The notes beneath the pieces were generated by a model. The model had not been told where the DNA came from. It worked only from the letters and a program-made list of their open reading frames with translations, and searched no databases. From Candidatus Micrarchaeota archaeon (lineage in GTDB: Archaea; Micrarchaeota; Micrarchaeia; Micrarchaeales; CABMGC01): a stretch of 64,000 nucleotides of DNA. Below, one piece after another: positions 1-64,000 of the stretch. The position numbers and the translations under genes were made by a program. The stretch covers positions 8,517-72,516 of the forward strand of contig JAJZKW010000001.1 in the NCBI GenBank assembly GCA_021803945.1, read 5' to 3'. The stretch's first letter is position 1. Each line of letters starts with the position of its first letter.

Positions 1-128
1 TATCGATTAAGACAATCTTGTCTGTGCCTCCAAACAACTTCGTTTTTGAGAGGGGTTGCCATCTGGCAGATTCTTTAAGCCCGGATTAGATTCTTCCCCA
101 AAAAAGCAAGCATCTTTTTGGACGAAGC

Positions 129-509
129 TCATAACTTGCTCTTAAGTCCTACCCAGATTCCGTCAGGATCATATACAAAACCCATCTTTATCCCTTTTCC
201 CTTAAAGAGCTTCATTGCAACCCGTGCGCCATTCCTGACAAGCCTGTTATACTCTTTCTCCGCGTCTTTGACCTCGAACATCAAATGGTCCATCTCCTCT
301 CCCTTAGTATAGGGTTTGTAGAGCCGGCAGTTCTTACCGTACCACATTATCCTCAATTTTGCGCCGGTCTTCCTGTCTTCGAACAATATACTCTCCTCCC
401 CCGGTATCGGCTTCCTCCTTTCGACAACTCTCAGACCCATCTGTTTTGTGTAGAAATTTACCGATCTCTTTACGTTTCGCACCCTTATGCTTGTATAAAC
501 TAATCCCAT
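129..509 (-). CDS. VOC / glyoxalase I family protein
   Basis: 126-aa ORF with an N-terminal 'GLVYTSIRVRNVKRSVNFY' beta-alpha-beta module and a later 'HLMFEV' module, typical of lactoylglutathione lyase-like proteins. Confidence 0.7.
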   Translation of the reverse strand: MGLVYTSIRVRNVKRSVNFYTKQMGLRVVERRKPIPGEESILFEDRKTGAKLRIMWYGKNCRLYKPYTKGEEMDHLMFEVKDAEKEYNRLVRNGARVAMKLFKGKGIKMGFVYDPDGIWVGLKSKL

Positions 510-885
510 AAGATCATCTGCATACCATATCCATGCAAAAAAGCTTTAAATAAATGAAGCTATCATTTCAGTTACCTCCATACCGGTCCATCTATTTTAT
601 GCCGGTCCTTGAGCACGGGCAATTAGTTCTGGATGTGTGTCTCATGAAAGCAGACTCATAGAAAAAGGCCTGAAAGTAGTAACCTGACAGGATACTAATA
701 ATTTCTGCAAAACAAGGTAATTACCAGGTTATAAGTAGTATTTACGTCTACTATACTATGTCTCCAAGTTTTAAGTTGCACATTATTTAAATATAAAGTT
801 TATTTTTAATAATAAAGTATTATATATAATAAGAAAGACTTATATACTATTATGCCTAATTATATATGAATCTAAAGGCGAGTAT

Positions 886-1077
886 ATGAATAAACAAGAG
901 CTGAAAGGAAAGAGCAAAGTAGTTGAGGGAAAACTCCGTGAGAACGTTGGCAAATTGACAGATGACAAAGTGGAAGAGTTTTATGGCAGAGTTCAGCAGG
1001 TTGAAGGAAAGATGGGCGAGAAGGCAGGAAAACTTGGAGCAAAGTCAAAAAAGTCCAGCTACAGCTCAGAGAAATAG
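886..1077 (+). CDS. CsbD-like stress response protein
   Basis: 63 aa, Lys/Gly/Glu-rich with repeated 'GK..E..GK.TDD...E..G...Q..GK' pattern characteristic of the CsbD family. An AT-rich promoter region lies upstream. Confidence 0.7.
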   Translation: MNKQELKGKSKVVEGKLRENVGKLTDDKVEEFYGRVQQVEGKMGEKAGKLGAKSKKSSYSSEK

Positions 1078-1113
1078 ATCCGCTTCAGGGTTTTGATAAC
1101 AATGTGAATACAT

Positions 1114-1401
1114 ATGACAAAACAAAGTATTTCGAGAGGACATGAGCTAACGGAGTTCTATGGGAAAGAGTGCCCGCATTGCCATGCAATGGATTCGCTT
1201 GTAGACAGACTGGCGAAAGAAGAAAAGGTCACGGTTAAACGGTTGGAAGTGTGGCATAATCATAAAAATGCCAAAACAATGCAGAGCGTAGGTAAGGGCC
1301 GTTGTGGCGGAGTGCCATTCTTTTTTAATGCAAAAACTAGCAAATCCATATGCGGAGAGACAGGTTATGCTGCGTTAAAGAAATGGGCCCTTGAAAAATA
1401 A
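1114..1401 (+). CDS. Thioredoxin-fold (glutaredoxin-like) protein with CPHC active site
   Basis: 95 aa with a CPHC redox motif near the N-terminus and 'GGVPFFF' (cis-Pro loop). It lies 27 nt upstream of a disulfide reductase gene. Confidence 0.6.
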   Translation: MTKQSISRGHELTEFYGKECPHCHAMDSLVDRLAKEEKVTVKRLEVWHNHKNAKTMQSVGKGRCGGVPFFFNAKTSKSICGETGYAALKKWALEK

Positions 1402-1427
1402 TACGCCCTTCAAGACCAGGTTAGTTA

Positions 1428-2804
1428 ATGGCAAAGCTTCAAAAATTCGATTTGATAGTGATAGGAAGCGGGGCTGGGCTTGATGTTGCTTCTGCGGCAT
1501 CAGAGAATGGGCTTAAAACTGCAGTGATAGAGAAAGGGCCTTTAGGCGGGACATGCCTCAACCGCGGATGCATACCATCAAAAATGCTGATACATAGCGC
1601 AGATGTGATAGAAACTATCAACAACGCCAAGGCATTCGGAATAAAGGTAAATGGATACAAAGCAGACTTCTCCTATATAATAAAAAGGACTAATGACACT
1701 GTCGATAAAGATTCTGCACAGATAGAACGCAGCCTTAGGCGTTCCAAAAATCCTGTGCTCTTCAAGGAGAGCTGTGAATTCGTTGGGAAAAAAGTGATAA
1801 GAGTAGGGAATAACGAGATAACCGCAAAAAAGATCCTTATAGCTGCAGGAAGCAGGCCTACGATACCAGATATCCCCGGGCTGAACGGTTCAGGTTTCGT
1901 AACTAGCACTGAGGCGCTCAGGCTTGATAAACAGCCAAAAACATTGACGATAATCGGAGGAGGATATATCGCAGCAGAATTGGCTCATTTCTACGGCTCT
2001 TTAGGAACAAAAATAAACATCATTCATCATAATGACCTGTTAATCAACCGGGAAGACGAAGAGGTTGCCTCCAGATTCACAAAAATTGCCAGATTGAAGT
2101 ATAATATCTACACCAATTCAGAGCCTATCAATGTATCAAAAAAGAACAAAATAATCACTGTCAAGATAAAAAACAGAGCAAACAACAAAACCGACACCCT
2201 GGAATCCGATGCACTGCTTGTAGCTGTAGGCGTGACCCCCAATTCAGATACCTTAAACCTAAATAAGACAGGAGTCAAGACAGATGCTAAAGGCAACGTA
2301 ATAGCTAATGGCTACCTGGAAACAAACGTCAACGGCATATACGCTCTCGGCGACCTGGTTGGTCACTATCTTTTTAGGCATTCGGCCAATCTAGAGGCCG
2401 AGATCGCTTATACAAACATATTCGGAAGCGCTAAGGTTCTTGTAGACTATACTGCTATGCCCCACGCAATCTTCTCTTCTCCACAGATAGGTTCTGTTGG
2501 GCTGACAGAGCAGAAACTCAAAGAAGATGGCAAAGATTATATCGTTGGTAAGGAAGAGTATATCAACACCGCAAAAGGTATGGCGATAGAGGACCGAACT
2601 GGCTTTGTTAAGTTTTTGGTGGATAGGCGCACGAAGAAAATCCTCGGATGTCATATCTTAGGTACCGATGCGTCTACACTAATACATGAGGCTATTGTAG
2701 CGATGAAGAGCGGAAAAGGCACTATAGACAACATCACCAATGCAGTCCATGTGCATCCTGCGTTGAGCGAAGTTGTTGCAAGGGCCGCTTACAATGCAAG
2801 GTAG
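1428..2804 (+). CDS. Class I FAD-dependent pyridine nucleotide-disulfide oxidoreductase (dihydrolipoamide dehydrogenase-like)
   Basis: 458 aa with FAD motif 'VIGSGAGLDVA', redox disulfide 'GGTCLNRGCIPSK', NAD motif 'IIGGGYIAAE' and C-terminal His-Glu dyad 'HVHPALSE'. Confidence 0.85.
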   Translation: MAKLQKFDLIVIGSGAGLDVASAASENGLKTAVIEKGPLGGTCLNRGCIPSKMLIHSADVIETINNAKAFGIKVNGYKADFSYIIKRTNDTVDKDSAQIERSLRRSKNPVLFKESCEFVGKKVIRVGNNEITAKKILIAAGSRPTIPDIPGLNGSGFVTSTEALRLDKQPKTLTIIGGGYIAAELAHFYGSLGTKINIIHHNDLLINREDEEVASRFTKIARLKYNIYTNSEPINVSKKNKIITVKIKNRANNKTDTLESDALLVAVGVTPNSDTLNLNKTGVKTDAKGNVIANGYLETNVNGIYALGDLVGHYLFRHSANLEAEIAYTNIFGSAKVLVDYTAMPHAIFSSPQIGSVGLTEQKLKEDGKDYIVGKEEYINTAKGMAIEDRTGFVKFLVDRRTKKILGCHILGTDASTLIHEAIVAMKSGKGTIDNITNAVHVHPALSEVVARAAYNAR

Positions 2805-2943
2805 ATTATGCCTGGTGGCAAATTGTAAAACAAAGGCAGATGCAATGAGTGCGACACTGGCTTTGATGACATTAGAAGCACAAAAATAAAAAGGCAGGAT
2901 TGCCATAAGGAATGAATATGCTGAGTTATGCTTGGTGAAAAGT

Positions 2944-3459
2944 TCATACCTTTTTCTGTATTCCGATCACGCGGATCCTGAATACCAGCGTCTTTCCTGC
3001 GAGCGGCGGGTTGAAGTCTACTGTGGCTGTTGTTGCATTCGCTGCAGTTATCGTTCCCTGTATCAGGTGCCCGTTTACATTCTCTCCGACAGTCATCCCT
3101 ATCTGCACCGTCCTGTTACCGAAACTGCTCATTGGCACCTTCACTATCAACGAGGCGTTTATCTGGCCATAGGCTTCGTTCGGCTGTACTGTCACTGTTC
3201 TCTCCTCCCCCAGCCTCATCCCTACGACTCCATTGTCAAATCCAGGAATCACCTGCCCTGCCCCTACCGTAAATTTAAGGGGCGGCTGGCCCGCGTTTGA
3301 GCCAAACACCGTGCCATTTGTAAACGTCCCAGTGTAGTTGACCTCAATCGTGTCGCCTATCCCTACCGTAGGCACCGATGCGCTGCTAACTGTAGTATAA
3401 ATTGCCCCTAGCACTGCCAAGGCAACAATTGCAGCTATGAAAACAAACAGTTTTCGCAT
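2944..3459 (-). CDS. Membrane-anchored FKBP-type peptidyl-prolyl cis-trans isomerase
   Basis: N-terminal TM/signal segment 'MRKLFVFIAAIVALAVLGAI', then the FKBP core 'GDTIEVNYTGTFTNGTVF...PLKFTVGAGQVIPGFDNGVVGMRLGEER'. Confidence 0.85.
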   Translation of the reverse strand: MRKLFVFIAAIVALAVLGAIYTTVSSASVPTVGIGDTIEVNYTGTFTNGTVFGSNAGQPPLKFTVGAGQVIPGFDNGVVGMRLGEERTVTVQPNEAYGQINASLIVKVPMSSFGNRTVQIGMTVGENVNGHLIQGTITAANATTATVDFNPPLAGKTLVFRIRVIGIQKKV

Positions 3460-3509
3460 ATTATCCCATGCATATGGCGCTTTCCTGCGCTGCTAAAAAG
3501 CTATGGCGC

Positions 3510-3716
3510 TTACTTCAGGCTCTTGTCCAGAGTCTTCCTGAGCTCAGCTGCCGCCTTATTAAGCGCGTCGGAAAGCGGCTTGAACTCGCCTTCTATGGTG
3601 TTCAGGTTGACTATGAATCCGTTCAGGCAGTCCAGGCATATCGGCTTCTCCGGATGTGCAGTGTTAAAAGCTAACATACTTGTGTTCCTGTCGCATATTG
3701 TGCAGTTCTTTGCCAT
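3510..3716 (-). CDS. Small CxxC...CxxC zinc-ribbon protein, function unknown
   Basis: 68 aa containing 'CTIC' and 'CLDC' pairs. No family recognised. Confidence 0.35.
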   Translation of the reverse strand: MAKNCTICDRNTSMLAFNTAHPEKPICLDCLNGFIVNLNTIEGEFKPLSDALNKAAAELRKTLDKSLK

Positions 3717-3836
3717 CCTATCCCTTTATACGCGTCATCATTGCCCGGAAGGTCCAGCCATGCGAACTCTAGCCTTTCTGCACGACATCCGATGCAAGGC
3801 TGAAGCCAAGCGACTGAGACCGCAGATCCGTTTTAA

Positions 3837-4091
3837 TTATCTCCTTGGTTTCTTGATTATTGCAGCATATACTATAACTGCGCCTATTATTGCAGTTATT
3901 ATACTACCTATCTCCAGTATGGTAGAATTGTAGCATGCCTGAGCTCCAGTGCCTCCGAAGATAGATGTTATCGCTGTAGATATCTTCCCACCAATAGTAT
4001 TGCATTGCGTTACGGTATTGTAATTCTGCCAGAATACCGTCACCCCAATCACCAAGATTATTATTCCTGTTATTGCTTCCCATGTGTTCAT
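3837..4091 (-). CDS. Small integral membrane protein
   Basis: 84 aa with two hydrophobic helices (ITGIIILVIGVTVFW; IGSIITAIIGAVIVYAAI). Confidence 0.4.
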   Translation of the reverse strand: MNTWEAITGIIILVIGVTVFWQNYNTVTQCNTIGGKISTAITSIFGGTGAQACYNSTILEIGSIITAIIGAVIVYAAIIKKPRR

Positions 4092-4103
4092 TTTATTACC
4101 TTT

Positions 4104-4328
4104 TTAAAGTGTTATCTTGTACCCCAGCATCTTAAGCCCGAAGTATATCAATACAAGGCCGATGACTGCCTGCAGGACCTGCGCGAGGTTAAAGAGTATC
4201 AATAATACTCCTATTATGAGTATTATTGCTCCGGCAACCGCACCGTAAGTCAGTCCGTCCTTCTTAAGCTCCCTATCCACTCCTGCCTTGTTCAATCTCA
4301 AATCTTTCCGTTTATCGCTCTTTGCCAT
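4104..4328 (-). CDS. Small integral membrane protein
   Basis: 74 aa with a basic N-terminus followed by two TM helices. Tandem with the previous small membrane ORF. Confidence 0.4.
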   Translation of the reverse strand: MAKSDKRKDLRLNKAGVDRELKKDGLTYGAVAGAIILIIGVLLILFNLAQVLQAVIGLVLIYFGLKMLGYKITL

Positions 4329-4532
4329 ATAATCTTCCTTTGATAGTATTAGGAAGCATGTCTATTTAAACCTTTTTATCACTAAAGTTTTATTCAATAA
4401 CCTAAAATTTTGTTTAAAAAACTTTGATATGGTGGGTGTGCTGACTTAAGTTTGCATCATCATGTGTTAGGCGCAGCATGCCACGCCACCTAAATCTCGG
4501 AATGAAGCTCGCATCCTTCAGGACTTGGTAGC

Positions 4533-5555
4533 TCACGTTTCAGAGATTGCGTCTGCTATGTGCTTTCCGACTTCTGAGCATTTGCTGCTGCCTCCCAGGT
4601 CAACGGTCTTCACACCGTCTTTTATCGACTTCAGCACAGACCTCTCTACAGCCATTGCTGCATTGCCGTGCCCCATCCAGTCGAGCATCATCTTTATGGA
4701 CATTATCGTAGCGATAGGGTTCGCTCTGTCCATGCCCGCATACTTCGGAGCGGATCCGTGTATCGGCTCGAACATTGCATAATCCTCGCCTATGTTTGCA
4801 GACGGGCCTACGCCAACCCCTCCAACGATCATCGCCGCCTCGTCCGACAGTATGTCTCCAAACATATTTTCAGCGACTATTACATCATAATCCTCAGGGT
4901 TCTTTATCAGCCACTGCGCCATTGCGTCTGCATGCGCCTCGTCCACCCTGACTCCCTTGTACCTTTTCGACTCCTTTATTATTGTGTCCCTGAAAAGGCC
5001 GTCAGACACCTTCAGTATGTTTGCCTTGTGCACTATCGTGAGGTGCTTTCTCCTGCTCTTTGCGAGTCCAAGTGCGAATCTGCCGATCCTCTCGCTCCCC
5101 TTCCTTGTTATGACCCTTACAGCAATCGCCTTGTCCTTTGATGCCATGAAGTCTATCCCGGAATACATTCCTTCAGTGTTCTCCCTGACTATTACAAGGT
5201 CTATGCCGCCTTTAAGGCTCCAGACGCCAGGTATGCTCTTCGCCGGCCTTACGTCAGCATACAGGCTGAACATCTTCCTGATCTTGACTGCAGCGCTCAC
5301 CTCAGATCCCGCCCCCTCAGGCGTAGTCATTGGCCCTTTCATCACGCAGTCAGAGCTCTTGAGCAGCGAGATCGTCTTCTTAGGCAGGTTTGTCCCATAC
5401 TTCTTTATGCAGTCAAACCCCGCATCACCTATCTCAGTATGTATGTTCAGCCTGAACCTCCTGTTTACCTGGTCAAGCACGCGCATTGACGCCTCTATCA
5501 GTTCAGGGCCTGTGCCGTCTCCAGGCAGTACTGCGACCTTCCAGCTTTTTTTCAT
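4533..5555 (-). CDS. Isocitrate / 3-isopropylmalate dehydrogenase family (probable isocitrate dehydrogenase from context)
   Basis: 340 aa with 'VAVLPGDGTGPE', 'VRENTEGMYSG' and 'NMFGDILSDEAA...GSAPKYAG' beta-decarboxylating dehydrogenase motifs. It lies 5 nt downstream of aconitase on the same strand. Confidence 0.85.
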   Translation of the reverse strand: MKKSWKVAVLPGDGTGPELIEASMRVLDQVNRRFRLNIHTEIGDAGFDCIKKYGTNLPKKTISLLKSSDCVMKGPMTTPEGAGSEVSAAVKIRKMFSLYADVRPAKSIPGVWSLKGGIDLVIVRENTEGMYSGIDFMASKDKAIAVRVITRKGSERIGRFALGLAKSRRKHLTIVHKANILKVSDGLFRDTIIKESKRYKGVRVDEAHADAMAQWLIKNPEDYDVIVAENMFGDILSDEAAMIVGGVGVGPSANIGEDYAMFEPIHGSAPKYAGMDRANPIATIMSIKMMLDWMGHGNAAMAVERSVLKSIKDGVKTVDLGGSSKCSEVGKHIADAISET

Positions 5556-5560
5556 AAAAT

Positions 5561-8356
5561 TCAGCCTAAAATCCTGTTTATCACGTAATTGAGTATGCCT
5601 CCGGCCTTAAAGTATTCCATCTCTATGCCTGTGTCTATCCTGGACGTTACCTCCGCCTCCTTACTTGCGCCTTCCATGTCTGTATAGTGTATGGCTATGC
5701 TGTCCCTAGGCTTCATCGCGTTGGAAATGCCTATGCTTATTGGCTTTGAATAGTCAATCCTCAGGGACTGCGCATCCTCCCCGTCCTTGAATTGGAGAGG
5801 CATGATCCCCATGCCTATGAGATTGCTCCTGTGTATTCTCTCGAAGCTCCTCGCTATGACTGCCTTGACACCAAGCAGCATCGGGCCCTTGGCGGCCCAG
5901 TCCCTAGAGCTTCCAGACCCATACTCTGCCCCTGCCATCACTACGAGCGGAACCTTCTCTTCCCTGTACTTCATCGCTGCGTCATATATGCTCATCTCCT
6001 CCCTGTCAGGAAAGTGTACAGTGTACCCTCCTTCCTTTCCGCCCAGCATCAGGTTCTTTATCCTGTTGTTTGCAAAAGTGCCGCGCATCATAACTTCATG
6101 GTTGCCTCTTCTTGTCCCGTAGGTGTTGAAGTCCGCCTGTTTCACCCCGTGCTCTGCTAGATACCTGCCTGCAGGGCTGTCTCTGCCTATCGCTCCTGCA
6201 GGGGAGATATGGTCTGTGGATACGGAATCTCCGAATACCGCAAGCACCATTGCATTCTCTATGCTGTCTATGCTCTTTCTCTTTTTCGGGTCGAAGCCCT
6301 CAAAGAACGGCGGCATCCTTATGTATGTGCTGCCCTCATCCCATGCATATTCTATTCCGGCAGAGGTCTTGAGGCCGTTCCAGTAAGGATTAACTCCCTC
6401 CATCCCGCTCCCGTATTCCTTTGTGAACATCTCCCTGCTTACTGACCTGCTCATGGCCTCCCCTATCTCTTCCTTGGACGGCCATATATCCCTGAGATAA
6501 ACATCCTTCCCGTCGCTGCCCTTTCCCAGAGGCTCTGTAGTCAGGTCCTTCAGCACCGTGCCGGCTATGCCGAACGCTATGAGCATCGGCGGGGACATGA
6601 GGTAGTTTGCCTTCACGTCCCTGTGTATCCTTGCCTCGTAGTTCCTGTTGCCGGAAAGCACAGATGCAACCGCAAGCCCGTTAGCATTTATTGCATCGCT
6701 CTGCTTGTCTATCAGTGGGCCGCTGTTGCCTATGCACGTTATGCATCCGTATCCGACAAGTCCGTAGCCCAGCTTTGCGAGCGGCTCCACGAGACCAGCC
6801 TTCTCAAGATACCTCATGACCACTCTTGAGCCAGGACCCAGGCTCGTCTTGACCTTCCGCGTATCGACCTTCAGGCCGCGCTCAAGCGCCTTCTTTGCAA
6901 GTATGCCTGCTCCTATCATCACTGACGGGTTGCTCGTATTAGTGCAGCTTGTTATCGAGGATATGACCACGTCTCCGTCAGCGATGTCCGCCTCGTATCC
7001 ATCATCGTATTTTAAGTGCACCTTCCTTATCTCCTTGTGGGTCTGTGACTCCTTCGCTGCAACATTGTCTGGCACTGCGCTCTCCGAAGAGAGTCTTGTG
7101 AGGTCAGTAACGCTTATCTTCTCCTCCCTCTTCTTCTCAGCGTCAGGCATCATGAACGTGTCCATGAAATTGCGTTTTATATCCCGGAGGGGGATCTCCT
7201 GCTTTGGCAGGCTAGGCCCTGACACACATGGGGCTATGCTGCCAAGATCGACCTGTAAAGTGTCGCTGTAGCTCACATCATCGTAATCGATTTCAAGCAT
7301 GCGCTGTTCCGAATAGTACCTCCTTGCAATCTCTATCTGCTCTGCGCTCCTTCCAGTCATCTCCATGTACCTCAGCGTTTCGCCGTCGACCGGGAAGATC
7401 GCTATAGTCGCCCCGTATTCAGGGCACATATTAGAGAGGGTGGCCCTGTCCGGGAGCGAAAGGCTCTTCACCCCCTCCCCAAAGAACTCAACAAACATGT
7501 TCACAACTCCCTTTTCCCTGAGTATCTTCGTGAGCGTGAGCGCAAAGTCGGTGGCCGTGACTCCATCTGCAAGCTTTCCTGTCAGCTTCACCCCGAGGAC
7601 CTTCGGAGTGGTAAGCGCGACCGCCTGCCCAAGCAGCGCGGCTTCGGCTTCTATGCCTCCGACTCCGAACCCGACAACTCCGAGCCCGTTTATCATAGTA
7701 GTGTGCGAATCGGTTCCAACAAGAGTGTCAGGGAATGCCATGTCCTTTCCATCCTGTTTTGAGACAGAGACACAGGTAGCGAGGTATTCAAGGTTTATCT
7801 GGTGGCATATGCCTGCAGAAGGCGGGAATACCCTGAAATTATTGAACGACGAGTTGGCCCATTTGAGGAGAGAATACCTCTCTCTGTTCCTTTCTATCTC
7901 CATCTCCTGGTTTGTCTCCAGTGAGGATGGCATGTTGAACGAATCCACCTGTACCGAGTGGTCGATTATAAGGTCGACTGGTATGAGTGGCTGTATGCTT
8001 TCCGGAGGTTTCCCAGAAGACGCCATGTACTGCCTTATTGTAGCCATATCTACAACGGCAGGGACGCCTGTGAAGTCCTGCATAAGCACCCTGGCAACCT
8101 TGAAAGGCATGTCCCTGTCGACAGGGCTCTTTGCATTCCAATCTGCAAGAGCCTCTACATCCTCCAGTGTAACCTCTTTCCCATCAAGGTTCCTTATAAG
8201 GGACTCAAGGATTATTCTTATCGAGAAGGGAAGTGCAGATATGCGGTGTCCCAGTCCCTCCAGCTTTGGGAGCGAGTAGTAATTGATCTCCCTTCCAGCT
8301 CCGTCCGTGAATTTTGACAGGAGGCTGGATTTAAGCTCCAGAGCGTCTGTTCCCAT
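5561..8356 (-). CDS. acnA: Aconitate hydratase (AcnA/IRP type)
   Basis: 931 aa with 'GTDSHTTMINGLG', 'SCTNTSNP', 'CITCIGNSGP' Fe-S ligand motifs and the C-terminal swivel domain 'GAEYGSGSSRDWAAKG'. Confidence 0.95.
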   Translation of the reverse strand: MGTDALELKSSLLSKFTDGAGREINYYSLPKLEGLGHRISALPFSIRIILESLIRNLDGKEVTLEDVEALADWNAKSPVDRDMPFKVARVLMQDFTGVPAVVDMATIRQYMASSGKPPESIQPLIPVDLIIDHSVQVDSFNMPSSLETNQEMEIERNRERYSLLKWANSSFNNFRVFPPSAGICHQINLEYLATCVSVSKQDGKDMAFPDTLVGTDSHTTMINGLGVVGFGVGGIEAEAALLGQAVALTTPKVLGVKLTGKLADGVTATDFALTLTKILREKGVVNMFVEFFGEGVKSLSLPDRATLSNMCPEYGATIAIFPVDGETLRYMEMTGRSAEQIEIARRYYSEQRMLEIDYDDVSYSDTLQVDLGSIAPCVSGPSLPKQEIPLRDIKRNFMDTFMMPDAEKKREEKISVTDLTRLSSESAVPDNVAAKESQTHKEIRKVHLKYDDGYEADIADGDVVISSITSCTNTSNPSVMIGAGILAKKALERGLKVDTRKVKTSLGPGSRVVMRYLEKAGLVEPLAKLGYGLVGYGCITCIGNSGPLIDKQSDAINANGLAVASVLSGNRNYEARIHRDVKANYLMSPPMLIAFGIAGTVLKDLTTEPLGKGSDGKDVYLRDIWPSKEEIGEAMSRSVSREMFTKEYGSGMEGVNPYWNGLKTSAGIEYAWDEGSTYIRMPPFFEGFDPKKRKSIDSIENAMVLAVFGDSVSTDHISPAGAIGRDSPAGRYLAEHGVKQADFNTYGTRRGNHEVMMRGTFANNRIKNLMLGGKEGGYTVHFPDREEMSIYDAAMKYREEKVPLVVMAGAEYGSGSSRDWAAKGPMLLGVKAVIARSFERIHRSNLIGMGIMPLQFKDGEDAQSLRIDYSKPISIGISNAMKPRDSIAIHYTDMEGASKEAEVTSRIDTGIEMEYFKAGGILNYVINRILG

Positions 8357-8377
8357 GCTAATAAAAATGCGCTTTAA

Positions 8378-8385
8378 GTTTAAAA
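8378..8385 (-). promoter_or_regulatory. TATA-box-like element (TTTTAAAC on minus strand) upstream of acnA
   Basis: The A/T box ends about 22 nt upstream of the acnA ATG (8356), consistent with an archaeal leaderless or near-leaderless transcript. Confidence 0.35.
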
Positions 8386-8493
8386 GTTTAGACGCCTAAA
8401 TCCTTGAATTCAAGTAATGAACCCACAACTGCATATTTCCATGATGTACTTAACAGAGTTCCATAGAACCTTGCATATGGCAACTCAAACTTC

Positions 8494-9648
8494 CTATCTC
8501 TTATCAATAGGCACGTACTCCAGGTCTATCTTCCCAGTGTAATACTCCAGAGGCCTGAAGAGCCTGTTGTTCTTCCAGTACTCCAGCATGTGCGCGCACC
8601 AACCTGAAGACCTGCTTGCAGCGAATATGGGCGTGAAGAGCTCAACAGGTATGCCTGCAGCTATGTACACAGGGCCGGCGAAGAAATCCACGTTTGGCCA
8701 TATTCCGTGGCTCTGGCCTAGCTTCTCCACCATGAGCTTCTCCGCCCTAAGCGCTATTGCAGTGAGCGTCCTGACCTCCTCAGACGAATGGTCCTGAAGC
8801 CGTATTAGATATTCCTTTATTATCCTTGCTCTCGGGTCGTAGGTTTTGTACACCCTGTGGCCAAAACCCATTATCTTCTGCTTTCCTGCGAGCGCGCTCT
8901 CTATGTAGCTCTCCGTGTTCTCCGGCTTCCCTATGGCTCTCATCATCCTCACAGACGCCTCATCCGCTCCTCCGTGCAGTGGCCCTTTCAGCACAGATAT
9001 GCCTGCCGTTATCGCAGAATAAATGTCTGCGAGCGTGGATCCTGCAACCAGCGTCCCGAAAGTCGATGCGTTTGAGCTGTGCTCAGCGTGTATTATGAAC
9101 ATCACCCTCATTATGTCAAGGCTCTCCTTTGAGGGTCTTGCGCCGTTCAGCATGTAAAGGAAGTTCTCGACATGCCCAAGCGACTTATCCGGAGCTACAT
9201 ACTCCCTGCCTGCAGCTACGCTCCCTATAGTGGCGACTATGCTTGACATCCTCGATATTATCCTTATGCTCTTCCTCATGTTTGCCTCCGGCGAGGCGTC
9301 CTGCACCTCTGTGTCGTATGCCGACAACGCAGACGTTGCAGTCCTGAGTATGTCCATAGGATCTGCCTTGCTGTTCATTTCCTTTATTATGTCGACGATC
9401 CCTTTCGGAAGGTCCCTGGATTCGGCTAGCTGCTTTGTAATCGACTCGAGCTGCTGCCTGTCTGGCAGCTGGCCATTCAGAAGAAGATATGCTGTCTCCT
9501 CAAAATCAGAGTTATCAGAGAGTTGCGCAATGGGATATCCCCTGTAATACAGCCGCCCTTCCTGCCCGTCGACCTTTCCCACGCTGCTTTCATCTACATA
9601 TACTCCTTCAAGGCCCCTGCTTATCTGCGGCATTCCTGCGTCTGCCAT
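8494..9648 (-). CDS. gltA: Citrate synthase
   Basis: Motifs 'GPLHGGA', 'GFGHRVYKTYDPRA', 'NVDFFAG'. The ORF track starts at 9756, but the conserved N-terminus begins at 'MADAGMPQISRGLEGV' (ATG at 9648). Confidence 0.9.
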   Translation of the reverse strand: MADAGMPQISRGLEGVYVDESSVGKVDGQEGRLYYRGYPIAQLSDNSDFEETAYLLLNGQLPDRQQLESITKQLAESRDLPKGIVDIIKEMNSKADPMDILRTATSALSAYDTEVQDASPEANMRKSIRIISRMSSIVATIGSVAAGREYVAPDKSLGHVENFLYMLNGARPSKESLDIMRVMFIIHAEHSSNASTFGTLVAGSTLADIYSAITAGISVLKGPLHGGADEASVRMMRAIGKPENTESYIESALAGKQKIMGFGHRVYKTYDPRARIIKEYLIRLQDHSSEEVRTLTAIALRAEKLMVEKLGQSHGIWPNVDFFAGPVYIAAGIPVELFTPIFAASRSSGWCAHMLEYWKNNRLFRPLEYYTGKIDLEYVPIDKR

Positions 9649-9929
9649 AAAATCATCAGATAATAGATTGCAAAATAGTGATTTATACATTTTGATTAAA
9701 CGGTTTACGTCAGATACACGGCTTGTAATCCAGGCCAGCATCTGCAATACCTTCACGCTGTTGCTCGAAGCAATTACCGCTGCATATGGCTCTTTAAGCG
9801 AAATTTGTGGAGAAAGGCGGCAATCGCAGGCGGCGGAGTGCAGACGATTGCCCAGGGAACAGGGAGAGCGAGGCCTCAGAGCAGTAGCCCATATATATTT
9901 TGCACTCCATCATTATTCCGGTATGCCGT

Positions 9930-10850
9930 ATGGGAAGGAAGGTATCGATAATAGGTGCAGGAAAAGTTGGCGCCACCACTGCGCATCTTATCGCGCTGAA
10001 GGGGTTGGCAGACGTGGTCATAGTCAACAGGACAGCAGGCACGGCACAAGGGATTGCGCTCGACATAAGGGAGGGGATGCCGATAGAGGGATTGGACGTC
10101 AATGTTGCAGGTAGCGGGGATTACAGCGCGATAGCCGGAAGCGACATAGTGGTCGTGACTGCAGGTGCCCAGCGGAAGGAGGGCATGTCTAGGGATGACC
10201 TCCTCAAGATAAATTCGCAGATAGTCTCAGAAGCGGCAGGCGCAATAAAGCAGCACGCTCCAGACAGCATAGTCATAGTGGTCACAAACCCACTGGATGC
10301 CATGGCTTATCTGATGATGCGTAATACTGGATTCAGCAAAAGCAGGGTAATAGGGATGGCAGGAGCGCTCGACTCATCAAGGTTTGCTGCATTCATAGCC
10401 GAAGAGCTCAGGATAAGCGTAAAGGAGGTGAGCACGATGATACTTGGGAGCCACGGAGACTCGATGGTACCATTGATATCGCAGACTACGGCAAAGGGAG
10501 AGCAGGTGTCCAAACTGATAGAGAAGGAGAAGCTAGACAGGATAATCGCCAGGGCAAGGGACGGAGGAGCAGAGATAATCAAGCTCGAGCAGTCAAGCGC
10601 GTATTATGCCCCTGCTTCGTCAGTAGTAAGCATGGTCGAAGCCGTACTGAAGGACAGCAAGAAGGTAATACCCTGCTCTGCATATCTGGAAGGTGAATAC
10701 GGGCACAGTGGAATATTTCTAGGCGTGCCTGTCATGCTTGGAAGAGGCGGGATAGAGAAGATAATGGTCCTCGAGGTCTCAGACGCGGAGAAGAAGGCGC
10801 TTGATGAGTCTGCATCGAAGATCTCCGCCATGATCTCGCAGATAGGCTGA
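9930..10850 (+). CDS. mdh: Malate dehydrogenase (LDH-like, NAD-dependent)
   Basis: 'KVSIIGAGKVGATTA' Rossmann motif, 'VVVTAGAQRKEGMSRDDL', 'GSHGDSMVP'. Start chosen at 'MGRKVSIIGAG'. Divergent from gltA. Confidence 0.9.
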   Translation: MGRKVSIIGAGKVGATTAHLIALKGLADVVIVNRTAGTAQGIALDIREGMPIEGLDVNVAGSGDYSAIAGSDIVVVTAGAQRKEGMSRDDLLKINSQIVSEAAGAIKQHAPDSIVIVVTNPLDAMAYLMMRNTGFSKSRVIGMAGALDSSRFAAFIAEELRISVKEVSTMILGSHGDSMVPLISQTTAKGEQVSKLIEKEKLDRIIARARDGGAEIIKLEQSSAYYAPASSVVSMVEAVLKDSKKVIPCSAYLEGEYGHSGIFLGVPVMLGRGGIEKIMVLEVSDAEKKALDESASKISAMISQIG

Positions 10851-10868
10851 CTGCAGGATTCATTCGGC

Positions 10869-11666
10869 TCAAGTTACTGATATTGCATTTGAAGCTGACT
10901 GTCCAGCGAAGCTCGCTATGACATTGTACGACCCTGCTTCACTGGATGAGAAATAAGAGGTAGAGTTGCCGCCATGGTCTGTCAGCGAGTACAGCGGCGA
11001 GATTGTCGTGTACGCAGGCGAATTCGTAGAGAATGAGACAAGCGCGCTAGGTGCAGGCATGCCGAGTATTGTTACGTGCGCGGTGAAAAGGACAGGAGTG
11101 CCCGTGCCTATCGTGTTTGCAGCCTCATAGAGCACTATGTTCACTGGTATGCCGTTGGAAACCCCTCCAACATAACTGCTGAAGTTTCCATCATAGGTGA
11201 TAGGCCTGGAAGACTGGCAGTCCTGAATATTGCCGAGCAGGCATATCGATGAGCTGAGTGATATCTTGCCGCTTACCTGCAGGGATGTCGGTATGGCCTT
11301 GCTGAGCGACGCGCTGCATAATACCACTCCTCCACCTATAATGTTAGCAGGGCTGCAATTTGCAGTCGCGCTGCCGTATCCAGGTATATCCAGAGTTCCA
11401 TAGGTGGGTCCAACAAGATTGTATTGCTGCGAATTTACAATGATAAAGCTTATGGAATTCGAGGACATAGTATTGGGCCCTATTATTATCCCCCTGCAAG
11501 TTATCCCGTACGGGAAGTAGCATCTCGGAGGGACCAGGGCCTGCGGTATGCTTAGGAAATACGCGAATATGCCGATCGCAATGGCTATTATGACAAGCGC
11601 CCAGGCGTAGGTTATCATGAACTCCATTGCTGCCTGGGCTCTTTGCGGATTCTCCATATCCAACAT
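10869..11666 (-). CDS. Secreted protein with archaeal class III (type IV pilin-like) signal peptide
   Basis: The N-terminus 'QRAQAAMEFMITYAWALVIIAIAIGIFAYF' matches the archaeal prepilin pattern (charged, Q/A cleavage region, E, then a hydrophobic helix). The remainder is Ser/Gly/Thr-rich and extracellular-like. Confidence 0.6.
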   Translation of the reverse strand: MLDMENPQRAQAAMEFMITYAWALVIIAIAIGIFAYFLSIPQALVPPRCYFPYGITCRGIIIGPNTMSSNSISFIIVNSQQYNLVGPTYGTLDIPGYGSATANCSPANIIGGGVVLCSASLSKAIPTSLQVSGKISLSSSICLLGNIQDCQSSRPITYDGNFSSYVGGVSNGIPVNIVLYEAANTIGTGTPVLFTAHVTILGMPAPSALVSFSTNSPAYTTISPLYSLTDHGGNSTSYFSSSEAGSYNVIASFAGQSASNAISVT

Positions 11667-11795
11667 CGATACAGAGTCTTATTTGAAGGTTAAGTTATAA
11701 ATCCGTATCTGGGCCGCATTGGCATGACGTGCAGCCCAAAGCGAACGGATATATTGGTTAATGCTGCAATTATATATGACCTCAAAGGAGATGCC

Positions 11796-13967
11796 ATGAG
11801 CTTATCGAAATTGTCAGGAATCGGCTTCACAGCTCTGAAGAGCAACTTCACGCACCTGGACAGGCCGTACAAACTGACCTTTTCGATTACCTATGGCTGC
11901 CAGAGTAGATGCGTTACGTGCGTTAAGCCAGACGAGGTTATTCTGGGAGACAATACTCCCATTTCAAACCTGCGGATTGGTAGCCATGCTGTGGGATGTT
12001 CAGGGTTGAATGAAATCTCGCAAACATCTTCAAGATCTTATTCCGGAAGGCTCTTTAGAATAAAGGCATCAGGTCTGTTGCCAATAGAAATTACCCCAGA
12101 ACATCCACTGCTTATAATGAGTTCAAGAACCACAAGGCATTCTGAAAGCTCTGCAGGAAATAGTAAATATTATCGCAACTATAATTTCGGAAAACCCACC
12201 TGGAAAGAAGCGAAGGATGTTGTTAAAAAGGGGACTGATACAGATGGTGATTATCTCTGTACTCCTATCATACAAAGAACCATTAAAACTAAAGAAATAG
12301 ATCTGAAGCCATTTAACAGAGGTAGAGGTGTTGCCATATCAAAAGCAAAGGGATATTCACTCAGTTTCCCATTAGATACTGAAACGGCATGGCTTTTAGG
12401 GATTTATGTTGCAGAAGGCTGCCCAGCGTCTAACGGCGCGCGATTCAACTTTAATGTAACAGAAATAAATCTCCATGCAAGAGTGGAAAAAATTGCAAAT
12501 CAGTTAGGCTATTCCATAACTAAAACAGAGAAAAACAACTGCACAACCTGTTGTCTAAGCTCGCATGTTCTTTCGAGAGCATTTGTAGAATGGTGTGGGA
12601 AAGGTGCGTTGAACAAAAAAATACCCGACTTTATTCTATTTAACAATGACGAATCGATACTTAGAGCGTTTCTAAAAGGTTGGGAGGAGGGAGACGGATA
12701 CTGGCGCGGTGATGATTTAATAGGGTCTACAATATCAAAAACTCTTGCCTTGCAGCTTCAGCTTGCTTATGCTTCGATAGGCATCATGGCAAACGTATCC
12801 TTTGTAAAGAAGGAAGGAATGCATATGTTTTATGATAAGCCAATACACAACCATGACGTATATGTGATTAAATATTCAAAAAATCCAGGCATAAGCTATT
12901 CTAGACGCGTAGGCAATTACTATGTGCGGCCGATAAGAAGCGTAAGTGATATCCAGTATAACGGAACAGTGCACAATATAGAAACCAGCGACAATACCTA
13001 CTTAGTATCAAACGCAGTAGTGCACAATTGCAATATATGGCAGATAAAACCAACCGGCGAGCTTGACCTGCGCGAAATACGCGCGTTTGCAGAGAAGAAC
13101 CCTTACTTTAAATGGATAGAGATAACCGGCGGCGAGCCTTTCCTGAGAAGCGACCTGGTTGACATAGTCAGGGCGTTTGCAGAAAGCTCGAAAGGCCTGT
13201 ATGTGCTTACAATGCCTACAAACTCATTATGCAGGCTTGAGTCTGAATCTGAAAGGATCGAGGAGATATTGAAGCTCGGAATCCCGAAAGTGTCCATAAC
13301 GCTCAGCCTTGACGGATACGGGGAGCTGCACGACAAGATACGCGGCATACCCGGCAACTTCGCCAGGGTGATGGCAATGGCAAAGAAGCTCAAGGAGATG
13401 CAGGCACGCTACAAGAATCTCTTCTTCGTCTTCGGATACACCATGAGCAAGTTCAATGAGGGCAGGTTGATAGAGACGGTAGAGGCTGTGAAAAAGGACT
13501 TTCCATGGGTCTCATACAACAATTTCCACGTGAACGCAGGACAGGTATCTGAAATATACTACCAGAATTCAGAGATGAGCATAAAGCCTGAGGCTACCGT
13601 ATTCTCCAAAGAGCTACGGGAATTCATAAGAAGAAGGAAATTTGAGCTAGGCGCTATACCTATAATAGAGTCAGCGTTCCTCAGGAAGCTTGATTATTAT
13701 GTAAAGACAGGGAGACCTCCGATGAAGGGCCGCAGCCTTGACGCATCCCTCTTCCTAGACAGCTACGGGAATGTCTATCCGTCAATAATGTGGGGCAGGA
13801 AGATAGGCAACATAAGGGAAGTCGATTATGACCTTTCAAGGCTGTGGCTAAACGCAGAGGCCCAGGAGGCCAGGAAGCTGATAAGGGAAGGCAAGGAGCC
13901 AAGGGCGTGGACTGCATGCGAGGCATATCAGACCCTTGTCGGGAATATAGGAAGCCTGTTTATTTAG
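11796..13967 (+). CDS. Radical SAM protein interrupted by an intein
   Basis: N-extein '...ITYGCQSRCVT' plus C-extein 'CNIWQIKPTGE...ITGGEPFLRSD' reconstitutes the CxxxCxxC and GGEP radical-SAM motifs. Start taken at ATG 11796 (MSLSKLSG). Confidence 0.85.
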   Translation: MSLSKLSGIGFTALKSNFTHLDRPYKLTFSITYGCQSRCVTCVKPDEVILGDNTPISNLRIGSHAVGCSGLNEISQTSSRSYSGRLFRIKASGLLPIEITPEHPLLIMSSRTTRHSESSAGNSKYYRNYNFGKPTWKEAKDVVKKGTDTDGDYLCTPIIQRTIKTKEIDLKPFNRGRGVAISKAKGYSLSFPLDTETAWLLGIYVAEGCPASNGARFNFNVTEINLHARVEKIANQLGYSITKTEKNNCTTCCLSSHVLSRAFVEWCGKGALNKKIPDFILFNNDESILRAFLKGWEEGDGYWRGDDLIGSTISKTLALQLQLAYASIGIMANVSFVKKEGMHMFYDKPIHNHDVYVIKYSKNPGISYSRRVGNYYVRPIRSVSDIQYNGTVHNIETSDNTYLVSNAVVHNCNIWQIKPTGELDLREIRAFAEKNPYFKWIEITGGEPFLRSDLVDIVRAFAESSKGLYVLTMPTNSLCRLESESERIEEILKLGIPKVSITLSLDGYGELHDKIRGIPGNFARVMAMAKKLKEMQARYKNLFFVFGYTMSKFNEGRLIETVEAVKKDFPWVSYNNFHVNAGQVSEIYYQNSEMSIKPEATVFSKELREFIRRRKFELGAIPIIESAFLRKLDYYVKTGRPPMKGRSLDASLFLDSYGNVYPSIMWGRKIGNIREVDYDLSRLWLNAEAQEARKLIREGKEPRAWTACEAYQTLVGNIGSLFI
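11919..13028 (+). mobile_element. Class 1 intein with LAGLIDADG homing endonuclease (370 aa)
   Basis: Cys1 'CVKPDEVILGDN' (block A), 'ITPEHPLLI' (block B, TxxH), 'LLGIYVAEGC' and 'FLKGWEEGDGYW' (two LAGLIDADG motifs), terminal 'NAVVHN' followed by Cys+1. More A+T-rich than the flanking exteins. Confidence 0.8.
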
Positions 13968-14032
13968 TATGGCAATTTCATGTAGCGAATCTTATAGAAA
14001 AGTATAAGAATCTATACATAAAATATCAAACT

Positions 14033-14614
14033 ATGAGAGTGCAGGAAGTCATAAAAGAGCTAAAGCTTAATGGGCTATCTGTCTTCAATGTCAATGATGT
14101 TTCAAGAATCACAGGAAAGGGCAAAAACTATCTCTATCTACTGCTATCAAAAAGCAGACTAGTGGCAAGAGCACAGAATGGCGTATATTATCTGCCCGAT
14201 ACGGATCCTATGGAAGTAGCCTCTTATATTGCAACTCCTTCTTACATAAGCCTCATATCTGCATTTGGATACTATAAACTTATAGACCAGATACCAAACG
14301 TAGTTAAGGTAATCACAACAAAGAGGCACGGAGAGATGGAGAAAGTGCAGGGCACAAGGATAGTATTCAAGACCACAAAGAGAGAAATGCTCTACGGTTA
14401 TCATAGGGAGCACAACATTTCAATAGCCGATATAGAAAAAGCAGTGGTTGATTCCATATACTTTAATGAAGATATTCGCTATATCAAAGAAGTAATCAAA
14501 AACGGCATCAAGGCTGGCATATTTGACCTAGGCAAGCTAGAAGTGTATGCCAAAACCAGCAGGTCCAAGAGTCTTTTAGAGAAAGTGAATGGCGTGTTAA
14601 GGGTAGTTAAGTGA
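14033..14614 (+). CDS. AbiEi-like antitoxin / transcriptional regulator (type IV TA)
   Basis: About 193 aa from ATG 14033 (MRVQEVIKELK...FNVNDVSRITG, wHTH-like). It overlaps the downstream AbiEii gene by 4 nt. The ORF-track N-terminal extension overlaps the radical SAM gene and is rejected. Confidence 0.65.
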   Translation: MRVQEVIKELKLNGLSVFNVNDVSRITGKGKNYLYLLLSKSRLVARAQNGVYYLPDTDPMEVASYIATPSYISLISAFGYYKLIDQIPNVVKVITTKRHGEMEKVQGTRIVFKTTKREMLYGYHREHNISIADIEKAVVDSIYFNEDIRYIKEVIKNGIKAGIFDLGKLEVYAKTSRSKSLLEKVNGVLRVVK

Positions 14615-15375
14615 TTGGCAGAGATGCAATATTGGAATATTCACGCAGGAAGCGTGTCAATCCTTTCTGGATAGAGAATGACTATCTTCAGTACATAGTG
14701 CTTATGGAACTGTACAAAGAATTTTCTAACGAGCTTGTCTTCAAAGGAGGTACAGCCCTGCAAAAAGTGTACGGACTTGAAAGGCTGTCGAGGGACCTCG
14801 ATTTCAACCTGCAAGGCATTGAGCCAGGACCCAAATTAGAAAGGTCTACAAGAGGCATCAACGATTATTACAAGGCTTCTTGCAGAGGGCCAGAGAAATT
14901 GAAGCACGGATTGAGTTTCATGTTTTATATCAACAGCCCTTCGTACGAAGCAACTGGCAGACAGCACCAGATGCCAATCACATTTAATCTTGAGGAAAAA
15001 GTCATGTTAAAACCAATGTTCAAGACCATCAATCCCGGAGCGATCTATCGCGATCCCGATCTTCACACATATTCGCTGTTAGCCATGGACGAGTCTGAGA
15101 TACTGGCAGAGAAGGTAAGGGCAGCGATGACGCGAAAGGATACAGAACCTCGGGATTTCTATGACATCTGGTTCATGCTAAACAAAGGGGTGCCGCTTGA
15201 CATGGCAATGGTAAGCAAAAAACTTAATTTTGCACACAGTGTATTCTCAATCGCCTATTTCAGATCTAGGCTACGTGGCGTGAAAGAAAATTGGAAGCAG
15301 GACCTAGGTCCTTTAATAGACCCGCTGCCTGAATATGGCGAAGTAGCAAAATATATAATTCATCAATTCAAATGA
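14611..15375 (+). CDS. AbiEii/AbiGii family nucleotidyltransferase toxin
   Basis: 'VFKGGTALQKVYG..RLSRDLDF' is the hallmark NTase motif of DUF1814/AbiEii. GTG start overlaps the upstream stop (GTGA). Confidence 0.8.
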   Translation: MIGRDAILEYSRRKRVNPFWIENDYLQYIVLMELYKEFSNELVFKGGTALQKVYGLERLSRDLDFNLQGIEPGPKLERSTRGINDYYKASCRGPEKLKHGLSFMFYINSPSYEATGRQHQMPITFNLEEKVMLKPMFKTINPGAIYRDPDLHTYSLLAMDESEILAEKVRAAMTRKDTEPRDFYDIWFMLNKGVPLDMAMVSKKLNFAHSVFSIAYFRSRLRGVKENWKQDLGPLIDPLPEYGEVAKYIIHQFK

Positions 15376-15379
15376 ACAT

Positions 15380-17101
15380 GTGAAAAATATGTACATACTT
15401 GGGATTTGGGATGGTCATGATTCCGGAGCTGCGCTAATACGGGACGGCAGGATAATATTTGCATCAAACGAGGAAAGGTACACGAAGAGGAAGCTTGAAG
15501 TCAGCTTCCCGCGCAACGCGATAAACGCAGCGCTCAAGTATGGGAAAATAAGGTCCGGAGATGTAGAGGTTATAGCATTTCCTACCACCGAACTCGCAAA
15601 GACCGTGTCAAGAATATTTCCAACGCAGAAGGAGGCGTACTACAGGTTCAGGAGGAGGAAGATGCTCAAGCCCAGGACAGAAGGGCTCATGCATTATTCA
15701 AAATACGCGCTTACCACGATAGGCAGGCTTCCGTTTTGCGGCGAGATAAGCAGGCACGCAGTATCAGCGGAGTTGAAGGGCCTTGGCTTCGAAAACCCGA
15801 ATGTTGTTGCTGTAGACCACCACCAGGCCCATGCTGCCACTGCGGCCTTTACCTCCGGGTTGGGCGACCAGCTCGTGATCACGCTGGACGGCATAGGCGA
15901 CGGAGCATCAGGATCGGTAAGCGTCATGGAAGGCGGCGAGCTGGAGAGGAAGATCACCATACCTGGCAGGGATTCCGTAGGCATATTCTATGAGCAGGTA
16001 ACGAACATACTCGGCATGAGGGAACTTGAGGACGAAGGGAAGATAATGGCGATGGCCGATTATTCCTTCTCATTCGATTTCAGCAGGAACAAGCTCAAGG
16101 ATTTCTTTTCTGTCGAAGGAGTGGAGATAAAGGCAAAGTATGGGCCACTGAAGCAGTATGATATGCTGAACAGGATCGCATGGGGAACCCCGAGGGAGCA
16201 GTTCGCATACATGGCACAGCAGGTCCTTGAAAATACAGTGACAAGTTTCGTATCCAACGCCATTGATGAATACGGCATCCATGATGTATCATTCTCTGGC
16301 GGAGTGATGTCAAACATAAAGGCAAATATGAAGGTTAGGATGATGGACAAGCTGAAGAGGTGGTATATCTTCCCCCATATGGGAGACGGCGGCATTGCAC
16401 TGGGTGCTGCGATGGCGGTGAACTACACCACGAACGGAATCTCATCGTACGAGTTCAACGATTCATACTTGGGAGAAAGCTACGACGAATCCCATATACT
16501 GAAGGCGTTGAAAAAGGAAAAAGGGCTGGAGTTTGAGTACGAGAAGAGAAAAGATTCGCATGCCGCTGAGATAATAGAGTCCAATCATTATATACTCTGG
16601 TTCCAGGGGCGGATGGAATATGGCCCAAGGGCGCTCGGAAACCGGAGCATAGTGGGAGATGCAGGGTCTGACAAGGTAAAAGACATGCTTAACCTGTATG
16701 TGAAACAGAGGGAATGGTACCAGCCGTTTGCGCCTTCCATGCTTGAGGAAGAGTCAAAAAAGCTCCTTGAAGATGTTAAGGGTACGGACAGGTTCATGAC
16801 AATGGGATATGCCGTAAAGCCTTCCAGGATAAAAGAGATGAAATCCGTTGTGCATGTGGATATGACCGCAAGGCCGCAGATGGTTGGAGGCGAGAACAGG
16901 GAATACAGGGACCTGATTGCAAGGGTGAAGAGGAACTCAGGATACGGCGTGGTGCTCAACACCAGCTTCAACATCCACGGCATGCCCATAGTCGCTTCCC
17001 CCGAGGACGCGATAGACACAATGAAGAAAACTAATTCGAGGTACATGTTCATAGGGGGCTACTTCGTAGAGAACAGTGGCGCGAGGGGTCAAAGGGCATG
17101 A
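15380..17101 (+). CDS. Carbamoyltransferase (NodU/CmcH family)
   Basis: 'MYILGIWDGHDSGAALIRDGRIIFASNEERYTKRK', 'VDHHQAHAATA', C-terminal 'VLNTSFNIHGMPIV'. Confidence 0.9.
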   Translation: MKNMYILGIWDGHDSGAALIRDGRIIFASNEERYTKRKLEVSFPRNAINAALKYGKIRSGDVEVIAFPTTELAKTVSRIFPTQKEAYYRFRRRKMLKPRTEGLMHYSKYALTTIGRLPFCGEISRHAVSAELKGLGFENPNVVAVDHHQAHAATAAFTSGLGDQLVITLDGIGDGASGSVSVMEGGELERKITIPGRDSVGIFYEQVTNILGMRELEDEGKIMAMADYSFSFDFSRNKLKDFFSVEGVEIKAKYGPLKQYDMLNRIAWGTPREQFAYMAQQVLENTVTSFVSNAIDEYGIHDVSFSGGVMSNIKANMKVRMMDKLKRWYIFPHMGDGGIALGAAMAVNYTTNGISSYEFNDSYLGESYDESHILKALKKEKGLEFEYEKRKDSHAAEIIESNHYILWFQGRMEYGPRALGNRSIVGDAGSDKVKDMLNLYVKQREWYQPFAPSMLEEESKKLLEDVKGTDRFMTMGYAVKPSRIKEMKSVVHVDMTARPQMVGGENREYRDLIARVKRNSGYGVVLNTSFNIHGMPIVASPEDAIDTMKKTNSRYMFIGGYFVENSGARGQRA

Positions 17102-18231
17102 AAATAGCATTTGCATACGATGCGCCGTATCCATGGCATGTCGGCGGCATAGAATCAATGAACTACAACGAAGCAGCTGAGCTTGCAAAAGAAAACGACG
17201 TGCACTACTTCACAATGAAATGGCCTGGGATGGAGAGCAGCTTCGCGAAAGACAGGATAATGTACCATGCATGGCATGAAACAAGCCAGGCAAGGCTGTA
17301 CAGGCATGGGCGCAGGTCGATACGCGAAGCTGCATTCTATGCGCTCTCGCTTTTCAGGCTGTTCACGCAGAGGTTTGACGCGGTCATAACCAACGCATTT
17401 CCGCTGCTCCACCTGCCGATAGTGAAGCTGTACTGCAAGATCTCAGGGGCAAAGCTAATAGTCGAGGTTGCCGAGGCATGGAACAGGGAATACTGGAAGG
17501 AGTATCTCGGGGCACCACTCGGAACTATCGCATATGCATATTCCAATTTTGCAATCAGGGGCGCAGACTTTTACGTCACAATATCCAGCACCACGACAGA
17601 TAGGCTCGTCGCGCTCGGAGTGGACAGGAAAAAGACGAAGATATTCGCCCCTGCAATCGACAACAAGGCTATAGGAAAAGCGCGCGCGAAGACTGCAAAA
17701 GGCAAGATTGTGCTATTCTCTGGTAGGATGATAAAGGAGAAGAGGATTGACAAGTGGCTTTCTGCTGTCAAGAGGGCCATTGAGATGGACAACGGGATAA
17801 AAGGAATGATAATAGGAAAGGGGCCTGAGCGCAGCGCAATCGAAGCTTCCATAAAGCGCATGGGCCTCTCAGGCAGTGTCTCAGTGCATGATTTCTATAA
17901 AAGCCAGTCTGAACTATATGCCCAGATAAGCAGGTCTGCACTGACGCTGCACATGTCAGAAAGAGAGGGGCTGAGCATAATCGCAATAGAGAGCATAGCT
18001 CTGGGAACGCCTGTGGTGCTTCCATCATACACCCCTCTCCCCAAGGAGGTAAAAGAGATGTGCATAGTTCTCGGCGAAGACAAGATACCATCGAAGATAG
18101 CAGAGATAGCAAGAAGCAGGGACAAGTCGGCATTCATAAGGAACAAGGGCAACATAAACATGTACTCGAAATCAAAGGTAAACGAATTCTATTCAGGGCT
18201 ATTCAAATCGTTGTATGAAGGCGACCAATAG
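17098..18231 (+). CDS. Glycosyltransferase family 4 (GT-B, group 1)
   Basis: 'VLFSGRMIKEKRID' and 'SEREGLSIIAIESIALGTPVV' (EX7E). ATGA overlap with the carbamoyltransferase stop. Confidence 0.85.
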   Translation: MKIAFAYDAPYPWHVGGIESMNYNEAAELAKENDVHYFTMKWPGMESSFAKDRIMYHAWHETSQARLYRHGRRSIREAAFYALSLFRLFTQRFDAVITNAFPLLHLPIVKLYCKISGAKLIVEVAEAWNREYWKEYLGAPLGTIAYAYSNFAIRGADFYVTISSTTTDRLVALGVDRKKTKIFAPAIDNKAIGKARAKTAKGKIVLFSGRMIKEKRIDKWLSAVKRAIEMDNGIKGMIIGKGPERSAIEASIKRMGLSGSVSVHDFYKSQSELYAQISRSALTLHMSEREGLSIIAIESIALGTPVVLPSYTPLPKEVKEMCIVLGEDKIPSKIAEIARSRDKSAFIRNKGNINMYSKSKVNEFYSGLFKSLYEGDQ

Positions 18232-18234
18232 CGT

Positions 18235-18609
18235 CTACACCACCTTTATATTTTTGTTGTTTATTCTTTCGAATTCTCTATCTATAGTTATTAGCTCCTC
18301 GTTGTTAGATATGCACATGCCTGCTATTAATATATCCGAATCGTTTATCAATTTACCTTTCTCCTTAAGCTGTCGGTATATCTGCGCAGAAATGTCTACG
18401 GACTTCTGGTCCAGATAATAAACGTCAAATGCATTCAAAAATTCGTTCAGTATTTTTGTTTCTACAAATTTAGAGCCTTTAATGAGTTCGTACCTGTTTA
18501 TTATTGTAATATAAATTTTCTCCCTATCTAGATATTTTTCAATAAGTTTTACTGCTTTTGGATTTCCATAAAAGTAATTCACTATTACATTTGTATCAAA
18601 TACAACCAC
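18235..18609 (-). CDS. vapC: PIN-domain ribonuclease toxin VapC
   Basis: 'MVVFDTNVIVNYF', later 'NDSDILIAGMC' and 'LITIDREF' acidic PIN residues. Very AT-rich. Confidence 0.85.
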   Translation of the reverse strand: MVVFDTNVIVNYFYGNPKAVKLIEKYLDREKIYITIINRYELIKGSKFVETKILNEFLNAFDVYYLDQKSVDISAQIYRQLKEKGKLINDSDILIAGMCISNNEELITIDREFERINNKNIKVV

Positions 18610-18618
18610 GATAAAAAC

Positions 18619-18858
18619 CTAAAATTGTTTTATATCCCTTCCAAAGTTCCTTCTATCGTTTTCTATTTGAGATAGCCATTCTTTGGCTGCAGAGTTGTCT
18701 ATTATGCCCTTAAACTTCCGCAGATCCTGCCTCTTTCTGATCTCTTCTCCGAGTTTTGCCTTGTCATTCAACAATTCTGTTATTACTTCTGAAAATGATT
18801 CTCTCTTGCCCTTAAGCTGAACTAAGGTATCGTACACCTTATTCGAAACTGATAGCAA
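18619..18858 (-). CDS. vapB: VapB-type antitoxin (archaeal 'KxVYDxLxxLKGxxESFSEVI' family)
   Basis: 79 aa with 'SVSNKVYDTLVQLKGKRESFSEVITELL', immediately upstream of the PIN gene. Confidence 0.7.
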   Translation of the reverse strand: MLSVSNKVYDTLVQLKGKRESFSEVITELLNDKAKLGEEIRKRQDLRKFKGIIDNSAAKEWLSQIENDRRNFGRDIKQF

Positions 18859-18943
18859 TTTGGACAGATAACCACCTTACTATATATATAGCATATACAT
18901 ATATAAAATTATCCCGTACCAGATCTTCAAGGTAATCGGCGGT

Positions 18944-18956
18944 AAAGCTTTATATT
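18944..18956 (+). promoter_or_regulatory. BRE/TATA-like element AAAGCTTTATATT upstream of leuS
   Basis: A purine-rich BRE-like AAAGC followed by TTTATATT lies 37 nt upstream of the ATG at 18993. The similar strings AAGCTTTAAATAA at 541-553 and AAAGCTTTAAATA at 46089-46101 occur upstream of other genes. Confidence 0.4.
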
Positions 18957-18992
18957 CTACATTTAATAATGAATAACCATTCGTGGTTTCTA

Positions 18993-21848
18993 ATGGATTA
19001 CAGGGAGATTGACAGGAAGTGGCAGAAGGCATGGGATGAGTCCAGGATATTCGAGAGCGATGTGAGCGGCAAGGAGCCGTACATGGTGACTGTCGCATTC
19101 CCATATGTCAACGCGCCGCAGCACATAGGACACATGCGCGTATACGGTACCGCGGACGTCCTTGCGCGGTACAAGAGGATGCGCGGGTACAACGTGCTAT
19201 TTCCCATGGCCTTCCATGCGACCGGAACACCCATACTCGCATTCGCGAAGAGGCTCAAGAACAATGACAAGGACCTGATTGCCGAGCTCAAACTCTTCCA
19301 CATACCTGATTCAGAGATAGCGCAGATGACCGACCCTCTCTACATAGCCAATTATTTTGTCAAGGAGATAGAGAACGGGATGCACCGGGCCGGATACAGC
19401 ATAGACTGGAGGAGAAAGTTCGTGTCCATAGACCCTTTCTTCAGCAAGCTGGTAGAATGGCAGTTCGGCATACTCAACAGCAAAGGCTACTTAGTGAAGG
19501 GGAAGCATCCTGTAGGATGGTGCCCCAATGAGAACAATGCCGTAGGCATGCATGACACAAAGAAGGACGTGGAGCCAGACATCGAAAAAGAGACGGCTAT
19601 AAAATTCAAGGTTGATGGAGAAGATTCCTTCATATTATGCGCAACATACCGGCCAGAGACCGTATTCGGAGCTACAAATATCTTCATAAGCGAGGCCTCC
19701 AAGTATGTATCATGCAAGATAGACGGAAAGGGGAACTACTATCTTTCAAAGGCAGCGGCCCAGGCCCTCAAATTCCAGTTCAATGTAGAGGAGACAAGTG
19801 AAATAAGCGGTTCAGACCTCCTCTCGAAGAGATGCATCAATCCCTCAACAAATGCGCAGATGCCAATATTCCCAGGGTTCTTCGTGGATGAAGGCATTGG
19901 CACAGGGGCAGTTATGAGCGTGCCTGCACACGCGCCTTTCGACTATGTTGCGATAGAGCGGCTCAGGAAGGACGGAAAGGCGCTTGACATAAAGCCGGTC
20001 AAAGTGATAGAGATGCCCGCAAACGGAGTGTCGGAATTCGCAAAGGCTGCAGCAAGGCAGGACTACTTCGACATGCCCGCACTGGCATACATAGAGCTAT
20101 TCAAGACAGGCGATTCCGAAGACGCCGCACTCGAATCAGCAACGAAGCTCCAGTACAGGGAGGAGTCGCATTACGGAAAGATGATGATAAGCGGATATGA
20201 AGGGATGGCCGAGCCTGAGGCAAGGGAAAGGATTTCAAAAGAGCTCCTGTCAGGTGACAAAGCGATTGAGATTTACGTACTGGCCAACAGCCCGGTCTTC
20301 TGCAGATGCGGATACAATGTTGTTGTGAAGGTGGTGGACAACCAATGGTTCCTCAATTATGGGAATCAGGAATGGAAGGCTAAGGCAAAAGAGGCCTTCT
20401 CAGGCATCGTCATACTCCCTGAAAAGTCAAGGAAGGCCTTCGAAGCCGCGATAGATTGGATAGACCTGAGGGCTGTGGCAAGGTCGCAGGGTCTTGGCAC
20501 GAGGTTCCCTCTCGACAGCGAGAAGATAATAGAGTCTCTGTCGGATTCTACCATATACATGTCCTTTTACACCATATCAAATCTGATAAGAGACGTCCCA
20601 GTAGAGAGCCTTAAGCAGGAATTCTTCGACTATGTCTTCCTGAACAAAGGGGATGCCGCAAAGGTCTCAGCCTCAACAGGCATCGACTTCCAGCTAGTGA
20701 AGAGGTGCAGGGAATCGTTTGACTACTGGTACAGGATGACATCAAGGCACTCAGGTCCTGACCTGATATTCAACCACCTTACAATGTACATATTCAACCA
20801 TGCGACGATATTTGACAAACCCTACTGGCCGAAGCAGATAGTGGTCAACGGCTCTGTCCTGAGCGAGGGCGAGAAGATGAGCAAGAGCCTTGGAAACATA
20901 GTGCCACTTGTCGATGCCATAGAAAAGTACGGAGCAGACGTGCTGAGATCCATGGTCGTTGCTAGTGCCGATCTGTTCAGCGACTCGGAATTCAGCGAAG
21001 TCGCGGCGCGCGGCATAGACGAGAGATTCAGGTACATCAACGATATGGCGGAAAAGTCTGGCAGCATGGAGAGCGGCGAGCTCAGGCACATAGACTATTG
21101 GCTGTATTCAAGGATCAACAGGAAGATAAAATCTGCTACAGTGCAGATAGAGCGGCTCGAGCTGAGAGGCTTCAGCACAGGAGTCATATACGACTCGATA
21201 CTCGAGCTTAAGAAATACCTCGCAAGGGGCCCGCCCAACGGCATAGTTGTCAGGGACTATCTTTCAAGCCTAGTGCTGCTCCTTGCGCCCATAGCGCCGC
21301 ACATATCAGAGGAGATATGGCATATGATGGGCAATGCGGGCTTCTCATCCCTCGAGAAGTGGCCTTCCCCTGACGAATCCATGATAAGCGACAAGATTGA
21401 GGCAGAAGAGGAGCTGCTGGAAAGCGTAATATCTGATTCCAAGCAGGTAGTCTCCCTGATGAGGAAGGGCGGCAAGGAGCCCAAGTCGATAAGGCTGATA
21501 GTCGCAGAAGACTGGAAGAGGGTCTTAAACAACGAGCTGTCCGGCAGCAGGAGCATAAAGTCGGTAATGGAGAAGATAAACAATGCAGAAGAAGCGGCAA
21601 GGCTTAAGATAGGCGATGGTGACAGGGAGAAGGCGATAAATTACGTGCAGCAGCTAGCAAAAAAGATAAACGCGGTGAAGCCGTCTGTGTCGACGCAAGA
21701 GGAGGAATACAACCTCCTCTCCGGGGCCAGGGAGTATCTTTCAGAGTCGTTGAGCTGCAGTGTATCAATAGAGCTCGAAGCTCATTCGGATTCGAAGAGG
21801 GCATCCAACGCTCTTCCCCAGAAGCCAGGCGTAGATGTAGTTACGTGA
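18993..21848 (+). CDS. leuS: Leucyl-tRNA synthetase (archaeal type)
   Basis: 'HIGH' motif (PQHIGHMRVY), 'KMSKS' (GEKMSKSLGN) and a CP1 editing domain. Start moved to 'MDYREIDRKWQKAW' based on the promoter position and the conserved N-terminus. Confidence 0.95.
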   Translation: MDYREIDRKWQKAWDESRIFESDVSGKEPYMVTVAFPYVNAPQHIGHMRVYGTADVLARYKRMRGYNVLFPMAFHATGTPILAFAKRLKNNDKDLIAELKLFHIPDSEIAQMTDPLYIANYFVKEIENGMHRAGYSIDWRRKFVSIDPFFSKLVEWQFGILNSKGYLVKGKHPVGWCPNENNAVGMHDTKKDVEPDIEKETAIKFKVDGEDSFILCATYRPETVFGATNIFISEASKYVSCKIDGKGNYYLSKAAAQALKFQFNVEETSEISGSDLLSKRCINPSTNAQMPIFPGFFVDEGIGTGAVMSVPAHAPFDYVAIERLRKDGKALDIKPVKVIEMPANGVSEFAKAAARQDYFDMPALAYIELFKTGDSEDAALESATKLQYREESHYGKMMISGYEGMAEPEARERISKELLSGDKAIEIYVLANSPVFCRCGYNVVVKVVDNQWFLNYGNQEWKAKAKEAFSGIVILPEKSRKAFEAAIDWIDLRAVARSQGLGTRFPLDSEKIIESLSDSTIYMSFYTISNLIRDVPVESLKQEFFDYVFLNKGDAAKVSASTGIDFQLVKRCRESFDYWYRMTSRHSGPDLIFNHLTMYIFNHATIFDKPYWPKQIVVNGSVLSEGEKMSKSLGNIVPLVDAIEKYGADVLRSMVVASADLFSDSEFSEVAARGIDERFRYINDMAEKSGSMESGELRHIDYWLYSRINRKIKSATVQIERLELRGFSTGVIYDSILELKKYLARGPPNGIVVRDYLSSLVLLLAPIAPHISEEIWHMMGNAGFSSLEKWPSPDESMISDKIEAEEELLESVISDSKQVVSLMRKGGKEPKSIRLIVAEDWKRVLNNELSGSRSIKSVMEKINNAEEAARLKIGDGDREKAINYVQQLAKKINAVKPSVSTQEEEYNLLSGAREYLSESLSCSVSIELEAHSDSKRASNALPQKPGVDVVT

Positions 21849-21850
21849 TG

Positions 21851-22570
21851 CTAGAACATCCGCATGCCTGAATATATCACGGAGAACACGAATGCTATTA
21901 CAAGGGCAAACGCAAGCTCCGGAAGTATCGCAGCTCCAGCAACATAATACAAGAACGCGAATATCACTGCCATTGTAACTGCATAGGCCTTCTTGTTCCA
22001 CCTAAGGACCTTGCTGCCATCAAGCGGATACACCGGAAGCATGTTGAAGAACGCGAGCCAGACGCTTATGAACAATGTTACCCCGATTGCATTGTTGATG
22101 TACTTTCCCACCACGAAGTAGCTGTTTGCGATTATCCCTATTGCCATGAACGCTATGAACACTGCAAAATTCGTAAGCGGCCCTGCGAGCGATACAAGCC
22201 CATCCTCCCTTTCAGTAAATCTGTTCGTGTATATCATGGTGGCTCCAGGAAGCCCTATCAGGAAACCGAACAGCGATGACACAAGCGTTATCATTATCCC
22301 GGAATCCCATCTCTTGAATGCGGCTATAGCTCCGAAGCGCTGCGCTACCATCTTATGCATGTATTCATGGAGTATGAATGCCAGGGATACTGCCATGAAC
22401 GATATCGGGAGAAAGTAGAAGAAGCCGATCCAGTCGTTCCTGAGCCCTCCTACGCCTCCAGAGTAAAGGAGCGCGAATGCTATCGTAAGCACGGCATCCG
22501 CTATGATCATGTCCTTTATCTCGCTTGAAAGCCTTACATGTTCACGTAAGCCCGGCATCAGAACCAGCAT
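21851..22570 (-). CDS. M50 family (site-2 protease-like) membrane metalloprotease
   Basis: 'HEYMHKMVAQRFG' HExxH motif, 'FNMLPVYPLDGSKV' second metal-ligand motif, multiple TM helices. The ORF-track start (22633) overlaps the tRNA, so the start was moved to an internal Met. Confidence 0.75.
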   Translation of the reverse strand: MLVLMPGLREHVRLSSEIKDMIIADAVLTIAFALLYSGGVGGLRNDWIGFFYFLPISFMAVSLAFILHEYMHKMVAQRFGAIAAFKRWDSGIMITLVSSLFGFLIGLPGATMIYTNRFTEREDGLVSLAGPLTNFAVFIAFMAIGIIANSYFVVGKYINNAIGVTLFISVWLAFFNMLPVYPLDGSKVLRWNKKAYAVTMAVIFAFLYYVAGAAILPELAFALVIAFVFSVIYSGMRMF

Positions 22571-22625
22571 TCCATATATGCAGGCACATTTATTAAAATG
22601 TTCACCAAGTAAAGCTAGATTGTGC

Positions 22626-22698
22626 AGCTCCATCGTCTAGTGGTCAAGGATAACGGGCTCTGAACCCGTTGACGCCAGTCCGAATCTGGCTGGAGCTA
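22626..22698 (+). tRNA. tRNA-Gln (anticodon CUG)
   Basis: 73 nt. Acceptor AGCTCCA/TGGAGCT is a perfect 7 bp stem. Anticodon arm is ACGGG-CTCTGAA-CCCGT with U33 and A37. T arm is GCCAG-TCCGAAT-CTGGC. Discriminator is A and there is no encoded CCA. Confidence 0.85.
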
Positions 22699-22780
22699 AT
22701 TGATGTTTGTTAGTAGCGCTGTTCTAATAATGTTAGCAGAGATAAAGAAATAGACGCACAACGCTGGAAACGGGATTAAA

Positions 22781-23341
22781 ATGCGACTTGAAACAGACAG
22801 ATTAATCTTAAGGGACTGGAGTAAAAAAGACATCAATGACTTGGTTGAAGGGTTGAATAATCTAGAAGTTTCAAAATGGTTGGCACATATTCCCTATCCC
22901 TATACAAAAAGGGACGCAGAAGAATGGATAAACTACTGCATTAAGAATGCCAAGAAAGGTAAAGAACAGAATTCCTATTATTTTGCCATTGAGCTTAAAT
23001 CAGAGAGAAAAGTTATTGGCGGAATAGGCTTAGAGAGAATAAATAGGGTTCAGGGAACTGGTGGTGGAGGATGGTGGCTTAACGCAAAATATCACAGAAA
23101 AGGATATGGCGCAGAGGCTTTAGTAGCACGAATAAAATTTGCATTTGGTAAACTAAGGTTAAGAAGGATAGAAAATGGGTTCTTCAAAGGAAATTTTTCT
23201 TCATTCAAATTACAAAAGAAGCTTGGCTACAAAATCGAGGGACTACGAAGAAAGGCATATATATGCAAAGCTGATGGGAAAATAAAAGATGAATACATGA
23301 CAGCGTTGCTGAAGGACGAATGGAAAGGGCAACGCAGCTAA
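22781..23341 (+). CDS. GNAT family N-acetyltransferase (RimJ/RimL-like)
   Basis: 'MRLETDRLILRDWSKKDINDL' N-terminus typical of the RimJ/RimL group, and 'HRKGYGAEAL' acetyl-CoA loop. Confidence 0.8.
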   Translation: MRLETDRLILRDWSKKDINDLVEGLNNLEVSKWLAHIPYPYTKRDAEEWINYCIKNAKKGKEQNSYYFAIELKSERKVIGGIGLERINRVQGTGGGGWWLNAKYHRKGYGAEALVARIKFAFGKLRLRRIENGFFKGNFSSFKLQKKLGYKIEGLRRKAYICKADGKIKDEYMTALLKDEWKGQRS

Positions 23342-23405
23342 CTAGTACCTATATTAATCTATTGCTACTAGTTACTAGTAGTAGTATATTACTTATGGTA
23401 CTAGT
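23341..23405. promoter_or_regulatory. 65-bp imperfect palindrome built from four ACTAGT hexamers
   Basis: ACTAGT occurs at 23341, 23367, 23374 and 23400 (spacing 26/7/26). The outer 9 nt (ACTAGTACC / GGTACTAGT) are perfectly complementary. It lies between the GNAT stop and the ATPase start (23417). Confidence 0.5.
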
Positions 23406-23416
23406 AACGTGATTGT

Positions 23417-24502
23417 ATGCTATTTGACCTGAACCCAAAGGAAAACGTCTCGGAGCTATTTGATAGAAAAAACGAACTTGAAGAACTTTCTGGCGCTATA
23501 GAAAGAGGCGAAAAACTTACAGTTGTGTACGGTGTCAGGCGTATAGGAAAGACCAGTCTCCTAAGGAGTTTCATTTCTGAAAAAAAGTCCTTAAGCATCT
23601 TCTTGGACATTCGACAGATATACTACATCCATAAAAGAACCATTCCTTCCGAGGCGGTTTACGAGCAGATATTGCGAGAATTTACCGATCTTATGGGAAT
23701 TCTGGGCATCGGAGCAGAGGAACAGACAAGTGTGTTTTCAGCTTATGGGGAGAACAACATCACAAATTTGCTTTCAGATATAAACAAATGGTGCTCTACA
23801 AGGAAGGTAAAATTTCTTTTAGTACTTGATGAAGCCCAATATCTAAGACATTCAAGGAAAATTTCATATGACGGTGTAATTGCATGGAGTTTAGATAATC
23901 TAAAGAGCATATTTTTCATTGTGTCGGGTAGTGAAGTTGGTGTTTTAAAGGAAATGCTAGATTTTGAAAATACAAAGGCTCCGCTTTATGGTAGGTTCCG
24001 AAATGAAATACTCCTAAAGAAACTAAGCAACGAAGAAAGCTCAGAGTTTCTGTTGAGAGGCTTCAAAGAGCAAAGTCACAAGATAAGCGATGTAGAAATA
24101 AATCAAGTTAATGGAAAAATTGGTGGATTAATAGGTTGGCTTACATATTACGGACATTACAGAACTGCAAACAATATGGCTCATAACGATGCTCTAAACA
24201 AAGTTTTTTCAGAAGGTTCGAAGATTGCAATGTCGGAGATAGAAAATCTAATTAAAAAATCGAAGAAGAGATACCTAGCCATAATGACTGGGATAGCGAA
24301 GGGCATGGGATCATGGGCAGATATCAAAGCCTATACTATAACAAAAACTGGAAAAATTCCAGACTCGGGTCTGGATATGCTACTTTCCTCACTGATTAAA
24401 TTTAGCATAATAGAAAAGGATAGTTCAGGGAGCTATAAGATTGTAGATCCTATACTGAGAGAATATCTAAGTTCGCCTAGTAGCAAATTAAGCCATAGAT
24501 AA
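23417..24502 (+). CDS. Archaeal ATPase (Arch_ATPase/AAA with C-terminal DUF234-like wHTH)
   Basis: 'FDRKNELEELSGAIERGEKLTVVYGVRRIGKTSLL' (Walker A), 'LLVLDEAQYL' (Walker B), then a C-terminal winged-helix-like tail. Confidence 0.8.
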   Translation: MLFDLNPKENVSELFDRKNELEELSGAIERGEKLTVVYGVRRIGKTSLLRSFISEKKSLSIFLDIRQIYYIHKRTIPSEAVYEQILREFTDLMGILGIGAEEQTSVFSAYGENNITNLLSDINKWCSTRKVKFLLVLDEAQYLRHSRKISYDGVIAWSLDNLKSIFFIVSGSEVGVLKEMLDFENTKAPLYGRFRNEILLKKLSNEESSEFLLRGFKEQSHKISDVEINQVNGKIGGLIGWLTYYGHYRTANNMAHNDALNKVFSEGSKIAMSEIENLIKKSKKRYLAIMTGIAKGMGSWADIKAYTITKTGKIPDSGLDMLLSSLIKFSIIEKDSSGSYKIVDPILREYLSSPSSKLSHR

Positions 24503-24680
24503 TCTTTTATTGGATCCGCATGTCGAAACCTTTAAAGGCGGCTATTCTGTTTCCTGTGCTTATGCAACTTTAAATTTGCATCAGAATACGAAGAGGAAAA
24601 ATATATTCACTAAATTAAAGTTATCTTTATCTATGCAAAGTATATTAAACTAGTATCTTCATAGATTAGATTGGATACAT

Positions 24681-25361
24681 ATGAACAATATACTAATAGG
24701 GGTTATAGTAGTAATAGCGATTGCAGTGCTTGTAATGGCCATATCTGCAACAGGTTCGAAGAACACGAGCAGCGTCCTGTTTTCAATTTCTGACACTCCG
24801 GCAACCCTGAGTTCTGTATCCTCCGTATACGTGACTGTACAAGAGGTCAGCATGCACAGCGCCACTACAGGGCAATGGTACAACTTCTCTGCCGCAGGGA
24901 AGGGCGCCTACAATCTAGTTGCACTTAAAAATATTTCCGCTTTCGTAGCCAATGCGCAGGTATCAGCAGGCAATTATGACGAAATAGTGCTTGTAATCTC
25001 AAGTTCAAATGCAACGGTCAACGGCACAGTAAAAAACGTAATACTCCCCAGTGGCAAGCTGAAGATATTTGGAAACTTTAATATATCAAACAAGACGACA
25101 AATTGGGTAAACATGGATTTCAATGTAAATCAGTCGCTTCATGCAACAGGCAACGGAGAGATCATATTGCTGCCAGTAATACAGACAAGGTTTATGCAGG
25201 GTTCAGACGTGACTGTCGAAGCCAACGATACAATAAACGTATCAAGCCGCGGAAATACCTCCTTGGAAGTGAATGACGGAATGGACGCCAATGGCACCAT
25301 GAGAAGCAATTTCGTTGTGCCTGCAAATGCAAATATTATAATAAATACACATATAGGCTAG
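24681..25361 (+). CDS. Membrane-anchored DUF4382-like beta-sandwich protein
   Basis: N-terminal TM 'ILIGVIVVIAIAVLVMAI', then 'VYVTVQEVSMHS...WYNFS...YNLVALKN...AGNYDEIVLVISS...LPSGKLKI', which resembles DUF4382. Confidence 0.55.
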   Translation: MNNILIGVIVVIAIAVLVMAISATGSKNTSSVLFSISDTPATLSSVSSVYVTVQEVSMHSATTGQWYNFSAAGKGAYNLVALKNISAFVANAQVSAGNYDEIVLVISSSNATVNGTVKNVILPSGKLKIFGNFNISNKTTNWVNMDFNVNQSLHATGNGEIILLPVIQTRFMQGSDVTVEANDTINVSSRGNTSLEVNDGMDANGTMRSNFVVPANANIIINTHIG

Positions 25362-25431
25362 TCTGCGCTGTAGGCTGCAACAAAAAGAGGTTTGATCTTC
25401 TGCAGGTCTCTGCCGGAAGAGCCTCAAACAT

Positions 25432-26622
25432 TCATTTTACCAATTCCAGTTCCTTCCCTATCTTTGTTATCTTGTCAATGGCAAATTCAAGGTCCTCTTT
25501 TGAGTGGTCTGCAGACATCATCGTCCTGATCCTGGCTCTTCCCTTCGCCACCATCGGGAAGACTATCGGCAAGGCATACACATCCTCTTCGAAGAGCCGC
25601 TGGCTCATCTTGGCTGCCTTTGACTCGTCATATGTGATTATCGGTATTATCGGCGTTTCGCTTACTCCTGTATCAAATCCGGCTTCTTTGAGCCTCTTCC
25701 TGAAGCTTTTGGTGTTTCTCCAGAGCCTCTTCACCAGCTTGTCGCTTTTCTCGAGCAGCTCAAGCGAGGCAATGCTGGCGGCCACGGTCCCAGGCGGATG
25801 CGATCCGGTCAAAAGCCATGTCCTTGATTTGTTTAGGAGGTATTTCTTAAGCGTCCTCGTCCCAGCGATGTATCCGCCCATGGTACCGAACCCTTTCGAG
25901 AATGTCCCCATGTCCATGTCAACTCGGTCTTCAAGGCCGAAGTGGTTGACGATCCCTCTGCCATGTTCTCCGAGGACCCCGTCGCCGTGGGCGTCATCGA
26001 CATAGGTGCATGCGCCATACTCTTCGGCCAGTTTCACTATCCTGTCCAGCGGGGCTATGTCCCCATCCATTGAGAATACGCCATCAGTTATGACCAGGAT
26101 CCTTTTCGGGTTTTTGGCCTTGGCCTCCTTCAGCCTCGTCTCCAGCTCATTCATGTCCCTGTGCTTGTAGATCATCCTTTCTCCTTTTGTCAGCCTGGTG
26201 CCGTCGATAATGGATCCGTGGTTAAGCTCATCGGAGATTATGATGTCGCCCTCGCGGACCAGGGCCGGTATGGCTCCGCTGTTCGCCGTAAAACCAGAAT
26301 TGTAATAGATCGCATCTTCAGTACGCTTGAACCTCGCTATCGTCTCCTCAAGCTTTATGTGGATATCCATGCTGCCAGCGATAGGCCGCACGCTTCCAGA
26401 CCCCGCTCCATATTTTTTTATTGCGCCAATCGCTGCCCTCTTGAGTATGCGGCTGTTGGAAAGCCCAAGGTAATTGTTCGAACAGAGCATTATAACCTCC
26501 TTGCCTGCTATCTTCGTCTTGGCGCCCGACGGCCCTTCTAGGGTTTTAGGGTTCCACAACAAATTCTTGCTTTCTAGATCCTCCAATTCCGCTCTTAGAT
26601 CGTTCTGAAGCTGTTCGTTCAT
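25432..26622 (-). CDS. kbl: 2-amino-3-ketobutyrate CoA ligase (glycine C-acetyltransferase)
   Basis: PLP alpha-oxoamine synthase motifs 'LCSNNYLGLS', 'DDAHGDGVLGEHGRG' and 'GTFSKGFGTMGGY' (PLP Lys). Confidence 0.85.
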   Translation of the reverse strand: MNEQLQNDLRAELEDLESKNLLWNPKTLEGPSGAKTKIAGKEVIMLCSNNYLGLSNSRILKRAAIGAIKKYGAGSGSVRPIAGSMDIHIKLEETIARFKRTEDAIYYNSGFTANSGAIPALVREGDIIISDELNHGSIIDGTRLTKGERMIYKHRDMNELETRLKEAKAKNPKRILVITDGVFSMDGDIAPLDRIVKLAEEYGACTYVDDAHGDGVLGEHGRGIVNHFGLEDRVDMDMGTFSKGFGTMGGYIAGTRTLKKYLLNKSRTWLLTGSHPPGTVAASIASLELLEKSDKLVKRLWRNTKSFRKRLKEAGFDTGVSETPIIPIITYDESKAAKMSQRLFEEDVYALPIVFPMVAKGRARIRTMMSADHSKEDLEFAIDKITKIGKELELVK

Positions 26623-26753
26623 AAAGACAACGATTTCAGTTTTCCGTTTAAGTTATTAAAAGTTCCTGTCTCTGTCCGGCATTTCGCTGATGAACGAATT
26701 TGTCCTGGCTGCCTGGTGGGATTTAAATGCCTTTTTTCCCTATCCCTTTCATG

Positions 26754-27719
26754 AAAATCTTGGTCACAGGAGCAGCCGGGCAGATAGGATCTGAACTGGT
26801 TCCGGCATTAAGAAGCAGGCACGGAGATGAAAATGTAATTGCCCTTTATCACAGGAATGTGCCAAACGATCCGGGCGAGCAAGTAGTCGGAGATGCTGGA
26901 GACAGGGTGTTCTTGGAGAGCCTGATTGCAGAGCGCGACATAGAAGAAGTATATCACCTGGTCGGGATACTCTCCGCCAGGGGCGAGGAAAATCCTGATC
27001 TTGCCTTCAGCGTGAACATGGGCACCCTCAAGAACGTCCTGGACATAGCCAAAGACAGGAAGAAGGCAGGTAAGCCGATAAAAATATTCTGGCCGAGCTC
27101 GATAGCAGCCTTCGGACCTACCACTCCAAGAGAAAAAACACCGCAGCGCACAGTGCTTGAACCGGCCACGATGTACGGAGTCACAAAAGTTGCCGGCGAG
27201 CTCCTGGTGAATTACTACTTCAAGAAGTACGGCATAGATATCAGGGGATTGCGCTACCCTGGCATAATAAGCTGGAAAACGCCGCCTGGCGGCGGCACGA
27301 CAGACTATGCAGTCGAAATATTCTATGGCGCATTGAATGGCAAGGAATATGTATCTTTTCTAAAACCAGGGACATACCTCCCCATGATGTATATGGACGA
27401 TGCTGTCAGGGCAACAATGGAGCTCATGGAAGCTGACGCCTCCAAGATAAGAGTACGAACTAGCTACAACATTACGGCAGTAAGCTTCGACCCCGAAGGG
27501 ATTGCCGCAGAAATCAGGAAACGAATCCCAGAATTCAAGATTTCATATAAACCGGATTTCAGGCAGCAGATTGCAGACTCCTGGCCAAGGTCAATAGACG
27601 ATTCTTCTGCGAGGGAGGACTGGGGTTGGAAGCCCAGCTTCGGCCTCCCGGAAATAGTCGACGACATGCTAAAAAATCTGGGTCCGAAAGCCAGAGCAGG
27701 CGGTGCACCGGGCATGTAA
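26754..27719 (+). CDS. tdh: SDR/epimerase-type L-threonine 3-dehydrogenase
   Basis: 'MKILVTGAAGQIGSELVPALR', 'YGVTKVAGE' (YxxxK). Divergent from kbl, matching the known SDR-type TDH/KBL pairing. Start set at MKILVTG. Confidence 0.7.
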   Translation, partial: KILVTGAAGQIGSELVPALRSRHGDENVIALYHRNVPNDPGEQVVGDAGDRVFLESLIAERDIEEVYHLVGILSARGEENPDLAFSVNMGTLKNVLDIAKDRKKAGKPIKIFWPSSIAAFGPTTPREKTPQRTVLEPATMYGVTKVAGELLVNYYFKKYGIDIRGLRYPGIISWKTPPGGGTTDYAVEIFYGALNGKEYVSFLKPGTYLPMMYMDDAVRATMELMEADASKIRVRTSYNITAVSFDPEGIAAEIRKRIPEFKISYKPDFRQQIADSWPRSIDDSSAREDWGWKPSFGLPEIVDDMLKNLGPKARAGGAPGM

Positions 27720-27793
27720 AGCCTATCAATTGTGGCGTAGGACCCGCGCCTCATGCAGGTCCTTCTCCATACTGCAACAGATTTAAGCGCTAG

Positions 27794-28402
27794 TTGCCTA
27801 ACAAATTCATGGCCAAGCGGCAGGTGCTGATGAAAGGCTACAGCAGGACAGGAGGCATATTGATGCTTACTGCAGCCATAGGGATACTGCTTTCCGTCCT
27901 GCTAGCACAGCACATGTATCCAGATTACAGCCTCTCAAGCAATTATATCAGCGACCTGAGCATCGGCAGCACGGCCATAATCTTCAATACTGCCATGGAG
28001 CTGTTCGGCCTTATGCTCATGGCAAGTTCATACTTTATGCATAAGGCAGGCTACCTGTATCCTTCCATCGCGCTGCTGGCGGCAGGCGTGGGCGGATTCT
28101 GCATAGGTATATTCCCGGAGACTGCAGGCACACTCCACATCGCTTCGGCTGCCGTGGCTTTCGGCGCAGTGGCAATGGCATCTATCAGTTTTTCCAGGTC
28201 TTTCAGTAAATATCTGTCATATTATTCCGCGGCAGCAGGGCTCCTTGCGCTTTCCGTACTGGCGCTCTTCGCTCTTAACCTTTCCACTGGTTCAAGCATG
28301 ACATTCGGATTCGGCAGCGGAGGGATTGAAGAGATCCTTTTCTATGATGAACTCATATGGGCTTCTGTTACCGGGCTATTCTTCTCCGCGAACCGCGCGT
28401 GA
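27794..28402 (+). CDS. Multi-pass membrane protein (DUF998-like)
   Basis: Six predicted TM segments and a 'NYISDLSIGS' motif after TM1, reminiscent of DUF998. Confidence 0.45.
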   Translation: MPNKFMAKRQVLMKGYSRTGGILMLTAAIGILLSVLLAQHMYPDYSLSSNYISDLSIGSTAIIFNTAMELFGLMLMASSYFMHKAGYLYPSIALLAAGVGGFCIGIFPETAGTLHIASAAVAFGAVAMASISFSRSFSKYLSYYSAAAGLLALSVLALFALNLSTGSSMTFGFGSGGIEEILFYDELIWASVTGLFFSANRA

Positions 28403-28588
28403 ACCTGCCCACAATTCCGCCTTCTGCACCCGGTTCATTTCGATTACATTATCACCAGAAAAAATCCACGGCTGGGTTAGGCAAAGATTTAAATACCTTC
28501 CGAGATATATTATAGCGTTTATCATCGGCAAATTCTATATTTGCTTAGATTTATCCAGCGTTATATTGAACAATATTTGGTGTACTAT

Positions 28589-29854
28589 ATGGCAGACAAA
28601 CCGCACATGAACCTGATATTCATAGGGCACATAGACCACGGGAAGTCAACAACGGTCGGAAGGCTTCTGTACGATACGAAATCGGTGTCAGAGCAGGACA
28701 TGAAGAAGCTGAAGGACGAGGTTGCGAAGTACAACAGGCCTACATTCGAGTTCGCATTCGTTATGGACCAGCTCAAGGAAGAGAGAGAAAGAGGAATAAC
28801 AATAGACATAATGCACAGGGACTTCCAGACCCCTAAGTACTACTTCACTATCATAGATGCGCCGGGGCACAGGGACTTCGTGAAGAACATGATCACAGGC
28901 GCGAGCCAGGCAGATGCAGCAGTGCTCGTAGTCTCCACTCCTGATGGTGTGCAGTCGCAGACAAGGGAGCACGCATACCTCGCAAGGGTGCTGGGCATAA
29001 GGCAGCTCATAGTGGGATTCAACAAGATAGATGCAGCCAGCTATGACAGGGCAAAGTTCGACGATGCAAAGAACAAGGTATCGGAACTGCTCAAGACAGT
29101 CGGTTATGACGTGACCAAGGTCCTTTTCGTTCCTTATTCCGCGCTTGAAGGGGTCAATGTATCATCAAAGTCGGACAAGCTCGGCTGGTACACCGGACCT
29201 ACTCTTCTAGAGGCTCTTGACACACTGCAGCTTCCAGAGAAGCCGCTGAACAAGCCGCTAAGGCTTCCTATACAGGATGCATACAGCATATCTGGATTTG
29301 GAACGGTTCCAGTGGGAAGGGTGGAAACAGGAGTCATGAAGGTCGGAGATTCAATAATAATAATGCCTGCAGGAGTCAAGACTGAGGTGAAGAGCATAGA
29401 GATGCATCATCAGCAGCTGCAGAAGGCAGAGCCTGGAGACAATGTAGGATTCAACATAAAAGGAGTTGACAAGAAAGACGTAAAGAAGGGAGACGTAGTC
29501 GGCCCTTCGGACAACCCCCCTTCCGTAGTATCAGAGTTTACTGCGCAGATAGTGGTGATAAACCACCCTACCGCAATAGCTCCAGGATACACTCCAGTAT
29601 TCCACATACACACTGCACAGATGGCAGCAACCATAACGGAGATAACTGAGAAGAAGGACCCGAAGACCGGCCTTACCGTGCAGAAGAATCCGGAGTTCAT
29701 AAAGAACGGCGATGTTGCCATAGTCAAGGTAAAGCCTACCAAGGCGGTATGCATAGAGAAGTTCAGCGAATTCCCTCCTCTTGGCAGGTTCGCAATAAGG
29801 GACATGGGCCAGACTGTTGCAGCCGGAGTAGTGCTTGACATAGTGAAGAAGTGA
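28589..29854 (+). CDS. tuf: Translation elongation factor EF-1 alpha
   Basis: '[14 protein letters not shown]', 'DAPGHRDF', 'NKID' GTPase motifs. Start set at 'MADKPHMNL'. Confidence 0.97.
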
Positions 29855-29864
29855 ATGTGATTAG

Positions 29865-30170
29865 TTGCCTGTAGCCAGAATAAAGATAATAAGCAGGAAT
29901 GTCAAGGACGCGCATACAATATCATCGCAGATCATAGAGATTGCAAAGCTTGCGACCATAAAGTCCAGGGGCCCAGTACCTCTTCCTACGAAAAGGCTGA
30001 AGATAAGCACCAGGAAGACTCCATGCGGAGACGGCTCGCACACATTCGAGCACTGGGAGATGAGGATACACAAGCTACTCGTCGAGATAGAAGGCAGCGA
30101 CCAGGCGCTAAGGCAGGTGATGAGGATCCCTGTCCCTGACACCGTGCAGATAGAGATGTCGCTTTCCTAA
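29865..30170 (+). CDS. rps10: 30S ribosomal protein S10 (uS10)
   Basis: 'ARIKI...GPVPLPTKRLKISTRKTPCGDGSHTFEHWEMRIHKLLVEI'. TTG start 10 nt after the tuf stop, the conserved archaeal tuf-rps10 pair. Confidence 0.9.
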   Translation: MPVARIKIISRNVKDAHTISSQIIEIAKLATIKSRGPVPLPTKRLKISTRKTPCGDGSHTFEHWEMRIHKLLVEIEGSDQALRQVMRIPVPDTVQIEMSLS

Positions 30171-30263
30171 TCGCAGCAGAAGCCTAATTATAAGCCTGCA
30201 CAAACAAAAGCCACTAACATGGCAAAACGCAGTACTACTCTCTAGCCCTACCGCAATATGCGG

Positions 30264-31127
30264 CTACGCCCTTTTGCCAAGCGCAATCCTAACAGCAGAC
30301 TCTATTGTTGGCTCTCCGAACTCCTTCCACGCATTTCCCGACCTCTTTGATATCTCGAGGAACGCATCGCCCTTAGGCCCTGATGATCCAGGAGCGAGGC
30401 ACAGCAGGCCTTCCTTCACCCCGAACATGCTGTCCGAAAACAGCGCATCAAGCTTTCTGTATCCTATTGTGATGGCCACATTGTCTCCTTCTCCGAATCC
30501 AACGCCTGAGCGCAGCGTTGTGAGCTTTATGTTTCCATACCCATCCACATGCGCAATCCTGTTGATCCCTGGTTTAGGTATTGTTCCAAGGGCTATCTTC
30601 CTGCCGAGGCAGGAATAGTTGCCTTCGGCTATGTCCCTGAGCGCGAATGGGAATATGTCCCTTGACCTGAACTGCGATCCGCGGTCCGGGACGCCGACTG
30701 CGCGGAGGTCTTTTATCATCGGTTTTATGAAGGAGAACGACTCTCCCGAAAGCGCTCCAACGACTTCCACCCCATTGTCAAGCCTTGCATATGCCAGCCT
30801 CTCTCCCTCGTTGTCCTTCTGCGGCTTCGGGCTCCCTTTCCTAGGCGCAGTGTTTAGGAATAGGTATGTCCTGATCGCATCTCCGCCTGGCAGAGACATT
30901 AGCTTGCTATGGTTAAGCGCCAGCTGGTACGCCCAGAACCCTGTCTGGATCGTGCTGAACGGCTCGACGCATACTCTCTGCACTTCAGCCTCTGGGATAA
31001 GGCTGCTTATGAACTGGTGTACCTCTATGAACGAAGGATCGTCCTTTCCGTAGTCTGCTATGACGAATACCTGCAATCTCCTGTTTGCTATCCAATCGCC
31101 CCCAACCACGCCACACGGCCTTTGCAC
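30264..31127 (-). CDS. Divergent SAM hydroxide adenosyltransferase / SAM hydrolase-like (DUF62) protein
   Basis: 'FVIADYGKDDPSFIEV', 'FRSRDIFPFALRDIAEG', 'HVDGYGNIKLT' and 'LEISKRSGNAWKEF' line up with the conserved DUF62 blocks. The usual 'DPGVG' block reads 'NTAPRKG'. Confidence 0.55.
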   Translation of the reverse strand: MQRPCGVVGGDWIANRRLQVFVIADYGKDDPSFIEVHQFISSLIPEAEVQRVCVEPFSTIQTGFWAYQLALNHSKLMSLPGGDAIRTYLFLNTAPRKGSPKPQKDNEGERLAYARLDNGVEVVGALSGESFSFIKPMIKDLRAVGVPDRGSQFRSRDIFPFALRDIAEGNYSCLGRKIALGTIPKPGINRIAHVDGYGNIKLTTLRSGVGFGEGDNVAITIGYRKLDALFSDSMFGVKEGLLCLAPGSSGPKGDAFLEISKRSGNAWKEFGEPTIESAVRIALGKRA

Positions 31128-31130
31128 GGC

Positions 31131-32348
31131 TCAGAATGTCTTATATTTTCCAAGCGATATGTCCATTGTGAATTCCCCTATCCTCTCGAGCCATGAATCA
31201 GCTATATACCTTGCCTTCCCCTTCAGGTTGTTGAAATTTGCCCCTGATGCAGCTGATATCTCCATGTTGAGGTTAAGGGGCTGGTCTATCCTGTGCCCTA
31301 TTTGCGACATTATTGCTATATTGCATTCCCTTATGCCCGGGTACTGCTTCACCACGTCATTTGCTATCTCGGTCGCGAGGAGGTTGTATATCTTGCCTAT
31401 GTGGCTAACAGGGTTCTTGCCTGCTGCAGCCTCCAGGCTCATTGGCCTGAACGGCGTTATAAGCCCATTTACCCTGTTCCCCCTACCTACCGATCCATCG
31501 TCTCCTGCTTCGCAGCTGAGTCCGGTCTTCGTCAGGTACACGGCATCGCTTCCCTCAGGGTCAGCCGTGTTTATCTGTACCTCCACGTCCCTGCCAGTGA
31601 GCCTCTCAGCGAATCTCTTCACATCTCTCCTTATCCTCTCCTTGTATCCTACGTACTGGTCGAGATCTTTGACGAGCTTAGCAACGAATGCTATGGCTAT
31701 GGTGAGGGTTATGCTATCCCCGTTCCTCAGTCCCATCACCTTTATATCTTCCCCTACAGAAGGCATGCGCTGCTTGTACGCCCTGCTGTTCAGGTATCTC
31801 TCCGTCTCGAGCACTATCCTTTCCGTATCAGTGAACGGCGCAAAGCCTATACCGAAGGAGGTATCATTGGCCAGGGGCACTTCATGACCAGATCCCCTGA
31901 CAAACAGGTCCGTGAGGTCAGCGCTCCCGTTCGCTATCTTCGAAACGAACACCACCTCGTTCTTCACGTCAAGGAAACGGGAGTGCTCCTTCAGGTATTT
32001 AATTGCCACCTCCCTCGCTATGCCGTTTACGTCTATCCTGACTCCCTTGTACCTGTCCGTGGCCCTTCCTGTGATTATCACCTCGATCTTCTTGGTGATC
32101 TTCCCGTATCCGAAAGCAGCTTCAGATGCTCCCCCAATTATCAGGCCCTTGTCGACATTGTGGTGCAGTATTGTGTCGTCGCACCTGGCAAGGTACTCCC
32201 TGCTCAGTGCATGGCTCGTCGCGTCCACGATGCCGTCTATCAAGCTGTCCGGGTGCCCTATCCCCTTCCTCTCGACATACTCTATGCTGTGCTCTGCCAC
32301 CGGTATTCCATTCAGCTTATTTACTGATATATTACTCATTTTCACCAT
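31131..32348 (-). CDS. metK: Archaeal-type S-adenosylmethionine synthetase
   Basis: 'VERKGIGHPDSLIDGI', 'GLIIGG', 'GDDGSVGRGNRVNGLITP', characteristic of the archaeal MAT family. Confidence 0.9.
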   Translation of the reverse strand: MVKMSNISVNKLNGIPVAEHSIEYVERKGIGHPDSLIDGIVDATSHALSREYLARCDDTILHHNVDKGLIIGGASEAAFGYGKITKKIEVIITGRATDRYKGVRIDVNGIAREVAIKYLKEHSRFLDVKNEVVFVSKIANGSADLTDLFVRGSGHEVPLANDTSFGIGFAPFTDTERIVLETERYLNSRAYKQRMPSVGEDIKVMGLRNGDSITLTIAIAFVAKLVKDLDQYVGYKERIRRDVKRFAERLTGRDVEVQINTADPEGSDAVYLTKTGLSCEAGDDGSVGRGNRVNGLITPFRPMSLEAAAGKNPVSHIGKIYNLLATEIANDVVKQYPGIRECNIAIMSQIGHRIDQPLNLNMEISAASGANFNNLKGKARYIADSWLERIGEFTMDISLGKYKTF

Positions 32349-32434
32349 CTACAAATCAGGCATACGGAATACCTCAAAGAAAACATATAAATACATATAT
32401 AATTATTACTACGCATAATATTACTGATGATAAT

Positions 32435-33049
32435 ATGTTCCTCCTGCATTCTAAGCCAGAGCCCGGAATGGCCACGCTGGACAAGGTGTCGTCAATGGTG
32501 AGGGAGCGGAGGAAGGCACTGGGGATGACACAGAAGAGGCTTGCAAGGATGTGCGGCTTCAGCCAGAGCACAGTTGCAAGGATGGAGACCGACATAGCCT
32601 CCCTCAATCCGAGCTACCGGTCAGTATTCTACATAATGGACGCCCTGGACAGGTCAAAGGGCACGGGCCACGGCGAGATAATGAGCCGGAGGGCGAAGGA
32701 GATAATGCATAAGAAGATAATATGCGTGAAGGCCGAGGACTCCCTCTTCGAGACGATAGGGGTCTTCAAGGATTACGACTTCCCGCAGCTTCCTGTCCTT
32801 GACAATTCCGGCCATGTCATCGGAACTGTCTACCAGAGGGACCTGCTGAACACAGCGATGCAGGCTCCTGACATGGTGAGAAGGAAGACGGTAAGCAGCA
32901 TAATGAAGGCCTCGCTGCCGCAGGTAGACAAGGAATCGGAGCTTACACGGCTGAAGCCGATACTCGAGGGCGCAGGCGCAGTCATTGTGACGGACAAGGG
33001 GAAGGCGGTCGGCATAATAACCATATACGACATACTCAAGGCAGTCTAG
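32435..33049 (+). CDS. XRE-type HTH plus tandem CBS domain regulator
   Basis: 'VRERRKALGMTQKRLARMCGFSQSTVARMETD' HTH followed by two CBS modules ('...PQLPVLDNSGHVIGTVYQRDLL', '...VIVTDKGKAVGIITIYDILK'). The ORF-track upstream extension is rejected. Confidence 0.75.
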   Translation: MFLLHSKPEPGMATLDKVSSMVRERRKALGMTQKRLARMCGFSQSTVARMETDIASLNPSYRSVFYIMDALDRSKGTGHGEIMSRRAKEIMHKKIICVKAEDSLFETIGVFKDYDFPQLPVLDNSGHVIGTVYQRDLLNTAMQAPDMVRRKTVSSIMKASLPQVDKESELTRLKPILEGAGAVIVTDKGKAVGIITIYDILKAV

Positions 33050-34464
33050 GAGGCAGACTTGCTGCATGCAAGGAGCTTGTATGCCATCCCTCTCTCCTCA
33101 TGTATTATGTTGTTGGCCTCTTCCTTGTCATCCGACACGCAGTACAGCTCATCCATTCTCTTCCCGTAATAGTGTATGAGCTTGTAGCCCTCATGGTACA
33201 CTGCTGTTGCCGGACTATCCTGCTCGGCTTTCTTCCTGTATATCATACCTGCGTTCTTCGACCTTCTCTTGAAGAGCCTAAGAAGATATGTGTCCCATAC
33301 CTCAGTTATGCCGGTATGGTCAGATACAACAGGCTTGCCGGCTTTTGCTGCCAGCCTTCCGGCCATCATCCCATTAAGGTCTGTGAGGCTGAACGGGCGC
33401 TCGATGACTCTGCCTTCGCGCACCTGCCTTCCCGACTTGAATTCAGACACTATTAGCGGCACTCTAGCCACTTCGTTGTACGGGAAGACGTTATGGAACA
33501 TCTCTCCGTGCTCCATGAATGCCTGCCCATGGTCGCTTGATATGATCAATGTGGCGTCATCAAGAAGGCCGCGCCTTTTCATGATGCCTATAGCATCGCC
33601 TATTTTTGCGTCAAGGTATTCTATCCTCTTCCTGTAGGCATCCTTGGTGGCCTTGAGGTCGTCCTCTCCTGCTTCCCCTATCATGTGCAGCCACTTGTCC
33701 TGCTCAACGTAATTCCTGGTCACGAGGTTTGTCGGATACCCTTCATGGCCTTCCATGTAGTTGATGAATATGAAGTTCCTCTTGCTGCTGTCCGATTTGA
33801 GGTATGCGTCGAGCCGCCTATTTGTCTCGCTCGCCCCCTTGTCCAGGCTGTAATATCCGTATTCTACTGAGAAGTGCCTGTTCAGCCTCCTCCTGAGACC
33901 CAGGTACATCTCATCGAGCTTCTCCTCAGGTATAACAGAGGACATGCCGTATGCAAGCCTTATCAGGTTCTTTCTTGCGAAGTCGCTCTGTATGAGGCGG
34001 AGCACAGCCTTCACCGATGTCCTGCCCGAGTCCAGCTTGTTGTCTATGAATATGTTGCTGACATGCGAGAATCCCTTGGCAAGCCCTGTCGGCTCAGAGA
34101 CAAACGGGTTGTTTGAGAAGAGCGCGCTCCTGTATCCGAAGTATTCCATTATGCTTGCAATCGTAAGGTCATTCGACTCGTACCTCGACTTCCTGAGCAG
34201 CGGGTCCGTCTTCATGTCGCTGAACCTCATCCCTGTCCCGTTGAGCCACGGTATGCTGCGCACGCGCTTTCCTGTGAAAATGGAGAGATGCGAAGGCAGG
34301 GTGTATGTGCCAGGTGATATTGCCATGTCATATCTCGTCCCATTCCTTGCGAGCCTGTCCAAGTTGCTTGTCCTTGCCTCTCCTCCATATGGGCTGAGGA
34401 AGTCGGCCCTCACGGTGTCAAGCATCACGAACACAATATTCTCGCTATTCATAGGCCCGCCCAT
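33046..34464 (-). CDS. Sulfatase-family (alkaline phosphatase superfamily) protein with Thr in the nucleophile position
   Basis: 'VFVMLDTVRADFLSPYGG', 'SPGTYTLPSHLSIFTGK' (aligns to CxPSR but reads T-L-P-S-H), 'IISSDHGQAF'. Confidence 0.7.
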   Translation of the reverse strand: MGGPMNSENIVFVMLDTVRADFLSPYGGEARTSNLDRLARNGTRYDMAISPGTYTLPSHLSIFTGKRVRSIPWLNGTGMRFSDMKTDPLLRKSRYESNDLTIASIMEYFGYRSALFSNNPFVSEPTGLAKGFSHVSNIFIDNKLDSGRTSVKAVLRLIQSDFARKNLIRLAYGMSSVIPEEKLDEMYLGLRRRLNRHFSVEYGYYSLDKGASETNRRLDAYLKSDSSKRNFIFINYMEGHEGYPTNLVTRNYVEQDKWLHMIGEAGEDDLKATKDAYRKRIEYLDAKIGDAIGIMKRRGLLDDATLIISSDHGQAFMEHGEMFHNVFPYNEVARVPLIVSEFKSGRQVREGRVIERPFSLTDLNGMMAGRLAAKAGKPVVSDHTGITEVWDTYLLRLFKRRSKNAGMIYRKKAEQDSPATAVYHEGYKLIHYYGKRMDELYCVSDDKEEANNIIHEERGMAYKLLACSKSAS

Positions 34465-35417
34465 CAGAGCAGCTCAAGATAAGAGAACATGACAGGTAGT
34501 ATTATCGTAATGTCGCCGTCTATAGTAGTGTACCTGGCCTTCTCCTTCACCTTTCCCCATGAAACTGCCTCTGTCAGCCTCGCCCCCGAAAGGCTGCCGT
34601 CATACTGCGATGCAGTTGTTATGTAGACCGCGTAATCAAGCCCCCCCTTGAACTGGTTCCACCATATTACATGGTGCTTGCTTATGCCTCCTCCGAGCAT
34701 GAGCGCCCCAGTGGTCTTGTTGTCGAAGGATATGTTGCTAAGCTCAAGCTCGTCCTTTATCAGGTTGAGCTTGAAGTCGTGGTCCTGGGCGAACAGCGAA
34801 AGCTGCGTGCCGAAGGCGCCATCGAGTATTCCCGGAGCATATATCGGGACGTTGTTGAGGTATGCCTGCCTCACTATCGAGTGCTCGTCCGTCATCCTCT
34901 TTCCGAATTCCCTGAGAAGCTCGCTCGCGCTGTATTCCTTCTTGTAATCTTTCGACCTGTAGATATCGCCCATTATCTCCGCGAAGTACTTTTCGAGGGC
35001 TAGGCCATACTGTTCGCTGCCTATGAATATATTGCCTAGCCGATAGATGTCCATCTCGTGCAGCTTTGCGTCGTCAGCCTCGAACTTCCCGAGGCTGTAC
35101 TTGCCTCCGTATGCCTTGGCTATGTCATGGTCAAGAGTCCCGCATGTGGTCACTATTGCGTCAAAGTACTTGACCGAATCCGCGATCATGCCCCGCAGCC
35201 CCGTCGCGATTATGTCGGCAGGGAACGAGAGGAAGTTGAATGAATCCTTGTCAGCAAGCATGCTCTTGAGTATGTCTATGCCCTCTATCATGTGCTGCGC
35301 AGAGAATCCGCCGATGTTCCTCTGCGAGTCTATTAGCTGTCTTACAGTCATCTTCTTCCTGAGCCTGACGTCCTTGACGCGGTTCTCCAATAGTCTCTTT
35401 TTTATATCGCCAGACAT
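34464..35417 (-). CDS. dys: Deoxyhypusine synthase
   Basis: 'LSFPADIIATGLRGMIADSVKYFDAIVTTCGTLDHD', 'GGGISKHH'. Start set at 'MSGDIKKRL'. The stop overlaps the start of the sulfatase-like gene. Confidence 0.9.
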   Translation of the reverse strand: MSGDIKKRLLENRVKDVRLRKKMTVRQLIDSQRNIGGFSAQHMIEGIDILKSMLADKDSFNFLSFPADIIATGLRGMIADSVKYFDAIVTTCGTLDHDIAKAYGGKYSLGKFEADDAKLHEMDIYRLGNIFIGSEQYGLALEKYFAEIMGDIYRSKDYKKEYSASELLREFGKRMTDEHSIVRQAYLNNVPIYAPGILDGAFGTQLSLFAQDHDFKLNLIKDELELSNISFDNKTTGALMLGGGISKHHVIWWNQFKGGLDYAVYITTASQYDGSLSGARLTEAVSWGKVKEKARYTTIDGDITIILPVMFSYLELL

Positions 35418-35579
35418 AGCAACAAACACCAACAGCGCTTCAGCTGCAATTAAATATTGAGCCCAAAAGCCATAATAATGCGACCTTCGGCTTGAACCAA
35501 CAAAAAATACACTGTTTAGATCTTCAAAAGCCTTGGCATTATGCAAGACAAGACGAATACCTTGAGTATGATTTTGTGC

Positions 35580-37046
35580 TCATACCCAAAAATTATCAAT
35601 AGGTCTGTTATGTCCAGCGCTACTCCACGCCTTCGAAGAAACTCCCTCTACGTCTCCTCCGATTACCTGAGATATGCCATAATGTCTTGAAAATTTATTA
35701 TCAAACCTTCTGTGACAAAGAGAACCAACTAATATATTGGTAATTACTAAAGTCCTTTTCCGAATTCCATTGCTTGATGTATTTTGTAAAAACTCTCCCG
35801 TTTTATTCATGTCTCCATCAGACATTATCGGCATGAATAAGATGGCGCTATCAGGCAGGCCCATATAACCTATCAACGAATATTTATTTACCACTGGACC
35901 ATCTGACATATAATCAGCTAACCGTTTTCCCCATGTTTTATAAGTATCTCCCACATTTATGATATCCAATAATATTATACTTATATATTTTATCCCGACA
36001 TCCACGCTTACCGTTGGCCGTTTGATTATCCCCCGCTCCTTTAAATCATGATAAGCTTTCCTTATTGTTCCATTACCTAAATTATAGCCCTTCTCCATAT
36101 CTTTGAAATTTTTCCTACTATCAGCATTCAATTCATTTAGTGCTATAGCCTCTCTATGGGCTAGTTCGTCCGTGCCAATTTTAGTGTGCTTCCTTGTCCG
36201 CTTCCATTCTTTAGCTTTTAGTATACTTTCCATAGTCTCTTTTCTTATCGGTATAAATGAGTGCGTCTGTGCGAGAACCGTAGTGTACCATAATGAATTA
36301 TAATCCCTCAATTCTGAAGTGCGTCTGATGTCGTGAATCTCTTCAAAGGCACTAATAGGGCTATCATGCAGTGAGTATATAATTAGATCATAGTCTCCAT
36401 TAAGTAATGCAGCGAACTGCACATTAACGCTTTTATTTAATATCCTTCTAATCGCATCCAAAGAAGGTTGTTCGCGCTCAAATTTCACAAATGTCACAAA
36501 CGAGACTAGCCCCAGCTGTGCGTTGTCCAGTTCAAGGAGATATCTCATACCAAACGATTTTTCAAGCCTTTTTATCCTACTCCTTACAGCATAAATTCCA
36601 ATACCTACTTTTTTAGCTATTGTAATTACAGGAGTTCTTGCATCCATGCTTAATATAGTTAATATCCTCAGGTCTGTTTCATTCAGATTTAGTGGTAAAT
36701 CCCTTGCCATAGTCTTTTTTTTACTGCTTTCATCGTGCCATAAGACCTCTCCTCCATGCTCTGCAATTAATGCCTTTGCATTCTCCAAGTCTCCCTTTGC
36801 CGAAAACCTCTTTTTTATATATGCTCCATTGTTAGTTATTCTGCCAAGATATTCTGAAGTCACCTTCGTTTTTTGAGCTTCTTTATCCCAAACTCCGGAT
36901 TGTTTATACAGATAATACCTGCCTCCTATGTTCTTCAAAGTAACGTAAAACGGATACACTTTTTTTACTCTTTCCCAAGTGTAAGCTATTTTATCCGGGA
37001 GAGTTTCCATAGTTATATATCCTAATAAGAAACTATTTAATAACAT
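35580..37046 (-). CDS. Large (488 aa) protein with two Lrp/AsnC-like HTH-plus-effector modules
   Basis: 'LNETDLRILTILSMDARTPVITIAKKVGIGIYAVRSRIKRLEK...' followed by a RAM-like segment. A second HTH-like 'NLGNGTIRKAYHDLKERGIIKRPTV' is followed by another RAM-like segment. The N-terminal roughly 110 aa are unassigned. AT-rich. Confidence 0.5.
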   Translation of the reverse strand: MLLNSFLLGYITMETLPDKIAYTWERVKKVYPFYVTLKNIGGRYYLYKQSGVWDKEAQKTKVTSEYLGRITNNGAYIKKRFSAKGDLENAKALIAEHGGEVLWHDESSKKKTMARDLPLNLNETDLRILTILSMDARTPVITIAKKVGIGIYAVRSRIKRLEKSFGMRYLLELDNAQLGLVSFVTFVKFEREQPSLDAIRRILNKSVNVQFAALLNGDYDLIIYSLHDSPISAFEEIHDIRRTSELRDYNSLWYTTVLAQTHSFIPIRKETMESILKAKEWKRTRKHTKIGTDELAHREAIALNELNADSRKNFKDMEKGYNLGNGTIRKAYHDLKERGIIKRPTVSVDVGIKYISIILLDIINVGDTYKTWGKRLADYMSDGPVVNKYSLIGYMGLPDSAILFMPIMSDGDMNKTGEFLQNTSSNGIRKRTLVITNILVGSLCHRRFDNKFSRHYGISQVIGGDVEGVSSKAWSSAGHNRPIDNFWV

Positions 37047-37180
37047 ATGTTAAATATCAATACAATAACCTAATTAATCCATATAATTATTTATAAAGCA
37101 GGTAGTTTGTATTAATAAAATTTGCCATATTCTATAGTTATTATTTAATATCTCTCAAACCATTCTTTATCTATGATAAA

Positions 37181-37936
37181 ATGACAAACACTACAACGAG
37201 CAAAAAAAGACCTATGCAACTAGAAAGAGTAGCTGCACTCATATCAGAAGCAATGAGAAGCCCCAAGTTCCTTGTAGATCTAATGGAGACGTTAAAACAC
37301 CCAGATTTTAGCTCTTCTCAACTAGAAAGATATGTACACGAATTACACTCCAAACCACTCTCTCCCAGAGAAAAGGAACTACTTAAGCCCGAGGCACTTT
37401 CTGGAATAGCGGAATACATGTTTAGCGGAGAAGAAAATTATATCATCGACACAAGCAAATCTGACAGGAGTCGTTTTATATTCATGGTAAATACGCTAGG
37501 CATATCTAATCAGGAATTGGCAGGTGTGTCATTATCTGTTATTGACAAGCTAATTGCAGGGAAAAAACATACACGTAATGCTACTACAAATTTTATAATA
37601 GCATTAAATGTGATTAAAGAACTACATTTAACTAAGGGAGAGGTGCAAGAGCTGAAACCTTCTATCTCTTCTATATTAAATAAATCCGATTCTTATTGGC
37701 TTCGTATCGAGCATAATAACGGATTCCTTGAATGGGCACTCAGTACGCTTCATTTCACCAATGAGGAGCGTAAATCCATAGGCTTTGACCTTCTTAAAAG
37801 AGCTATATTGATAGGTGCATATGAAAATACACCATATGATACACCCACCTTATCCGAACGAATAATAGAAGCGTTCCGCATTTCAGAGAAAGAATTGTTA
37901 ACTGTTCTAATGCAACTTGCTAAGAGAGATCAATAA
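37181..37936 (+). CDS. Hypothetical protein with a possible central XRE-like HTH
   Basis: 251 aa. 'LGISNQELAGVSLSVIDKLIAGKK' resembles an XRE-family HTH. No other recognisable motif. Divergent from the tandem-Lrp gene. Confidence 0.35.
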   Translation: MTNTTTSKKRPMQLERVAALISEAMRSPKFLVDLMETLKHPDFSSSQLERYVHELHSKPLSPREKELLKPEALSGIAEYMFSGEENYIIDTSKSDRSRFIFMVNTLGISNQELAGVSLSVIDKLIAGKKHTRNATTNFIIALNVIKELHLTKGEVQELKPSISSILNKSDSYWLRIEHNNGFLEWALSTLHFTNEERKSIGFDLLKRAILIGAYENTPYDTPTLSERIIEAFRISEKELLTVLMQLAKRDQ

Positions 37937-38153
37937 ATTCCACAGAAAACCGATTAGTGAAATGTGAAAAAAATGTCTACAAAAATAACAATATTTCCCC
38001 AGATATCTGAGAGAAAACCTGTTGCATATACTCAAATACCAGGTGCAAATACACTTAGGCACTACATGATTTTCTGCACAAATTTTCATAAAATATGCAA
38101 TGTTTTAAATAGTCACAACGTGATTAGTAATTCATAGATTAAGTGGTGTCTAT

Positions 38154-39248
38154 ATGAACAATATTGAAGTAAAGGTGCCTTCGAATATAAAAATATCCGG
38201 TGAACATTCAGTAGTTTATGGTGGACCAAGCCTATCTGCAGCAACTTCACCATATGCAACAGCAACTTTAAGCGAAACAAGATCTGGACAGTTGGAGATA
38301 TTTCTAAAAGACCTTAAGATTTCAGCCTCGTTTGATGAGCCTACCTTAAGGGAGTTATATGCAGAGTATAGCAAGAGAGATATAACACCCAAAAAGCCAG
38401 AAGACAAAACCCCTACTGACCTTGCAAAGTATATATCAAGACATACCGAAATAACGAAAGAAATGCTTCCATATGCAACTATAGCAGCCAGGCTTCTTGT
38501 AGAGCATGGTATAATCCCCATCAATAAACGTGTCGTTATTCATTCGGATGTGCCAATAGGAAAAGGCTATGCCAGCAGTGCTGTTTGTTCTACAGCATTT
38601 GCAACAGTTCTTATTAAATCTTCTGGAAAACAGATAGATGACCAAACTGCCATAGATATCTCAAGAGATGGAGAGCGGATAGTGCATGGAATAGAAACAG
38701 GAGGAAGACTTGATGTTGGCCCAATATATTTTGGAGGATATGCAATTTTCAGTGCTAAAGATGGGATAAGGTCGTTGCAAATTTCAACGCCAATAAATGT
38801 TGTTGTAATGGATGTAGGACAAAAACCACCTACCTCAGAGATGGTCAAAAAAGTAAGAGCATTATGGACTGAAGACCAGTCAGGCACAGAGAAGATACTC
38901 AGAGAAATAGACGACATTGTATTGAAATGTATAGCTGCACTTAAAAGCGGCGATTTAGAAGAACTTGGAAGACAAATGTATGATAATCATAAACTCTTGA
39001 AGAAACTTGGGGTTTCCTCCGACAAACTCGATGACGCTGTTTCTATTGCAATGGCAAATGGAGCCCTTGGTGCAAAGTTGTGCGGCGGCGGAGGCGGAGG
39101 AATGGGCATAGCTCTTGTAAAAGACGAAGCTACAGCTAAAAAAGTCATAAACGCGCTTAAAAGTAAAGGTTATGGAGCATACCATAGCGATGTAACACTA
39201 AACGGCGCAAAGAGTTTCTTAAAGCAGAGAAAAAAGACCAAAGTGTGA
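38154..39248 (+). CDS. mvk: Mevalonate kinase (GHMP family)
   Basis: 'IKISGEHSVVYGGPSLSAA' (motif I), 'PIGKGYASSAVCS' (motif II), 'AKLCGGGGGGMGIALV' (motif III). Confidence 0.85.
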   Translation: MNNIEVKVPSNIKISGEHSVVYGGPSLSAATSPYATATLSETRSGQLEIFLKDLKISASFDEPTLRELYAEYSKRDITPKKPEDKTPTDLAKYISRHTEITKEMLPYATIAARLLVEHGIIPINKRVVIHSDVPIGKGYASSAVCSTAFATVLIKSSGKQIDDQTAIDISRDGERIVHGIETGGRLDVGPIYFGGYAIFSAKDGIRSLQISTPINVVVMDVGQKPPTSEMVKKVRALWTEDQSGTEKILREIDDIVLKCIAALKSGDLEELGRQMYDNHKLLKKLGVSSDKLDDAVSIAMANGALGAKLCGGGGGGMGIALVKDEATAKKVINALKSKGYGAYHSDVTLNGAKSFLKQRKKTKV

Positions 39249-39255
39249 TAACAAT

Positions 39256-40341
39256 ATGCAAAAAACCAGAGGAAAAGTAACTGAAAAAGTTACAACGGCA
39301 ATAGGAACTTCAAATATAGCATTTGTCAAGTATTGGGGCAGAAGAGAAGAAAGAATCAATCTCCCAATGAACTCGAGCATAAGCATGACTCTTGATGACA
39401 CGATGAGTACAAAAACAAGCGTGATTTTTTCAAATGACATGGATTGTGACAGGCTGTTTATAGATGGAAAAGAAGAGGACCTAAGAGGAGAACCAAGCGA
39501 GAAATCAAAATTCACAATGGACATGCTTAATTATCTAAGAATAATAAGCAATCAAGATGCACATGTGCTCATAGTTTCAGAAAATGGGTTTCCATCCAGT
39601 AGTGGACTCGCATCAAGCGCATCTGGAGGGGCAACATTAGCGTTTGCCTTGTCGCATGCGCTGAATTTAGGCTTATCACAAAGAGAAATATCCATAATTG
39701 CAAGAAGAATAAGCGGAAGCGCATGCAGAAGTGTTTATGGCGGTATAGTAAAATGGAACAAAGGCTCAAAAGCCGACGGATCAGACTCTTATGCAGAGCA
39801 AGTAGTAAATGAAAACTACTGGTCAGATCTCACAGACATTATTGCAATAGCAGATCCTTCAAAGAAAAAAGTATCATCTAGCACTGGCCATTCCTCTACA
39901 ATTCGAACAAGTTCATTATATGCTTCAAGACCAGCATTCGCTGAAGAAGGAACAGGGATTGTTGCTAGCGCTGTACTTTCAAAAGATTTTCAAAAACTTG
40001 CAGAGGCGATAATGAGGGATAGTAACAATATGCATGCAACCATGCTTGATACCTGGCCACCAATAATCTACCTAACTGATACATCAAGAGATATAATGTA
40101 TGCTATACACGAATTAAACTTGAGAAGCGGCCAGTATGTCGCTGCTTATACTTTCGATGCGGGTGCCAATGCCCACATCATAACTACAGCAAGGCATGCA
40201 AATGAAATATTAGATTTACTTAAAGATGTTCCAGGGGTAACTGACACAATAAAATCAAAATCGGGAAGTGGTCCTAGAATCCTAGGGGATGACGCTTCGC
40301 TTATAGATGCAGACGCCCTTATTCCACTCAAAAGGCGATAA
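39256..40341 (+). CDS. Diphosphomevalonate decarboxylase family paralog A (candidate phosphomevalonate decarboxylase)
   Basis: 'SNIAFVKYWGRREE', 'GFPSSSGLASSASG', 'ISGSACRSVYGG', 'YTFDAGANAHII'. Lies in an operon between mvk and the isopentenyl phosphate kinase gene. Confidence 0.8.
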   Translation: MQKTRGKVTEKVTTAIGTSNIAFVKYWGRREERINLPMNSSISMTLDDTMSTKTSVIFSNDMDCDRLFIDGKEEDLRGEPSEKSKFTMDMLNYLRIISNQDAHVLIVSENGFPSSSGLASSASGGATLAFALSHALNLGLSQREISIIARRISGSACRSVYGGIVKWNKGSKADGSDSYAEQVVNENYWSDLTDIIAIADPSKKKVSSSTGHSSTIRTSSLYASRPAFAEEGTGIVASAVLSKDFQKLAEAIMRDSNNMHATMLDTWPPIIYLTDTSRDIMYAIHELNLRSGQYVAAYTFDAGANAHIITTARHANEILDLLKDVPGVTDTIKSKSGSGPRILGDDASLIDADALIPLKRR

Positions 40342-41137
40342 AATAAGCAAGCTTATTTTGGTAAAATTAGGCGGTAGCGTAATAACAGATATAAATAAAC
40401 CTAAAACCCCAAAACTGCACGAAATACGACGACTTATAAATGAGATTAAAGTAGCAGGAAAACATAAAAAAATAATTATCGGACATGGAGGAGGATCATT
40501 TCCGCATGTCCCAGCGCAGAAATATAAAGTGAGTTTTGGATTTATCAACTCAAAAAGCGCGATTGGAACATCTGTTACACAACGTTCGGCATCAGAGCTT
40601 CACCACATCATAATAAATGAGATGATAAAAGCAGGCCTATCTGCGTTATCTTTTCCTCCATCGAGCGGCGCTGTTGCAAATAAGAAAAGAATAATCAGTT
40701 GGAATACAAAAGCGATAGTAAAAGCGCTTTCGTTAAACTTCGTGCCTGTAGTCTATGGAGACATAACGCTTGACAATAAACAAGGCGTGTGTGTAGTATC
40801 AACAGAAGAAGTATTCAGATATCTTGCCACAAAACTCAAACCAACAAAGATAATAATAGGAACAGATGTAGATGGTGTCTTTAGTGCAGATCCTCAAACT
40901 GTGAAAGACGCAAAGATCATAACAAAGATAGGAACATCTGATATTAGAAAAGTTGCATTCTCCTCAATTAATAGAAAATACAACGTTACTGGAAGCATGC
41001 AAAGCAAAGTAAAGCTTCTATGTGAGATATCAAAGAAGAACTCAGTAACATGCCAAATAGTGAATGCGCGCATCCCAGGAAGGATACACGATGCGATATT
41101 GGGAAAACCTGTTATCTCCACTATAATTAAATTCTAA
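40307..41137 (+). CDS. Isopentenyl phosphate kinase (amino acid kinase fold)
   Basis: 'LILVKLGGSVITD', 'IIGHGGGSFPHVPAQKY', 'VVYGD', 'IIIGTDVDGVFSADP'. The true start may be downstream of 40307 (35-nt overlap with the preceding gene). Confidence 0.8.
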   Translation: MQTPLFHSKGDKISKLILVKLGGSVITDINKPKTPKLHEIRRLINEIKVAGKHKKIIIGHGGGSFPHVPAQKYKVSFGFINSKSAIGTSVTQRSASELHHIIINEMIKAGLSALSFPPSSGAVANKKRIISWNTKAIVKALSLNFVPVVYGDITLDNKQGVCVVSTEEVFRYLATKLKPTKIIIGTDVDGVFSADPQTVKDAKIITKIGTSDIRKVAFSSINRKYNVTGSMQSKVKLLCEISKKNSVTCQIVNARIPGRIHDAILGKPVISTIIKF

Positions 41138-41152
41138 TCCTACTCGTTAGGG

Positions 41153-41158
41153 TTTTTT
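41153..41158 (+). terminator. Oligo-T tract after the mvk operon
   Basis: A T6 run lies 16 nt after the IPK stop, in the convergent intergenic region. Archaeal terminators are typically oligo-T. Confidence 0.3.
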
Positions 41159-41312
41159 AATTATCCAAAGAAATCCGCTTAGAAGCGTTGGACTACTTAA
41201 CATTGAAGGACGAAGGAATACCATAAAAAATAGCACATAAAAATGAGTCTATGCAATAATTTATCAATCAATAGCTTAAGTAACGTAATCAAAATATACT
41301 TAAATTATATGA

Positions 41313-42464
41313 TTATAACGCTCCAGTATCTACTGTGCCTATGTCAATCATGTTTAATTCCTTTCTTGTTCTCCAGAACGAGTGAAGTCTCTTCTGTTCC
41401 TTATCATCCAGCGAAAGCGCAGCAATAGCATCCTTACCTCCAGCTCCAGGAAGCTTCGCAACGAATGCGCCATTGTTCTTGCTTTCTTCTATAAGCCTTG
41501 TGCAATCGTCAGGTTCAATGCTGACATTGCTTAACAGTCCCAATTTCTTTGTAAGTGATCTGCCTCTGTCAAATGCATCTTTGAATTCATCCAGTCCCTT
41601 GTCATTGCCGTTATTGATCTCTTTCAGAGCATTCACAGTTTTCCAGTTCTCCTCATTTATGTCCATAATCAGGTCGGAGTATGTATCTGGGTCGTTCTTC
41701 TTGAATTCCGAAACACTGCCTACAGCTTGCGTTGTTATCATAGATTCTCCAAAGTTTGCGAATGACAACTTGAAATCTCTGGGCAGTGAGAGTTTCTCTA
41801 TCTTATAATCCCATGATGTCTTTACCAAATCTACAAGCTGTTGGTTAGTGTAATCTGTAGGTAAGTTTTTTACCATTTCAGGAGAATATCTTGTATACAA
41901 TATGCTTCCGTAAGACGCAGCTGCTATATCAAATCCGCTCCCCACTTTTCCTGTTGCTATACTGTGTGCAATTTGTGCAAGTTTATGGAGCGCATCATTC
42001 TCACCGAAACTTATCTCAAACGACTTGAGGATAGCACCTACAGTTGCAACTGTTATCGCTGCGCTGCTACCCAAACCGCTTTTCACAACCTTCCCAGTGG
42101 AAATGCTGTATGCAAACGGGGTGTCATTTTTAGCTGCTATATTAAATCCCGAAACCCTTTCTCCAATACCTGCAGCATACCTAGAAGCTATCTCCGCGGC
42201 AGTCTTGAATAGAAGAAGTTCTTTTGGCACAGAGACCGTAATACATCCTGAATCGCCATCTATAATTCCCCTTGATGACATATTTAGCTGTGGCGCATCA
42301 AGCACTACCTCCTTCATTCTGTTGACCTCCAGAGTAGTAGTTACATAGGCGTTCACGGCACTTACAAATGATATGTTTGGTCTCTCAAGTACGGAGTATC
42401 CGCCTACCCAAAGTATCTTGCCAGGCGCTTTTGCATTCGAATCCTTCATCCCCATACCTTTCAC
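41313..42464 (-). CDS. Phosphomevalonate kinase (ERG8/GHMP type)
   Basis: 'APGKILWVGGYSVLERPN' matches the ERG8-type N-terminus (APGKxLLAGGYLVL). 'KSGLGSSAAITVA' is GHMP motif II and 'AKLPGAGGKDAIAAL' is motif III. Confidence 0.8.
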   Translation of the reverse strand: MKGMGMKDSNAKAPGKILWVGGYSVLERPNISFVSAVNAYVTTTLEVNRMKEVVLDAPQLNMSSRGIIDGDSGCITVSVPKELLLFKTAAEIASRYAAGIGERVSGFNIAAKNDTPFAYSISTGKVVKSGLGSSAAITVATVGAILKSFEISFGENDALHKLAQIAHSIATGKVGSGFDIAAASYGSILYTRYSPEMVKNLPTDYTNQQLVDLVKTSWDYKIEKLSLPRDFKLSFANFGESMITTQAVGSVSEFKKNDPDTYSDLIMDINEENWKTVNALKEINNGNDKGLDEFKDAFDRGRSLTKKLGLLSNVSIEPDDCTRLIEESKNNGAFVAKLPGAGGKDAIAALSLDDKEQKRLHSFWRTRKELNMIDIGTVDTGAL

Positions 42465-43534
42465 TATACCGAATGCTTATTTACAAGATCTTCAGTTATC
42501 AATGATTCTTCTTCTCTCAAAAGTCTAGGGCCACAACCAACTTTTGATGACTTTATGTACTGTATCTCACCATTGTCCTCAAGATCCTTAAGTGTTGCAA
42601 GAACTTTTTCCTGGTGCTTCTTTTCGGTTATTATCTGCGGATTTGGACCAGCATCAAAGGTATATCCTGCTATGTTCCTGCCTTCAGACAGGTTAAGTTC
42701 TTCTATCCTATCCATCACATCAAATGATTCCTTGCTTAGGTATCTTATTGAAGGTACTGTACTAAGCATTAATGCATGCATCTCATTGCTGTCTGCCATT
42801 GCAAGGGCAGCTACGGTATGTATATCCTTATTCCTGTAAGCTTCTATCATCTTTTCAATTCTATTTTCTGCTGATTCAGGCCTTAACCTGTAAAGTGGGT
42901 TTGTTTCTACTGTTTGTTTCATCCCTGACCTTGAAGACACCTTCTTCCTTTTCTGTGACACAACAACTATATCGTCAATTATTTCTGGCCAGTAATTCTC
43001 GTCAAACACCTGCTCTGCATAAGAATCACTTCCGTCAGTCAGATGCCCTTTTCTCCACACCACGATCCCACCGAATATACTTCTGCATGCGCTTCCGCTT
43101 CCCTGTCTAGCTATGATTGACAGTTCTTTTTGGTTCAGTTTGGTTCCAAGGGCTTCATTTACAGTATACACGAGGGTTGCTATTCCAGATGCGCTTGATG
43201 CGAGTCCGCTTGCGGTGGGGAAAGTGTTTTTCGATACGACCATTACCTTCAAATCTGCGTTTGCAAAATTCCTAAGCTGATTGATTATTCCAAATCTCTC
43301 CCTTATTTCTGCATCTGCAAGATTTTGCTGTTGTCCGTCAAGGTAGAAAACATCTTCCTTTAGTTTTTCAGAGAACATCACACTTGTAGTTGTGTGAAGC
43401 ACATCTCCTGACATAGTCATGCTCAAAGACGAATTATATGGCAATATGAGCTTCTCATCTCTTTTTCCCCAGTATTTTATGAACGCTATATTAGGTGATC
43501 CCCGCGCAGTAAAGACTTTTTCATCTGATAACAT
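42464..43534 (-). CDS. Diphosphomevalonate decarboxylase family paralog B (candidate classical MDD)
   Basis: 'PNIAFIKYWGKRDEKL', 'TFPTASGLASSASG', 'GSGSACRSIFGG', 'YTFDAGPNPQII'. The stop overlaps the start of the PMK gene (operon). Confidence 0.8.
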   Translation of the reverse strand: MLSDEKVFTARGSPNIAFIKYWGKRDEKLILPYNSSLSMTMSGDVLHTTTSVMFSEKLKEDVFYLDGQQQNLADAEIRERFGIINQLRNFANADLKVMVVSKNTFPTASGLASSASGIATLVYTVNEALGTKLNQKELSIIARQGSGSACRSIFGGIVVWRKGHLTDGSDSYAEQVFDENYWPEIIDDIVVVSQKRKKVSSRSGMKQTVETNPLYRLRPESAENRIEKMIEAYRNKDIHTVAALAMADSNEMHALMLSTVPSIRYLSKESFDVMDRIEELNLSEGRNIAGYTFDAGPNPQIITEKKHQEKVLATLKDLEDNGEIQYIKSSKVGCGPRLLREEESLITEDLVNKHSV

Positions 43535-43596
43535 AATATCAGCTAATCTAGTATCGACATAACTATTTATACTTCTTTGCCTAGATTGTTACGGGT

Positions 43597-44259
43597 GTGC
43601 GCATTAAAAAAGAATTACACCTCAAGCTCGATATAGGGTACAAATCGGTTCCAGGAGCCGACCATGCGTACGGAGACAGGGTACTGGCGGACAGCTCCAG
43701 AGGCCTCTTTGCCGTAGCGGACAGCTACGGGATTTCGCCAAACAGGGGCAGCGTGCCTTCGAGGCTGGCGACGTACATGCTTGCAGACTTCTTCAAGGGA
43801 GACCTCCGGGAGGCGATATCAATGGTTGACAGGACGATGTCAAAGCTCTGCGAGTTCGATGATGGAATCGGCGCTGCGACGATGACTGCAGCATTCATAA
43901 AAGAGGGCGTGCTGAGCGTTGCAAACGTAGGCAACAATCCAGCTTACCTCCTAAGGGATGGAACCATGGCAAAGCTGTATACTCCTGAAAAGCCCAGACG
44001 GGACGGCAGCCTTTCGCAGCATATACTAAGCGGGGAAGGAATCCGGCTGCATATGTGCCAACGTGCCCTGAAGCCTGGAGACATAGTAGTCATAGCATCC
44101 GACGGTGTCCTAAACATACTCAATCCCAGAGACATGCTCCTATTTTCCAGCATGCGCATGGATGCGGCAGCCTCCAGCCTGATAGATCTCTCGCAGGCCA
44201 TCGAAAAAGGAGCAGGCGATGACAAGAGCATAATACTGGTGAAGGCAGAGCGTGCCTGA
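43597..44259 (+). CDS. PP2C/SpoIIE-like protein phosphatase domain protein
   Basis: 'LFAVADSYG', 'TMTAAFI', 'SVANVGNNPAYLLRDG', 'VIASDGV', 'DDKSIILV' follow the PPM block order. The usual 'GDSR' reads 'GNNP'. GTG start. Confidence 0.6.
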   Translation: MRIKKELHLKLDIGYKSVPGADHAYGDRVLADSSRGLFAVADSYGISPNRGSVPSRLATYMLADFFKGDLREAISMVDRTMSKLCEFDDGIGAATMTAAFIKEGVLSVANVGNNPAYLLRDGTMAKLYTPEKPRRDGSLSQHILSGEGIRLHMCQRALKPGDIVVIASDGVLNILNPRDMLLFSSMRMDAAASSLIDLSQAIEKGAGDDKSIILVKAERA

Positions 44260-44295
44260 CCCCGCGCGATAGCCCAGGCAATATTTTTTATACGT

Positions 44296-46020
44296 GTGGG
44301 CAGGTATCTTATCATGATTATAGGGTATGTATTCACAACGGTATTCATCGCGCTTTTCGCTACCCTCATTGCTTCGGCATTCCTTTCCAGGAAGAGGATA
44401 TCAAAGGCTCTTTCAGGAAAGATCAGCCTCTTATCTGCTGCAATGGCTCTGGCTGCCATTGTCTTCTTTCTATCATTCTCCGTGCTTTTCGTTCATCCTG
44501 TGGAGCAGCTTTACTTCGACGAGAACATATACCAGGGCATTGCGCTGAACATACTCCACAGCGGCAATGCGCTGTGGTGCCAGTACGGCACCGCCCTGCT
44601 CTCCTCATGCCCCACCAGCGTTCTATACCACGACCCTGTCGAGATCTCATTCTTCCTTGCGCTGGCATTCGGGCTCTTCGGGGCAGGGATGCAGACTGCA
44701 TACGCCCTTGAGCTTGCTGTCGGCGCCCTGGCGATACTTTTCGTCTTCCTCCTCTCCTCATCCCTATTCGGCAAAAAAACAGGCGCAGCTTCCGCCATAG
44801 TATTTGCCCTGATGCCAGAGCTGTTCATCTGGTCGAGGACGCAGGCCATACCAGACCTCTATTTCACGACTTTCTCAGTGCTTGCGTTCTTCGCCTATTC
44901 GGTTTACAGGAAGCAGCGCAGCCATTCCACCCTTGCATTCCTGCTCTCTTCCCTCGGTATTGCAGTGTACATGAGGATAGAGGGCATAATCCTCCTGCCT
45001 ATATTCCTCGCGCTGGCATTTTACGACACGGCTGCCCTGCATGGGATAAAGGAGGGTATAGACAGGCTTGTTAATCCTAGGGATTCAGCAAAGGTCGCCC
45101 TAATAGTTCTGTTCTCAGCCATGATGATACCTGAGGCCGCGTACATAATGCACGAGTATCAGAACCCGAGCTATGGCGCAACTGCGATATGCAACTCGGC
45201 TTTAGCATCGGATTTCTCCCTAGGCAACCTGGCATGCAACATCTCTCCGAATGTCAAGTTCTTCCTCGGGGCCTTCAATTCCATGCCATACTACCCCGCA
45301 TATTTCTCGGTAATTACCACGGTAATTGCAATAATCGGGCTTTCGTCCCTGCTGCTTAACGTGAAGAAAAGGGGATACACCCCTCTGCTCATTCTCGTCC
45401 TTTGGATAGCCTCATTCTATCTCTTTTACAGCGCCTTCTATGCAGGGTCTGTGCTCTTCGGTGTGGATGTCAGGTTTATGCTCATAATCTACCCTGCAAT
45501 CGCCATCCTGGCAGGCATAGGAATTTCAAGCCTAAGCGATCTTATGCCTGGCAAAAAGCGCAATGCAGGGAAGGCGCTCTCGTCAGCGGCTTTTGCGGCC
45601 CTTATCGTGGCATTTGCAGCATACCCTTTCCTCAATTCCATGAGCATAATAACAATGAACACCTCGCAGATGCCCCAGCAGCAGACAGCCCTCAACGCTG
45701 TCAACTTCATATACCAGAATGCGGCCAAGGTGCCTGCAGACTGCCTGGTCTTCACATTCACCCCTGACGTATGGTACGAGCTGAACAGGAGCGCTGCCCA
45801 GGTGGGTTATTTCGGCGCATCAGATCCGAACTTCACGAGGTTTGCATCAAGGTTCAGCTGCTTTGTCTTTGACCAGGGGTACTGGTGCACGACCACCCAG
45901 TACAAGAACAGCGTCTGCGCTGCAGACCTAGCGAGATACGGTTCGACTGCGATAGCCGCAGCCCCAATCCCAGGCCAGCTAGGCAATGTCTCTCTGTACT
46001 ACGTAAATGGGTATAAGTGA
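44296..46020 (+). CDS. GT-C fold membrane glycosyltransferase (family 39/ArnT/PMT-like)
   Basis: 574 aa with about 11 TM helices, an acidic first-loop motif 'YFDENIYQG' and a C-terminal soluble domain. The AglB WWDxG motif was not seen. Confidence 0.55.
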   Translation: MGRYLIMIIGYVFTTVFIALFATLIASAFLSRKRISKALSGKISLLSAAMALAAIVFFLSFSVLFVHPVEQLYFDENIYQGIALNILHSGNALWCQYGTALLSSCPTSVLYHDPVEISFFLALAFGLFGAGMQTAYALELAVGALAILFVFLLSSSLFGKKTGAASAIVFALMPELFIWSRTQAIPDLYFTTFSVLAFFAYSVYRKQRSHSTLAFLLSSLGIAVYMRIEGIILLPIFLALAFYDTAALHGIKEGIDRLVNPRDSAKVALIVLFSAMMIPEAAYIMHEYQNPSYGATAICNSALASDFSLGNLACNISPNVKFFLGAFNSMPYYPAYFSVITTVIAIIGLSSLLLNVKKRGYTPLLILVLWIASFYLFYSAFYAGSVLFGVDVRFMLIIYPAIAILAGIGISSLSDLMPGKKRNAGKALSSAAFAALIVAFAAYPFLNSMSIITMNTSQMPQQQTALNAVNFIYQNAAKVPADCLVFTFTPDVWYELNRSAAQVGYFGASDPNFTRFASRFSCFVFDQGYWCTTTQYKNSVCAADLARYGSTAIAAAPIPGQLGNVSLYYVNGYK

Positions 46021-46197
46021 CGGGCTGCCCAAAAAGGGCACGCAAAGGCTTTTAAGCATGACTTCGCCTGCTGACGTCTAACCGATGCAAAGCTTTAAAT
46101 ATCTAATTATGCATCATTTATCCACTAGTTTTTAGCGGGTTTTAAAAAATTTGTTATGGGATTTGCCGCATGTTTGCGTTATATTTAAGTGATTGAA

Positions 46198-47226
46198 ATG
46201 GCCAAGACGAACAAGATTCAAAAGAAGGGCAGCCAGGGCAGACCTAGCGATATAGAGATAGTGAACCAGGCGGAATTCGAGCCGCGAAGCGCAGATACCC
46301 CAAGGCCTATGCGGCCAGGGGAGATAAAGAAATGCGCGAGCTGCGGAAGCGCAGACATAATATTCGACAATGAGAAGGGAGAGTACGTATGCAACAACTG
46401 CGGCCTGATCATAGAGGAGAACGTCACGGATTCAGGGCCTGAGTGGAGGGCATTCGACGCGGACCAGAGGAATGCGAGGGCAAGGACAGGGGCACCGATA
46501 AAGTACATGAAGCCGAACAAGGGCCTTGTCACAGAAATAGACATGTACAACAAAGATATAAGAGGAACCAAGCTCCCATCGAAGAGGCAGGCACAGCTCT
46601 ACAGGATGAGGAAATGGCACAAAAGGGCCAGCATAGCGAGCTCCAGCGAGAGGAACTACCTCATAGCGCTTCCTGAGCTGAACAGGGTTGCAAGCTATCT
46701 CGGCCTACCTGACAACATAAGGGAGCAGGCAGCGCTGCTCTACAGGCAGTGCGTCAAGAACAACCTAATAAGGGGAAGGCCTATAGAGACTGTTGTAAAT
46801 GCTGCCCTATATGCGACGTGCAGGTCAGCAGGCATGCCAAGGACATTGGACGAGATTGCAAATGTTTCAGGCGTGCCAAAGAAGGAGATAGGCAGGTCCT
46901 TCAGGGTGATAGCGCATGAGCTCAGGCTGAAGATACCGCTTACAGACCCGTCAAGCTATGTTCCCAGATACGTATCAGCGCTCAAGCTGAGCGGAGATGC
47001 GCAGGAGAAGGCAGTGCTTCTACTCAAGCAGGCCATGAAGAAAGGGCTTGTTAGCGGAAGGAGCCCGACAGGAGTCTCTGCGGCTGCAGTATACATCGCA
47101 GGAGCGCTGGTAGGCGAGCGGAGGACGCAGAAGGAGGTAGCCGACGTTGCAGGAGTGACAGAAGTTACCATAAGGAACAGGTACAGGGAGCTCAAGAAGG
47201 AACTCGACATAGACGTAAACCTGTGA
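46198..47226 (+). CDS. tfb: Transcription initiation factor IIB (TFB)
   Basis: Zn ribbon 'CASCGSADIIFDNEKGEYVCNNCG', B-finger/linker region and two cyclin repeats ('AALYATCR...PRTLDEIA', 'AAAVYIAG...RTQKEVADVAGVTEVTIRNRY'). Confidence 0.95.
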   Translation: MAKTNKIQKKGSQGRPSDIEIVNQAEFEPRSADTPRPMRPGEIKKCASCGSADIIFDNEKGEYVCNNCGLIIEENVTDSGPEWRAFDADQRNARARTGAPIKYMKPNKGLVTEIDMYNKDIRGTKLPSKRQAQLYRMRKWHKRASIASSSERNYLIALPELNRVASYLGLPDNIREQAALLYRQCVKNNLIRGRPIETVVNAALYATCRSAGMPRTLDEIANVSGVPKKEIGRSFRVIAHELRLKIPLTDPSSYVPRYVSALKLSGDAQEKAVLLLKQAMKKGLVSGRSPTGVSAAAVYIAGALVGERRTQKEVADVAGVTEVTIRNRYRELKKELDIDVNL

Positions 47227-47230
47227 GCGC

Positions 47231-47665
47231 ATGCTCGCGGATTTACGGAGTGATCCCATGAAGCAGGAGATGCGTGTTTTTTTAGCCCTGCTTATCTTCC
47301 CTGTGCTGCTTAGCGCCCAGCAGATGTCAGGCACAAACTACACCAGTTCGCAGGCAAACCAGACCATAGCCTCCGCATATTCCTACGTAAACACTGTGAA
47401 TGAGAGCGGTTACCTTGTCTTCCAGCCTAACCTGACAGCGTCGTACAGGTACCTGCTTATGGCATCGCAGATATACAACAGGTCGCCGGACACTGCAGTG
47501 TTCTACGCGCAGAAGGCGCAGCAGATTGCGCAGCAGCAGTACAGCAGCATGGGCTACTACAGGCAGAGGTCGTTTTTCGTTATCGCAGCCATAGCAATAG
47601 CATTTATGGTCATGCTTGCCAAGGTCATGCGTCCTGTAAGTCTCAGGAGAAGAGCAAAGAGATGA
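47231..47665 (+). CDS. Hypothetical secreted/membrane-anchored protein
   Basis: Signal-like 'VFLALLIFPVLLSAQQ', C-terminal TM 'FFVIAAIAIAFMVMLA' plus a basic tail. No family recognised. Confidence 0.35.
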   Translation: MLADLRSDPMKQEMRVFLALLIFPVLLSAQQMSGTNYTSSQANQTIASAYSYVNTVNESGYLVFQPNLTASYRYLLMASQIYNRSPDTAVFYAQKAQQIAQQQYSSMGYYRQRSFFVIAAIAIAFMVMLAKVMRPVSLRRRAKR

Positions 47666-47669
47666 ATTC

Positions 47670-48956
47670 TTGGTGGATAAAAAGAGGGTACTCGGGCTCC
47701 ATAAGAAGGCTGGAGGCAAGATAGAGGTCATGCCGAAGGTCATGATAGACAATGAGGGCGAGCTTTCCATATACTACACCCCAGGAGTGTCATATGTAAG
47801 CGAGGAGATAAAGGGCAATGCAGACAAGGCATACGACTACACCTCGAAATCCAATACCATTGCAATAGTCTCTGACGGGACGAGGATACTGGGCCTTGGG
47901 GACATAGGTCCGTACGCAGGGATACCAGTTATGGAGGGCAAGGCCGCCCTTTTCAAGAAGTTCGGCGGAGTGGATGCAGTGCCTTTATGCATAGGCACAA
48001 CGGACGAGGACGAGATCGTAAAGCTCATCAAGGCAATATCGCCGAACTTCGGCGGCATAAACATAGAGGACATAGAATCGCCTAAGAGCTTCAGGATAGT
48101 GGAAAGGCTATCAGAGGAGCTTGACATACCAATATTCCACGACGACAGGCACGGCACCGGGGTTGTCGCTCTGGCTGCCCTTCTGAACTCCTTGAAGCTA
48201 ACAGGCAGAGGCAAGGGCGCGCGCATTGTGGTAAACGGGGCGGGATCGGCAGGGTTCGGCATAGCAACCCAGCTAATAAGTTCTGGATTCAGGAACATGG
48301 TCGTGCTTGACAAGAACGGCGCGATATACAAGGGCAGGGAGAGCGGAATGAACCCGTTCAAGGAGGAGATAGCCTCGCATACAAACGCGAGAAGGGTTAG
48401 CGGCGATTTGGCAGACATGCTAAAAGACGCAGACGTGCTGATAGGCGCGTCTGAGAGGGGCGCGTTTGGAAAGGACCACATAGCGCTCATGAACGGCAAG
48501 CCGATAGTATTCGCGCTTGCGAATCCGTATCCAGAGATAGAATATGACGAGGCGAAAGATGCAGGAGCGTATATCGTGGCTACAGGGAGAAGCGACAAGC
48601 CCAACCAGGTCAACAACATACTGGCATTCCCAGGGATAATGAGGGGGCTTTTAGATTCAAGGGCTAAGGCGGTTTCCTTCAAGATGCTGCACAACGCCGC
48701 TGTCACAATCGCCAGGAGCGTGGGCAGGAGACTCAGCACAGAGTTCATAATCCCATACGCATTGGAGAGGGGATTCGCTTTCAATACTGTGCCTAAGGTT
48801 GCCGCAAGCGTCGCGGAGTCCGCAGCAGCAGAGGGGCTCGCGCGCAAAGCGATCTCTTTTGAGTCGGAATTCAGGAATGCAGAGAGGCTGATCAGGAGAT
48901 ACGACAGCATGGAGCGCATATCCAAGAGATTCCTCGTTGGAGAAGGCAGGAGATAG
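47670..48956 (+). CDS. NAD(P)-dependent malic enzyme
   Basis: 'YYTPGV', 'GLGDIGPYAGIPVMEGKAALFKKFGG', 'FHDDRHGTGVV', 'VVNGAGSAGFG'. TTG start. Confidence 0.9.
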   Translation: MVDKKRVLGLHKKAGGKIEVMPKVMIDNEGELSIYYTPGVSYVSEEIKGNADKAYDYTSKSNTIAIVSDGTRILGLGDIGPYAGIPVMEGKAALFKKFGGVDAVPLCIGTTDEDEIVKLIKAISPNFGGINIEDIESPKSFRIVERLSEELDIPIFHDDRHGTGVVALAALLNSLKLTGRGKGARIVVNGAGSAGFGIATQLISSGFRNMVVLDKNGAIYKGRESGMNPFKEEIASHTNARRVSGDLADMLKDADVLIGASERGAFGKDHIALMNGKPIVFALANPYPEIEYDEAKDAGAYIVATGRSDKPNQVNNILAFPGIMRGLLDSRAKAVSFKMLHNAAVTIARSVGRRLSTEFIIPYALERGFAFNTVPKVAASVAESAAAEGLARKAISFESEFRNAERLIRRYDSMERISKRFLVGEGRR

Positions 48957-49003
48957 AAGGCAGGGTATATTAGCATATACTGCGTAATATCTATCGTGGT
49001 TTT

Positions 49004-49468
49004 ATGGTAGAAGTAAACGGGCCTGTCCCAAAAGTCTCCCTGTATGATACAGAGATGAACCGTGTCAAAGTGCAGAAGGTCAGCAAGGGCAAGTCGACTG
49101 TGATAGCCTTCTTCCCGGCCGCATTCACAAGCGTTTGCACAAAGGAGATGTGTACCTTCAGCGATGCAATTGCGAAGTTCAACTCCCTTGACGCGAATGT
49201 AATAGGCATAAGCGTTGACAGCCCGTTCTCAAACAAGGCCTTCAAGGAGCACAACAAGATAAACTTTACTCTCTTGAGCGACTTCAAGAGGAAGGCTGTC
49301 AAGAAGTTCGGCGTAGAGCTCAAGGACTTCAACGGCCTGAAAGGGTACATATCAGCCAAAAGGTCTGTTTTCATAGTGAATAAAGAAGGCCTCATAACAT
49401 ACAAGTGGGTTACAGAAGACCAGGCAAAAGAGCCAAACTACGAAGAGATAAAAACCGCCCTTGCCTGA
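49004..49468 (+). CDS. Peroxiredoxin (AhpC/TSA, Bcp-like)
   Basis: 'VIAFFPAAFTSVCTKEMC' peroxidatic Cys motif, 'GISVDSPFSNKAF'. Confidence 0.9.
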   Translation: MVEVNGPVPKVSLYDTEMNRVKVQKVSKGKSTVIAFFPAAFTSVCTKEMCTFSDAIAKFNSLDANVIGISVDSPFSNKAFKEHNKINFTLLSDFKRKAVKKFGVELKDFNGLKGYISAKRSVFIVNKEGLITYKWVTEDQAKEPNYEEIKTALA

Positions 49469-49539
49469 AAACCCTCAGTGTAAAATAGGTTCAACGCCTA
49501 ACAAAAATATTTATAAATAAATATGTAGTATTAAATTTC

Positions 49540-50226
49540 GTGACCAATATGGCCAAGAATCCGACTTTGTTGCAGAAGGCTTTTGTGGAAGGGCTGGGTA
49601 CGTTCATCCTGGTGTTCATAGGTGCAGGAGCTATAATATCGTCAGGACATTTCTTCTCAGGATCGGCTCAGCTGCTTGTGATAGCGCTTGCATTGGGGCT
49701 TGCGCTTGGAATCGCAGTGACAATTGCATTGGACATATCCGGTGGGCACATAAATCCGGCAGTCACCATAGCCATGCTATTGACTAATAGGATAAAGGCG
49801 TATGACGCCCTGGTGTACATAGTGGCGCAGCTCATAGGGGCAGTCATAGGCGCAGGAGTTCTTCTCATAGTCCCGTCCTCGATATCTGCAGGGACGTTCG
49901 GTATGACTGTACTCAACCCTTCAGTCAGCGTGTTCCAGGGAATAGTCATAGAGGCGCTCATAACATTCGTACTGATGATTGTAGTATTCGCAACAACGGT
50001 TGACAAGAGGACGGTCAAGGTAGGCGGATTTGCAGTTGGCCTGGCCCTGACATTGGGAATACTGTTTGCAGGACCGCTCACAGGAGGATCCGCAAATCCT
50101 GCAAGATCGTTCGGCCCTGAGCTGATAACAGGAAACTTCGCGAACTGGTATGTATACTGGATAGGGCCGATAATCGGAGCGGTGCTGGCAGCGCTCATAT
50201 ACCAGTATGTCCTGCTCAGGAAGTGA
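49540..50226 (+). CDS. aqpM: Aquaporin / MIP channel
   Basis: Two NPA boxes ('GGHINPAVT', 'GGSANPARSFGP') and six TM helices. Confidence 0.9.
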   Translation: MTNMAKNPTLLQKAFVEGLGTFILVFIGAGAIISSGHFFSGSAQLLVIALALGLALGIAVTIALDISGGHINPAVTIAMLLTNRIKAYDALVYIVAQLIGAVIGAGVLLIVPSSISAGTFGMTVLNPSVSVFQGIVIEALITFVLMIVVFATTVDKRTVKVGGFAVGLALTLGILFAGPLTGGSANPARSFGPELITGNFANWYVYWIGPIIGAVLAALIYQYVLLRK

Positions 50227-50352
50227 GTAGCAAAACAACAGGCGTATGTGTTATTTTGTGCAATTCCGTTGCATATAAATATCACCCTAGCCATATCTAT
50301 ATTCATATCCAATAACCGCCCCACGGTTATATCTGGAATCTAGGTCGAATCT

Positions 50353-50997
50353 ATGGCTAATAAAACCACCAAAATCCAACTATCAAAACCTGAGTTATCT
50401 GCATTACTGGCCGCAGCTCGCAAAGACGGTTTCGATGCAGGTTTTGAATCTGGTACCAAATCTGCGTTTGCGATTGATGAGAAAACCGGGCTATACACTG
50501 AACGCAGGTTTAAGGAGGATCTCGTACACAATATAAATCGTTTCCGTAGAGATAACATCACTGCAACAATATTGTTTATAGATGTAAACAATATGAAGGG
50601 CCTTAACGATACATATGGCCACGATCTAGTTGATGGTTTATTAATCAAACTTGCAGAAGTTATGAAATCTTCTATAAGAAATACGGACAATGTATACAGG
50701 AGATACATGACCGGAGATGAATTCATGATTATACTTGAACATACAGAAACTTCCGGCGCGCAAAAATTCATTGGAAAATTAAATCTTGCGATCGCAAATG
50801 ATCCCGAATTGAGTCAATACGGATTAAGCGTTTCTATTGGAACATCAAGCATAATTGACATTGTTAATGCCGAAGGTGTTAAGGTTATACATGATCCTAA
50901 TCAGCTAGTCACGACGATGAGTGAAATTGCAGATGCAGCTATGCGAGCTAATAAAATGTCACACAAGCAAGCACTTGTCAAGGCGCAAAGAAAGTAA
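50353..50997 (+). CDS. Stand-alone GGDEF-domain nucleotide cyclase homolog (TGDEF variant)
   Basis: 'DEKTGLYTERRFKEDL', 'ILFIDVNNMKGLNDTYGHDLVDGLL', 'YRRYMTGDEFMIIL', 'LSVSIGTS', 'ADAAMRANK' match the ordered conserved GGDEF blocks. There is only about 45 aa of N-terminal sequence and no sensor domain. Confidence 0.75.
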   Translation: MANKTTKIQLSKPELSALLAAARKDGFDAGFESGTKSAFAIDEKTGLYTERRFKEDLVHNINRFRRDNITATILFIDVNNMKGLNDTYGHDLVDGLLIKLAEVMKSSIRNTDNVYRRYMTGDEFMIILEHTETSGAQKFIGKLNLAIANDPELSQYGLSVSIGTSSIIDIVNAEGVKVIHDPNQLVTTMSEIADAAMRANKMSHKQALVKAQRK

Positions 50998-51052
50998 TGC
51001 ACAATCTCATTACAAACCAAACCTAAAATATTATTAGGAATTCTAATATTAT

Positions 51053-51334
51053 TTGAGTATATATTTTTTCAGTATAAAGAAGCAGATAAAACCAAATAAA
51101 AAGAAAAATAAAGATAAATATTTGAAAGAAAACAATATTGGTGATGAATTGTCACAAATAAAATTCGGAGATCGTCCGCATGGTTTTAGTTTTGTTGGTG
51201 ATAAAAAAGGCCTGCTGGATTTTGCAAGAGCAATAAATGCAATATGCCCAGATAAGCGGTTTGTGGATTTGACTCCACAAGACAAAGAGCTTCTGATTAT
51301 GATGGTAAGACCAATAAAGCCTAGGAACGATTAA
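51053..51334 (+). CDS. Hypothetical small protein (weak call)
   Basis: 93-aa ORF with a Lys-rich, low-complexity N-terminus. No motif recognised, and it may start internally or be non-coding. Confidence 0.2.
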   Translation: MSIYFFSIKKQIKPNKKKNKDKYLKENNIGDELSQIKFGDRPHGFSFVGDKKGLLDFARAINAICPDKRFVDLTPQDKELLIMMVRPIKPRND

Positions 51335-51842
51335 ATACCTGCATGCAAAAATAAACCGATCACGCAATCCATTCCGAACAAGATAATTCTGCGTTGTCGA
51401 AACAAGTCATACTAACAATATTCTAGTAATTCTAATATAGTTTAGAATTGCTCTTTATCTGCGTTTACAGCCCTTATTATCATAGCCAAGTAAATCATCA
51501 AAAGGAAATTATCAGGCTTTGCAAGGCCAATCCTGCGCGATATTTTGACGTCGGAAGACCGTCTTGGTTACACTTCCACTATTCCTCCAGGCGTGAGAAT
51601 ACGCATTCCAAATTTCTGGTTTAATTCTAACTACTTCCATATATTTGGCATAAAAACAGCCCGAAGAGGAAAATCATATCCTTTTCTGCAGTTTTAGCCA
51701 TTAAGGGGGGTGGCATGACCAGGACAAGGCATTTTCCAAAAATACGGAATGCAGGGCTTTACTGAAATCATTTTTTGCGCTAAAATTATGGAAGCCGGCA
51801 GTCTTAGATGCATCTATATGGTGATTTCAATTAAATGAAAGC

Positions 51843-52523
51843 TTACCTTCTCAGCAACTCCAACATCCTGCTTTTCAGTAATTCTCCCGCCTTCTTGTCA
51901 TTTTCAACCGCTTTCCCCATACTTCTTGCAAAATCATCCGGCCATATGGTCATAGGATCTATCAATACCGGTTTTCCATCCACAACTATTATGTTAGTAT
52001 AATTCAGATCGCAATGGCCAACCCCATATTCATGTAGTCTGTTTATAACGCCTATTATCTGCTCTCCCAGATTGACAAATGCAACTACCTTGCTGCGGTC
52101 CCTTTGCGCCTCGATATAATACTCGAGTAGGGCTTTTCCCTCCAAGTATTCAATGACACTCCCTACAGGATTATAATTAATATCGAGTCTTACATATGCC
52201 AATGCTATCGGAGTTGCTGCATTGTCTGGTAATAGTGAATGCAATAGGCGTAAATGCTCAAATTCACCCGGCCTAAAACCCAATGTCCCCCGGATCCCCG
52301 AAGCAGTAGTGAACGGTGTCTTGCTTCCTGTGACTGCGTCTGTCCTTTCTTTTTTGACGATCGGGCCAAGGTATGCTTCAGTCCAACCCGGCCTATAACA
52401 TAATTTTAGGAACAACTTTTCCTTAGTATATCCATGCCCAGCCAGATTCTGGAATAATGCTACGGCATTTGGCGCAGGTATCCTTAACCCTAGCTCAGTA
52501 CTCTGTCTTAATTGTGTAGTCAT
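51843..52523 (-). CDS. Protein kinase-like fold protein (RIO/Kdo/Bud32-like catalytic loop)
   Basis: 'HEYGVGHCDLNYTNIIVVDGKPVLIDP' gives an HxDLxxxN catalytic loop plus an 'IDP' metal-binding position. No clear glycine-rich loop was recognised. Confidence 0.5.
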   Translation of the reverse strand: MTTQLRQSTELGLRIPAPNAVALFQNLAGHGYTKEKLFLKLCYRPGWTEAYLGPIVKKERTDAVTGSKTPFTTASGIRGTLGFRPGEFEHLRLLHSLLPDNAATPIALAYVRLDINYNPVGSVIEYLEGKALLEYYIEAQRDRSKVVAFVNLGEQIIGVINRLHEYGVGHCDLNYTNIIVVDGKPVLIDPMTIWPDDFARSMGKAVENDKKAGELLKSRMLELLRR

Positions 52524-52801
52524 GCTATTTCACACTATTTCCACCAGTTTTGATATATATTACTTTTACTCTCTTGGACAATAGTCTAATTCTAATAACC
52601 TCTTGGAAATTCTAGAAAGATTTAAGTCTAATATTCTGCCTTCCTTTTTCCCGAAGGTTTCCATAAGATATGCCTGTTGAATGCTCCTCCAAAGTCGTTG
52701 AAATTGTAGATAACCGATGTTCACCAATCCACCGAAATTATAAACGGCCAAAGCAAATCACAAACTATTTATATATGCATATGCATATACCTATTGATGC
52801 A

Positions 52802-53023
52802 ATGGTAAAAGTAATCTCAGTATCCGATGAGGCATATGCACTTCTTAAAAGGCTAAAAGGCCAAAAACTGTCGTTTTCGGAGGCAATAAAGGAAGCCGTA
52901 TACAAGAATAAACAGGACAAGACTGCAATAATGGGTCTTTTCGGATCATTGAAAGGCAAGATCAATGCCAAACGATGGAAGGCGCAACTATATGCGGATC
53001 GCGAACGGCCCTGGACCGGGTAA
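52802..53023 (+). CDS. vapB: VapB-type antitoxin (same family as 18619-18858)
   Basis: 'MVKVISVSDEAYALLKRLKGQKLSFSEAIKEAV'. Start moved to ATG 52802. Immediately upstream of a PIN gene. Confidence 0.65.
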   Translation: MVKVISVSDEAYALLKRLKGQKLSFSEAIKEAVYKNKQDKTAIMGLFGSLKGKINAKRWKAQLYADRERPWTG

Positions 53024-53031
53024 GCGATAGG

Positions 53032-53409
53032 ATGGTAATAATCGATACGGATGTATTGATAGACTTCTTGGAAGGCGACAATAGCGTCCGCGAGGCGGTA
53101 TACAAGCGAATGCAGTATGGCAAGGTAGCTACCACAATAATAAACCAGTATGAACTATTCAAAGGCGTCGAATCAAGAGAACAGGAAGATGCGATAGATG
53201 CACTCCTGTCAAAGTTGGAGATTTATGTCATGGATCATGCGTCCATGAAAAACGCCGCGCTGGCATTCCAGGCATTGAAGAAGTCCGGGTATCTTATACC
53301 AGAGGCAGACATTTTGGTAGCAGGTATTGCGCAGTCGCACGGGGAGACCATACTTACAAGAGACCATCACTTTAAGAAGCTGCAGATGATAAAAACCGAG
53401 ATAATATGA
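53032..53409 (+). CDS. vapC: PIN-domain toxin VapC
   Basis: 'MVIIDTDVLIDFLEG', 'EADILVAGIA', 'ILTRDHHF' PIN acidic residues. Start at ATG 53032. Confidence 0.85.
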   Translation: MVIIDTDVLIDFLEGDNSVREAVYKRMQYGKVATTIINQYELFKGVESREQEDAIDALLSKLEIYVMDHASMKNAALAFQALKKSGYLIPEADILVAGIAQSHGETILTRDHHFKKLQMIKTEII

Positions 53410-53510
53410 TCAGTTAAATTACAGCCAAATCAAAACACATCTACCCATGTTTACAGTTTACCTTATAAGTTTTCATAAAGAAAGTTTGTCTGCAGATTCA
53501 AAGGTCTTGT

Positions 53511-54251
53511 ATGCACGTGAAAACCAAAGTACTCATATATGCTGCCGCAATAGTCATTGTACTAGCGTACGGATCAATAGGCAGCTACCTGCTGAGCCAA
53601 AATAATGGATTCAGTACTAAGATAAACAGCCCCATAACAGCGCTTTACTTCACTATAGTGACCGTTTCCACAGTGGGATACGGTGACATAGTCCCAGTGA
53701 CGCGAACCGCAAGGGCATTCACAATGGTCCTGATCATAGCAGGACTCAGCGTCTTCCTCAGTGCAGTTACTGTTTTATCAGGTGATATAATGGATTCGAG
53801 AATAGACAAGCTTTCAGGCAGGATATCTGGGTTCGAGAGGAGGATGCTTAACAAGCACACCATACTGATTGGTGCAGACGCCGCAAACCTCTCCCTTGCA
53901 GAAAAGATGAGGGCAGAAGGCAAAAAGTTCGTATTTTTGACTTCTGACAAGGTAATAGTGGACAAGCTGAGGGAAGACGGATATAATGCCTTTATCGCAG
54001 ACCCGACATCGAACAAGGACCTCCTGTTATACAACCTTGACAAGGCGAAGACGATAATAATAGACCTCAAGGAGAACTCGCGCACTTTCTACACCATACT
54101 GCTTGCAAGGAAGCTGTCAAAAAGCGCAAGGATAATTGCCATAGTCCAGACAAAGGAGATAGAAGAGCACGTGAAGGCGTTCAATCTCAATGTAGAAATA
54201 ATAAATCCGTCAGACAAGATAGCCGATATTGTCAACAAGAACATCAAATAG
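53511..54251 (+). CDS. 2-TM potassium channel with C-terminal RCK/TrkA-N domain (MthK-like)
   Basis: Selectivity filter 'TVSTVGYGD' between two TM helices, then a Rossmann-like 'HTILIGADAANLSLAEKMRAEGKKFVFL'. Confidence 0.85.
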   Translation: MHVKTKVLIYAAAIVIVLAYGSIGSYLLSQNNGFSTKINSPITALYFTIVTVSTVGYGDIVPVTRTARAFTMVLIIAGLSVFLSAVTVLSGDIMDSRIDKLSGRISGFERRMLNKHTILIGADAANLSLAEKMRAEGKKFVFLTSDKVIVDKLREDGYNAFIADPTSNKDLLLYNLDKAKTIIIDLKENSRTFYTILLARKLSKSARIIAIVQTKEIEEHVKAFNLNVEIINPSDKIADIVNKNIK

Positions 54252-54411
54252 CGCAAGCGCCTTGCAACAACTACTGGCTAATCCTGTTGGCCTGTTGATT
54301 AGGAAGCCTGCCCAAACCGATGATCATCGCAGCGCCCAGACAGCTAAAAACGCATAGGTTTTAAAAGCTTGGCCAGAAAAAAAGCAACTTATATATATCA
54401 CAAAAGGAAAA

Positions 54412-54681
54412 ATGACATACGGTTGTACCATGCCAGAACAAATAGCCAAACGTAAAAGTCCTAAAATATTGGAAGCTGCTTTCGGAGTCAGCACATTGGC
54501 AACAGTAGCAGGGTTTGCCGGCTATTTAGGCGTATATGTGACAGAGCCATTATTTCATCTATCAAATAAGATACCAACAGAGATGCTTAGGTACGGGACA
54601 ACGGCGCTAATTGTCTCCTTCGGAGCTCTTCTTCTATCTGGTTTTGTAGAAAGCAATTTCAAGGGGTCAAAAAGGCCTTAA
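54412..54681 (+). CDS. Small membrane protein
   Basis: 89 aa with two hydrophobic helices. No family recognised. Confidence 0.3.
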   Translation: MTYGCTMPEQIAKRKSPKILEAAFGVSTLATVAGFAGYLGVYVTEPLFHLSNKIPTEMLRYGTTALIVSFGALLLSGFVESNFKGSKRP

Positions 54682-54870
54682 TCCAGCATACATTGCTCTG
54701 CTTATACATGCTCCCTTTTTTGTCTGCCAAATCTACTATAAATCCTTAAATACTCTACATCACCCATAGTTTTGGAATGCAATGCAAAGCCGACAACAAT
54801 TAAATACGCACTCACTCAAATATGTGTATGGCAGTCAAACCTGCTTTTATGTGCGGAATGATGATTGGGC

Positions 54871-57800
54871 ATGTTTAAACTTAATGTGATTACAGCCTTC
54901 TCTATTTTGATACTCGGCCTTGTGCTTATCCCTTCTGCGGTCCAGGCAAACCCTTGCGGAACGTTTCCTTCAGGCATGTCGTACTGCCAGCAGCTCTCTA
55001 TAGCAAACCAGCAATCAAGCGCAGTTGCTGCGGGAACGCAGGTGATGCTAAACTACAACGCCCTCGCGTACAATACCTACCTTGCATCGAATCTGATGAA
55101 CATCGAGGTGTATAATTCAATATCCGGGAACGTTCTGTATACGTGGCTCGAGGGCAACACCCTGAACGAGAACCAGGGTACCCTTCTTTCCACGTCAGCA
55201 AACATACTATACTGGATTAACCTCGACACCCCTATAGCTGCAAGCAGCACGGACTCGAATATTTACCTCGCGTACTTCCCAACCACAAACGACCTGTTCA
55301 ATGGGAACAACCTTGGCGCAGCCCCGCAGCTCTACTGCGCAAGCGGATGCCCTACTATTAGCTACAATGCAATAGACAACGGTCAAAAGGTGTTTCCGCT
55401 GCTATACCAGAACTTCGCAGGAACCTTAGTTCCTACTGGATGGGCCAATACTGGAGGGGTCATAAGTAATGGAGTAACGCTGAGCAGCTCTGTAGGTAAT
55501 TCAATGGTCACATCTGCGTTATACGGTCTTAATTCGACTCAGATAGAGGACATATACGGAAATCTTCAAGGATCTAGCACTGCAACAAACATTTATTTTG
55601 GCTATACAAACAGCAATAATGCAGACTGTCTTGGCTGGGGCGTAGGCGGGAACGGAGTTACTGGTGCACCAGCTTCAAATTCCATCATATATAATTTTTA
55701 TGGTAATACGTGTTCACATAGCTCTGCAATTTTTGGAAACCTAAATCCTTCAGAAACAACAAATGCCGTATTCACTACTTATTGGCCCTCGTCAACATCC
55801 ATAATATCAAGTTTTGACTACGGCCCTACCAACGAGATAAGCAGCGCTTATACGGCACAATTGCCAATCGGATCATATGTGGATGGAGGCACTGGCGCTT
55901 TCATGCAGTGGGTCCGCCTTCGAACGTACCCTCCAAACGGAGTTCAGCCTACTGTAACGTTTGGGTCTGTGCAATCCATAAATGCGCCATCATGTACAGT
56001 ATCGATAACCAACCCCTCAAATGCAATAGTAGATGCAGGCCAGTACGAGACATTCATAGCCTCGAATACCAACTGCGTAAGCCCGTATACCTACAATATA
56101 CTCGTGGTTAACTCGATTACGCCTGCAACCATAACACACAACGACCTTGTCACAGGAAGCACTTCATCTTCTATAACATACACCTTCCAGGCTGCAAGCT
56201 ACGATGTCTCCAACAGTCCTGAGGAGGCAAACGTAGTGCTGACGGACTCAGGGACAAATACAGTGACTTCGGGATATTCATCAACATTTACCATAAACCC
56301 CGCACTGGTGGCCAGCGCATCTCCGACTCCAACCTCCCCAACAATATATCAGGGCCAATCTGTCGCGCTGTCGATATCCGCTCCCACTGCAGGAACATCT
56401 CCATATTCATACCAGTGGTATTCAGGCTCATCTTCGACTTGCACATCGGATTCTCCCATTCCAAACGCAGCATCGCTGTCATACACGGCCTCGCCTTCAG
56501 CAAATACATATTATTGCGTAAAGGAAACGGACAATGTAAATGAAGTAGTCTATACCGGCACAGATTTGGTAACGGTCCTCCCAGCCACGAACTTCTCAGA
56601 GACGGGACTGCCTGACGGCGCAGTCTGGACTGTCACATACAACAGCGTAAGCACTAATACAGTAGCATCCAACTCTATATACTTCCACTCCTCCCTAAAC
56701 ACCGGGTCTACCTATTCGTTCATTATAAACAATAGCATAATAAGCGGGGTGCCATACCTGCCCACGCCTTCGGGAGGAAACCTACAGGCAGGCAACGCGA
56801 TCAACATAAAATTTGCACCGCAGAATGTAATAACCCCAAGTCCCACAGAGCGTGTGATAATCCCATTATACATATATCCAAATGCCACTTACTCCCTCCT
56901 TCCGAGCTACATGCCCGGCCTTTACGGCGTTGTGATAAACCCAGACAGCGGTTCAGGCGCAAGCATAAATACGGACTATGCATCTGCAGCCGCGAAGCTG
57001 GAATCCAAAGGAGTGAAGGTCTTCGGGTACGTGCCAACAGGCTACGGAGCAGATCCGCTGTCATATGTCGAAGCCAACATAGTGAACTATTACAGCTGGT
57101 ATCATGTAAACGGGATATTCTTCGATGAGGCGAATTCCATATGCACTACATCAACAGAAAACTACTACAGCTCGCTATACGGGTACATAAAAGGCAATTA
57201 CCTGAGCAATACAGTCATACTAAATCCAGGGGCGCCGAGCGGACCATGCTACCAGTTCTATTCAGATATAATAAACGCATTTGAAAATCCGTATTCAGAT
57301 TACATAAACAGCGTCTATTCTCCTGATTCGTGGGCTTCCAATACCCTGCCATCTCACTTTATGAATATAATCTATGGCGTCCCGAACAATACCGTAGTGC
57401 AGCAGACAATCAACCTTGCCGACAACAGGAGCATTGGCTACGTGTACATCACCAATACTATGGGTGTTTATTCCATATTGCCACCATATTTTGCCCAGGA
57501 AGCAAACATGGTAAATCCGCTGGTAATAAAAAATCCTGTTGCAAGCACAGAGACTGCTGCCAACAGCCAGGCAATATCCTTCAATGTGATTGCAACCGGA
57601 GGGTCTGGCGCATACACATACAACTGGTTCGGCTTACCTCCAGGGTGCACTTCTCCAAACGCGAATTCCCTTAGCTGCACTCCCTCATCTCCAGGCACCC
57701 ATACAATATCAACCCAAGTCACTGACTCATATGGGTTTACCAACTCGTCGTCTCAGATAGTTTTTGATTCAGGAATAATATACAAGGTTCCGATAACGTT

Positions 57801-60102
57801 TACAAACTCCCAGACAAGCAATACGCCAAACCCATGGCAGCAGCCAGTAACAGTCAACAGCCTTGATTACCAAAATGTTGAGAATTCAAATATAATCAAT
57901 ACCGTATTTTTCTATCAAAACGGCACAATCATAAATTCATGGCTTGAAGGAAACGTGCTCAACGAGCAGCAGACAACAGGTCTTGCGACCTCAGAGAATA
58001 GCTTATATTACCTCAAACTGCCGAGTATCCCTGCTTCAAGCAGTCTAACCGTATATATGGGATTTGCTGGGAATACCATAAACCTGATGAATCCTGTTTC
58101 TACCGGAGAAGCTCCGCAGCTGACCACGCAATACGCACAATACGACAACGGGGGGCATGTATTCAGCTATTACCAAAACTTTTCCGGAACTGTTCTATCA
58201 TCTCTTTGGCAAAACCCAAATTCCTATACCGCAATACAGAACAACGGGCTTACTCTGACTGCTCCGTCAGGAGGGGGCCTATTCTATTATAACGTGAACA
58301 TGCCCAGTTCATATGCCGTTGATGCTTACATGAAAGGGAATTCTCTCCTGAGCTCTACAGTTACAGACCTCATGAGTATGGGAGCCGGAGGCAGCCTGAA
58401 CAATTACACAGAGCTATACCTCTCCAACTCATTGCCTTCAACCTGGATACTACAATCCGGCGGAAATTCGGGAGGTGGTACAGTTGTAGGGACCGAAAAT
58501 AACTATTATGTTATGACATTGAGCGGCACTCCGTCTAGCGTATCGTCCTTTGTAAATTACACCCCAATCAGTAGCCTCACAGGAGCCAGCAACTCTATCA
58601 ATCCAAATATCGGCGTATACACAAGCGGCGCAGGCGGAAACTCTTACTTTCTTGATTGGATGCGCGTCAGGTCTTATCCTCCAGGAGGAGTAACGCCATC
58701 TGCGACTTTCGGATCCCTGTCATCCACTACAATCCCTTCCATATCATCTACGCCTTCCCTGCCGAAGACCCTCGATACAGGCCAGACCATAGCATTCAAC
58801 GCGCTTGCAACAGAAGGCAGCGGGTCGTATACGGCTTACAACTTCCTTATATTCAACTCAGCAACCGGAATACAAGTAGGTAACTATCTCACAACGTCCA
58901 ATTCCTTCGCATATTCTATACCTTCATCAGAAGTGGGAAACACCCTGGCAGTAAACGTATTGGTTACTGATTCGAATGGGGAATCTGCCAATTCTATATT
59001 TACAGGAATGCTAACAGTAAACACCCAGCCTACGATATCGATCACTCCGTCGAAGACCTCGATAGACGCAGGACAGACAATAACGATAGCGAATACTGTC
59101 ACTGGAGGCACTGCGCCGTTCACCTACTCATACACAGTCAACTCGATGACAGGGGTCACGATAGGCAGCAACCAGATAACATTCGCGGATGCGGGCACAT
59201 TCAACGTCCTTGAATCAGTGACAGACACTGCAGGAGTCACAGCGTATTCGGCCAACAGCGTCATAACAGTCGCAGCGGCTCCACCTGCTCCCTCACCTCC
59301 AAGCAGCGGCAATGGAGGTTATAACAATAACATAGCCACTGTTACCATATCCAATAAGTTAAATGTTGCAATAGTGTCAAACCATAATAACATCGTGCAT
59401 AATCTTGCCTTCAATGTGACTATCATGATAAGAAGCGTGTTTTCAAACTCGGTAAGCATGTCATTTAAAAATATGACAGGAAACAAGACCATTCCAGGAT
59501 GCAGTTCCAATCTATATTCAATCAACGTCTCTATAATTCCCACTTCAACCGAGCCCATTACCACAGACCTGACCATACCTTATACATACACTTTCAACAA
59601 GGACGGTTTGGTGCCATTCATATGCACAGACAGAGAATGGGTGCCATATACAAATTACAGTATAAACCTGCAAAACCATACAATGACACTTAAAAATATT
59701 CCTTCAGATCCTATAATCGGATTGCTTTATCCAAATTATACTTCCAACGCTACGACTACCACTGTAACTACAATTCCTCAGGTAAACACAACAGTACCGA
59801 CAACATCGATACCTGTAGCACCAAAGACCACATCAATCATATACTCTACAGTAGTAACCACTATTCTTCCAGTTGTCCAGAGCCCTGTATCTGAAAATTC
59901 TAGCCTGTTTACGGCCATTGCAATACTACTGGTAATTATTGCTGTATCAATTTATCTCATTTTCAATAAAATGCGAGAGTCAAAAAGAAGAGATGAGGCA
60001 AAACGAGAAATAAAAAAGAAAGCTGAGGCAAAGACCTCGAAGGTAGACAAAAATCAGAGAAAGCTAATAAGCCACAAGGATAATCAAAAAGCAAAATCTT
60101 GA
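54871..60102 (+). CDS. Giant (about 1740 aa) cell-surface protein with DUF2341/LamG, Ig-like and Spherulin-4-like modules and a TM anchor
   Basis: Signal peptide 'FKLNVITAFSILILGLVLIPSAVQA'. Two DUF2341-like modules ('...NIEVYNSISGNVLYTWLEGN...IYLAYFP', '...VFFYQNGTIINSWLEGN...VYMGFAGN') each end in 'W(V/M)R(L/V)R(T/S)YPP.GV.P..TFGS'. Several roughly 100-aa Ig-like repeats carry 'GG(S/T).(A/P)(Y/F)TY'. The C-terminus has a Thr-rich linker, TM 'FTAIAILLVIIAVSIYLIF' and a Lys-rich tail. Confidence 0.85.
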   Translation: MFKLNVITAFSILILGLVLIPSAVQANPCGTFPSGMSYCQQLSIANQQSSAVAAGTQVMLNYNALAYNTYLASNLMNIEVYNSISGNVLYTWLEGNTLNENQGTLLSTSANILYWINLDTPIAASSTDSNIYLAYFPTTNDLFNGNNLGAAPQLYCASGCPTISYNAIDNGQKVFPLLYQNFAGTLVPTGWANTGGVISNGVTLSSSVGNSMVTSALYGLNSTQIEDIYGNLQGSSTATNIYFGYTNSNNADCLGWGVGGNGVTGAPASNSIIYNFYGNTCSHSSAIFGNLNPSETTNAVFTTYWPSSTSIISSFDYGPTNEISSAYTAQLPIGSYVDGGTGAFMQWVRLRTYPPNGVQPTVTFGSVQSINAPSCTVSITNPSNAIVDAGQYETFIASNTNCVSPYTYNILVVNSITPATITHNDLVTGSTSSSITYTFQAASYDVSNSPEEANVVLTDSGTNTVTSGYSSTFTINPALVASASPTPTSPTIYQGQSVALSISAPTAGTSPYSYQWYSGSSSTCTSDSPIPNAASLSYTASPSANTYYCVKETDNVNEVVYTGTDLVTVLPATNFSETGLPDGAVWTVTYNSVSTNTVASNSIYFHSSLNTGSTYSFIINNSIISGVPYLPTPSGGNLQAGNAINIKFAPQNVITPSPTERVIIPLYIYPNATYSLLPSYMPGLYGVVINPDSGSGASINTDYASAAAKLESKGVKVFGYVPTGYGADPLSYVEANIVNYYSWYHVNGIFFDEANSICTTSTENYYSSLYGYIKGNYLSNTVILNPGAPSGPCYQFYSDIINAFENPYSDYINSVYSPDSWASNTLPSHFMNIIYGVPNNTVVQQTINLADNRSIGYVYITNTMGVYSILPPYFAQEANMVNPLVIKNPVASTETAANSQAISFNVIATGGSGAYTYNWFGLPPGCTSPNANSLSCTPSSPGTHTISTQVTDSYGFTNSSSQIVFDSGIIYKVPITFTNSQTSNTPNPWQQPVTVNSLDYQNVENSNIINTVFFYQNGTIINSWLEGNVLNEQQTTGLATSENSLYYLKLPSIPASSSLTVYMGFAGNTINLMNPVSTGEAPQLTTQYAQYDNGGHVFSYYQNFSGTVLSSLWQNPNSYTAIQNNGLTLTAPSGGGLFYYNVNMPSSYAVDAYMKGNSLLSSTVTDLMSMGAGGSLNNYTELYLSNSLPSTWILQSGGNSGGGTVVGTENNYYVMTLSGTPSSVSSFVNYTPISSLTGASNSINPNIGVYTSGAGGNSYFLDWMRVRSYPPGGVTPSATFGSLSSTTIPSISSTPSLPKTLDTGQTIAFNALATEGSGSYTAYNFLIFNSATGIQVGNYLTTSNSFAYSIPSSEVGNTLAVNVLVTDSNGESANSIFTGMLTVNTQPTISITPSKTSIDAGQTITIANTVTGGTAPFTYSYTVNSMTGVTIGSNQITFADAGTFNVLESVTDTAGVTAYSANSVITVAAAPPAPSPPSSGNGGYNNNIATVTISNKLNVAIVSNHNNIVHNLAFNVTIMIRSVFSNSVSMSFKNMTGNKTIPGCSSNLYSINVSIIPTSTEPITTDLTIPYTYTFNKDGLVPFICTDREWVPYTNYSINLQNHTMTLKNIPSDPIIGLLYPNYTSNATTTTVTTIPQVNTTVPTTSIPVAPKTTSIIYSTVVTTILPVVQSPVSENSSLFTAIAILLVIIAVSIYLIFNKMRESKRRDEAKREIKKKAEAKTSKVDKNQRKLISHKDNQKAKS
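55090..55391 (+). repeat. 302-nt tract 100% identical to 62079-62380 (copy 1)
   Basis: Read directly. From AATCTGATGAACATCGAGG... to ...GACAACGGTCAAAAGGT the two paralogs are identical base for base, while the flanking coding sequence is only about three-quarters identical. Confidence 0.9.
56854..57505 (+). other. Spherulin-4-like (glycoside-hydrolase-like TIM barrel) domain inside the giant surface protein
   Basis: 'VIIPLYIYPNATY...GVVINPDSGSG...GVKVFGYVPTGYG...YYSWYHVNGIFFDEA...ILNPGAP...NAFEN...GYVYITN' resembles the spherulation-specific family 4 pattern (IxPLYxYP...NPxNGPG...GYVxTxY...GIFxDE). Confidence 0.55.
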
Positions 60103-60424
60103 AGGCACATCAGAAAAGTCTGTATAACTTAAAGCCGTATGCCTTCACAATTACCTCTTTGATGACGCATGTATATATACCTTGCTATTGCAAGCCGCCA
60201 GAAAGAGATTATAGAAACTGCACGCTTTGCAAACCTACAAAACTTTTTCATGCGCTAATCTTCATCTTTTACGAAAAAAATCTGGCATGCGCAATCAACG
60301 AACTCAACATATAGATTTAAATAGGAGAATAAATTACCTTGATTTAGTGTTGTAAGTGGTAAGTAAACTCTTGAAGTATGCAGGATTTACGGAACAGAGG
60401 ACGCTATCAGTAATAATCAATAAT

Positions 60425-60455
60425 ATACGGGACATAATGAATAATTATCCCGTAT
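60425..60455. promoter_or_regulatory. 8-bp perfect inverted repeat ATACGGGA-N15-TCCCGTAT upstream of the wHTH regulator gene
   Basis: Located about 50 nt upstream of ATG 60506. Candidate operator. Confidence 0.35.
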
Positions 60456-60505
60456 TGGTTGTTTAAGAGCATAACATAAAAAACTAATCTTTTCAAGGTG
60501 CTCTT

Positions 60506-60847
60506 ATGCAACTACAAAACGATACTATTAGGAATCCCAGTTTAAGCTTAAAGGTTACAGACAAGGAGCTTGCAATCCTCTACGAGATAGGCCTGAATCT
60601 CATACCCACTGCCACGGAATTTGTTGAGAAGGTGGCAACAGAGTACAAAGTCTCGCAGAGCGGGGTGTGGTACACCTTAAAGAAGCTGAAGACGGAGGGG
60701 CTTGTTGATTTTGCAGAGAAAGGAGAGATACACAGGCCGCTATCCCTGACTGCTAATGGCACACATGCGATAAGAAGCAGGGTCCTAGATGTTGATAAGA
60801 GGCAGTATCACCTATTGGCAGGAATGACAGTGCACGCCAAGAACTAG
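60506..60847 (+). CDS. Winged-helix (MarR/ArsR-like) transcriptional regulator
   Basis: 'TATEFVEKVATEYKVSQSGVWYTLKKLKTEGLVDFAEKGE' is an HTH plus wing. Confidence 0.55.
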   Translation: MQLQNDTIRNPSLSLKVTDKELAILYEIGLNLIPTATEFVEKVATEYKVSQSGVWYTLKKLKTEGLVDFAEKGEIHRPLSLTANGTHAIRSRVLDVDKRQYHLLAGMTVHAKN

Positions 60848-60867
60848 GCAACAGGCGGCTGCAACGC

Positions 60868-61263
60868 TCAGCAATCTTTCAAGGCTCTGCTTTTCAGGCC
60901 CTCTATGCCTCCTTTCAGGCTGTATGCTCTAATGCCGAGTCCAGAAAGCTTACTAGCAAACTCTAATGACATTCTACCGTGAGGGCATACTATTATGGAT
61001 CCGTCAAACTTCCTGCCAATGGCTTCGGCCATGCCTTTATCTACTGTGTTGAGCATTATCTGCATTGCTTCTCCCGTGTCTATGCCTTTTGCGCCGTTTT
61101 TAGCTCCAAACACCTCAGTAACAAATTCTAGGTCCGCATAATTGTTCAGGAATACATATATCTCCCTGCCCTTTTTGACAAGTTTCTGCGCATTCTCTAC
61201 TCCTATTTCAATATCTTCTCCCATAGTCTCATCTGAGTATTGCATAAACCAGCGCCAATGCAA
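60868..61263 (-). CDS. Rhodanese-domain protein
   Basis: 'IIVCPHGRMSLEFASKLSGLGIRAYSLKGGIEG' gives a rhodanese active-site loop (CxxxxR(S/T)) and the C-terminal 'L.GG' signature. The start is probably internal ('MQYSDE' or later). Confidence 0.65.
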   Translation of the reverse strand: MHWRWFMQYSDETMGEDIEIGVENAQKLVKKGREIYVFLNNYADLEFVTEVFGAKNGAKGIDTGEAMQIMLNTVDKGMAEAIGRKFDGSIIVCPHGRMSLEFASKLSGLGIRAYSLKGGIEGLKSRALKDC

Positions 61264-61492
61264 TTATAACTATGGCTATGCCTATCGGCAATAAATATTT
61301 CATGATGCGTATGATGCTTATCCCATCTGCTTCTCTAACCGCACCAAAATCGCCCGGGTCTATGTACTTTACCTCTTCTTTCTCCCCGATGCTGTAATCT
61401 CCATCTATCCTTCCTGGATTGTTTGGCATGAAATAACTATAGATTAAAACATATAAATAATTAGCTTTATCCGATTTTACGTACTCATTCAC
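61229..61492 (-). CDS. Small membrane protein (weak call)
   Basis: 87 aa with a C-terminal TM 'LLPIGIAIVIIALALVYAIL'. Overlaps the upstream end of the rhodanese ORF. Confidence 0.25.
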   Translation of the reverse strand: MNEYVKSDKANYLYVLIYSYFMPNNPGRIDGDYSIGEKEEVKYIDPGDFGAVREADGISIIRIMKYLLPIGIAIVIIALALVYAILR

Positions 61493-61683
61493 TAAAAACT
61501 ATTCTACACAGTAAATCCACATCATTGGCCTTGTAGAAATCCTCTCCTATCAAGGAAACCAGTTGGATACCAGATAGGAGGCTTGCTATCGATGCGTTTC
61601 ATTTTTATGAAATGCAAACACCCTTCTTTCCCAATAATGCCTTAGCATTTCTACAGGGCCCACATCATTATCAAATTTACTAT

Positions 61684-61784
61684 AATTGCTCAATATTGTG
61701 TGGCATTTGGGCGATTTTGCATTGAGCTATCGAAGATAGCTAGTTTGGAACTTGTGGTTTTACCACAAGTTATTGAGCAATTAC
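61684..61784. promoter_or_regulatory. Nested inverted repeats upstream of the second surface-protein gene
   Basis: The outer 13-bp perfect arms are TAATTGCTCAATA (61684-61696) and TATTGAGCAATTA (61772-61784). Inside are AGCTATC-GAA-GATAGCT and CTTGTGG-TTTTA-CCACAAG hairpins. Confidence 0.45.
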
Positions 61785-61859
61785 AATTAACCTACTGATT
61801 TTGCCTTTAAATTCTGTTCATGTAAAGGCTTAAATAGGATATAAACTCATATCTCTCAT

Positions 61860-64000
61860 ATGTCAAAATTTAAAGCAATATCAACATTCTCATTTTTGAT
61901 ATTTATCATCGCACTTATACCTTCTTCGGTTCAGGCAAATTCTTGTGGAAAGTTCCCAAGCGGCATGTCTTACTGCCAGCAGCTTACGATCTCAAACCAA
62001 CAGCCAGGCGCAGTTTCTGCAGGGACCCAGATAATGCTCAACTATAATGCATTGAACTACAAAACTTATCTTGCCTCAAATCTGATGAACATCGAGGTGT
62101 ATAATTCAATATCCGGGAACGTTCTGTATACGTGGCTCGAGGGCAACACCCTGAACGAGAACCAGGGTACCCTTCTTTCCACGTCAGCAAACATACTATA
62201 CTGGATTAACCTCGACACCCCTATAGCTGCAAGCAGCACGGACTCGAATATTTACCTCGCGTACTTCCCAACCACAAACGACCTGTTCAATGGGAACAAC
62301 CTTGGCGCAGCCCCGCAGCTCTACTGCGCAAGCGGATGCCCTACTATTAGCTACAATGCAATAGACAACGGTCAAAAGGTATTCCCACTGCTATATCAGA
62401 ACTTCGCTGGAAATACACTTCCAACAGGATGGATAGCAAGTAGCAGCGCAACTGCAAATATAAATAACGGATTGACTTTCAGTACAACTGCACAATATCA
62501 ACAGTACTCGTATAGCAGCGTAACGTTCAATGCACCATATATCTATGAGCTTTACGGTGAGGCAAAAGCTCAGTCAAACCAAAACATTAACCTTGCACCG
62601 CTGCTTACAACTTCCTCTACATCATTAACAAATTACTACGGCACAATATTGTGGAGTAATGGTTTGAATACACCGTTCTATTGGGCATATAGTCCTCAGA
62701 GCCAAGAAAAAGCTAGTACTACCACAAATAATGCAATCCCGCAACTTAATGAATTCTACATCCTTGGAATAAGTGGCACCGCATCTAACTCAAATTATAC
62801 AGTGAACTATCAGAATATAGGTCAAAGCAAAACCGTAGGTTTATCGCCCAATATGTATGCAGGGATATGGGGAGACCAAGGCGTAAACGAATTCATATAC
62901 TGGCTTCGCATCCGTTCATATCCTCCAAGTGATATAATGCCATCTACAACTTTTGGTCCCTTGTCATTTTCTGTTTCTCCTTCCATATCTGCGTCTCCAT
63001 CACTTCCAGCATCACTAGATGTAGGTCAGACTGAAACATTCAATGCTCTTGAGATAGGAGGAACAGCACCGTATACTTATAATTTCCTAATATTCAACTC
63101 GGCAACCGGGATACAGGTTGGAAATTATATCACGGCTTCGAACTCATTCGTATACCAGGTACCGTCATCTCAGGTGGGAAACACCCTAGTAGTAAACGTA
63201 CTGGTCACAGATTCGAATGGAGAATCCGCAAATTCAATAAACACAGGAGTGCTTTCTGTTAAACCTGCGCTCTCAACATCTATTAATTCAATTCCAACTC
63301 TTCCTGCGTCATTAGACGTAGGGCAGACTGAGGCATTCAATGCTATCGCAACTGGAGGATCTGGCACATACACCGCATACAACTTCCTAATATTCAACTC
63401 AGCAACTGGGATACAGGTAGGTAATTATCTCACAACATCTAATTCATTCACTTACTTGATACAATCTTCTCAGTCAGGAAATACGCTAGTCGCAAACGTT
63501 CTGGTTACTGACTCAAACGGAGAGTCATCCAATTCAGTATATACTGGGATACTAACAGTGAATCCATTGCCAGCCATATCCATAACTGCCAACACTCTTT
63601 CCACAGACGTCGGACAGTACATAATGATATCGAACACTGTGACAGGAGGTACTGCGCCGTACTCGTTCACCTACAACGCAGTAGGTCTCACAGTATCAGG
63701 AAATACGATCACGACATCGACTCCTGGAACCTACTACGTAACCGAGAACGTAGTGGACAAGTTCGGGAAGCAGGCGGCATCTAACCTCCTCACCCTCACA
63801 TTCAACGCGCTCCCGACCTTCACGTCATTCTCCCCTCTCACCAACACGATAGACACGGGAGGGTCCGTGACATTCACCAACACGATTGCGGGAGGAACAG
63901 CGCCGTTCGCATACGCATACACGGTCAACGGAATAGGCAACATGATATCAGGAAACACGATAACGTTCAACAATGCTGGAACATTCACAGTATACGAGAC
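61860..64000 (+). CDS. Second giant DUF2341/LamG/Ig-repeat surface protein, 5' part (runs off the window; absent from the ORF track)
   Basis: I translated manually from ATG 61860: 'MSKFKAISTFSFLIFIIALIPSSVQANSCGKFPSGMSYCQQLTISNQQ...NIEVYNSISGNVLYTWLEGN...WLRIRSYPPSDIMPSTTFGP', then Ig-like repeats. I verified the frame is open from about 62373 to 63290. The antisense shadow ORFs listed for 63170-63988 suggest it stays open beyond that, but I did not translate it. Confidence 0.85.
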   Translation, partial: MSKFKAISTFSFLIFIIALIPSSVQANSCGKFPSGMSYCQQLTISNQQPGAVSAGTQIMLNYNALNYKTYLASNLMNIEVYNSISGNVLYTWLEGNTLNENQGTLLSTSANILYWINLDTPIAASSTDSNIYLAYFPTTNDLFNGNNLGAAPQLYCASGCPTISYNAIDNGQKVFPLLYQNFAGNTLPTGWIASSSATANINNGLTFSTTAQYQQYSYSSVTFNAPYIYELYGEAKAQSNQNINLAPLLTTSSTSLTNYYGTILWSNGLNTPFYWAYSPQSQEKASTTTNNAIPQLNEFYILGISGTASNSNYTVNYQNIGQSKTVGLSPNMYAGIWGDQGVNEFIYWLRIRSYPPSDIMPSTTFGPLSFSVSPSISASPSLPASLDVGQTETFNALEIGGTAPYTYNFLIFNSATGIQVGNYITASNSFVYQVPSSQVGNTLVVNVLVTDSNGESANSINTGVLSVKPALSTSINSIPTLPASLDVGQTEAFNAIATGGSGTYTAYNFLIFNSATGIQVGNYLTTSNSFTYLIQSSQSGNTLVANVLVTDSNGESSNSVYTGILTVNPLPAISITANTLSTDVGQYIMISNTVTGGTAPYSFTYNAVGLTVSGNTITTSTPGTYYVTENVVDKFGKQAASNLLTLTFNALPTFTSFSPLTNTIDTGGSVTFTNTIAGGTAPFAYAYTVNGIGNMISGNTITFNNAGTFTVYE
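62079..62380 (+). repeat. 302-nt tract 100% identical to 55090-55391 (copy 2)
   Basis: See copy 1. The identity starts and stops abruptly inside the DUF2341-like module. Confidence 0.9.
62990..63590 (+). repeat. Two tandem ~300-nt (100-aa) Ig-like repeat units, related to 58740-59040 in the first paralog
   Basis: The core '(Y)NFLIFNSATGIQVGNY(I/L)T(A/T)SNSF.Y......(V/S)GNTLV.NVLVTDSNGES.NS..TG.L.V' recurs with a 300-nt period (about 63084 and 63384). One copy sits in the first gene (about 58840). More diverged units follow to the end of the window. Confidence 0.8.

Follow-up and report, generated by a model that had tools for sequence, protein, structure and literature searches.

A Micrarchaeota radical SAM enzyme with a class-1 LAGLIDADG intein in its [4Fe-4S]-binding loop

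Within the 64,000-nucleotide stretch of Micrarchaeota DNA analyzed here (the window), a single open reading frame on the forward strand, 11724..13967, reads ...ITYGCQSRCVT|CVKPDEVILGDN...NAVVHN|CNIWQIKPTGE, where the vertical bars mark the two splice junctions. The frame encodes a radical SAM enzyme interrupted by an intein, and its features are as follows.

11796..13967, + strand: precursor gene (intein-interrupted radical SAM enzyme), 723 aa from Met25
11796..11918, + strand: N-extein, 41 aa, ending ...TYGCQSRCVT, with cluster cysteines 1 and 2 at positions -7 and -3
11919..13028, + strand: class-1 intein (Cys1 ... His369-Asn370), 370 aa, a clean 1110-bp DNA insertion
11919..12293, + strand: Hint N-terminal lobe, residues 1-125, with approximate limits taken from AF2 secondary structure
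11919-11921, + strand: block A Cys1, in the Hint N-terminal lobe
12093-12104, + strand: block B TPEH, in the Hint N-terminal lobe
12294..12806, + strand: LAGLIDADG homing endonuclease domain, residues ~126-296, from Pfam, the PI-PkoII sequence match and the fold
12393-12419, + strand: LAGLIDADG motif 1, LLGIYVAEG, residues 159-167
12672-12698, + strand: LAGLIDADG motif 2, LKGWEEGDG, residues 252-260
12807..13028, + strand: Hint C-terminal lobe, residues 297-370, from motifs and the AF2 model
12969-13007, + strand: block F, in the Hint C-terminal lobe
13011-13028, + strand: block G NAVVHN, in the Hint C-terminal lobe
13029..13031, + strand: Cys+1, the expected trans-thioesterification nucleophile and, in the spliced enzyme, [4Fe-4S] ligand 3 of CxxxCxxC
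13029..13967, + strand: C-extein, 312 aa plus stop codon, with the remaining radical SAM core and the C-terminal domain

The exact protein is present in NCBI/ENA as P0241. Both this entry and the mechanically called reading frame start at ATG 11724, giving 747 aa, yet homology to 353-aa orthologs and to the syntenic locus of a sister genome (L001) suggests that the true start is Met25, at nucleotide 11796. Counted from Met25 the mature enzyme has 353 aa, versus 377 aa if counted from ATG 11724. The deposited proteins are labelled just 'radical SAM protein', the intein is unflagged, and their start codon is probably wrong. In the C-extein TGGEPFL is the SAM-binding motif, and the C-terminal domain has one invariant Cys. 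Searches of the window by tblastn and motif scan found no other copies of the intein.

A sequence-only reading of this DNA had proposed a class-1 intein at 11919-13028, and these coordinates were confirmed to the base. All of the hallmarks it listed are present: Cys1, ITPEH at residues 58-62, LLGIYVAEG, LKGWEEGDG, the terminal HN and Cys+1. In an alignment with 44 relatives C1, T59, H62 and H369 are nearly invariant and N370 is invariant, the +1 residue of the window copy being Cys. E166, G167 and D259 are conserved among relatives as well, E166 and D259 being the acidic catalytic residues of the endonuclease, and NAVVHN is retained in nearly all members of the clade to which the intein belongs.

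Structure prediction gave a confident AF2 model of the intein (pLDDT 95.3, pTM 0.93). When the model was searched with Foldseek it matched the full-length solved inteins PI-SceI (E 5e-18), TliVMA, PhoVMA, PI-PkoII and PI-PfuI with a probability of 1.00, over a range of E 5e-18 to 1e-9 and with TM up to 0.69, followed by the free LAGLIDADG enzymes I-DmoI and I-Tsp061I. PI-PkoII was also matched by sequence (E 3e-6). The Hint and LAGLIDADG folds are thus found as claimed. The profile searches that had been suggested as a check gave a divided result: the excised intein scored above the cut-off of Pfam LAGLIDADG_3 (24.1 bits versus 22.5), and the scores for Intein_splicing (19.7 bits versus 35.8) and TIGR01445 (13.5 versus 24.5) were below theirs. 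Because these generic splicing models stay below cut-off, assignment of the Hint domain relies on its motifs together with the fold prediction. Taken together the element is a genuine class-1 LAGLIDADG intein, with a two-motif endonuclease within its Hint domain.

Excision of the intein in silico gives CQSRCVTC, which places the element inside the radical SAM motif as CxxxCxx|C. The further proposal that the +1 splicing nucleophile is at the same time the third cluster ligand held up in the junction alignments, Cys42 of the spliced enzyme (equal to Cys+1) being invariant in 55 of 55 intein-free orthologs. The spliced product scores 56.3 bits against Pfam Radical_SAM (PF04055; cut-off 29.5), its N-terminal alignment to the profile now beginning at profile position 2, and in an alignment to the radical SAM core of SkfB CQSRCVTC falls on the SkfB cluster motif CnlsCsfC. 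In a fold comparison the AF2 model of the ortholog P0001 (pLDDT 88.9) matched SkfB, BlsE, anSME, MoaA and viperin. The spliced extein is therefore a bona fide radical SAM protein, and these data show that a canonical class-1 LAGLIDADG intein interrupts the loop that binds the [4Fe-4S] cluster, C-x3-C-x2|C.

More specific names for the host were sought among curated families. Tes is rejected, the precursor scoring 56.9 against a cut-off of 1700 for NF045703, as is MoaA, for which the spliced extein scores 41.6 bits against the TIGR02666 cut-off of 284. TIGR04545 (51.4 versus 500) and TIGR04053 (61.9 versus 395) likewise do not apply to the spliced extein, and NCBIfam scores for AhbD, NirJ and PqqE are far under their cut-offs. 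When the cysteines of a SPASM/twitch auxiliary cluster were looked for across 55 orthologs only one further invariant Cys, C338, was found, and PF13186 reaches just E 0.075 and 13.8 bits on the host (cut-off 21.5). The host is an uncharacterised radical SAM enzyme that is conserved across Micrarchaeota.

The best 120 orthologs of the extein are 343-373 aa long and intein-free, all reading CQSRC[VLI]TCNIW, with a top identity of 93%. As anticipated by the sequence-only reading, they are colinear across the junction, and the same is true of the syntenic locus L001. In this sister genome the gene is uninterrupted and is without exactly the 1110 bp of the insertion. Its empty site, AGTAGATGCGTTACG|TGTAATATATGGCAGATAAA, differs from the window at one of 35 positions, and the complete intein-free target sequence is AGTAGATGCGTTACGTGTAATATATGGCAGATAAA.

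Occupied alleles were found as well. The same intein is located at the same site in seven further species-representative Micrarchaeota genomes and in about ten protein clusters. The seven genome copies and the window copy are all intact ORFs that carry C1, TP[ED]H, AEG, GDG, HN and C+1, and the intein identity of the seven alleles, from independent MAGs, is 54-80%. The window and these genome alleles share the junction C(-3)-V-T|C1, except L016, which reads C-V-H|, and the full-length protein clusters carry the same Cys-3/Cys1 pattern. Nonsynonymous divergence is low compared with synonymous divergence (pN 0.08-0.21 versus pS 0.57-0.90) in the splicing and endonuclease domains alike, the endonuclease domain having a pN/pS of about 0.11 in comparison with L004. 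The splicing domain, the endonuclease domain and the exteins are all under purifying selection. One related allele (P0121, at L003) has a frameshift in the C-extein; some copies may lie in decaying genes, or the frameshift may be an assembly error. A 53%-identical intein occupies the same motif position in a different rSAM/SPASM protein, P0251.

The intein had also been described as A+T-rich, and this is real: its G+C is 0.40 versus 0.47-0.49 in the exteins, and its GC3 is 0.36 versus 0.62. It does not, however, show the recent invasion deduced from it. Across the eight sampled alleles intein GC3 is 0.30-0.40 and extein GC3 0.58-0.77, while the inteins differ by 20-46% at the protein level, with synonymous sites largely saturated. 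Because all of these long-diverged alleles share the low GC3, the low G+C is a trait of the family.

Following established intein chemistry, the 723-aa precursor would be translated, Cys1 would perform an N-S acyl shift, Cys+1 would attack the resulting thioester and Asn370, helped by His369, would cyclise. An S-N shift would then restore the peptide bond, so that the 353-aa enzyme has its CQSRCVTC loop complete and the endonuclease, of 42 kDa, is released. Autocatalytic splicing is supported indirectly, by the conserved catalytic residues and by purifying selection. From general knowledge of radical SAM enzymes, the spliced form alone should fold the beta1-loop-alpha1 segment and ligate the SAM-binding cluster, which would make splicing obligatory for activity. 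The sequence-only reading went further and stated that the unspliced precursor cannot bind its cluster. That statement is better kept as an expectation. The precursor still spells C-x3-C-x2-C, with Cys1 of the intein as the third cysteine.

As a homing enzyme, the endonuclease would be expected to cleave alleles that lack the intein, like that of the sister genome, with repair then copying the element in. Selfish homing of this kind would account for a presence that is patchy yet long-standing at one site in Micrarchaeota. Its sporadic occurrence among close relatives, the conserved empty site at L001 and the purifying selection on the endonuclease domain all fit such a history. No co-conversion tract was seen, identity between the window and L004 near the junction being not above that between L001 and L004. 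On these data, acquisition through homing looks the same as an exact loss from the sister lineage. A scan of IMG/VR for a viral reservoir gave just relatives at ≤40% identity, in other host genes. Overall we consider it very probable that the locus is best explained by a canonical intein that restores a radical SAM enzyme by splicing and is kept as a selfish homing element.

Relatives of the intein form a clade that ranges over Nitrososphaerales, Micrarchaeota, Bathyarchaeia, Woesearchaeota and Hadarchaeales. In 20 of 43 independent host contexts its members directly precede the second Cys of C-x-x-C, and so have a Cys at -3; insertion before the first Cys, which would leave a Cys at +4, occurs in 0 of 43. 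Hosts of the C-x-x|C type comprise radical SAM proteins (CxxxCxx|C), thioredoxin (WCGP|C) and several zinc-ribbon-like CxxC motifs, and in each of them the precursor rebuilds the motif with the intein's own catalytic Cys1. In NuoB the intein lies between tandem Cys (...TAC|C). A common DNA target was rejected as the basis of the C-x-x|C preference, the flanks sharing just the TGY codon. With nothing else shared in the flanking DNA, the asymmetry between Cys-3 and Cys+4 points to a role of Cys-3 at the protein level.

These observations bear on whether splicing at this locus might be conditional, with the intein letting an oxygen-labile enzyme mature in response to redox state or metals. A disulfide between Cys-3 and Cys1 (or Cys1 and Cys+1) formed under oxidising conditions would block the first acyl shift, as would Zn or Fe chelated by Cys-7, Cys-3 and Cys1. 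Reduction would free splicing, so that the enzyme would mature only when its cluster can survive. Such a gate need not conflict with selfish homing, to which it would add a further layer. In its favor, splicing of the Pyrococcus abyssi MoaA intein is reported to be gated by the same pair, Cys-3 and Cys1, Cys-3 recurs across the clade as described, and in the thioredoxin active site the precursor mimics the CGPC redox motif. However, any intein that needs its Cys+1 to be an indispensable host residue would to some extent be expected at conserved Cys-rich sites. Cys-3 is missing from about half of the host contexts and is therefore not required, and Micrarchaeota of this type are not known to experience the redox fluctuations to which such a switch would respond. 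We regard a gate at this locus as possible but rather unlikely. For the clade as a whole, adaptation to a thiol triad of Cys-3, Cys1 and Cys+1 gated by a disulfide or by metal or Fe-S, which would make these widespread conditional inteins in metabolic enzymes, is a similarly tentative suggestion.

A degenerate, non-splicing insertion that has left the radical SAM gene dead or neofunctionalised would be consistent with the frameshift in one related allele and with the weak scores of generic intein sequence models. It is nevertheless highly improbable: splicing and endonuclease catalytic residues are all retained in eight alleles, the ORFs are intact in eight genomes, intein and exteins are under purifying selection, and the exteins keep the residues found invariant in orthologs that lack the intein. 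An artefact of assembly or sequencing, by which an unrelated endonuclease gene ended up within the radical SAM gene, deserves a thought with metagenome-derived sequence, but the identical protein on six contigs in two archives, the same in-frame architecture in seven independent Micrarchaeota MAGs and boundaries exactly at Cys1 and HN|Cys+1 leave it next to no probability.

With a canonical, homing intein as the preferred reading, the locus is a clear natural example of a +1 splicing nucleophile that doubles as a [4Fe-4S] ligand. Empty and occupied alleles from near-identical genomes should be convenient for work on the interplay of splicing and Fe-S insertion, and on a new LAGLIDADG specificity. 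The annotation of the deposited 'radical SAM protein' entries is corrected with respect to intein and start codon. If upheld, the C-x-x|C preference would extend the lone published natural redox-trap case, the P. abyssi MoaA intein, to many enzymes, including thioredoxin and, with the different geometry already noted, complex I NuoB of abundant soil archaea.

A search of the literature found no description of the window intein or its clade, and matches concerning a Campylobacter phage and T. kodakarensis were irrelevant to it. Inteins in radical SAM enzymes are not new as such, being already catalogued in NCBIfam NF045703 and NF038136 and described for P. abyssi MoaA, and the window intein is a well-documented further example. 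NF045703 is curated as 'tetraether lipid synthase Tes, intein-containing' and NF038136 as 'intein-containing Rv2578c family radical SAM protein'. A C-terminal junction fragment from the window (the last 40 intein and 96 extein residues) is colinear with NF045703 positions 568-708, which suggests that the intein of that family lies at an equivalent place before the GGE motif, judged from model coordinates rather than residue by residue. NF038136 gave a weak match across the N-terminal junction (E 0.08, 11.8 versus a cut-off of 700). With this score, and 56.9 versus 1700 for NF045703, the window protein belongs to neither family.

Among inteins of known structure, PI-SceI (VMA1), TliVMA/PhoVMA, PI-PkoII and PI-PfuI have the same Hint domain split by a two-motif LAGLIDADG endonuclease, although their sequence identity to the window intein is just 11-16%. 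Their hosts are V-ATPase, DNA polymerase and ribonucleotide reductase, and, unlike in the window, the insertion point is not a cysteine that binds metal. The mycobacterial SufB intein and further inteins of the 'environmental sensor' type reportedly lie in Fe-S-related hosts, with splicing discussed as responsive to oxidative stress, metals and comparable stressors. These cases differ in host, site and organism, and a regulatory role, reportedly established by experiment in them, is hypothetical for the window intein; members of the present clade do also occur in SufB (P0255, P0266). Closest in layout is the P. abyssi MoaA intein, reportedly a class-1 intein with Cys1 in a [4Fe-4S]-dependent, oxygen-labile radical SAM enzyme, having a native Cys-3/Cys1 disulfide and needing reducing conditions for splicing (Callahan et al. 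2011, summarised in PMC3922620 and PMC10663303). P. abyssi MoaA belongs to another radical SAM family than the window host, and its insertion site may be CxxxCxx|C or the C-terminal CxxC of MoaA. The window intein has the same Cys-3/Cys1/Cys+1 layout, and by analogy it may share the redox response.

A single long open reading frame in the window encodes a radical SAM enzyme interrupted by an intein, and its translation reads ...ITYGCQSRCVT/CVKPDEVILGDN ... NAVVHN/CNIWQIKPTGE (a slash marks a splice junction here and below). The features are as follows.

11724-13967, + strand, single long open reading frame, radical SAM enzyme plus intein (window translation)
11919-13028, + strand, intein, Cys1 to Asn370 (translation)
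Intein residues 59-62, TPEH motif
Intein residues 159-167, LAGLIDADG motif LLGIYVAEG
Intein residues 252-260, LAGLIDADG motif LKGWEEGDG
Intein C-terminus, His-Asn followed by Cys+1 (translation)

The sequence-only reading had placed the intein at 11919-13028, which matches Cys1-Asn370 exactly, and every motif it named (Cys1, a TxxH block, two LAGLIDADG motifs, HN and Cys+1) was found in the translation. No further copy of the intein was found within the window. Both the reading frame and the deposited 747-aa database entry (P0241) begin 24 codons (11724-11795) 5' of the start common to all 353-aa orthologs. The ATG at 11724 is therefore probably mis-called, the true start probably being Met25 (nt 11796).

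The in-silico spliced protein matches the Pfam Radical_SAM profile with 56.3 bits (cut-off 29.5), aligning from profile position 2, and its CqsrCvtC aligns to the SkfB cluster motif CnlsCsfC. In an AlphaFold model of the best intein-free ortholog, P0001 (pLDDT 88.9), the three cysteines lie in the loop following strand beta1; structural matches of this model were SkfB, BlsE, anSME, SuiB, MoaA, viperin and GDGT-MAS. The loop position and the SkfB alignment together identify the +1 residue as the third cluster ligand, in agreement with the earlier proposal, and placement of the intein within the cluster motif is well supported. Assignment of the host as Tes, MoaA, AhbD, NirJ or a SPASM maturase was rejected, with scores far under the cut-offs. 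Among 55 of the best orthologs, cysteines C35, C39, C42 and C338 alone are invariant, and auxiliary-cluster cysteines were not found in these orthologs or by profile searches.

A search with the spliced product found 800 homologs at E <= 1e-10. Nearly all of the top 120 come from Micrarchaeota MAGs; these 120 are 343-373 aa long with 59-93% identity and approximately 100% query coverage, and carry an uninterrupted CQSRC[VLI]TCNIW. The contig encoding P0001 (L001, GCA_054610635.1) is syntenic with window positions 1717-22698. In blastn alignment the window skips from 11920 to 13029 while L001 is unbroken (10125/10124), so the insert is a clean 1110-bp element, with ends ambiguous by two bases, TG. 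The empty site, AGTAGATGCGTTACG/TGTAATATATGGCAGATAAA, differs from the window flanks at 1 of 35 positions. Intein-free orthologs are thus colinear over the predicted junction, L001 lacking exactly the insert.

The window has one tRNA gene, for tRNA-Gln (anticodon CTG, 22626-22698), and synteny with L001 breaks off precisely at its 3' end, although L001 runs 567 bp past this point. Downstream of the tRNA gene, to approximately 25400, the window carries a GNAT acetyltransferase, an archaeal ATPase with an MCM_C winged helix and a DUF4382 protein; the tRNA gene may mark a tRNA-linked integration point. Farther along, a 1745-aa reading frame (54865-60102) in which a Spherulin4 domain (E 2e-37) and, weakly, an Ig-like one were recognised probably encodes a large secreted or surface protein unrelated to the intein.

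Profile models gave partial support for the intein at the sequence level: LAGLIDADG_3 scored 24.1 on the excised intein (cut-off 22.5), Intein_splicing and TIGR01445 stayed under their cut-offs, and a sequence search of solved structures matched PI-PkoII only (E 3e-6). The predicted fold provides strong evidence for an intein with a homing endonuclease. The model, for which 44 relatives were used (pLDDT 95.3, pTM 0.93), found full-length inteins as its top PDB matches, namely PI-SceI (E 5e-18), TliVMA (TM 0.68-0.69), PhoVMA, PI-PkoII and PI-PfuI, followed by the free LAGLIDADG enzymes I-DmoI and I-Tsp061I. A Hint fold, expected in residues 66-435 of the reading frame, is detected through these full-length matches.

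When one genome per GTDB species was scanned, seven further Micrarchaeota were found to carry the same intein in this enzyme, at an identical site, with identities to the window intein of 80% (L004), 68% (L005), 64% (L012), 63% (L006 and L016), 59% (L007) and 54% (L008). In the protein database the exact window protein occurs on six contigs, accompanied by about 10 other clusters that carry this allele; those with a name are called just 'radical SAM protein', and the deposited sequence is under-annotated. The eight alleles examined, the window's and those of the seven genomes, are all intact reading frames (41 + 367-374 + 311-317 aa) that keep C1, TP[ED]H, AEG, GDG, HN and C+1. Non-synonymous differences per site (0.08-0.21) are far below synonymous ones (0.57-0.90), likewise in the endonuclease domain, a pattern indicating that both splicing and endonuclease domains are under purifying selection and that the alleles are old. 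An additional locus, L003 (322-2486), encodes an intein-bearing protein (P0121, 64% intein identity) with a C-extein frameshift after ...IRGIPG, the enzyme continuing in another frame, and is either a misassembly or a copy in decay.

Intein and extein identities correlate loosely (r = 0.64). The intein closest to the window's is that of L004 (80%), yet the L004 extein is only 73% identical, while a sister allele with 93% identity is empty. This patchy distribution fits cyclic gain and loss by homing, and either gain here or loss in the sister lineage may explain the empty allele; no co-conversion tract was seen at the junction.

The A+T-richness noted previously stands, whereas the recent invasion read from it does not. 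G+C is 0.40 in the insert versus 0.47-0.49 in the flanks, and 0.36 versus 0.62 at third codon positions. However, GC3 is 0.30-0.40 in the intein and 0.58-0.77 in the extein of all eight alleles (L003: 0.32 versus 0.82), and because this is common to them despite largely saturated synonymous divergence, low G+C is an enduring feature of the element. P0251 (L082 6001-8379, GCA_054609815.1), a distinct rSAM/SPASM protein, carries an intein with 53% identity in the same position of its motif (CNSRCSY/C...HN/CSIWKNK). Its contig, from a MAG labelled 'Gammaproteobacteria', has 32.5% G+C, many small same-strand reading frames, PCNA, a TnpB-like gene and glycosyltransferases, and, despite the label, resembles an archaeal virus or plasmid. 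An intein of this type on a low-G+C contig is a possible source of the composition; an IMG/VR scan gave only distant relatives of the window intein.

In L004, L006, L012 and L016 the gene directly after the radical SAM gene encodes a NodU/CmcH-type carbamoyltransferase. A GT4 glycosyltransferase gene follows the carbamoyltransferase gene in the window, and glycosyltransferase genes also flank the P0251 gene. These neighbours hint that the host enzyme belongs to a pathway modifying glycans or other sugars. Between the radical SAM and carbamoyltransferase genes of the window, and also in L001, there is a low-G+C (0.36-0.44) two-gene module (14033-15375) encoding a 193-aa protein without a Pfam hit and an AbiEii toxin of a type IV toxin-antitoxin system. 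Because the two flanking genes adjoin in the four other loci, the module appears to have been inserted later between the two genes of a conserved pair.

The architecture, the insertion site, the retention of the catalytic residues, the purifying selection acting on each domain and the near-identical empty site are established. Following established intein chemistry, excision would take the four-step splicing route. Together with what is known of radical SAM enzymes, it also predicts an inactive precursor, in which a 42-kDa domain separates ligand 2 from ligand 3. A point absent from the sequence-only reading is that the precursor still spells C-x3-C-x2-C, its third cysteine being intein Cys1. 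That completed motif makes redox or metal gating, in which a Cys-3/Cys1 disulfide or a metal bound by Cys-7/Cys-3/Cys1 would sequester the nucleophile, a concrete rival, albeit one we consider rather unlikely.

Relatives at 36-45% identity to the window intein, in a wider archaeal clade, are spread over many unrelated hosts, and the placement of these inteins is the part most deserving pursuit. In 43 distinct host junction contexts (related proteins P0121-P0297 and loci L004-L079), not all phylogenetically independent, Cys occurs at -3 in 20, at -1 in 2, at -4 in 2 and at +4 in none; the intein thus immediately precedes the second Cys of a C-x-x-C in 20/43 and the first in 0/43. Such sites include thioredoxin WC[GK]P/C, a zinc-ribbon-like ECPH/CG[RK][RW]F, RC[YF][IV]/CGKEACPGC, and LCPR/C, KCPI/C and FCPN/C; SufB, PriL, PolB, RNR and TPP enzymes are additional hosts. 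A common endonuclease target was rejected as the cause of this bias, since the DNA flanks share nothing beyond a TGY codon. Random hits on conserved cysteines would make first- and second-Cys sites equally frequent, so 20 to 0, from contexts not all independent, suggests a protein-level preference for Cys-3. No description of such a preference was found in a literature search of incomplete coverage.

Two of the clade's host sites may be noted separately. The thioredoxin active site is interrupted in P0127, P0130, P0142, P0148, P0149, P0152 and P0156 (also L009 2501-3595 and L013 2501-3574), the intein's catalytic Cys1 completing a CGPC/CKPC-like motif in the precursor, a natural counterpart to the engineered redox trap. 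In many Nitrososphaerales (P0160 and approximately 70 other proteins; L022 and other loci), the complex I subunit NuoB (subunit B) is split at ...ETAC/CSVE, between tandem cysteines that we take to be those of the N2 cluster. Some NuoB proteins of about 960 aa (P0269, P0270 and others) appear to hold two inteins apiece. No mention of the NuoB intein was found in the same incomplete literature search.

The sequence-only reading overstated how unusual a radical SAM host is, as inteins in such enzymes, of which MoaA is one, are already known. NCBIfam holds two curated exception models, NF045703 ('tetraether lipid synthase Tes, intein-containing') and NF038136 ('intein-containing Rv2578c family radical SAM protein'). 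A 136-aa window fragment that covers the C-terminal junction aligns over its full length with NF045703 positions 568-708, which indicates an intein at an equivalent place before the GGE motif; NF038136 matches weakly over the N-junction (E 0.08). In Pyrococcus abyssi MoaA, a disulfide that forms naturally from Cys-3 of the N-extein to Cys1 is reported to stop splicing until conditions are reducing (Callahan et al. 2011, as reviewed in PMC3922620 and PMC10663303). The MoaA site may be either CxxxCxx/C or the enzyme's second CxxC. Its Cys-3/Cys1/Cys+1 layout is shared by the window intein.

Follow-up and report, generated by a model that had tools for sequence, protein, structure and literature searches.

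A low-GC island in a Micrarchaeota genome probably encodes two parallel lower mevalonate routes to IPP

Which reactions are served when a single archaeal locus encodes two mevalonate-pathway decarboxylase paralogs together with both a phosphomevalonate kinase (PMK) and an isopentenyl phosphate kinase (IPK)? Classical and IPK-dependent routes of Micrarchaeota are already in the literature, and here the predicted genes for both stand side by side in one island. The window, i.e., the whole stretch of 64,000 nucleotides that was analysed, comes from a tiny symbiotic archaeon of the Micrarchaeaceae (DPANN). Five intact ORFs in two convergent operons occupy positions 38154-43534, and checking them in the sequence bore out the coordinates and strands given in the initial annotation:

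38154-39248, plus strand: mevalonate kinase (MVK), the first step common to both branches; TIGR00549, 177 bits (cutoff 163)
39256-40341, plus strand: paralog A, a putative phosphomevalonate decarboxylase (PMD); MVD-like_N and MDD_C; TIGR01240, 280 bits (cutoff 171)
40307-41137, plus strand: IPK; NF040647, 214 bits (cutoff 120)
41138-41312: spacer of 175 nt between the two convergent operons
41313-42464, minus strand: PMK of the ERG8/GHMP type; its top NCBIfam matches are three PMK models, each below cutoff
42464-43534, minus strand: paralog B, with a canonical diphosphomevalonate decarboxylase (DMD) signature; MVD-like_N and MDD_C; TIGR01240, 308 bits (cutoff 171)

The top solved-structure relatives of the MVK are all MVKs, and the protein is 80% identical to that of the classical cassette at locus L173, 69% to that of L177 and 36% to that of the MVK-A-IPK operon of L171. 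The PMK scores 167, 126 and 100 bits with the ERG8, archaeal and Gram-positive PMK models, respectively, all under the curated cutoffs of these models, and lower (73 bits) with the MVK model; its top PDB relatives (3k17, 1k47 and 3gon) are PMKs, and the syntenic L173 has a PMK that shares 71.5% identity with it. The IPK homolog is a true IPK, as proposed earlier, with a model score above cutoff and a conserved catalytic His: K20, G22, G23 and the catalytic His67, the counterparts of residues given as invariant among IPKs in Dellas 2013 (PMC3857490), are kept in 97% or more of the 120 homologues. MVK and paralog A are separated by a 7-nt gap, while paralog A and IPK overlap by 35 nt. The start of PMK is ambiguous (GTG at 42464, or ATG 9-15 nt downstream, giving 378 or 380 aa), and the proposed overlap of the paralog B stop with the PMK start holds with the GTG but is lost with the ATG starts chosen by gene callers. 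The spacer sequence contains an oligo-T run, GGGTTTTTT, about 16 nt past the IPK stop, as well as A-runs (minus-strand T-runs) downstream of the PMK stop, and these runs would be consistent with archaeal oligo-T termination.

Paralogs A and B are 49% identical to each other, and the best solved relative of both is the Sulfolobus DMD (5gmd). Most β-phosphate-binding residues (Y, K/R, S, S, S) are present in both. Among 85 A-type and 35 B-type homologues, only three positions are strictly clade-discriminating, and all three fall in phosphate-binding motifs, the positions of which were taken from Table 4 of Dellas 2013 (PMC3857490). The A-clade changes are Asn35, Ser209 and His212, the last being invariant among the 85 A-type homologues, and in this genome Lys29 is additionally changed to Arg. 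The pocket of paralog A is formed by Arg29, Asn35, Ser209 and His212, with Asp301 as the catalytic residue; paralog B has the signature Lys, Ile, Arg and Met with a catalytic Asp, and carries YWGK and SSRSGM like the Sulfolobus, human and S. aureus MDD. Paralog A also retains Tyr26, Ser153, Ser155 and Ser208 and a basic position 29 (an Arg in this genome and a Lys in 62 of the 85 A-type enzymes), which are the MDD-type β-phosphate contacts of the same table (Dellas 2013, PMC3857490).

Within the aligned region, the Anaerolinea PMD structure 6n0x differs from its engineered variant 6n0z only by YWGN to K and GH to GM. At these two switch positions, paralog A has Arg29 and His212, the His being PMD-type, and paralog B has the DMD-type Lys and Met; His212 aligns with the very His of 6n0x that is replaced by Met in 6n0z. 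PMD specificity has been turned to DMD by mutagenesis by Thomas et al., as related in a passage of Aoki 2022 (PMC9254496), and the two residues by which 6n0x and 6n0z differ match the rule given in Zhu et al. 2024 (PMC11052028), by which Lys marks DMD and His marks PMD.

In a neighbour-joining tree with weak deep nodes, A-type and B-type enzymes form sister clades among the DMDs (bootstrap 92), and the His of paralog A therefore looks convergent. In the phylogeny, which was suggested as a check in the initial annotation, both paralogs lie inside the DMD radiation, as simple duplication would have it, while the pocket of A is PMD-like. The haloarchaeal-type logic attributed to the A-IPK pair applies to operon and gene set and not to descent, A being neither a haloarchaeal nor a Chloroflexi PMD. 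Given the position of both paralogs in the DMD radiation and the β-phosphate ligands that are mostly kept, paralog A looks like a descendant of DMDs whose PMD-like pocket arose by convergence and whose substrate is predicted.

The genomic neighbourhoods follow the residues. Across about 160 loci, His-type enzymes stand next to IPK in 12 cases and next to PMK in 0, and Met-type enzymes next to PMK in 42 and next to IPK in 2 (Fisher p = 1.6e-10). PMK homologues share contigs with B-type genes 12 times and with A-type genes 0 times, and IPK homologues share them with A-type genes 8 times and with B-type genes 0 times. Both modules, MVK-A-IPK and B-PMK, are met repeatedly among Micrarchaeota, with A-type genes linked to IPK in L005, L168, L169, L171 and L177 and B-type genes adjacent to PMK in L008, L010, L024, L173 and L174; MVK-A-IPK without PMK is found at the cassette site in L177 and L168 and at other sites in L171, L169 and L005. 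Recurring modules, residues and adjacency thus support the earlier idea that paralog A works with IPK and paralog B with PMK.

The two-route interpretation of the locus is supported, and the 8-kb low-GC island probably encodes a composite lower mevalonate pathway with two parallel routes from phosphomevalonate to IPP. One mevalonate kinase would provide mevalonate-5-phosphate for both. In the classical branch, this would be phosphorylated by PMK and subsequently converted to IPP by paralog B, the canonical diphosphomevalonate decarboxylase. In the bypass branch, paralog A, a sister of B in the DMD family with a phosphate-tail pocket altered at three positions, would decarboxylate mevalonate-5-phosphate to isopentenyl phosphate, from which IPK would form IPP. 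Judged from sequence, mevalonate-5-phosphate is the likely substrate of paralog A, and both branches may be active. The ATP cost of the branches is the same, and therefore no obvious advantage is known for keeping both. In Sulfolobales and plants, IPK occurs alongside a full classical pathway, the combination in plants reportedly having been described by Henry et al. in 2015, so the presence of IPK alone does not call for a PMD.

It is a tentative possibility that paralog A is a dual-specificity intermediate acting on both mevalonate-5-phosphate and the diphosphate, in which case the routes would be a network and not separate branches. The hybrid A-type signature, with a DMD-like basic position 29 and the PMD-like His212, would suit such an enzyme, as would the extra PMD activity of Chloroflexota enzymes and the intermediate Lokiarchaeia CR-4 forms proposed by Zhu 2024 (PMC11052028). 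However, Lys is replaced by Arg in this genome, and A-type genes are never PMK-linked.

Rather unlikely is a reading in which both paralogs are diphosphomevalonate decarboxylases, redundant or differently regulated, and IPK salvages phosphatase-made isopentenyl phosphate, a proposal made for plants. In many genomes with MVK-A-IPK operons, PMK was found neither nearby nor on the same long contigs (contig level), PMK-adjacent His-type enzymes number 0/49, and the only clade-specific changes sit in the phosphate-tail pocket, including the His/Met position of 6n0z; moreover, an operon kept for salvage alone would be unlikely in reduced DPANN genomes. This reading does draw on the fact that both paralogs pass the DMD equivalog model TIGR01240 and neither comes near the PMD model cutoff (paralog A reaches 138 bits with the haloarchaeal MvaD model, cutoff 475), as well as on their grouping within the DMD radiation and on the β-phosphate ligands and basic position 29 retained in paralog A. 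In several A-type loci, HAD-type phosphatases or inorganic pyrophosphatase adjoin IPK, which fits salvage or a regulatory cycle, and in CPR bacteria enzymes with Lys and His are preceded by two GHMP kinases, so that His by itself does not establish PMD specificity.

The proposed two-route block also stands out in composition, and its surroundings are as follows:

34464-35546, minus strand: deoxyhypusine synthase (DS), left anchor; Pfam DS; NF002294, 417 bits
35547-43596: A+T-rich island with the whole lower-mevalonate block; low GC3, sharp edges
35580-37046, minus strand: 488-aa AsnC/Lrp-type HTH protein; HTH_AsnC-type and HTH_24 at residues 121-163
37181-37936, plus strand: 251-aa ORF inside the island; GC3 0.313; function unassigned
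43597-44259, plus strand: PP2C-like phosphatase, right anchor; SpoIIE/PP2C matches; host-like GC3 of 0.606

GC3 is 0.30-0.41 (mean 0.335) in the seven island genes (35580-43534), compared with 0.559 ± 0.094 in the 36 other window genes and 0.61-0.68 in the immediate flanks (DS/sulfatase on the left, PP2C/PMT/TFB on the right). The compositional contrast noted initially survives the windowed GC and codon check and is sharper in GC3 than claimed; low GC is confirmed but the figure of 32% is not, since the block has a bulk GC of 0.37-0.43, whether taken in 1-kb windows or gene by gene, with 0.34 at 37-38 kb and about 0.50-0.53 around. Several smaller low-GC patches lie over accessory genes elsewhere in the window, where the other low-GC3 genes are accessory as well (GNAT, an orphan ATPase, a GGDEF protein and hypotheticals, one of which adjoins an AbiEii toxin gene). 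Of the two flanking regulators proposed, only the 488-aa HTH protein stands; it has weak LysM/LrpA matches and a GC3 of 0.335, and its gene is missing at the cassette site in L173, L175, L177, L168 and L178. The 251-aa ORF has no Pfam or NCBIfam match, and the exact protein was found in 6 contigs.

In those same five loci, DS is 83-93% identical to that of the window and is adjoined each time by a different mevalonate cassette; at this site, the cassette of close relatives is classical-only, A-IPK-only or of the Thermoplasma type. L173 has only B-PMK/MVK, flanked by the same PP2C-PMT-TFB order, and L175 and L178 have M3K/MBD(/M3P5K)/IPK. In the nearest relative, L178 (flank DNA identity 87-91%), DNA homology (87%) stops at window position 35493, past which an M3P5K-MBD-M3K/IPK cassette follows. 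Since close relatives carry different pathway versions at one spot, an essential pathway appears to be exchanged like a cassette. The island would have arrived by recombination or horizontal cassette exchange among related Micrarchaeota, with A-IPK presumably inserted into a classical cluster, between its PMK and its MVK. Acquisition of the block, as first suggested, agrees with the sharp GC3 edges and the different cassette of L178 at the same border, while it is uncertain that the block came "as a unit", given that its parts have different nearest relatives (L173 for MVK, PMK and B, L168/L177 for A, L175 for IPK).

Vertical inheritance, with A+T-richness due to local mutational or expression-related bias, is improbable: MVK, PMK and B show 67-78% DNA identity to L173, about like the flanks (71-74%), and no tRNA, integrase or other mobility gene, or flanking direct repeat was found at the island borders, yet the L173 orthologues have host-like GC3 (0.56-0.74), in the much closer L178 the cassette is another one altogether and homology is lost precisely where the island begins, and the other low-GC3 genes of the window are accessory. 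An assembly chimera of two co-occurring strains, with A-IPK and B-PMK cassettes at one site, is very hard to credit, even though the site varies among related populations and L175, with a different cassette, was recovered from a sample that also yielded one contig of the window organism; the locus was assembled identically, with the same order and 100% identical proteins, in at least 4 samples, by different pipelines and on contigs of up to 145 kb, the placement of A-IPK, with the 3' ends of MVK and PMK on either side, would need two crossovers instead of one, the orientation relative to DS is unlike L177, and one composition runs through all seven island genes. That one paralog is a Thermoplasma-type mevalonate-3-kinase (M3K) or bisphosphomevalonate decarboxylase (MBD), such as occur at the same site in L175 and L178, is effectively refuted despite a weak, below-cutoff M3K_C Pfam match of paralog B, since NCBIfam M3K/MBD scores are only 34-65 bits (cutoffs 440 and 560), the island has no M3P5K gene, and both paralogs keep the catalytic Asp of FDAGxN, SGSACRS and a Lys-rich ATP loop, which upholds their initial assignment as decarboxylases rather than 3-kinases.

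Among known systems, the classical (eukaryote-type) MVK-PMK-DMD pathway has been reported in a small number of Micrarchaeota as well as in Sulfolobales (Hoshino & Gaucher 2018, PMC6107057; Zhu 2024, PMC11052028). The window resembles it in having MVK, an ERG8-type PMK and paralog B with the Lys/Met DMD signature, B and PMK being adjacent as in the other Micrarchaeota loci L008, L010, L173 and L174, and differs in the second decarboxylase and IPK placed with the classical genes in one island and in a PMK below all curated PMK cutoffs. The haloarchaea/Chloroflexi-type pathway consists of MVK, PMD and IPK (Dellas 2013, PMC3857490), and the gene set and operon logic MVK-decarboxylase-IPK of the window are alike; paralog A shares the His, and the lack of the DMD Lys, with the Anaerolinea thermophila PMD (structures 6n0x/6n0y), but its sister group consists of Micrarchaeota DMDs (bootstrap 92) and not of the Chloroflexi or Thermoplasmata clades, and A-type enzymes have Arg or Lys, not Asn/Leu/Met, at position 29 and Asn, not Arg, at position 35.

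As in plants and Sulfolobales, a complete classical route and IPK occur here in one genome. Those organisms are not known to have a dedicated PMD paralog, or an IPK in an operon with a decarboxylase as in the window. IPK is present in all three domains (Dellas 2013, PMC3857490). Micrarchaeota have gained Thermoplasma-type pathway genes by horizontal transfer (Krause 2022, PMC8975820; Hoshino & Gaucher 2018, PMC6107057), and the L175 and L178 cassettes at the site of the window island similarly show lower-mevalonate genes to be mobile, although the island itself lacks M3K, MBD and M3P5K and carries genes that fit the other two routes. Finally, the "DMD" homologues of Lokiarchaeia CR-4 were suggested to be intermediates on the way from PMD to DMD (Zhu 2024, PMC11052028); paralog A is likewise DMD-like with the PMD His and without the DMD Lys, in a mixed pathway gene set, but it belongs to a different phylum, most A-clade members keep Lys, and it stands in an operon with IPK with a canonical DMD and PMK pair alongside.

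Five intact open reading frames of the mevalonate pathway are present in the window, at the coordinates and on the strands proposed by the initial annotation, and their families were called with Pfam and NCBIfam models:

38154-39248 (+): mevalonate kinase (MVK); TIGR00549, 177 bits, cutoff 163
39256-40341 (+): decarboxylase A; TIGR01240, 280 bits, cutoff 171
40307-41137 (+): isopentenyl phosphate kinase (IPK); NF040647, 214 bits, cutoff 120
41313-42464 (-): phosphomevalonate kinase (PMK), convergent to MVK, A and IPK; best-ranked models are three PMK models
42464-43534 (-): decarboxylase B; TIGR01240, 308 bits, cutoff 171

The top PDB matches of the first gene are all MVKs. A and B, which are 49% identical, both combine the MVD-like_N and MDD_C domains (PF22700 and PF18376), and their homologues carry the names Micrarchaeota or 'Marsarchaeota'. 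Housekeeping proteins of the window organism fall into clusters at 90% identity or more with a Candidatus Micrarchaeaceae archaeon MAG, which makes it a DPANN micrarchaeon. The IPK gene overlaps A by 35 nt, and its proposed identity held, since it exceeds the NF040647 cutoff and conserves the catalytic His and the Lys/Gly-Gly motif (Dellas 2013), with H67, K20, G22 and G23 kept in at least 97% of 120 homologues. The PMK gene falls below every curated PMK cutoff (ERG8, 167 against 377; archaeal PMK, 126 against 500; Gram-positive PMK, 100 against 166), and its best solved relatives are PMKs; it is predicted to behave as a PMK from its best-hit rank, its PDB relatives and its invariant adjacency to Met-type diphosphomevalonate decarboxylases (DMD or MDD). 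The overlapping stop and start codons of B and PMK stand if PMK begins at GTG, whereas gene callers favour an ATG 9-15 nt downstream. No other isoprenoid gene (HMGR, IDI, AcnX, UbiD-type) was found within the 64-kb window. A 931-aa protein at 5561-8356 was rejected as AcnX, being a true aconitase of the TCA cycle that lies beside citrate synthase, isocitrate dehydrogenase and malate dehydrogenase in a compact cluster at 4533-10850.

The two decarboxylases differ in the pocket for the phosphate tail of the substrate. Both A and B retain the catalytic Asp (FDAGxN), the equivalents of S139, S141 and R144 (SGSACRS motif) and a KKK/RKK ATP loop, which are invariant in 121 homologues. Six phosphate-binding positions have been reported to separate MDD from phosphomevalonate decarboxylase (PMD or MPD) (Dellas 2013, Table 4, PMC3857490); A reads Tyr-Arg-Asn-Ser-Ser-Ser and B Tyr-Lys-Ile-Ser-Ser-Ser, so that judged by these positions alone both would look MDD-like. 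An Anaerolineaceae homologue used as bait retrieved the Anaerolinea thermophila PMD structures 6n0x and 6n0y and a variant, 6n0z, which departs from 6n0x at two aligned positions and no others, YWGN becoming YWGK and GSTQGH becoming GSTQGM. These positions are read as a specificity switch because PMD specificity was turned into DMD specificity by mutagenesis (Thomas et al., cited in Aoki 2022, PMC9254496) and because Lys is conserved in DMD and His in PMD (Zhu 2024, PMC11052028); from the former citation we infer that 6n0z is the specificity-switched variant.

At these positions, B has the canonical DMD pocket (YWGK...SSRSGM), with Lys after YWG and Met in SSxxGM, and GM is likewise found in the Sulfolobus, human, fungal (6xr5), Arabidopsis and S. 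aureus MDDs, whereas A (YWGR...SSSTGH) has Arg29 and His212. We take the two positions to be the equivalents of Lys21 and Met196 in S. epidermidis numbering, the number of the Met being our own count. Among the 121 database homologues, 85 are A-type with Asn35/His212 (Lys29 in 62, Arg29 in 21) and 35 are B-type with Ile35/Met212, with one exception to the split. His212 is thus invariant in the clade of A, while the Lys lost to Arg in the window is kept in 62 of the 85 members. Strict discriminators of the two clades amount to 3 of about 350 aligned positions, namely 35 (Asn/Ile), 209 (Ser/Arg) and 212 (His/Met), all within the two phosphate-tail motifs. The haloarchaeal MvaD model (NF040704, cutoff 475 bits) was not reached by either A (138 bits) or B (132 bits).

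Neighbour joining of 57 representatives (300 bootstraps) groups the Micrarchaeota A-type, whose 11 sequences are all x-Asn-His, as sister to the B-type, whose 9 sequences are all Lys-Ile-Met (support 92%). Nearest to this pair, with weak deep nodes, come Sulfolobus DMD, the eukaryotic MDDs and enzymes of other DPANN archaea, every one of the Met type, and Anaerolinea PMD belongs to a different clade made up mostly of bacteria (78-97%). A is placed with the Micrarchaeota B-type in this tree and not with the Chloroflexi PMDs, and the latter (Anaerolinea, Roseiflexus) have Asn or Leu at position 21 and Arg at 27, in contrast to Arg29/Asn35 in A. The sister position among Met-type enzymes argues that A is a DMD-derived paralog, and the His it shares with Chloroflexi PMD would most parsimoniously be convergent.

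Genomic context separates the two types as well. Approximately 160 loci from GTDB genomes, metagenomes and targeted look-ups were annotated; neither the source genome nor a relative above 50% identity is among the matches listed in the GTDB and metagenome scans, which serve here for broad context statistics. A His-type decarboxylase lies within 3 kb of IPK in at least 12 cases and near PMK in none of the loci listed, while Met-type enzymes adjoin PMK in at least 42 cases and IPK in 2 of the loci listed (Fisher's exact p = 1.6e-10 for the loci listed). Motif classes were assigned by regular expressions, which left about 20 loci ambiguous or misplaced and kept in a class 'other', and alignment-based tables agree. 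The proposed pairing of A with IPK and of B with PMK was borne out by the same modules in other Micrarchaeota: MVK-A-IPK recurs in L171 and L177, A adjoins IPK in L168, L169 and L005, and B-PMK(-MVK) occurs in L008, L010, L024, L173 and L174 (handles of compared loci in other genomes and metagenomes). With the length of the longest contig as a fingerprint, a weak proxy for whole genomes, PMK homologues share a contig with the B-type 12 times and with the A-type never, and IPK homologues with the A-type 8 times and with the B-type never. Among the contigs compared, only that of the window organism carries both modules.

Some loci depart from the His/Met rule. Decarboxylases with the DMD Lys and the PMD His are encoded in L022 and L056 (CPR bacteria) and in L121 and L133 (metagenome contigs); three of the four have Arg27, GHMP-kinase genes adjoin them, one or two per locus and two in the case of L022 and L056, and a neighbouring IPK was not detected at these loci. 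These enzymes call for caution with the His rule. The reverse half-switch, in which Asn or Gln replaces Lys21 and Met212 is retained, is found in further DPANN decarboxylases, those of L015, L017 and L018, with IPK adjoining in L017 and L018 and about 5 kb away in L015, and may be another route to a PMD-like pocket. In five A-type loci, a HAD-family hydrolase (L005:8306-8914, L169:12045-12662, L171:12293-12964) or an inorganic pyrophosphatase (L168:1837-2364, L177:4899-5426) lies directly beside IPK, which may hint at a phosphatase/kinase cycle on isopentenyl phosphate and IPP, or at pyrophosphate removal.

From mevalonate-5-phosphate, which MVK would supply to both branches, PMK followed by B as a DMD would lead to IPP, while A as a PMD would yield isopentenyl phosphate for IPK to convert to IPP. 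The two branches, which might be active at once, are equal in cost, each consuming three ATP from mevalonate. Dual specificity of A is possible, if rather doubtful. An unlikely alternative is that A and B are both DMDs and IPK serves salvage; the basic residue and Ser ligands retained in A, its model scores and tree position, the HAD or pyrophosphatase genes beside IPK and the CPR Lys+His enzymes with two GHMP kinases upstream all speak for it. Clustering of both paralogs with diphosphomevalonate enzymes had been named as evidence for a simple duplication, and the tree alone, in which A and B lie within the DMDs, would speak against the two-route reading; the focused pocket changes and the genomic context argue for a functional divergence of A all the same.

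The five genes lie in a low-GC island. The reported A+T-richness holds in 1-kb windows (GC 0.34-0.42 against approximately 0.50-0.53 around), although the 32% spot value is not reached, and GC at the third codon position (GC3) brings out the contrast more clearly: between 35580 and 43534 all seven genes (Lrp-like protein, 251-aa ORF, MVK, A, IPK, PMK and B) have GC3 of 0.30-0.41 (mean 0.335), against 0.61-0.68 in the immediate flanks and 0.559 +/- 0.094 in 36 other window genes. Both edges, near 35.56 kb and near 43.56 kb, are sharp, the composition changing over a span of about 100 nt. Neither an integrase nor a tRNA nor direct repeats flanking the island were found in 34.8-44.6 kb, the only tRNA being at 22626-22698. 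The island combines a sharp-bordered composition shift and polymorphic content with no mobility hallmarks. The cores of A and B (39574-39842 and 42969-43237) share 71-73% DNA identity on opposite strands, 3.1-3.5 kb apart; as 'inverted repeats' ending the island they were rejected, being merely paralogy, and their geometry could permit inversion or gene conversion between the paralogs.

Other low-GC3 genes of the window are accessory: a GNAT, an orphan ATPase, hypotheticals (one beside an AbiEii toxin gene) and a 214-aa ORF with a Pfam GGDEF match (50353-50997, +, GC3 0.335), diguanylate-cyclase domains being, to our knowledge, rare in archaea. The AbiEii-type toxin with its upstream 256-aa partner (13844-15375, +) and a VapB/PIN pair (approximately 52.5-53.4 kb) are toxin-antitoxin modules in a small symbiont genome, and L168 and L177 likewise have an AbiEii homologue close to the cassette site. 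A 747-aa radical-SAM protein (11724-13967, +) has a central LAGLIDADG_3 match, which coincides with a low-GC patch at 12-13 kb and could be an intein or homing-endonuclease insertion, and a 1745-aa ORF (54865-60102, +) with a Spherulin4 domain and Ig-like repeats is probably a giant surface protein.

The left neighbour of the island is a deoxyhypusine synthase gene (DS), beside which related genomes carry different cassettes:

Window: B-PMK and MVK-A-IPK
L173 (GCA_964878345.1): B-PMK and MVK only, with host-like GC3
L177 and L168 (GCA_023379055.1): MVK-A-IPK-pyrophosphatase; the L168 contig begins at A
L175: MBD-like, M3K-like, IPK
L178:1616-5384 (GCA_054610635.1), syntenic with the window at about 35.5 kb: M3P5K-like, MBD-like, divergent M3K-like, IPK

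MBD, M3K and M3P5K denote enzymes of the Thermoplasma-type pathway, of which L178 has a full set. The left flank (EF1A, S10, AdoMet synthase, HTH-CBS, sulfatase, DS) is common to the relatives in whole or in part; the right flank (PP2C, PMT, TFB) is shared with L173, and a PMT-like gene is kept in L177. The closest relative, L178, matches the window at 87-91% DNA identity between EF1A and DS; homology ends at window position 35493, and its own cassette is also a low-GC3 island (0.26-0.34 against 0.55-0.70 in its flanks). The parts of the window island have differing nearest relatives: MVK is 80% identical to that of L173, 69% to that of L177 and only 36% to that of the L171 operon; PMK and B are nearest to those of L173 (71.5% and 68%), A to those of L168 and L177 (75% and 72%), and IPK to that of L175 (71%). 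Acquisition of the pathway agrees with the composition shift and the polymorphic content of the site; that it came as a unit, as initially suggested, is uncertain in view of these differing relatives. The PP2C-like gene at the right border (43597-44259, +) is unusually diverged, with 39% identity to its L173 counterpart against 90% for TFB and 88% for DS.

A chimeric assembly of the five genes is unlikely, as at least four samples gave an identical assembly of the locus, with contigs reaching 145 kb, the four assemblies are independent, two crossovers would be needed and the island is uniform in composition. Vertical inheritance with a local bias toward low GC is contradicted by L173 and L178. 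As for a Thermoplasma-type identity of either paralog, A and B score 34-65 bits with the M3K and MBD models (NF040848 and NF040847, cutoffs 440 and 560) and retain the catalytic Asp, whose loss is expected of M3K; it was rejected on these grounds, in agreement with the earlier assignment of both to the decarboxylases.

In the simplest reading, an A-IPK pair would have come between the 3' ends of MVK and PMK in a classical cluster, and recombination at the conserved flanks would have passed the low-GC block, whole or in parts, between related Micrarchaeota. We tentatively propose that the A-type is an independent, third origin of PMD from DMD by about three pocket substitutions, that the DS site is a hot-swap locus and that the window holds a two-route intermediate. 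Of the four lower-mevalonate routes known in archaea, three would then alternate at the DS site in near-identical Micrarchaeaceae, and the intermediate would let an essential pathway be exchanged while its function is kept.

How evolution can replace an essential pathway of several steps is an old question, and models of mevalonate pathway evolution postulate intermediates with old and new steps (Aoki 2022, PMC9254496; Zhu 2024, PMC11052028). Such an intermediate, with MVK, a PMD-like enzyme, IPK, PMK and DMD together, appears visible here in a natural genome, and the corresponding site of close relatives is occupied by one or the other single route or by a third. This is unsurprising in principle, and it offers a directly testable natural intermediate for pathway replacement together with a compact, testable specificity hypothesis for the DMD family (positions 29, 35, 209 and 212). 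The predominance of the His type (85/121 homologues) suggests that many Micrarchaeota 'diphosphomevalonate decarboxylase' entries may be PMDs, in which case reconstructions of lipid autonomy in DPANN symbionts would change and new enzymes for engineered isoprenoid pathways would be available.

Previous studies reported the classical route in a few Micrarchaeota (Hoshino & Gaucher 2018, PMC6107057), horizontal acquisition of their Thermoplasma-type genes (Krause 2022, PMC8975820), an alternative route implied by IPK (Chen 2018, PMC5864196), and mixed gene sets with His-bearing 'DMD' intermediates in Lokiarchaeia (Zhu 2024, PMC11052028). New relative to the papers searched are the split of the Micrarchaeota 'DMD' into His-type, IPK-linked and Met-type, PMK-linked clades that differ at three positions of the pocket, an island that houses both modules, and a single chromosomal site at which close relatives alternate between three types of route. 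A third origin of PMD in the A-type would run from DMD to PMD, the reverse of the direction from PMD to DMD proposed by Aoki 2022.

Follow-up and report, generated by a model that had tools for sequence, protein, structure and literature searches.

GGDEF proteins are regarded as essentially absent from Archaea, the cases in archaeal MAGs being suspected contamination (10.1101/2021.11.05.467447; PMC5847659; PMC10086821; PMC10249747), and c-di-GMP has never been detected in any archaeon (PMC10249747). Reviews place c-di-GMP and its enzymes almost wholly within Bacteria and hold that GGDEF, EAL, and HD-GYP genes in archaeal MAGs have yet to be confirmed as genuine (PMC10249747; PMC10086821; PMC5847659; 10.1101/2021.11.05.467447). 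GGDEF proteins that have been described from archaeal genomes include RCIX2274 of Methanocella arvoryzae, with the architecture REC-PAS-PocR-GGDEF-HD-GYP (PMC5847659; 10.1101/2021.11.05.467447), and a protein of 'Ca. Micrarchaeum acidiphilum' in which REC is joined to an inactivated GGDEF, reported by Galperin et al. in 2018 (PMC5847659). The second comes from the same phylum as the locus described here. Both proteins are, by their descriptions, set apart from the 214-aa Micrarchaeota protein that we report: they are multidomain and signal-regulated, the Micrarchaeum one being inactivated, whereas the 214-aa protein is stand-alone and its catalytic residues are largely intact. A preliminary description of this DNA had called GGDEF cyclases absent or extremely rare in Archaea; the literature agrees on the rarity, but the 'Ca. 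Micrarchaeum acidiphilum' protein (PMC5847659) means that a GGDEF domain in Micrarchaeota is not wholly unprecedented.

The bacterial cyclases PleD, WspR, and DgcZ have in common with the Micrarchaeota protein the domain, the fold, the metal and guanine residues, the phosphate-binding Lys, and an RxxD in the columns of the I-site. It differs from them in having no N-terminal sensor, receiver, or stalk, a TGDEF motif, a hairpin longer by two residues, the substitutions D79N and G93V, a long C-terminal helix (residues 182-213 in the AF2 model), and an archaeal host. The best PDB sequence match, 6d9m, which we take to be the Hypr enzyme GacA, has the same fold; in contrast to it, the Micrarchaeota protein carries Asp94 rather than Ser and has no REC domain. 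Active cyclases with non-canonical motifs are represented by VCA0965 of Vibrio cholerae (AGDEF) and ECA3270 of Pectobacterium atrosepticum (SGDEF) (PMC3974145). As in the Micrarchaeota protein, only the first Gly of their motif gives way to a small residue, with every other catalytic residue intact (PMC3974145), but these enzymes have N-terminal membrane or sensor regions, which the Micrarchaeota protein does not, and its replacement is a beta-branched Thr. Exchange of Ala for Ser alone abolished the activity of VCA0965 (PMC3974145), and tolerance at the first motif position is therefore context-dependent.

A stand-alone GGDEF protein in a Micrarchaeota chromosome

The gene lies in a window of 64 kb, by which we mean the whole stretch of DNA that was analysed (Table 1). 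The ORF is present as first described, on the plus strand, with an ATG start and 214 aa, and a longer N-terminus is impossible because 50353 is the first start codon past the upstream stop. The protein matched Pfam PF00990 with 87.5 bits (cutoff 23.8; E = 1.1e-24; profile positions 2-158 of 161) and TIGR00254 with 86.6 bits (cutoff 37.4), both far above chance. The AF2 model has a pLDDT of 88.5 and a pTM of 0.78, and when it was compared with the PDB by Foldseek, the best 50 matches were all GGDEF domains or diguanylate cyclases (probability 1.00, target-normalised TM-score up to 0.84). The 47 PDB sequences that matched at E ≤ 1e-3 are likewise named diguanylate cyclases or other GGDEF-domain proteins. 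The profile search and the structure prediction thus confirm the GGDEF domain and its fold, and the ordered blocks listed in the preliminary description are all there: D42-E-K-T-G-L...R-R-F, FIDVNNMKGLNDTYGH (residues 75-90), TGDEF (120-124), SIG (161-163), and ADAAMRANK (193-201). The N-terminal tail is about 39 aa instead of the roughly 45 aa first estimated, since the Pfam domain begins at residue 40; AF2 predicts a short helix at residues 12-24 and then a low-confidence linker at 26-36. Pfam and AF2 revealed no recognisable sensor, receiver, TM, or coiled-coil stalk in this tail, in agreement with the earlier claim that the first three are lacking. A dimerising accessory domain or stalk is also absent: there is no second Pfam domain, and a 13-residue helix and a disordered linker are all that AF2 places before the domain. 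The 214-aa protein is unambiguously a true minimal, stand-alone GGDEF domain.

The host belongs to the Micrarchaeota (DPANN), and the contig is genuinely archaeal. EF-1alpha, S10, TFIIB, an archaeal AdoMet synthetase (PF01941), and deoxyhypusine synthase are encoded in the same window as the GGDEF gene. At least six assemblies made independently, one of them an NCBI MAG and the others built from several ENA and Logan samples, contain an identical GGDEF gene with identical neighbours, and the copies of the locus share 99.94-100% nucleotide identity. The gene is inside an archaeal chromosome, and because the same join recurs in these independent assemblies, contamination or chimerism is very unlikely. 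The worry that the contig might be bacterial or mis-binned is answered by the archaeal markers on the same DNA and by joins reproduced across ENA, Logan, and NCBI assemblies.

Table 1. Features of the GGDEF locus and of its surroundings (positions in the window)
Feature	Position	Strand	Basis
EF-1alpha, host-placement marker	28541..29854	+	Closest named relatives (82-97% identity) are Micrarchaeaceae, Micrarchaeia, or Micrarchaeota MAGs; 92-97% in the nearest MAGs (P0028, P0030, and P0032)
TFIIB (TFB), archaeal marker 3 kb upstream of the GGDEF gene	46189..47226	+	PF00382 145.8 bits, PF08271 60.4 bits
MIP aquaporin, upstream island flank	49540-50226		Pfam; core composition
Accessory island between two core-composition genes	50227..53510		GC and GC3 per gene, Pfam of flanks
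Candidate archaeal TATA element TTATAT, about 23 nt upstream of the ATG	50327..50332	+	Sequence; putative
Stand-alone GGDEF protein, complete ORF, 214 aa, stop codon included	50353..50997	+	ORF list, Pfam, TIGR00254, AF2, Foldseek
N-terminal tail, residues 1-39	50353..50469	+	Domain start at residue 40 (Pfam); AF2
GGDEF domain, residues 40-204	50470..50964	+	Pfam envelope; isolated GGDEF domains matched by Foldseek (TM-score up to 0.84)
Substrate/metal block D77-V-N79-N-M-K82-G-L-N85-D86-T-Y-G89-H90-D-L-V93-D94	50581..50634	+	Columns of 395 GGDEF domains
RxxD motif R109-N-T-D112 in I-site (product-inhibition) columns	50677..50688	+	Columns of 395 domains; DNA read directly
A-site motif T120-G-D-E-F (ACC GGA GAT GAA TTC)	50710..50724	+	DNA read directly
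Small ORF, 93 aa from TTG or 70 aa from an in-frame TTG at 51122	51053..51334	+	Gene call in all assemblies
Kinase-like protein, 226 aa, in low-GC island	51843..52523	-	Weak Kdo/Pkinase/RIO similarity
VapB antitoxin and VapC (PIN) toxin pair, downstream edge of the island	52775..53409	+	PF02697 46.1 bits, PF01850 47.4 bits
K+ channel, downstream island flank	53511-54251		Pfam; core composition

Active site, I-site, and c-di-GMP partners

Column statistics were taken from an alignment of 395 related GGDEF domains. The Micrarchaeota protein keeps 20 of the 26 columns that are conserved at ≥75% in these domains, among them D77, K82, N85, D86, H90, D94, R109, D112, G121, E123, and F124, and such retention in a protein with no relative above about 46% identity points to past selection on the catalytic core. 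The metal residues D77, D122, and E123 are all present in conserved columns, and the guanine residues are kept as N85 (Asn in 382 of 395 relatives) and D94 (Asp in 379 of 395). We equate D77, N85, and D94 with D327, N335, and D344 of PleD, and the acidic motif residues with PleD E370 and E371. The phosphate-binding Lys (PleD K442) is conserved as K201, and the position of the phosphate-binding Arg (PleD R446) is held by Lys205 when ADAAMRANKMSHK is manually aligned to the consensus ADxALYxAKxxGRN. The metal/substrate block deviates from the consensus by D79N and G93V; the latter adjoins the guanine-binding Asp94 at a position where Val is rare (4/395 related domains), and it counts against activity.

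Direct reading of the DNA bears out TGDEF in place of GG(D/E)EF. The six commonest states of the first motif column among the 395 domains are Gly (349), Ser (14), a gap (10), Ala (7), Asp (5), and His (3); Thr is not among them and is at most as frequent as His (3/395). TGDEF lies outside both the strict motif GG(D/E)EF and the extended active motif, defined as (G/S/A)G(D/E)EF (PMC3974145), which also counts against activity, and a literature search found no paper on TGDEF enzymes. The preliminary description had noted that RNTD lies 7 rather than 5 residues upstream of the motif and had doubted feedback through the I-site. The spacing from D112 to T120 is indeed 7 residues, a gap found in only 11 of 390 domains as against the usual 5 in 333 of 390, but the doubt was overstated: R109 and D112 sit in the Arg and Asp columns of the I-site (R in 340/395, ~87%; D in 335/395, ~86%), and the extra residues lie after them, in the hairpin before the A-site motif, which exceeds that of 85% of relatives by two residues.

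Searches of the complete ORFs of the window, and of the 2 kb beyond it, turned up no EAL, HD-GYP, PilZ, or MshEN domain, so that the reported absence of EAL, HD-GYP, and PilZ partners from the window holds and extends to MshEN. An Rfam search detected no c-di-GMP riboswitch at the gathering score window-wide and none at E ≤ 1 in 49400-55000.

Accessory island, expression signals, and relatives

The GGDEF gene has a GC3 of 0.335 and the next ORF one of 0.287, compared with 0.55-0.68 for core genes. This compositionally foreign patch accords with the horizontal acquisition offered as one option at the outset, and from its composition the gene looks horizontally acquired. The A+T-rich accessory patch described earlier, with its kinase-like gene and VapBC pair, was recovered by GC3 and Pfam. 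HicA and RHH-PIN genes lie in the ~2 kb just upstream of the window. Pfam matches of the kinase-like protein (E = 8e-4 to 4e-3) are all under gathering scores, and its PADLOC matches are weak and confined to the kinase domain. The small ORF is on the same strand as the GGDEF gene, 55 bp downstream of it, and its status as a gene is uncertain; it is possibly co-transcribed with the GGDEF gene as a partner. It had no Pfam, PHROG, PADLOC, or PDB match, and its single-sequence AF2 model (pLDDT 53.5) is uninformative. A SiaABCD-like arrangement, suggested by a PP2C-like gene (43597-44259) and the kinase-like neighbour, was considered and rejected: the SiaD model scored 74.7 bits where the cutoff is 290, the PP2C-like gene is 6 kb off in core DNA, and the kinase-like gene, to our eye, is closer to Kdo/RIO kinases than to the SiaB type.

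In addition to the candidate TATA element (Table 1), AGGT is found 8-11 nt upstream of the GGDEF ATG, and many other genes of the window have A/T-rich elements at a similar distance and GGTG-like motifs upstream. Host-type expression signals are thus plausible for the GGDEF gene. A scan for sigma-70 promoters and terminators gave sites no more numerous than in shuffled sequence; its models are bacterial and unsuited to an archaeon.

The protein is an extreme orphan, with a best identity of ~46% among 1.84 billion representative proteins. A search of genome contigs with the protein returned only two distant bacterial GGDEFs (34-36% identity) and not the genome of the window itself, and a metagenome search anchored on the neighbouring malic enzyme recovered only bacterial malic enzymes (~50% identity) and no related Micrarchaeota loci. 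A virus or plasmid origin gained no support: there was no tblastn-confirmed relative in IMG/VR, the only plasmid matches were bacterial GGDEFs less than 37% identical, and the PHROGs matches were to generic GGDEF. To find a GGDEF-less allele, we compared contigs that carry the flanking Prx and K+ channel genes in exact copy; every one of them proved collinear with the window, and an odd gene call in one locus (L091) was a partial-gene artefact rather than a variant. Three short metagenomic stand-alone GGDEFs of 213-228 aa (P0152, P0189, and P0231) are of similar size and have N-terminal tails of 45-55 aa. Like the Micrarchaeota protein, P0152 and P0189 have D-V-N or D-V-A replacing D-x-D; P0152 and P0231 have an SGDEF motif, and P0189 also has the hairpin insertion of two residues, along with a block ('DP.L..YG') like that of the Micrarchaeota protein. 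However, in a MAFFT alignment the three are only 27-32% identical to the Micrarchaeota protein, and a profile search for a 'mini-GGDEF' subfamily around them found each to be an orphan without close relatives; there is no populated subfamily. Their contigs are 1.4-2.1 kb long, and one neighbouring gene is a cis-prenyltransferase, the others being uninformative.

Possible roles of the protein

Judging from its sequence and predicted structure, this is a genuine, horizontally acquired, stand-alone Micrarchaeota GGDEF protein that has most likely kept its function as a diguanylate cyclase, probably a weak one, a reading to which we assign a probability of roughly one half. Two copies of the protein would each bind GTP-Mg2+, with D77, D122, and E123 holding the metal, N85 and D94 the guanine, and K201 and K205 the phosphates, and the GTP-loaded copies would pair antiparallel to form c-di-GMP. 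Activity would be expected to be low, because there is no sensor or dimerisation domain, Thr replaces the first motif Gly, and the active-site hairpin is longer; it would depend chiefly on how strongly the gene is expressed or on a partner able to bring two copies into contact. Through R109 and D112 of the retained RxxD, the protein may be subject to product inhibition. GGDEF domains in isolation tend to be poor catalysts. As AGDEF and SGDEF enzymes found in nature are active cyclases (PMC3974145), a small residue with a hydroxyl group in place of the first Gly does not disqualify the protein. Counted against a weak cyclase is that the gene is carried by one clonal population only. That the protein is a functional archaeal diguanylate cyclase whose c-di-GMP, made by a DPANN episymbiont, acts through a receptor of a new type is a stronger proposition, which we hold to be unlikely; the receptor would have to be of another type because no PilZ, EAL, HD-GYP, or riboswitch is nearby.

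The serious rival to a weak cyclase is an inert passenger: a recent horizontal transfer into a small accessory island, catalytically dead or irrelevant in its host, which persists because it is new and nearly neutral. We think this doubtful but clearly worth weighing. An extreme orphan confined to a single clonal population, with unameliorated composition (GC3 0.335), fits such a history, and the non-canonical TGDEF, the lengthened hairpin, and G93V point the same way, as do the lack of partner genes in the window and the surrounding toxin-antitoxin genes, which are typical of flexible islands. The only protein variant among the copies, A199P, is non-conservative and lies beside the phosphate-binding Lys, but it stems from one SNP, located 60 nt from the end of a contig, and could be erroneous. 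The ORF is nevertheless intact, the directly catalytic and substrate-binding residues are all preserved, and the expression signals are plausibly of host type. DPANN genomes, moreover, are small, streamlined, and prone to losing useless genes, which speaks against a useless passenger.

It is quite improbable that the protein is a degenerate GGDEF serving as a nucleotide-binding or protein-interaction module, whether as a sensor of GTP or c-di-GMP or as a regulator of the kinase-like protein or the small ORF. Degenerate motifs are found in roughly one GGDEF domain in four, several such domains being receptors (PMC3974145), and the REC-fused GGDEF of 'Ca. Micrarchaeum acidiphilum' is inactivated (Galperin et al., PMC5847659). 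The RxxD columns are retained here, and the small ORF 55 bp downstream on the same strand would be at hand. Receptor-type GGDEFs, however, usually lose several catalytic residues, whereas the Micrarchaeota protein departs only at the first Gly and keeps D77, D122, E123, N85, and D94; no other cyclase is known in the genome segment as a source of ligand, and neither the kinase-like protein nor the small ORF has a recognisable function.

We regard as highly improbable a cyclase with another product (cGAMP, c-di-AMP, or a linear dinucleotide), Hypr-like and possibly producing the signal for a defence or stress module within the island. The best PDB match, 6d9m (E = 5.8e-14, ~30% identity), is listed in the fold-search table as a T4-lysozyme fusion to a Geobacter GGDEF, the altered hairpin and G93V are close to the base-binding site, and VapBC and the kinase-like gene share the island, with further Abi and toxin-antitoxin genes in the window. 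The position that specifies the base is D344 in PleD and S348 in GacA, Ser being the Hypr residue. In the alignment with 6d9m, the Ser of that chain's 'VGS' stands opposite Asp94, so that the Hypr-defining Ser is absent and the canonical guanine-specifying residue, Asp in 379/395 relatives, is retained; the protein is therefore not Hypr-like, contrary to one option of the preliminary description. Its other suggestion, a defence component, found no positive support: PADLOC-DB models matched neither the GGDEF protein nor the small downstream ORF, and no adjacent effector, with a nucleotide-sensing domain or otherwise, was recognisable.

Bacterial contamination or mis-assembly, under which the gene would not be truly archaeal, is essentially refuted: it is what the field suspects by default when GGDEF, EAL, or HD-GYP genes turn up in archaeal MAGs (10.1101/2021.11.05.467447; PMC5847659), and the named relatives of the protein are all bacterial and the base composition of the gene is atypical, but the gene is internal to the 64-kb window, the exact protein occurs on contigs of up to 145.6 kb, it is flanked by archaeal markers or has them in its vicinity (TFIIB 3 kb, EF-1alpha and S10 20 kb upstream), two different assembly pipelines gave the same joins in several samples, and a contaminant source is lacking because no bacterial sequence anywhere is more than ~46% identical.

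The Micrarchaeota GGDEF gene is a firm exception, though an isolated one, to the general lack of c-di-GMP enzymes in archaea. It is a clean, well-linked, and reproducibly assembled GGDEF gene within an archaeal chromosome, and this linkage settles the contamination question for at least one archaeal GGDEF case. The small, soluble 214-aa protein is open to direct expression and assay. If it is inactive, DPANN accessory islands would be seen to sample bacterial-type signalling genes without integrating them. If it is active, c-di-GMP synthesis would be transplantable into a reduced archaeal symbiont, and the tolerated active-site motif would extend to TGDEF. Were it a functional cyclase in its host, this would be the first c-di-GMP producer in Archaea, and the unprecedented TGDEF and extended hairpin would widen the definition of the GGDEF active site.

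Domain identity and active site

The ORF of 214 aa is present as first described, beginning at the first possible start codon past an in-frame stop, and its claimed GGDEF domain is matched by PF00990 with 87.5 bits (cutoff 23.8) over residues 40 to 204 and profile positions 2 to 158 of 161. The remaining Pfam matches are all sub-threshold (e.g., Guanylate_cyc, 17 bits). TIGR00254 (NCBIfam) scored 86.6 bits, and the 47 PDB sequences matched by phmmer are annotated as diguanylate cyclases or as other proteins with a GGDEF domain. An AlphaFold2 model based on a 21-sequence alignment (mean pLDDT 88.5, pTM 0.78) retrieved only GGDEF domains from the PDB with Foldseek, at probability 1.00 and TM-scores of at most 0.84, taken relative to isolated GGDEF domains. 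On these concordant results, domain and fold are established and the GGDEF assignment is secure. Because the protein scores far under every cutoff of the equivalog models for named cyclases (DgcS, SiaD, PleD, AdrA, and others), it falls in none of the named orthologous groups. The minimal architecture holds, with no sensor, receiver, or TM domain detected, except that the N-terminal part comprises 39 residues rather than about 45. In the model this part is a single short helix followed by a low-confidence linker, with no coiled-coil stalk detected there by Pfam or in the model, and the C-terminal helix (residues 182 to 213) is unusually long.

When aligned to 395 GGDEF domains, the protein keeps 20 of the 26 columns conserved in at least 75% of them (D42, T45, G46, R66, D77, K82, N85, D86, G89, H90, D94, L97, A101, R109, D112, G121, E123, F124, L128, and A136). 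Mapped onto PleD, D77 corresponds to the Asp that binds metal, N85 and D94 to the residues that contact guanine, D122 and E123 to the acidic residues of the motif, and K201 to the Lys that binds phosphate, whose partner Arg is presumably replaced conservatively by K205. The six deviating columns are L44K, N49T, D79N, F81M, G93V, and G120T; the D79N state is common to 34 of the 395 relatives and that of G93V to 4. T120 sits at the first Gly of the motif (residues 120 to 124), which reads TGDEF as described, and Thr is not among the commonest states of that column (Gly 349, Ser 14, Ala 7, Asp 5, His 3). This motif is unreported. The motif hairpin is two residues longer than usual, the spacing from the Asp of the product-inhibition site (I-site, RxxD) to the motif being 7, a value found in only 11 of 390 relatives, vs. 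5 in 333 of them. The preliminary description had doubted the I-site on account of this spacing, which is correct, but R109-N-T-D112 fill the RxxD columns and the extra residues follow them; an I-site is thus likely, which weakens the doubt.

Three short metagenomic stand-alone GGDEF proteins (P0152, P0189, and P0231; 213 to 228 aa), each an orphan on a tiny contig, are 27 to 32% identical to the protein in a MAFFT alignment. Among them they have several peculiarities in common with it: D-V-N or D-V-A (P0152 and P0189), SGDEF as the motif (P0152 and P0231), and the hairpin insertion and a similar 'DP.L..YG' block (P0189).

Archaeal host and foreign composition

In addition to EF-1alpha and TFIIB, the window encodes ribosomal protein S10, leucyl-tRNA synthetase, deoxyhypusine synthase, an archaeal-type AdoMet synthetase (PF01941), mevalonate-pathway genes, and TCA-cycle enzymes. 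Because the nearest named EF-1alpha relatives are MAGs labelled Micrarchaeaceae, Micrarchaeia, or Micrarchaeota (82 to 97% identity), the host is, by this marker, a DPANN archaeon. The exact GGDEF protein is recorded on nine contigs, the longest per block ranging from <2 kb to the 50–200 kb class, and the longest contig in its cluster record is 145.6 kb. Independently assembled contigs (from several samples assembled with megahit in ENA, several runs assembled in Logan, and one NCBI MAG) share the order TFIIB, malic enzyme, peroxiredoxin, MIP, GGDEF, small ORF, kinase-like gene (−), VapB, VapC, K+ channel at 99.94 to 100% identity to the window, so a chimeric join is ruled out for practical purposes and the archaeal location is established. 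None of the contigs compared with the window lacked the GGDEF gene. The contamination or mis-binning that had been considered would make the gene not truly archaeal; with archaeal markers linked to it and the joins recovered in independent ENA, Logan, and NCBI assemblies, this is highly improbable. The near-identity of the contigs indicates that every copy derives from one clonal population. Positions 1 to 107 of ENA contig L094 hold two short inverted window fragments (54810–54890 and 52474–52503), the contig being collinear from 51335, which reflects either misassembly or a minor variant with a rearrangement.

The A+T-rich accessory patch with a kinase-like gene and VapBC was borne out as a low-GC island. 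GC3 is 0.335 in the GGDEF gene and 0.287 in the small ORF, and 0.55 to 0.68 in core flanking genes (malic enzyme 0.648, peroxiredoxin 0.639, MIP 0.55, K+ channel 0.551), which establishes the foreign composition. A word-indexed search of 5.8 billion clusters returned the protein itself and otherwise only GGDEF proteins at ≤36% identity. Among 213,641 GGDEF relatives found by exhaustive phmmer in 1.84 billion representatives, the protein alone reached E ≤ 1e-30, the second-best match having 115 bits and 32% identity and no match exceeding 46% identity over any stretch. Since genomes of related Micrarchaeota are present in these databases and yet gave no close match, orthologues are absent from the sampled relatives. 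The named neighbours in sequence space are all bacteria, of assorted phyla, and no donor can be named. IMG/VR yielded no relatives, and phage and plasmid collections only generic GGDEF matches. Composition marks the gene as foreign, and the similarity searches mark it as an orphan. The malic enzyme has best JGI/ENA metagenome contig matches only ~50% identical, many on contigs labelled human-gut or fermentation metagenomes, and may itself be of bacterial ancestry.

Neighbouring genes and other features of the window

Features of the window and of contig L098
Feature	Coordinates	Strand	Remark
Radical-SAM protein	11724–13967	+	747 aa
Toxin-antitoxin/abortive-infection genes	14611–15375; 18235–18609; 52670–53409		
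Toxin-antitoxin genes, L098	10604–12014 (L098)		just outside window start
ATPase_2 + MCM_C winged-helix protein	23417–24502	+	GC3 0.356
EF-1alpha	28541–29854		
GHMP kinase, MVD-like, isopentenyl-phosphate kinase	38154–41137	+	mevalonate pathway
GHMP kinase, MVD-like	41313–43534	−	second mevalonate set
PP2C/SpoIIE-type protein phosphatase	43597–44259	+	220 aa
TFIIB	46189–47226		
Malic enzyme	47670–48956	+	
Low-GC island	~50227–53510		GGDEF gene, small ORF, kinase-like gene, VapBC pair
GGDEF gene	50353–50997	+	214 aa
Direct repeat, first copy	51035–51054		20 nt
Small ORF	51053–51334	+	55 bp downstream of GGDEF gene, same strand
T-run	~51065–51071		
Gap	51335–51842		508 bp
Direct repeat, second copy	51424–51443		20 nt
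Kinase-like gene	51843–52523	−	
VapBC pair	52775–53409	+	
Spherulin4-domain protein	54865–60102	+	1745 aa
Paralogous stretch	~61860–62432		~7 kb downstream

The absence of an EAL, HD-GYP, or PilZ partner holds for every complete ORF of the window, which lack MshEN as well, and none of the four appeared when 2 kb were added upstream. At gathering score, Rfam matched only a tRNA across the window; no c-di-GMP riboswitch was found near the GGDEF gene, Rfam being blank even at E ≤ 1 over 49400–55000. TTATAT ~23 nt and AGGT 8 to 11 nt upstream of the GGDEF ATG resemble elements 5′ of other window genes, and expression is plausible on such signals. The small ORF has no detectable relatives and no confident fold; its 5′ part, A/T-rich and Lys-rich, may not be coding sequence, and the T-run could be the GGDEF terminator. 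A direct repeat flanks this ORF (TAGGAATTCTAATATTATTT and TAGTAATTCTAATATAGTTT) and could reflect a duplication of promoter elements or the trace left by a small mobile unit. The gap past the small ORF holds no called gene or Rfam match. The phosphatase has core base composition and, with the kinase-like gene, hints at Ser/Thr phospho-signalling in a reduced genome.

Toxin-antitoxin and abortive-infection genes are dense, including an AbiEii toxin, a lone low-GC PIN gene, VapBC, and, on L098, HicA and RHH-PIN pairs, a large load for a small DPANN genome. GC is also low at ~12–13 kb, around the radical-SAM gene, whose product has a LAGLIDADG-like segment (~313–370) before the radical-SAM core (444–579) that may have arisen by insertion of an intein or homing endonuclease. 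The two divergent mevalonate sets lie in a low-GC block (GC3 0.30–0.41 vs. ~0.6 in core genes) and may represent a duplication of the pathway or its horizontal acquisition. The archaeal ATPase_2 protein, in a low-GC patch adjoining a GNAT acetyltransferase, is an Orc1/Cdc6-like or mobile-element ATPase. The Spherulin4-domain protein is secreted or surface-located and probably belongs to a repeated surface-protein family, because a paralogous stretch is 86 to 87% identical and several assemblies break within its gene.

Possible function and archaeal context

We put at about 50% the probability that this is a real archaeal gene retaining cyclase chemistry. As to how the protein works, we infer that it probably binds GTP-Mg2+ in the manner of canonical cyclases and that two copies, on meeting, would condense two GTP to c-di-GMP. 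Natural AGDEF and SGDEF enzymes indicate that Gly at the start of the motif is not strictly essential, with a tolerance that depends on context (PMC3974145). Because the protein lacks a dimerising domain, carries G93V and a beta-branched Thr, and has a lengthened hairpin, its activity is expected to be weak at best and to hinge on concentration or a partner. It is possible, if somewhat unlikely, that the gene is an inert recent passenger, against which stand the conserved catalytic residues, whose retention is established. That the protein makes c-di-GMP, as the first archaeal enzyme to do so, and signals via unknown receptors is doubtful; a non-catalytic binding role is unlikely. A different nucleotide product or a defence role, both raised in the preliminary description, is very unlikely: the base-specificity residue is Asp94, which pairs in the alignment with the Ser of 'VGS' in 6d9m, presumably the Hypr enzyme GacA, so a Hypr-like (cGAMP-making) enzyme is not supported, and PADLOC matched neither the GGDEF protein nor the small ORF.

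c-di-GMP is undetected in any archaeon, and the cyclases occur 'almost exclusively' in bacteria (PMC10249747). The sole accepted archaeal GGDEF protein is RCIX2274 of Methanocella arvoryzae (10.1101/2021.11.05.467447; PMC5847659), and those found in MAGs 'need to be confirmed in archaeal contigs' (PMC10086821). In two 'Ca. Micrarchaeum acidiphilum' genomes, Galperin et al. (2018) reported a REC protein with an inactivated GGDEF domain, leaving contamination open (PMC5847659). By their descriptions only, both differ from the present protein, which is stand-alone with a nearly intact catalytic set. It belongs to a known family, found here in an unusual host, and does not amount to a new type of system. 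Found in one population with no partners in view, it may well have been acquired without being functional; its value is that of a well-documented, easily testable GGDEF gene within an archaeal chromosome.
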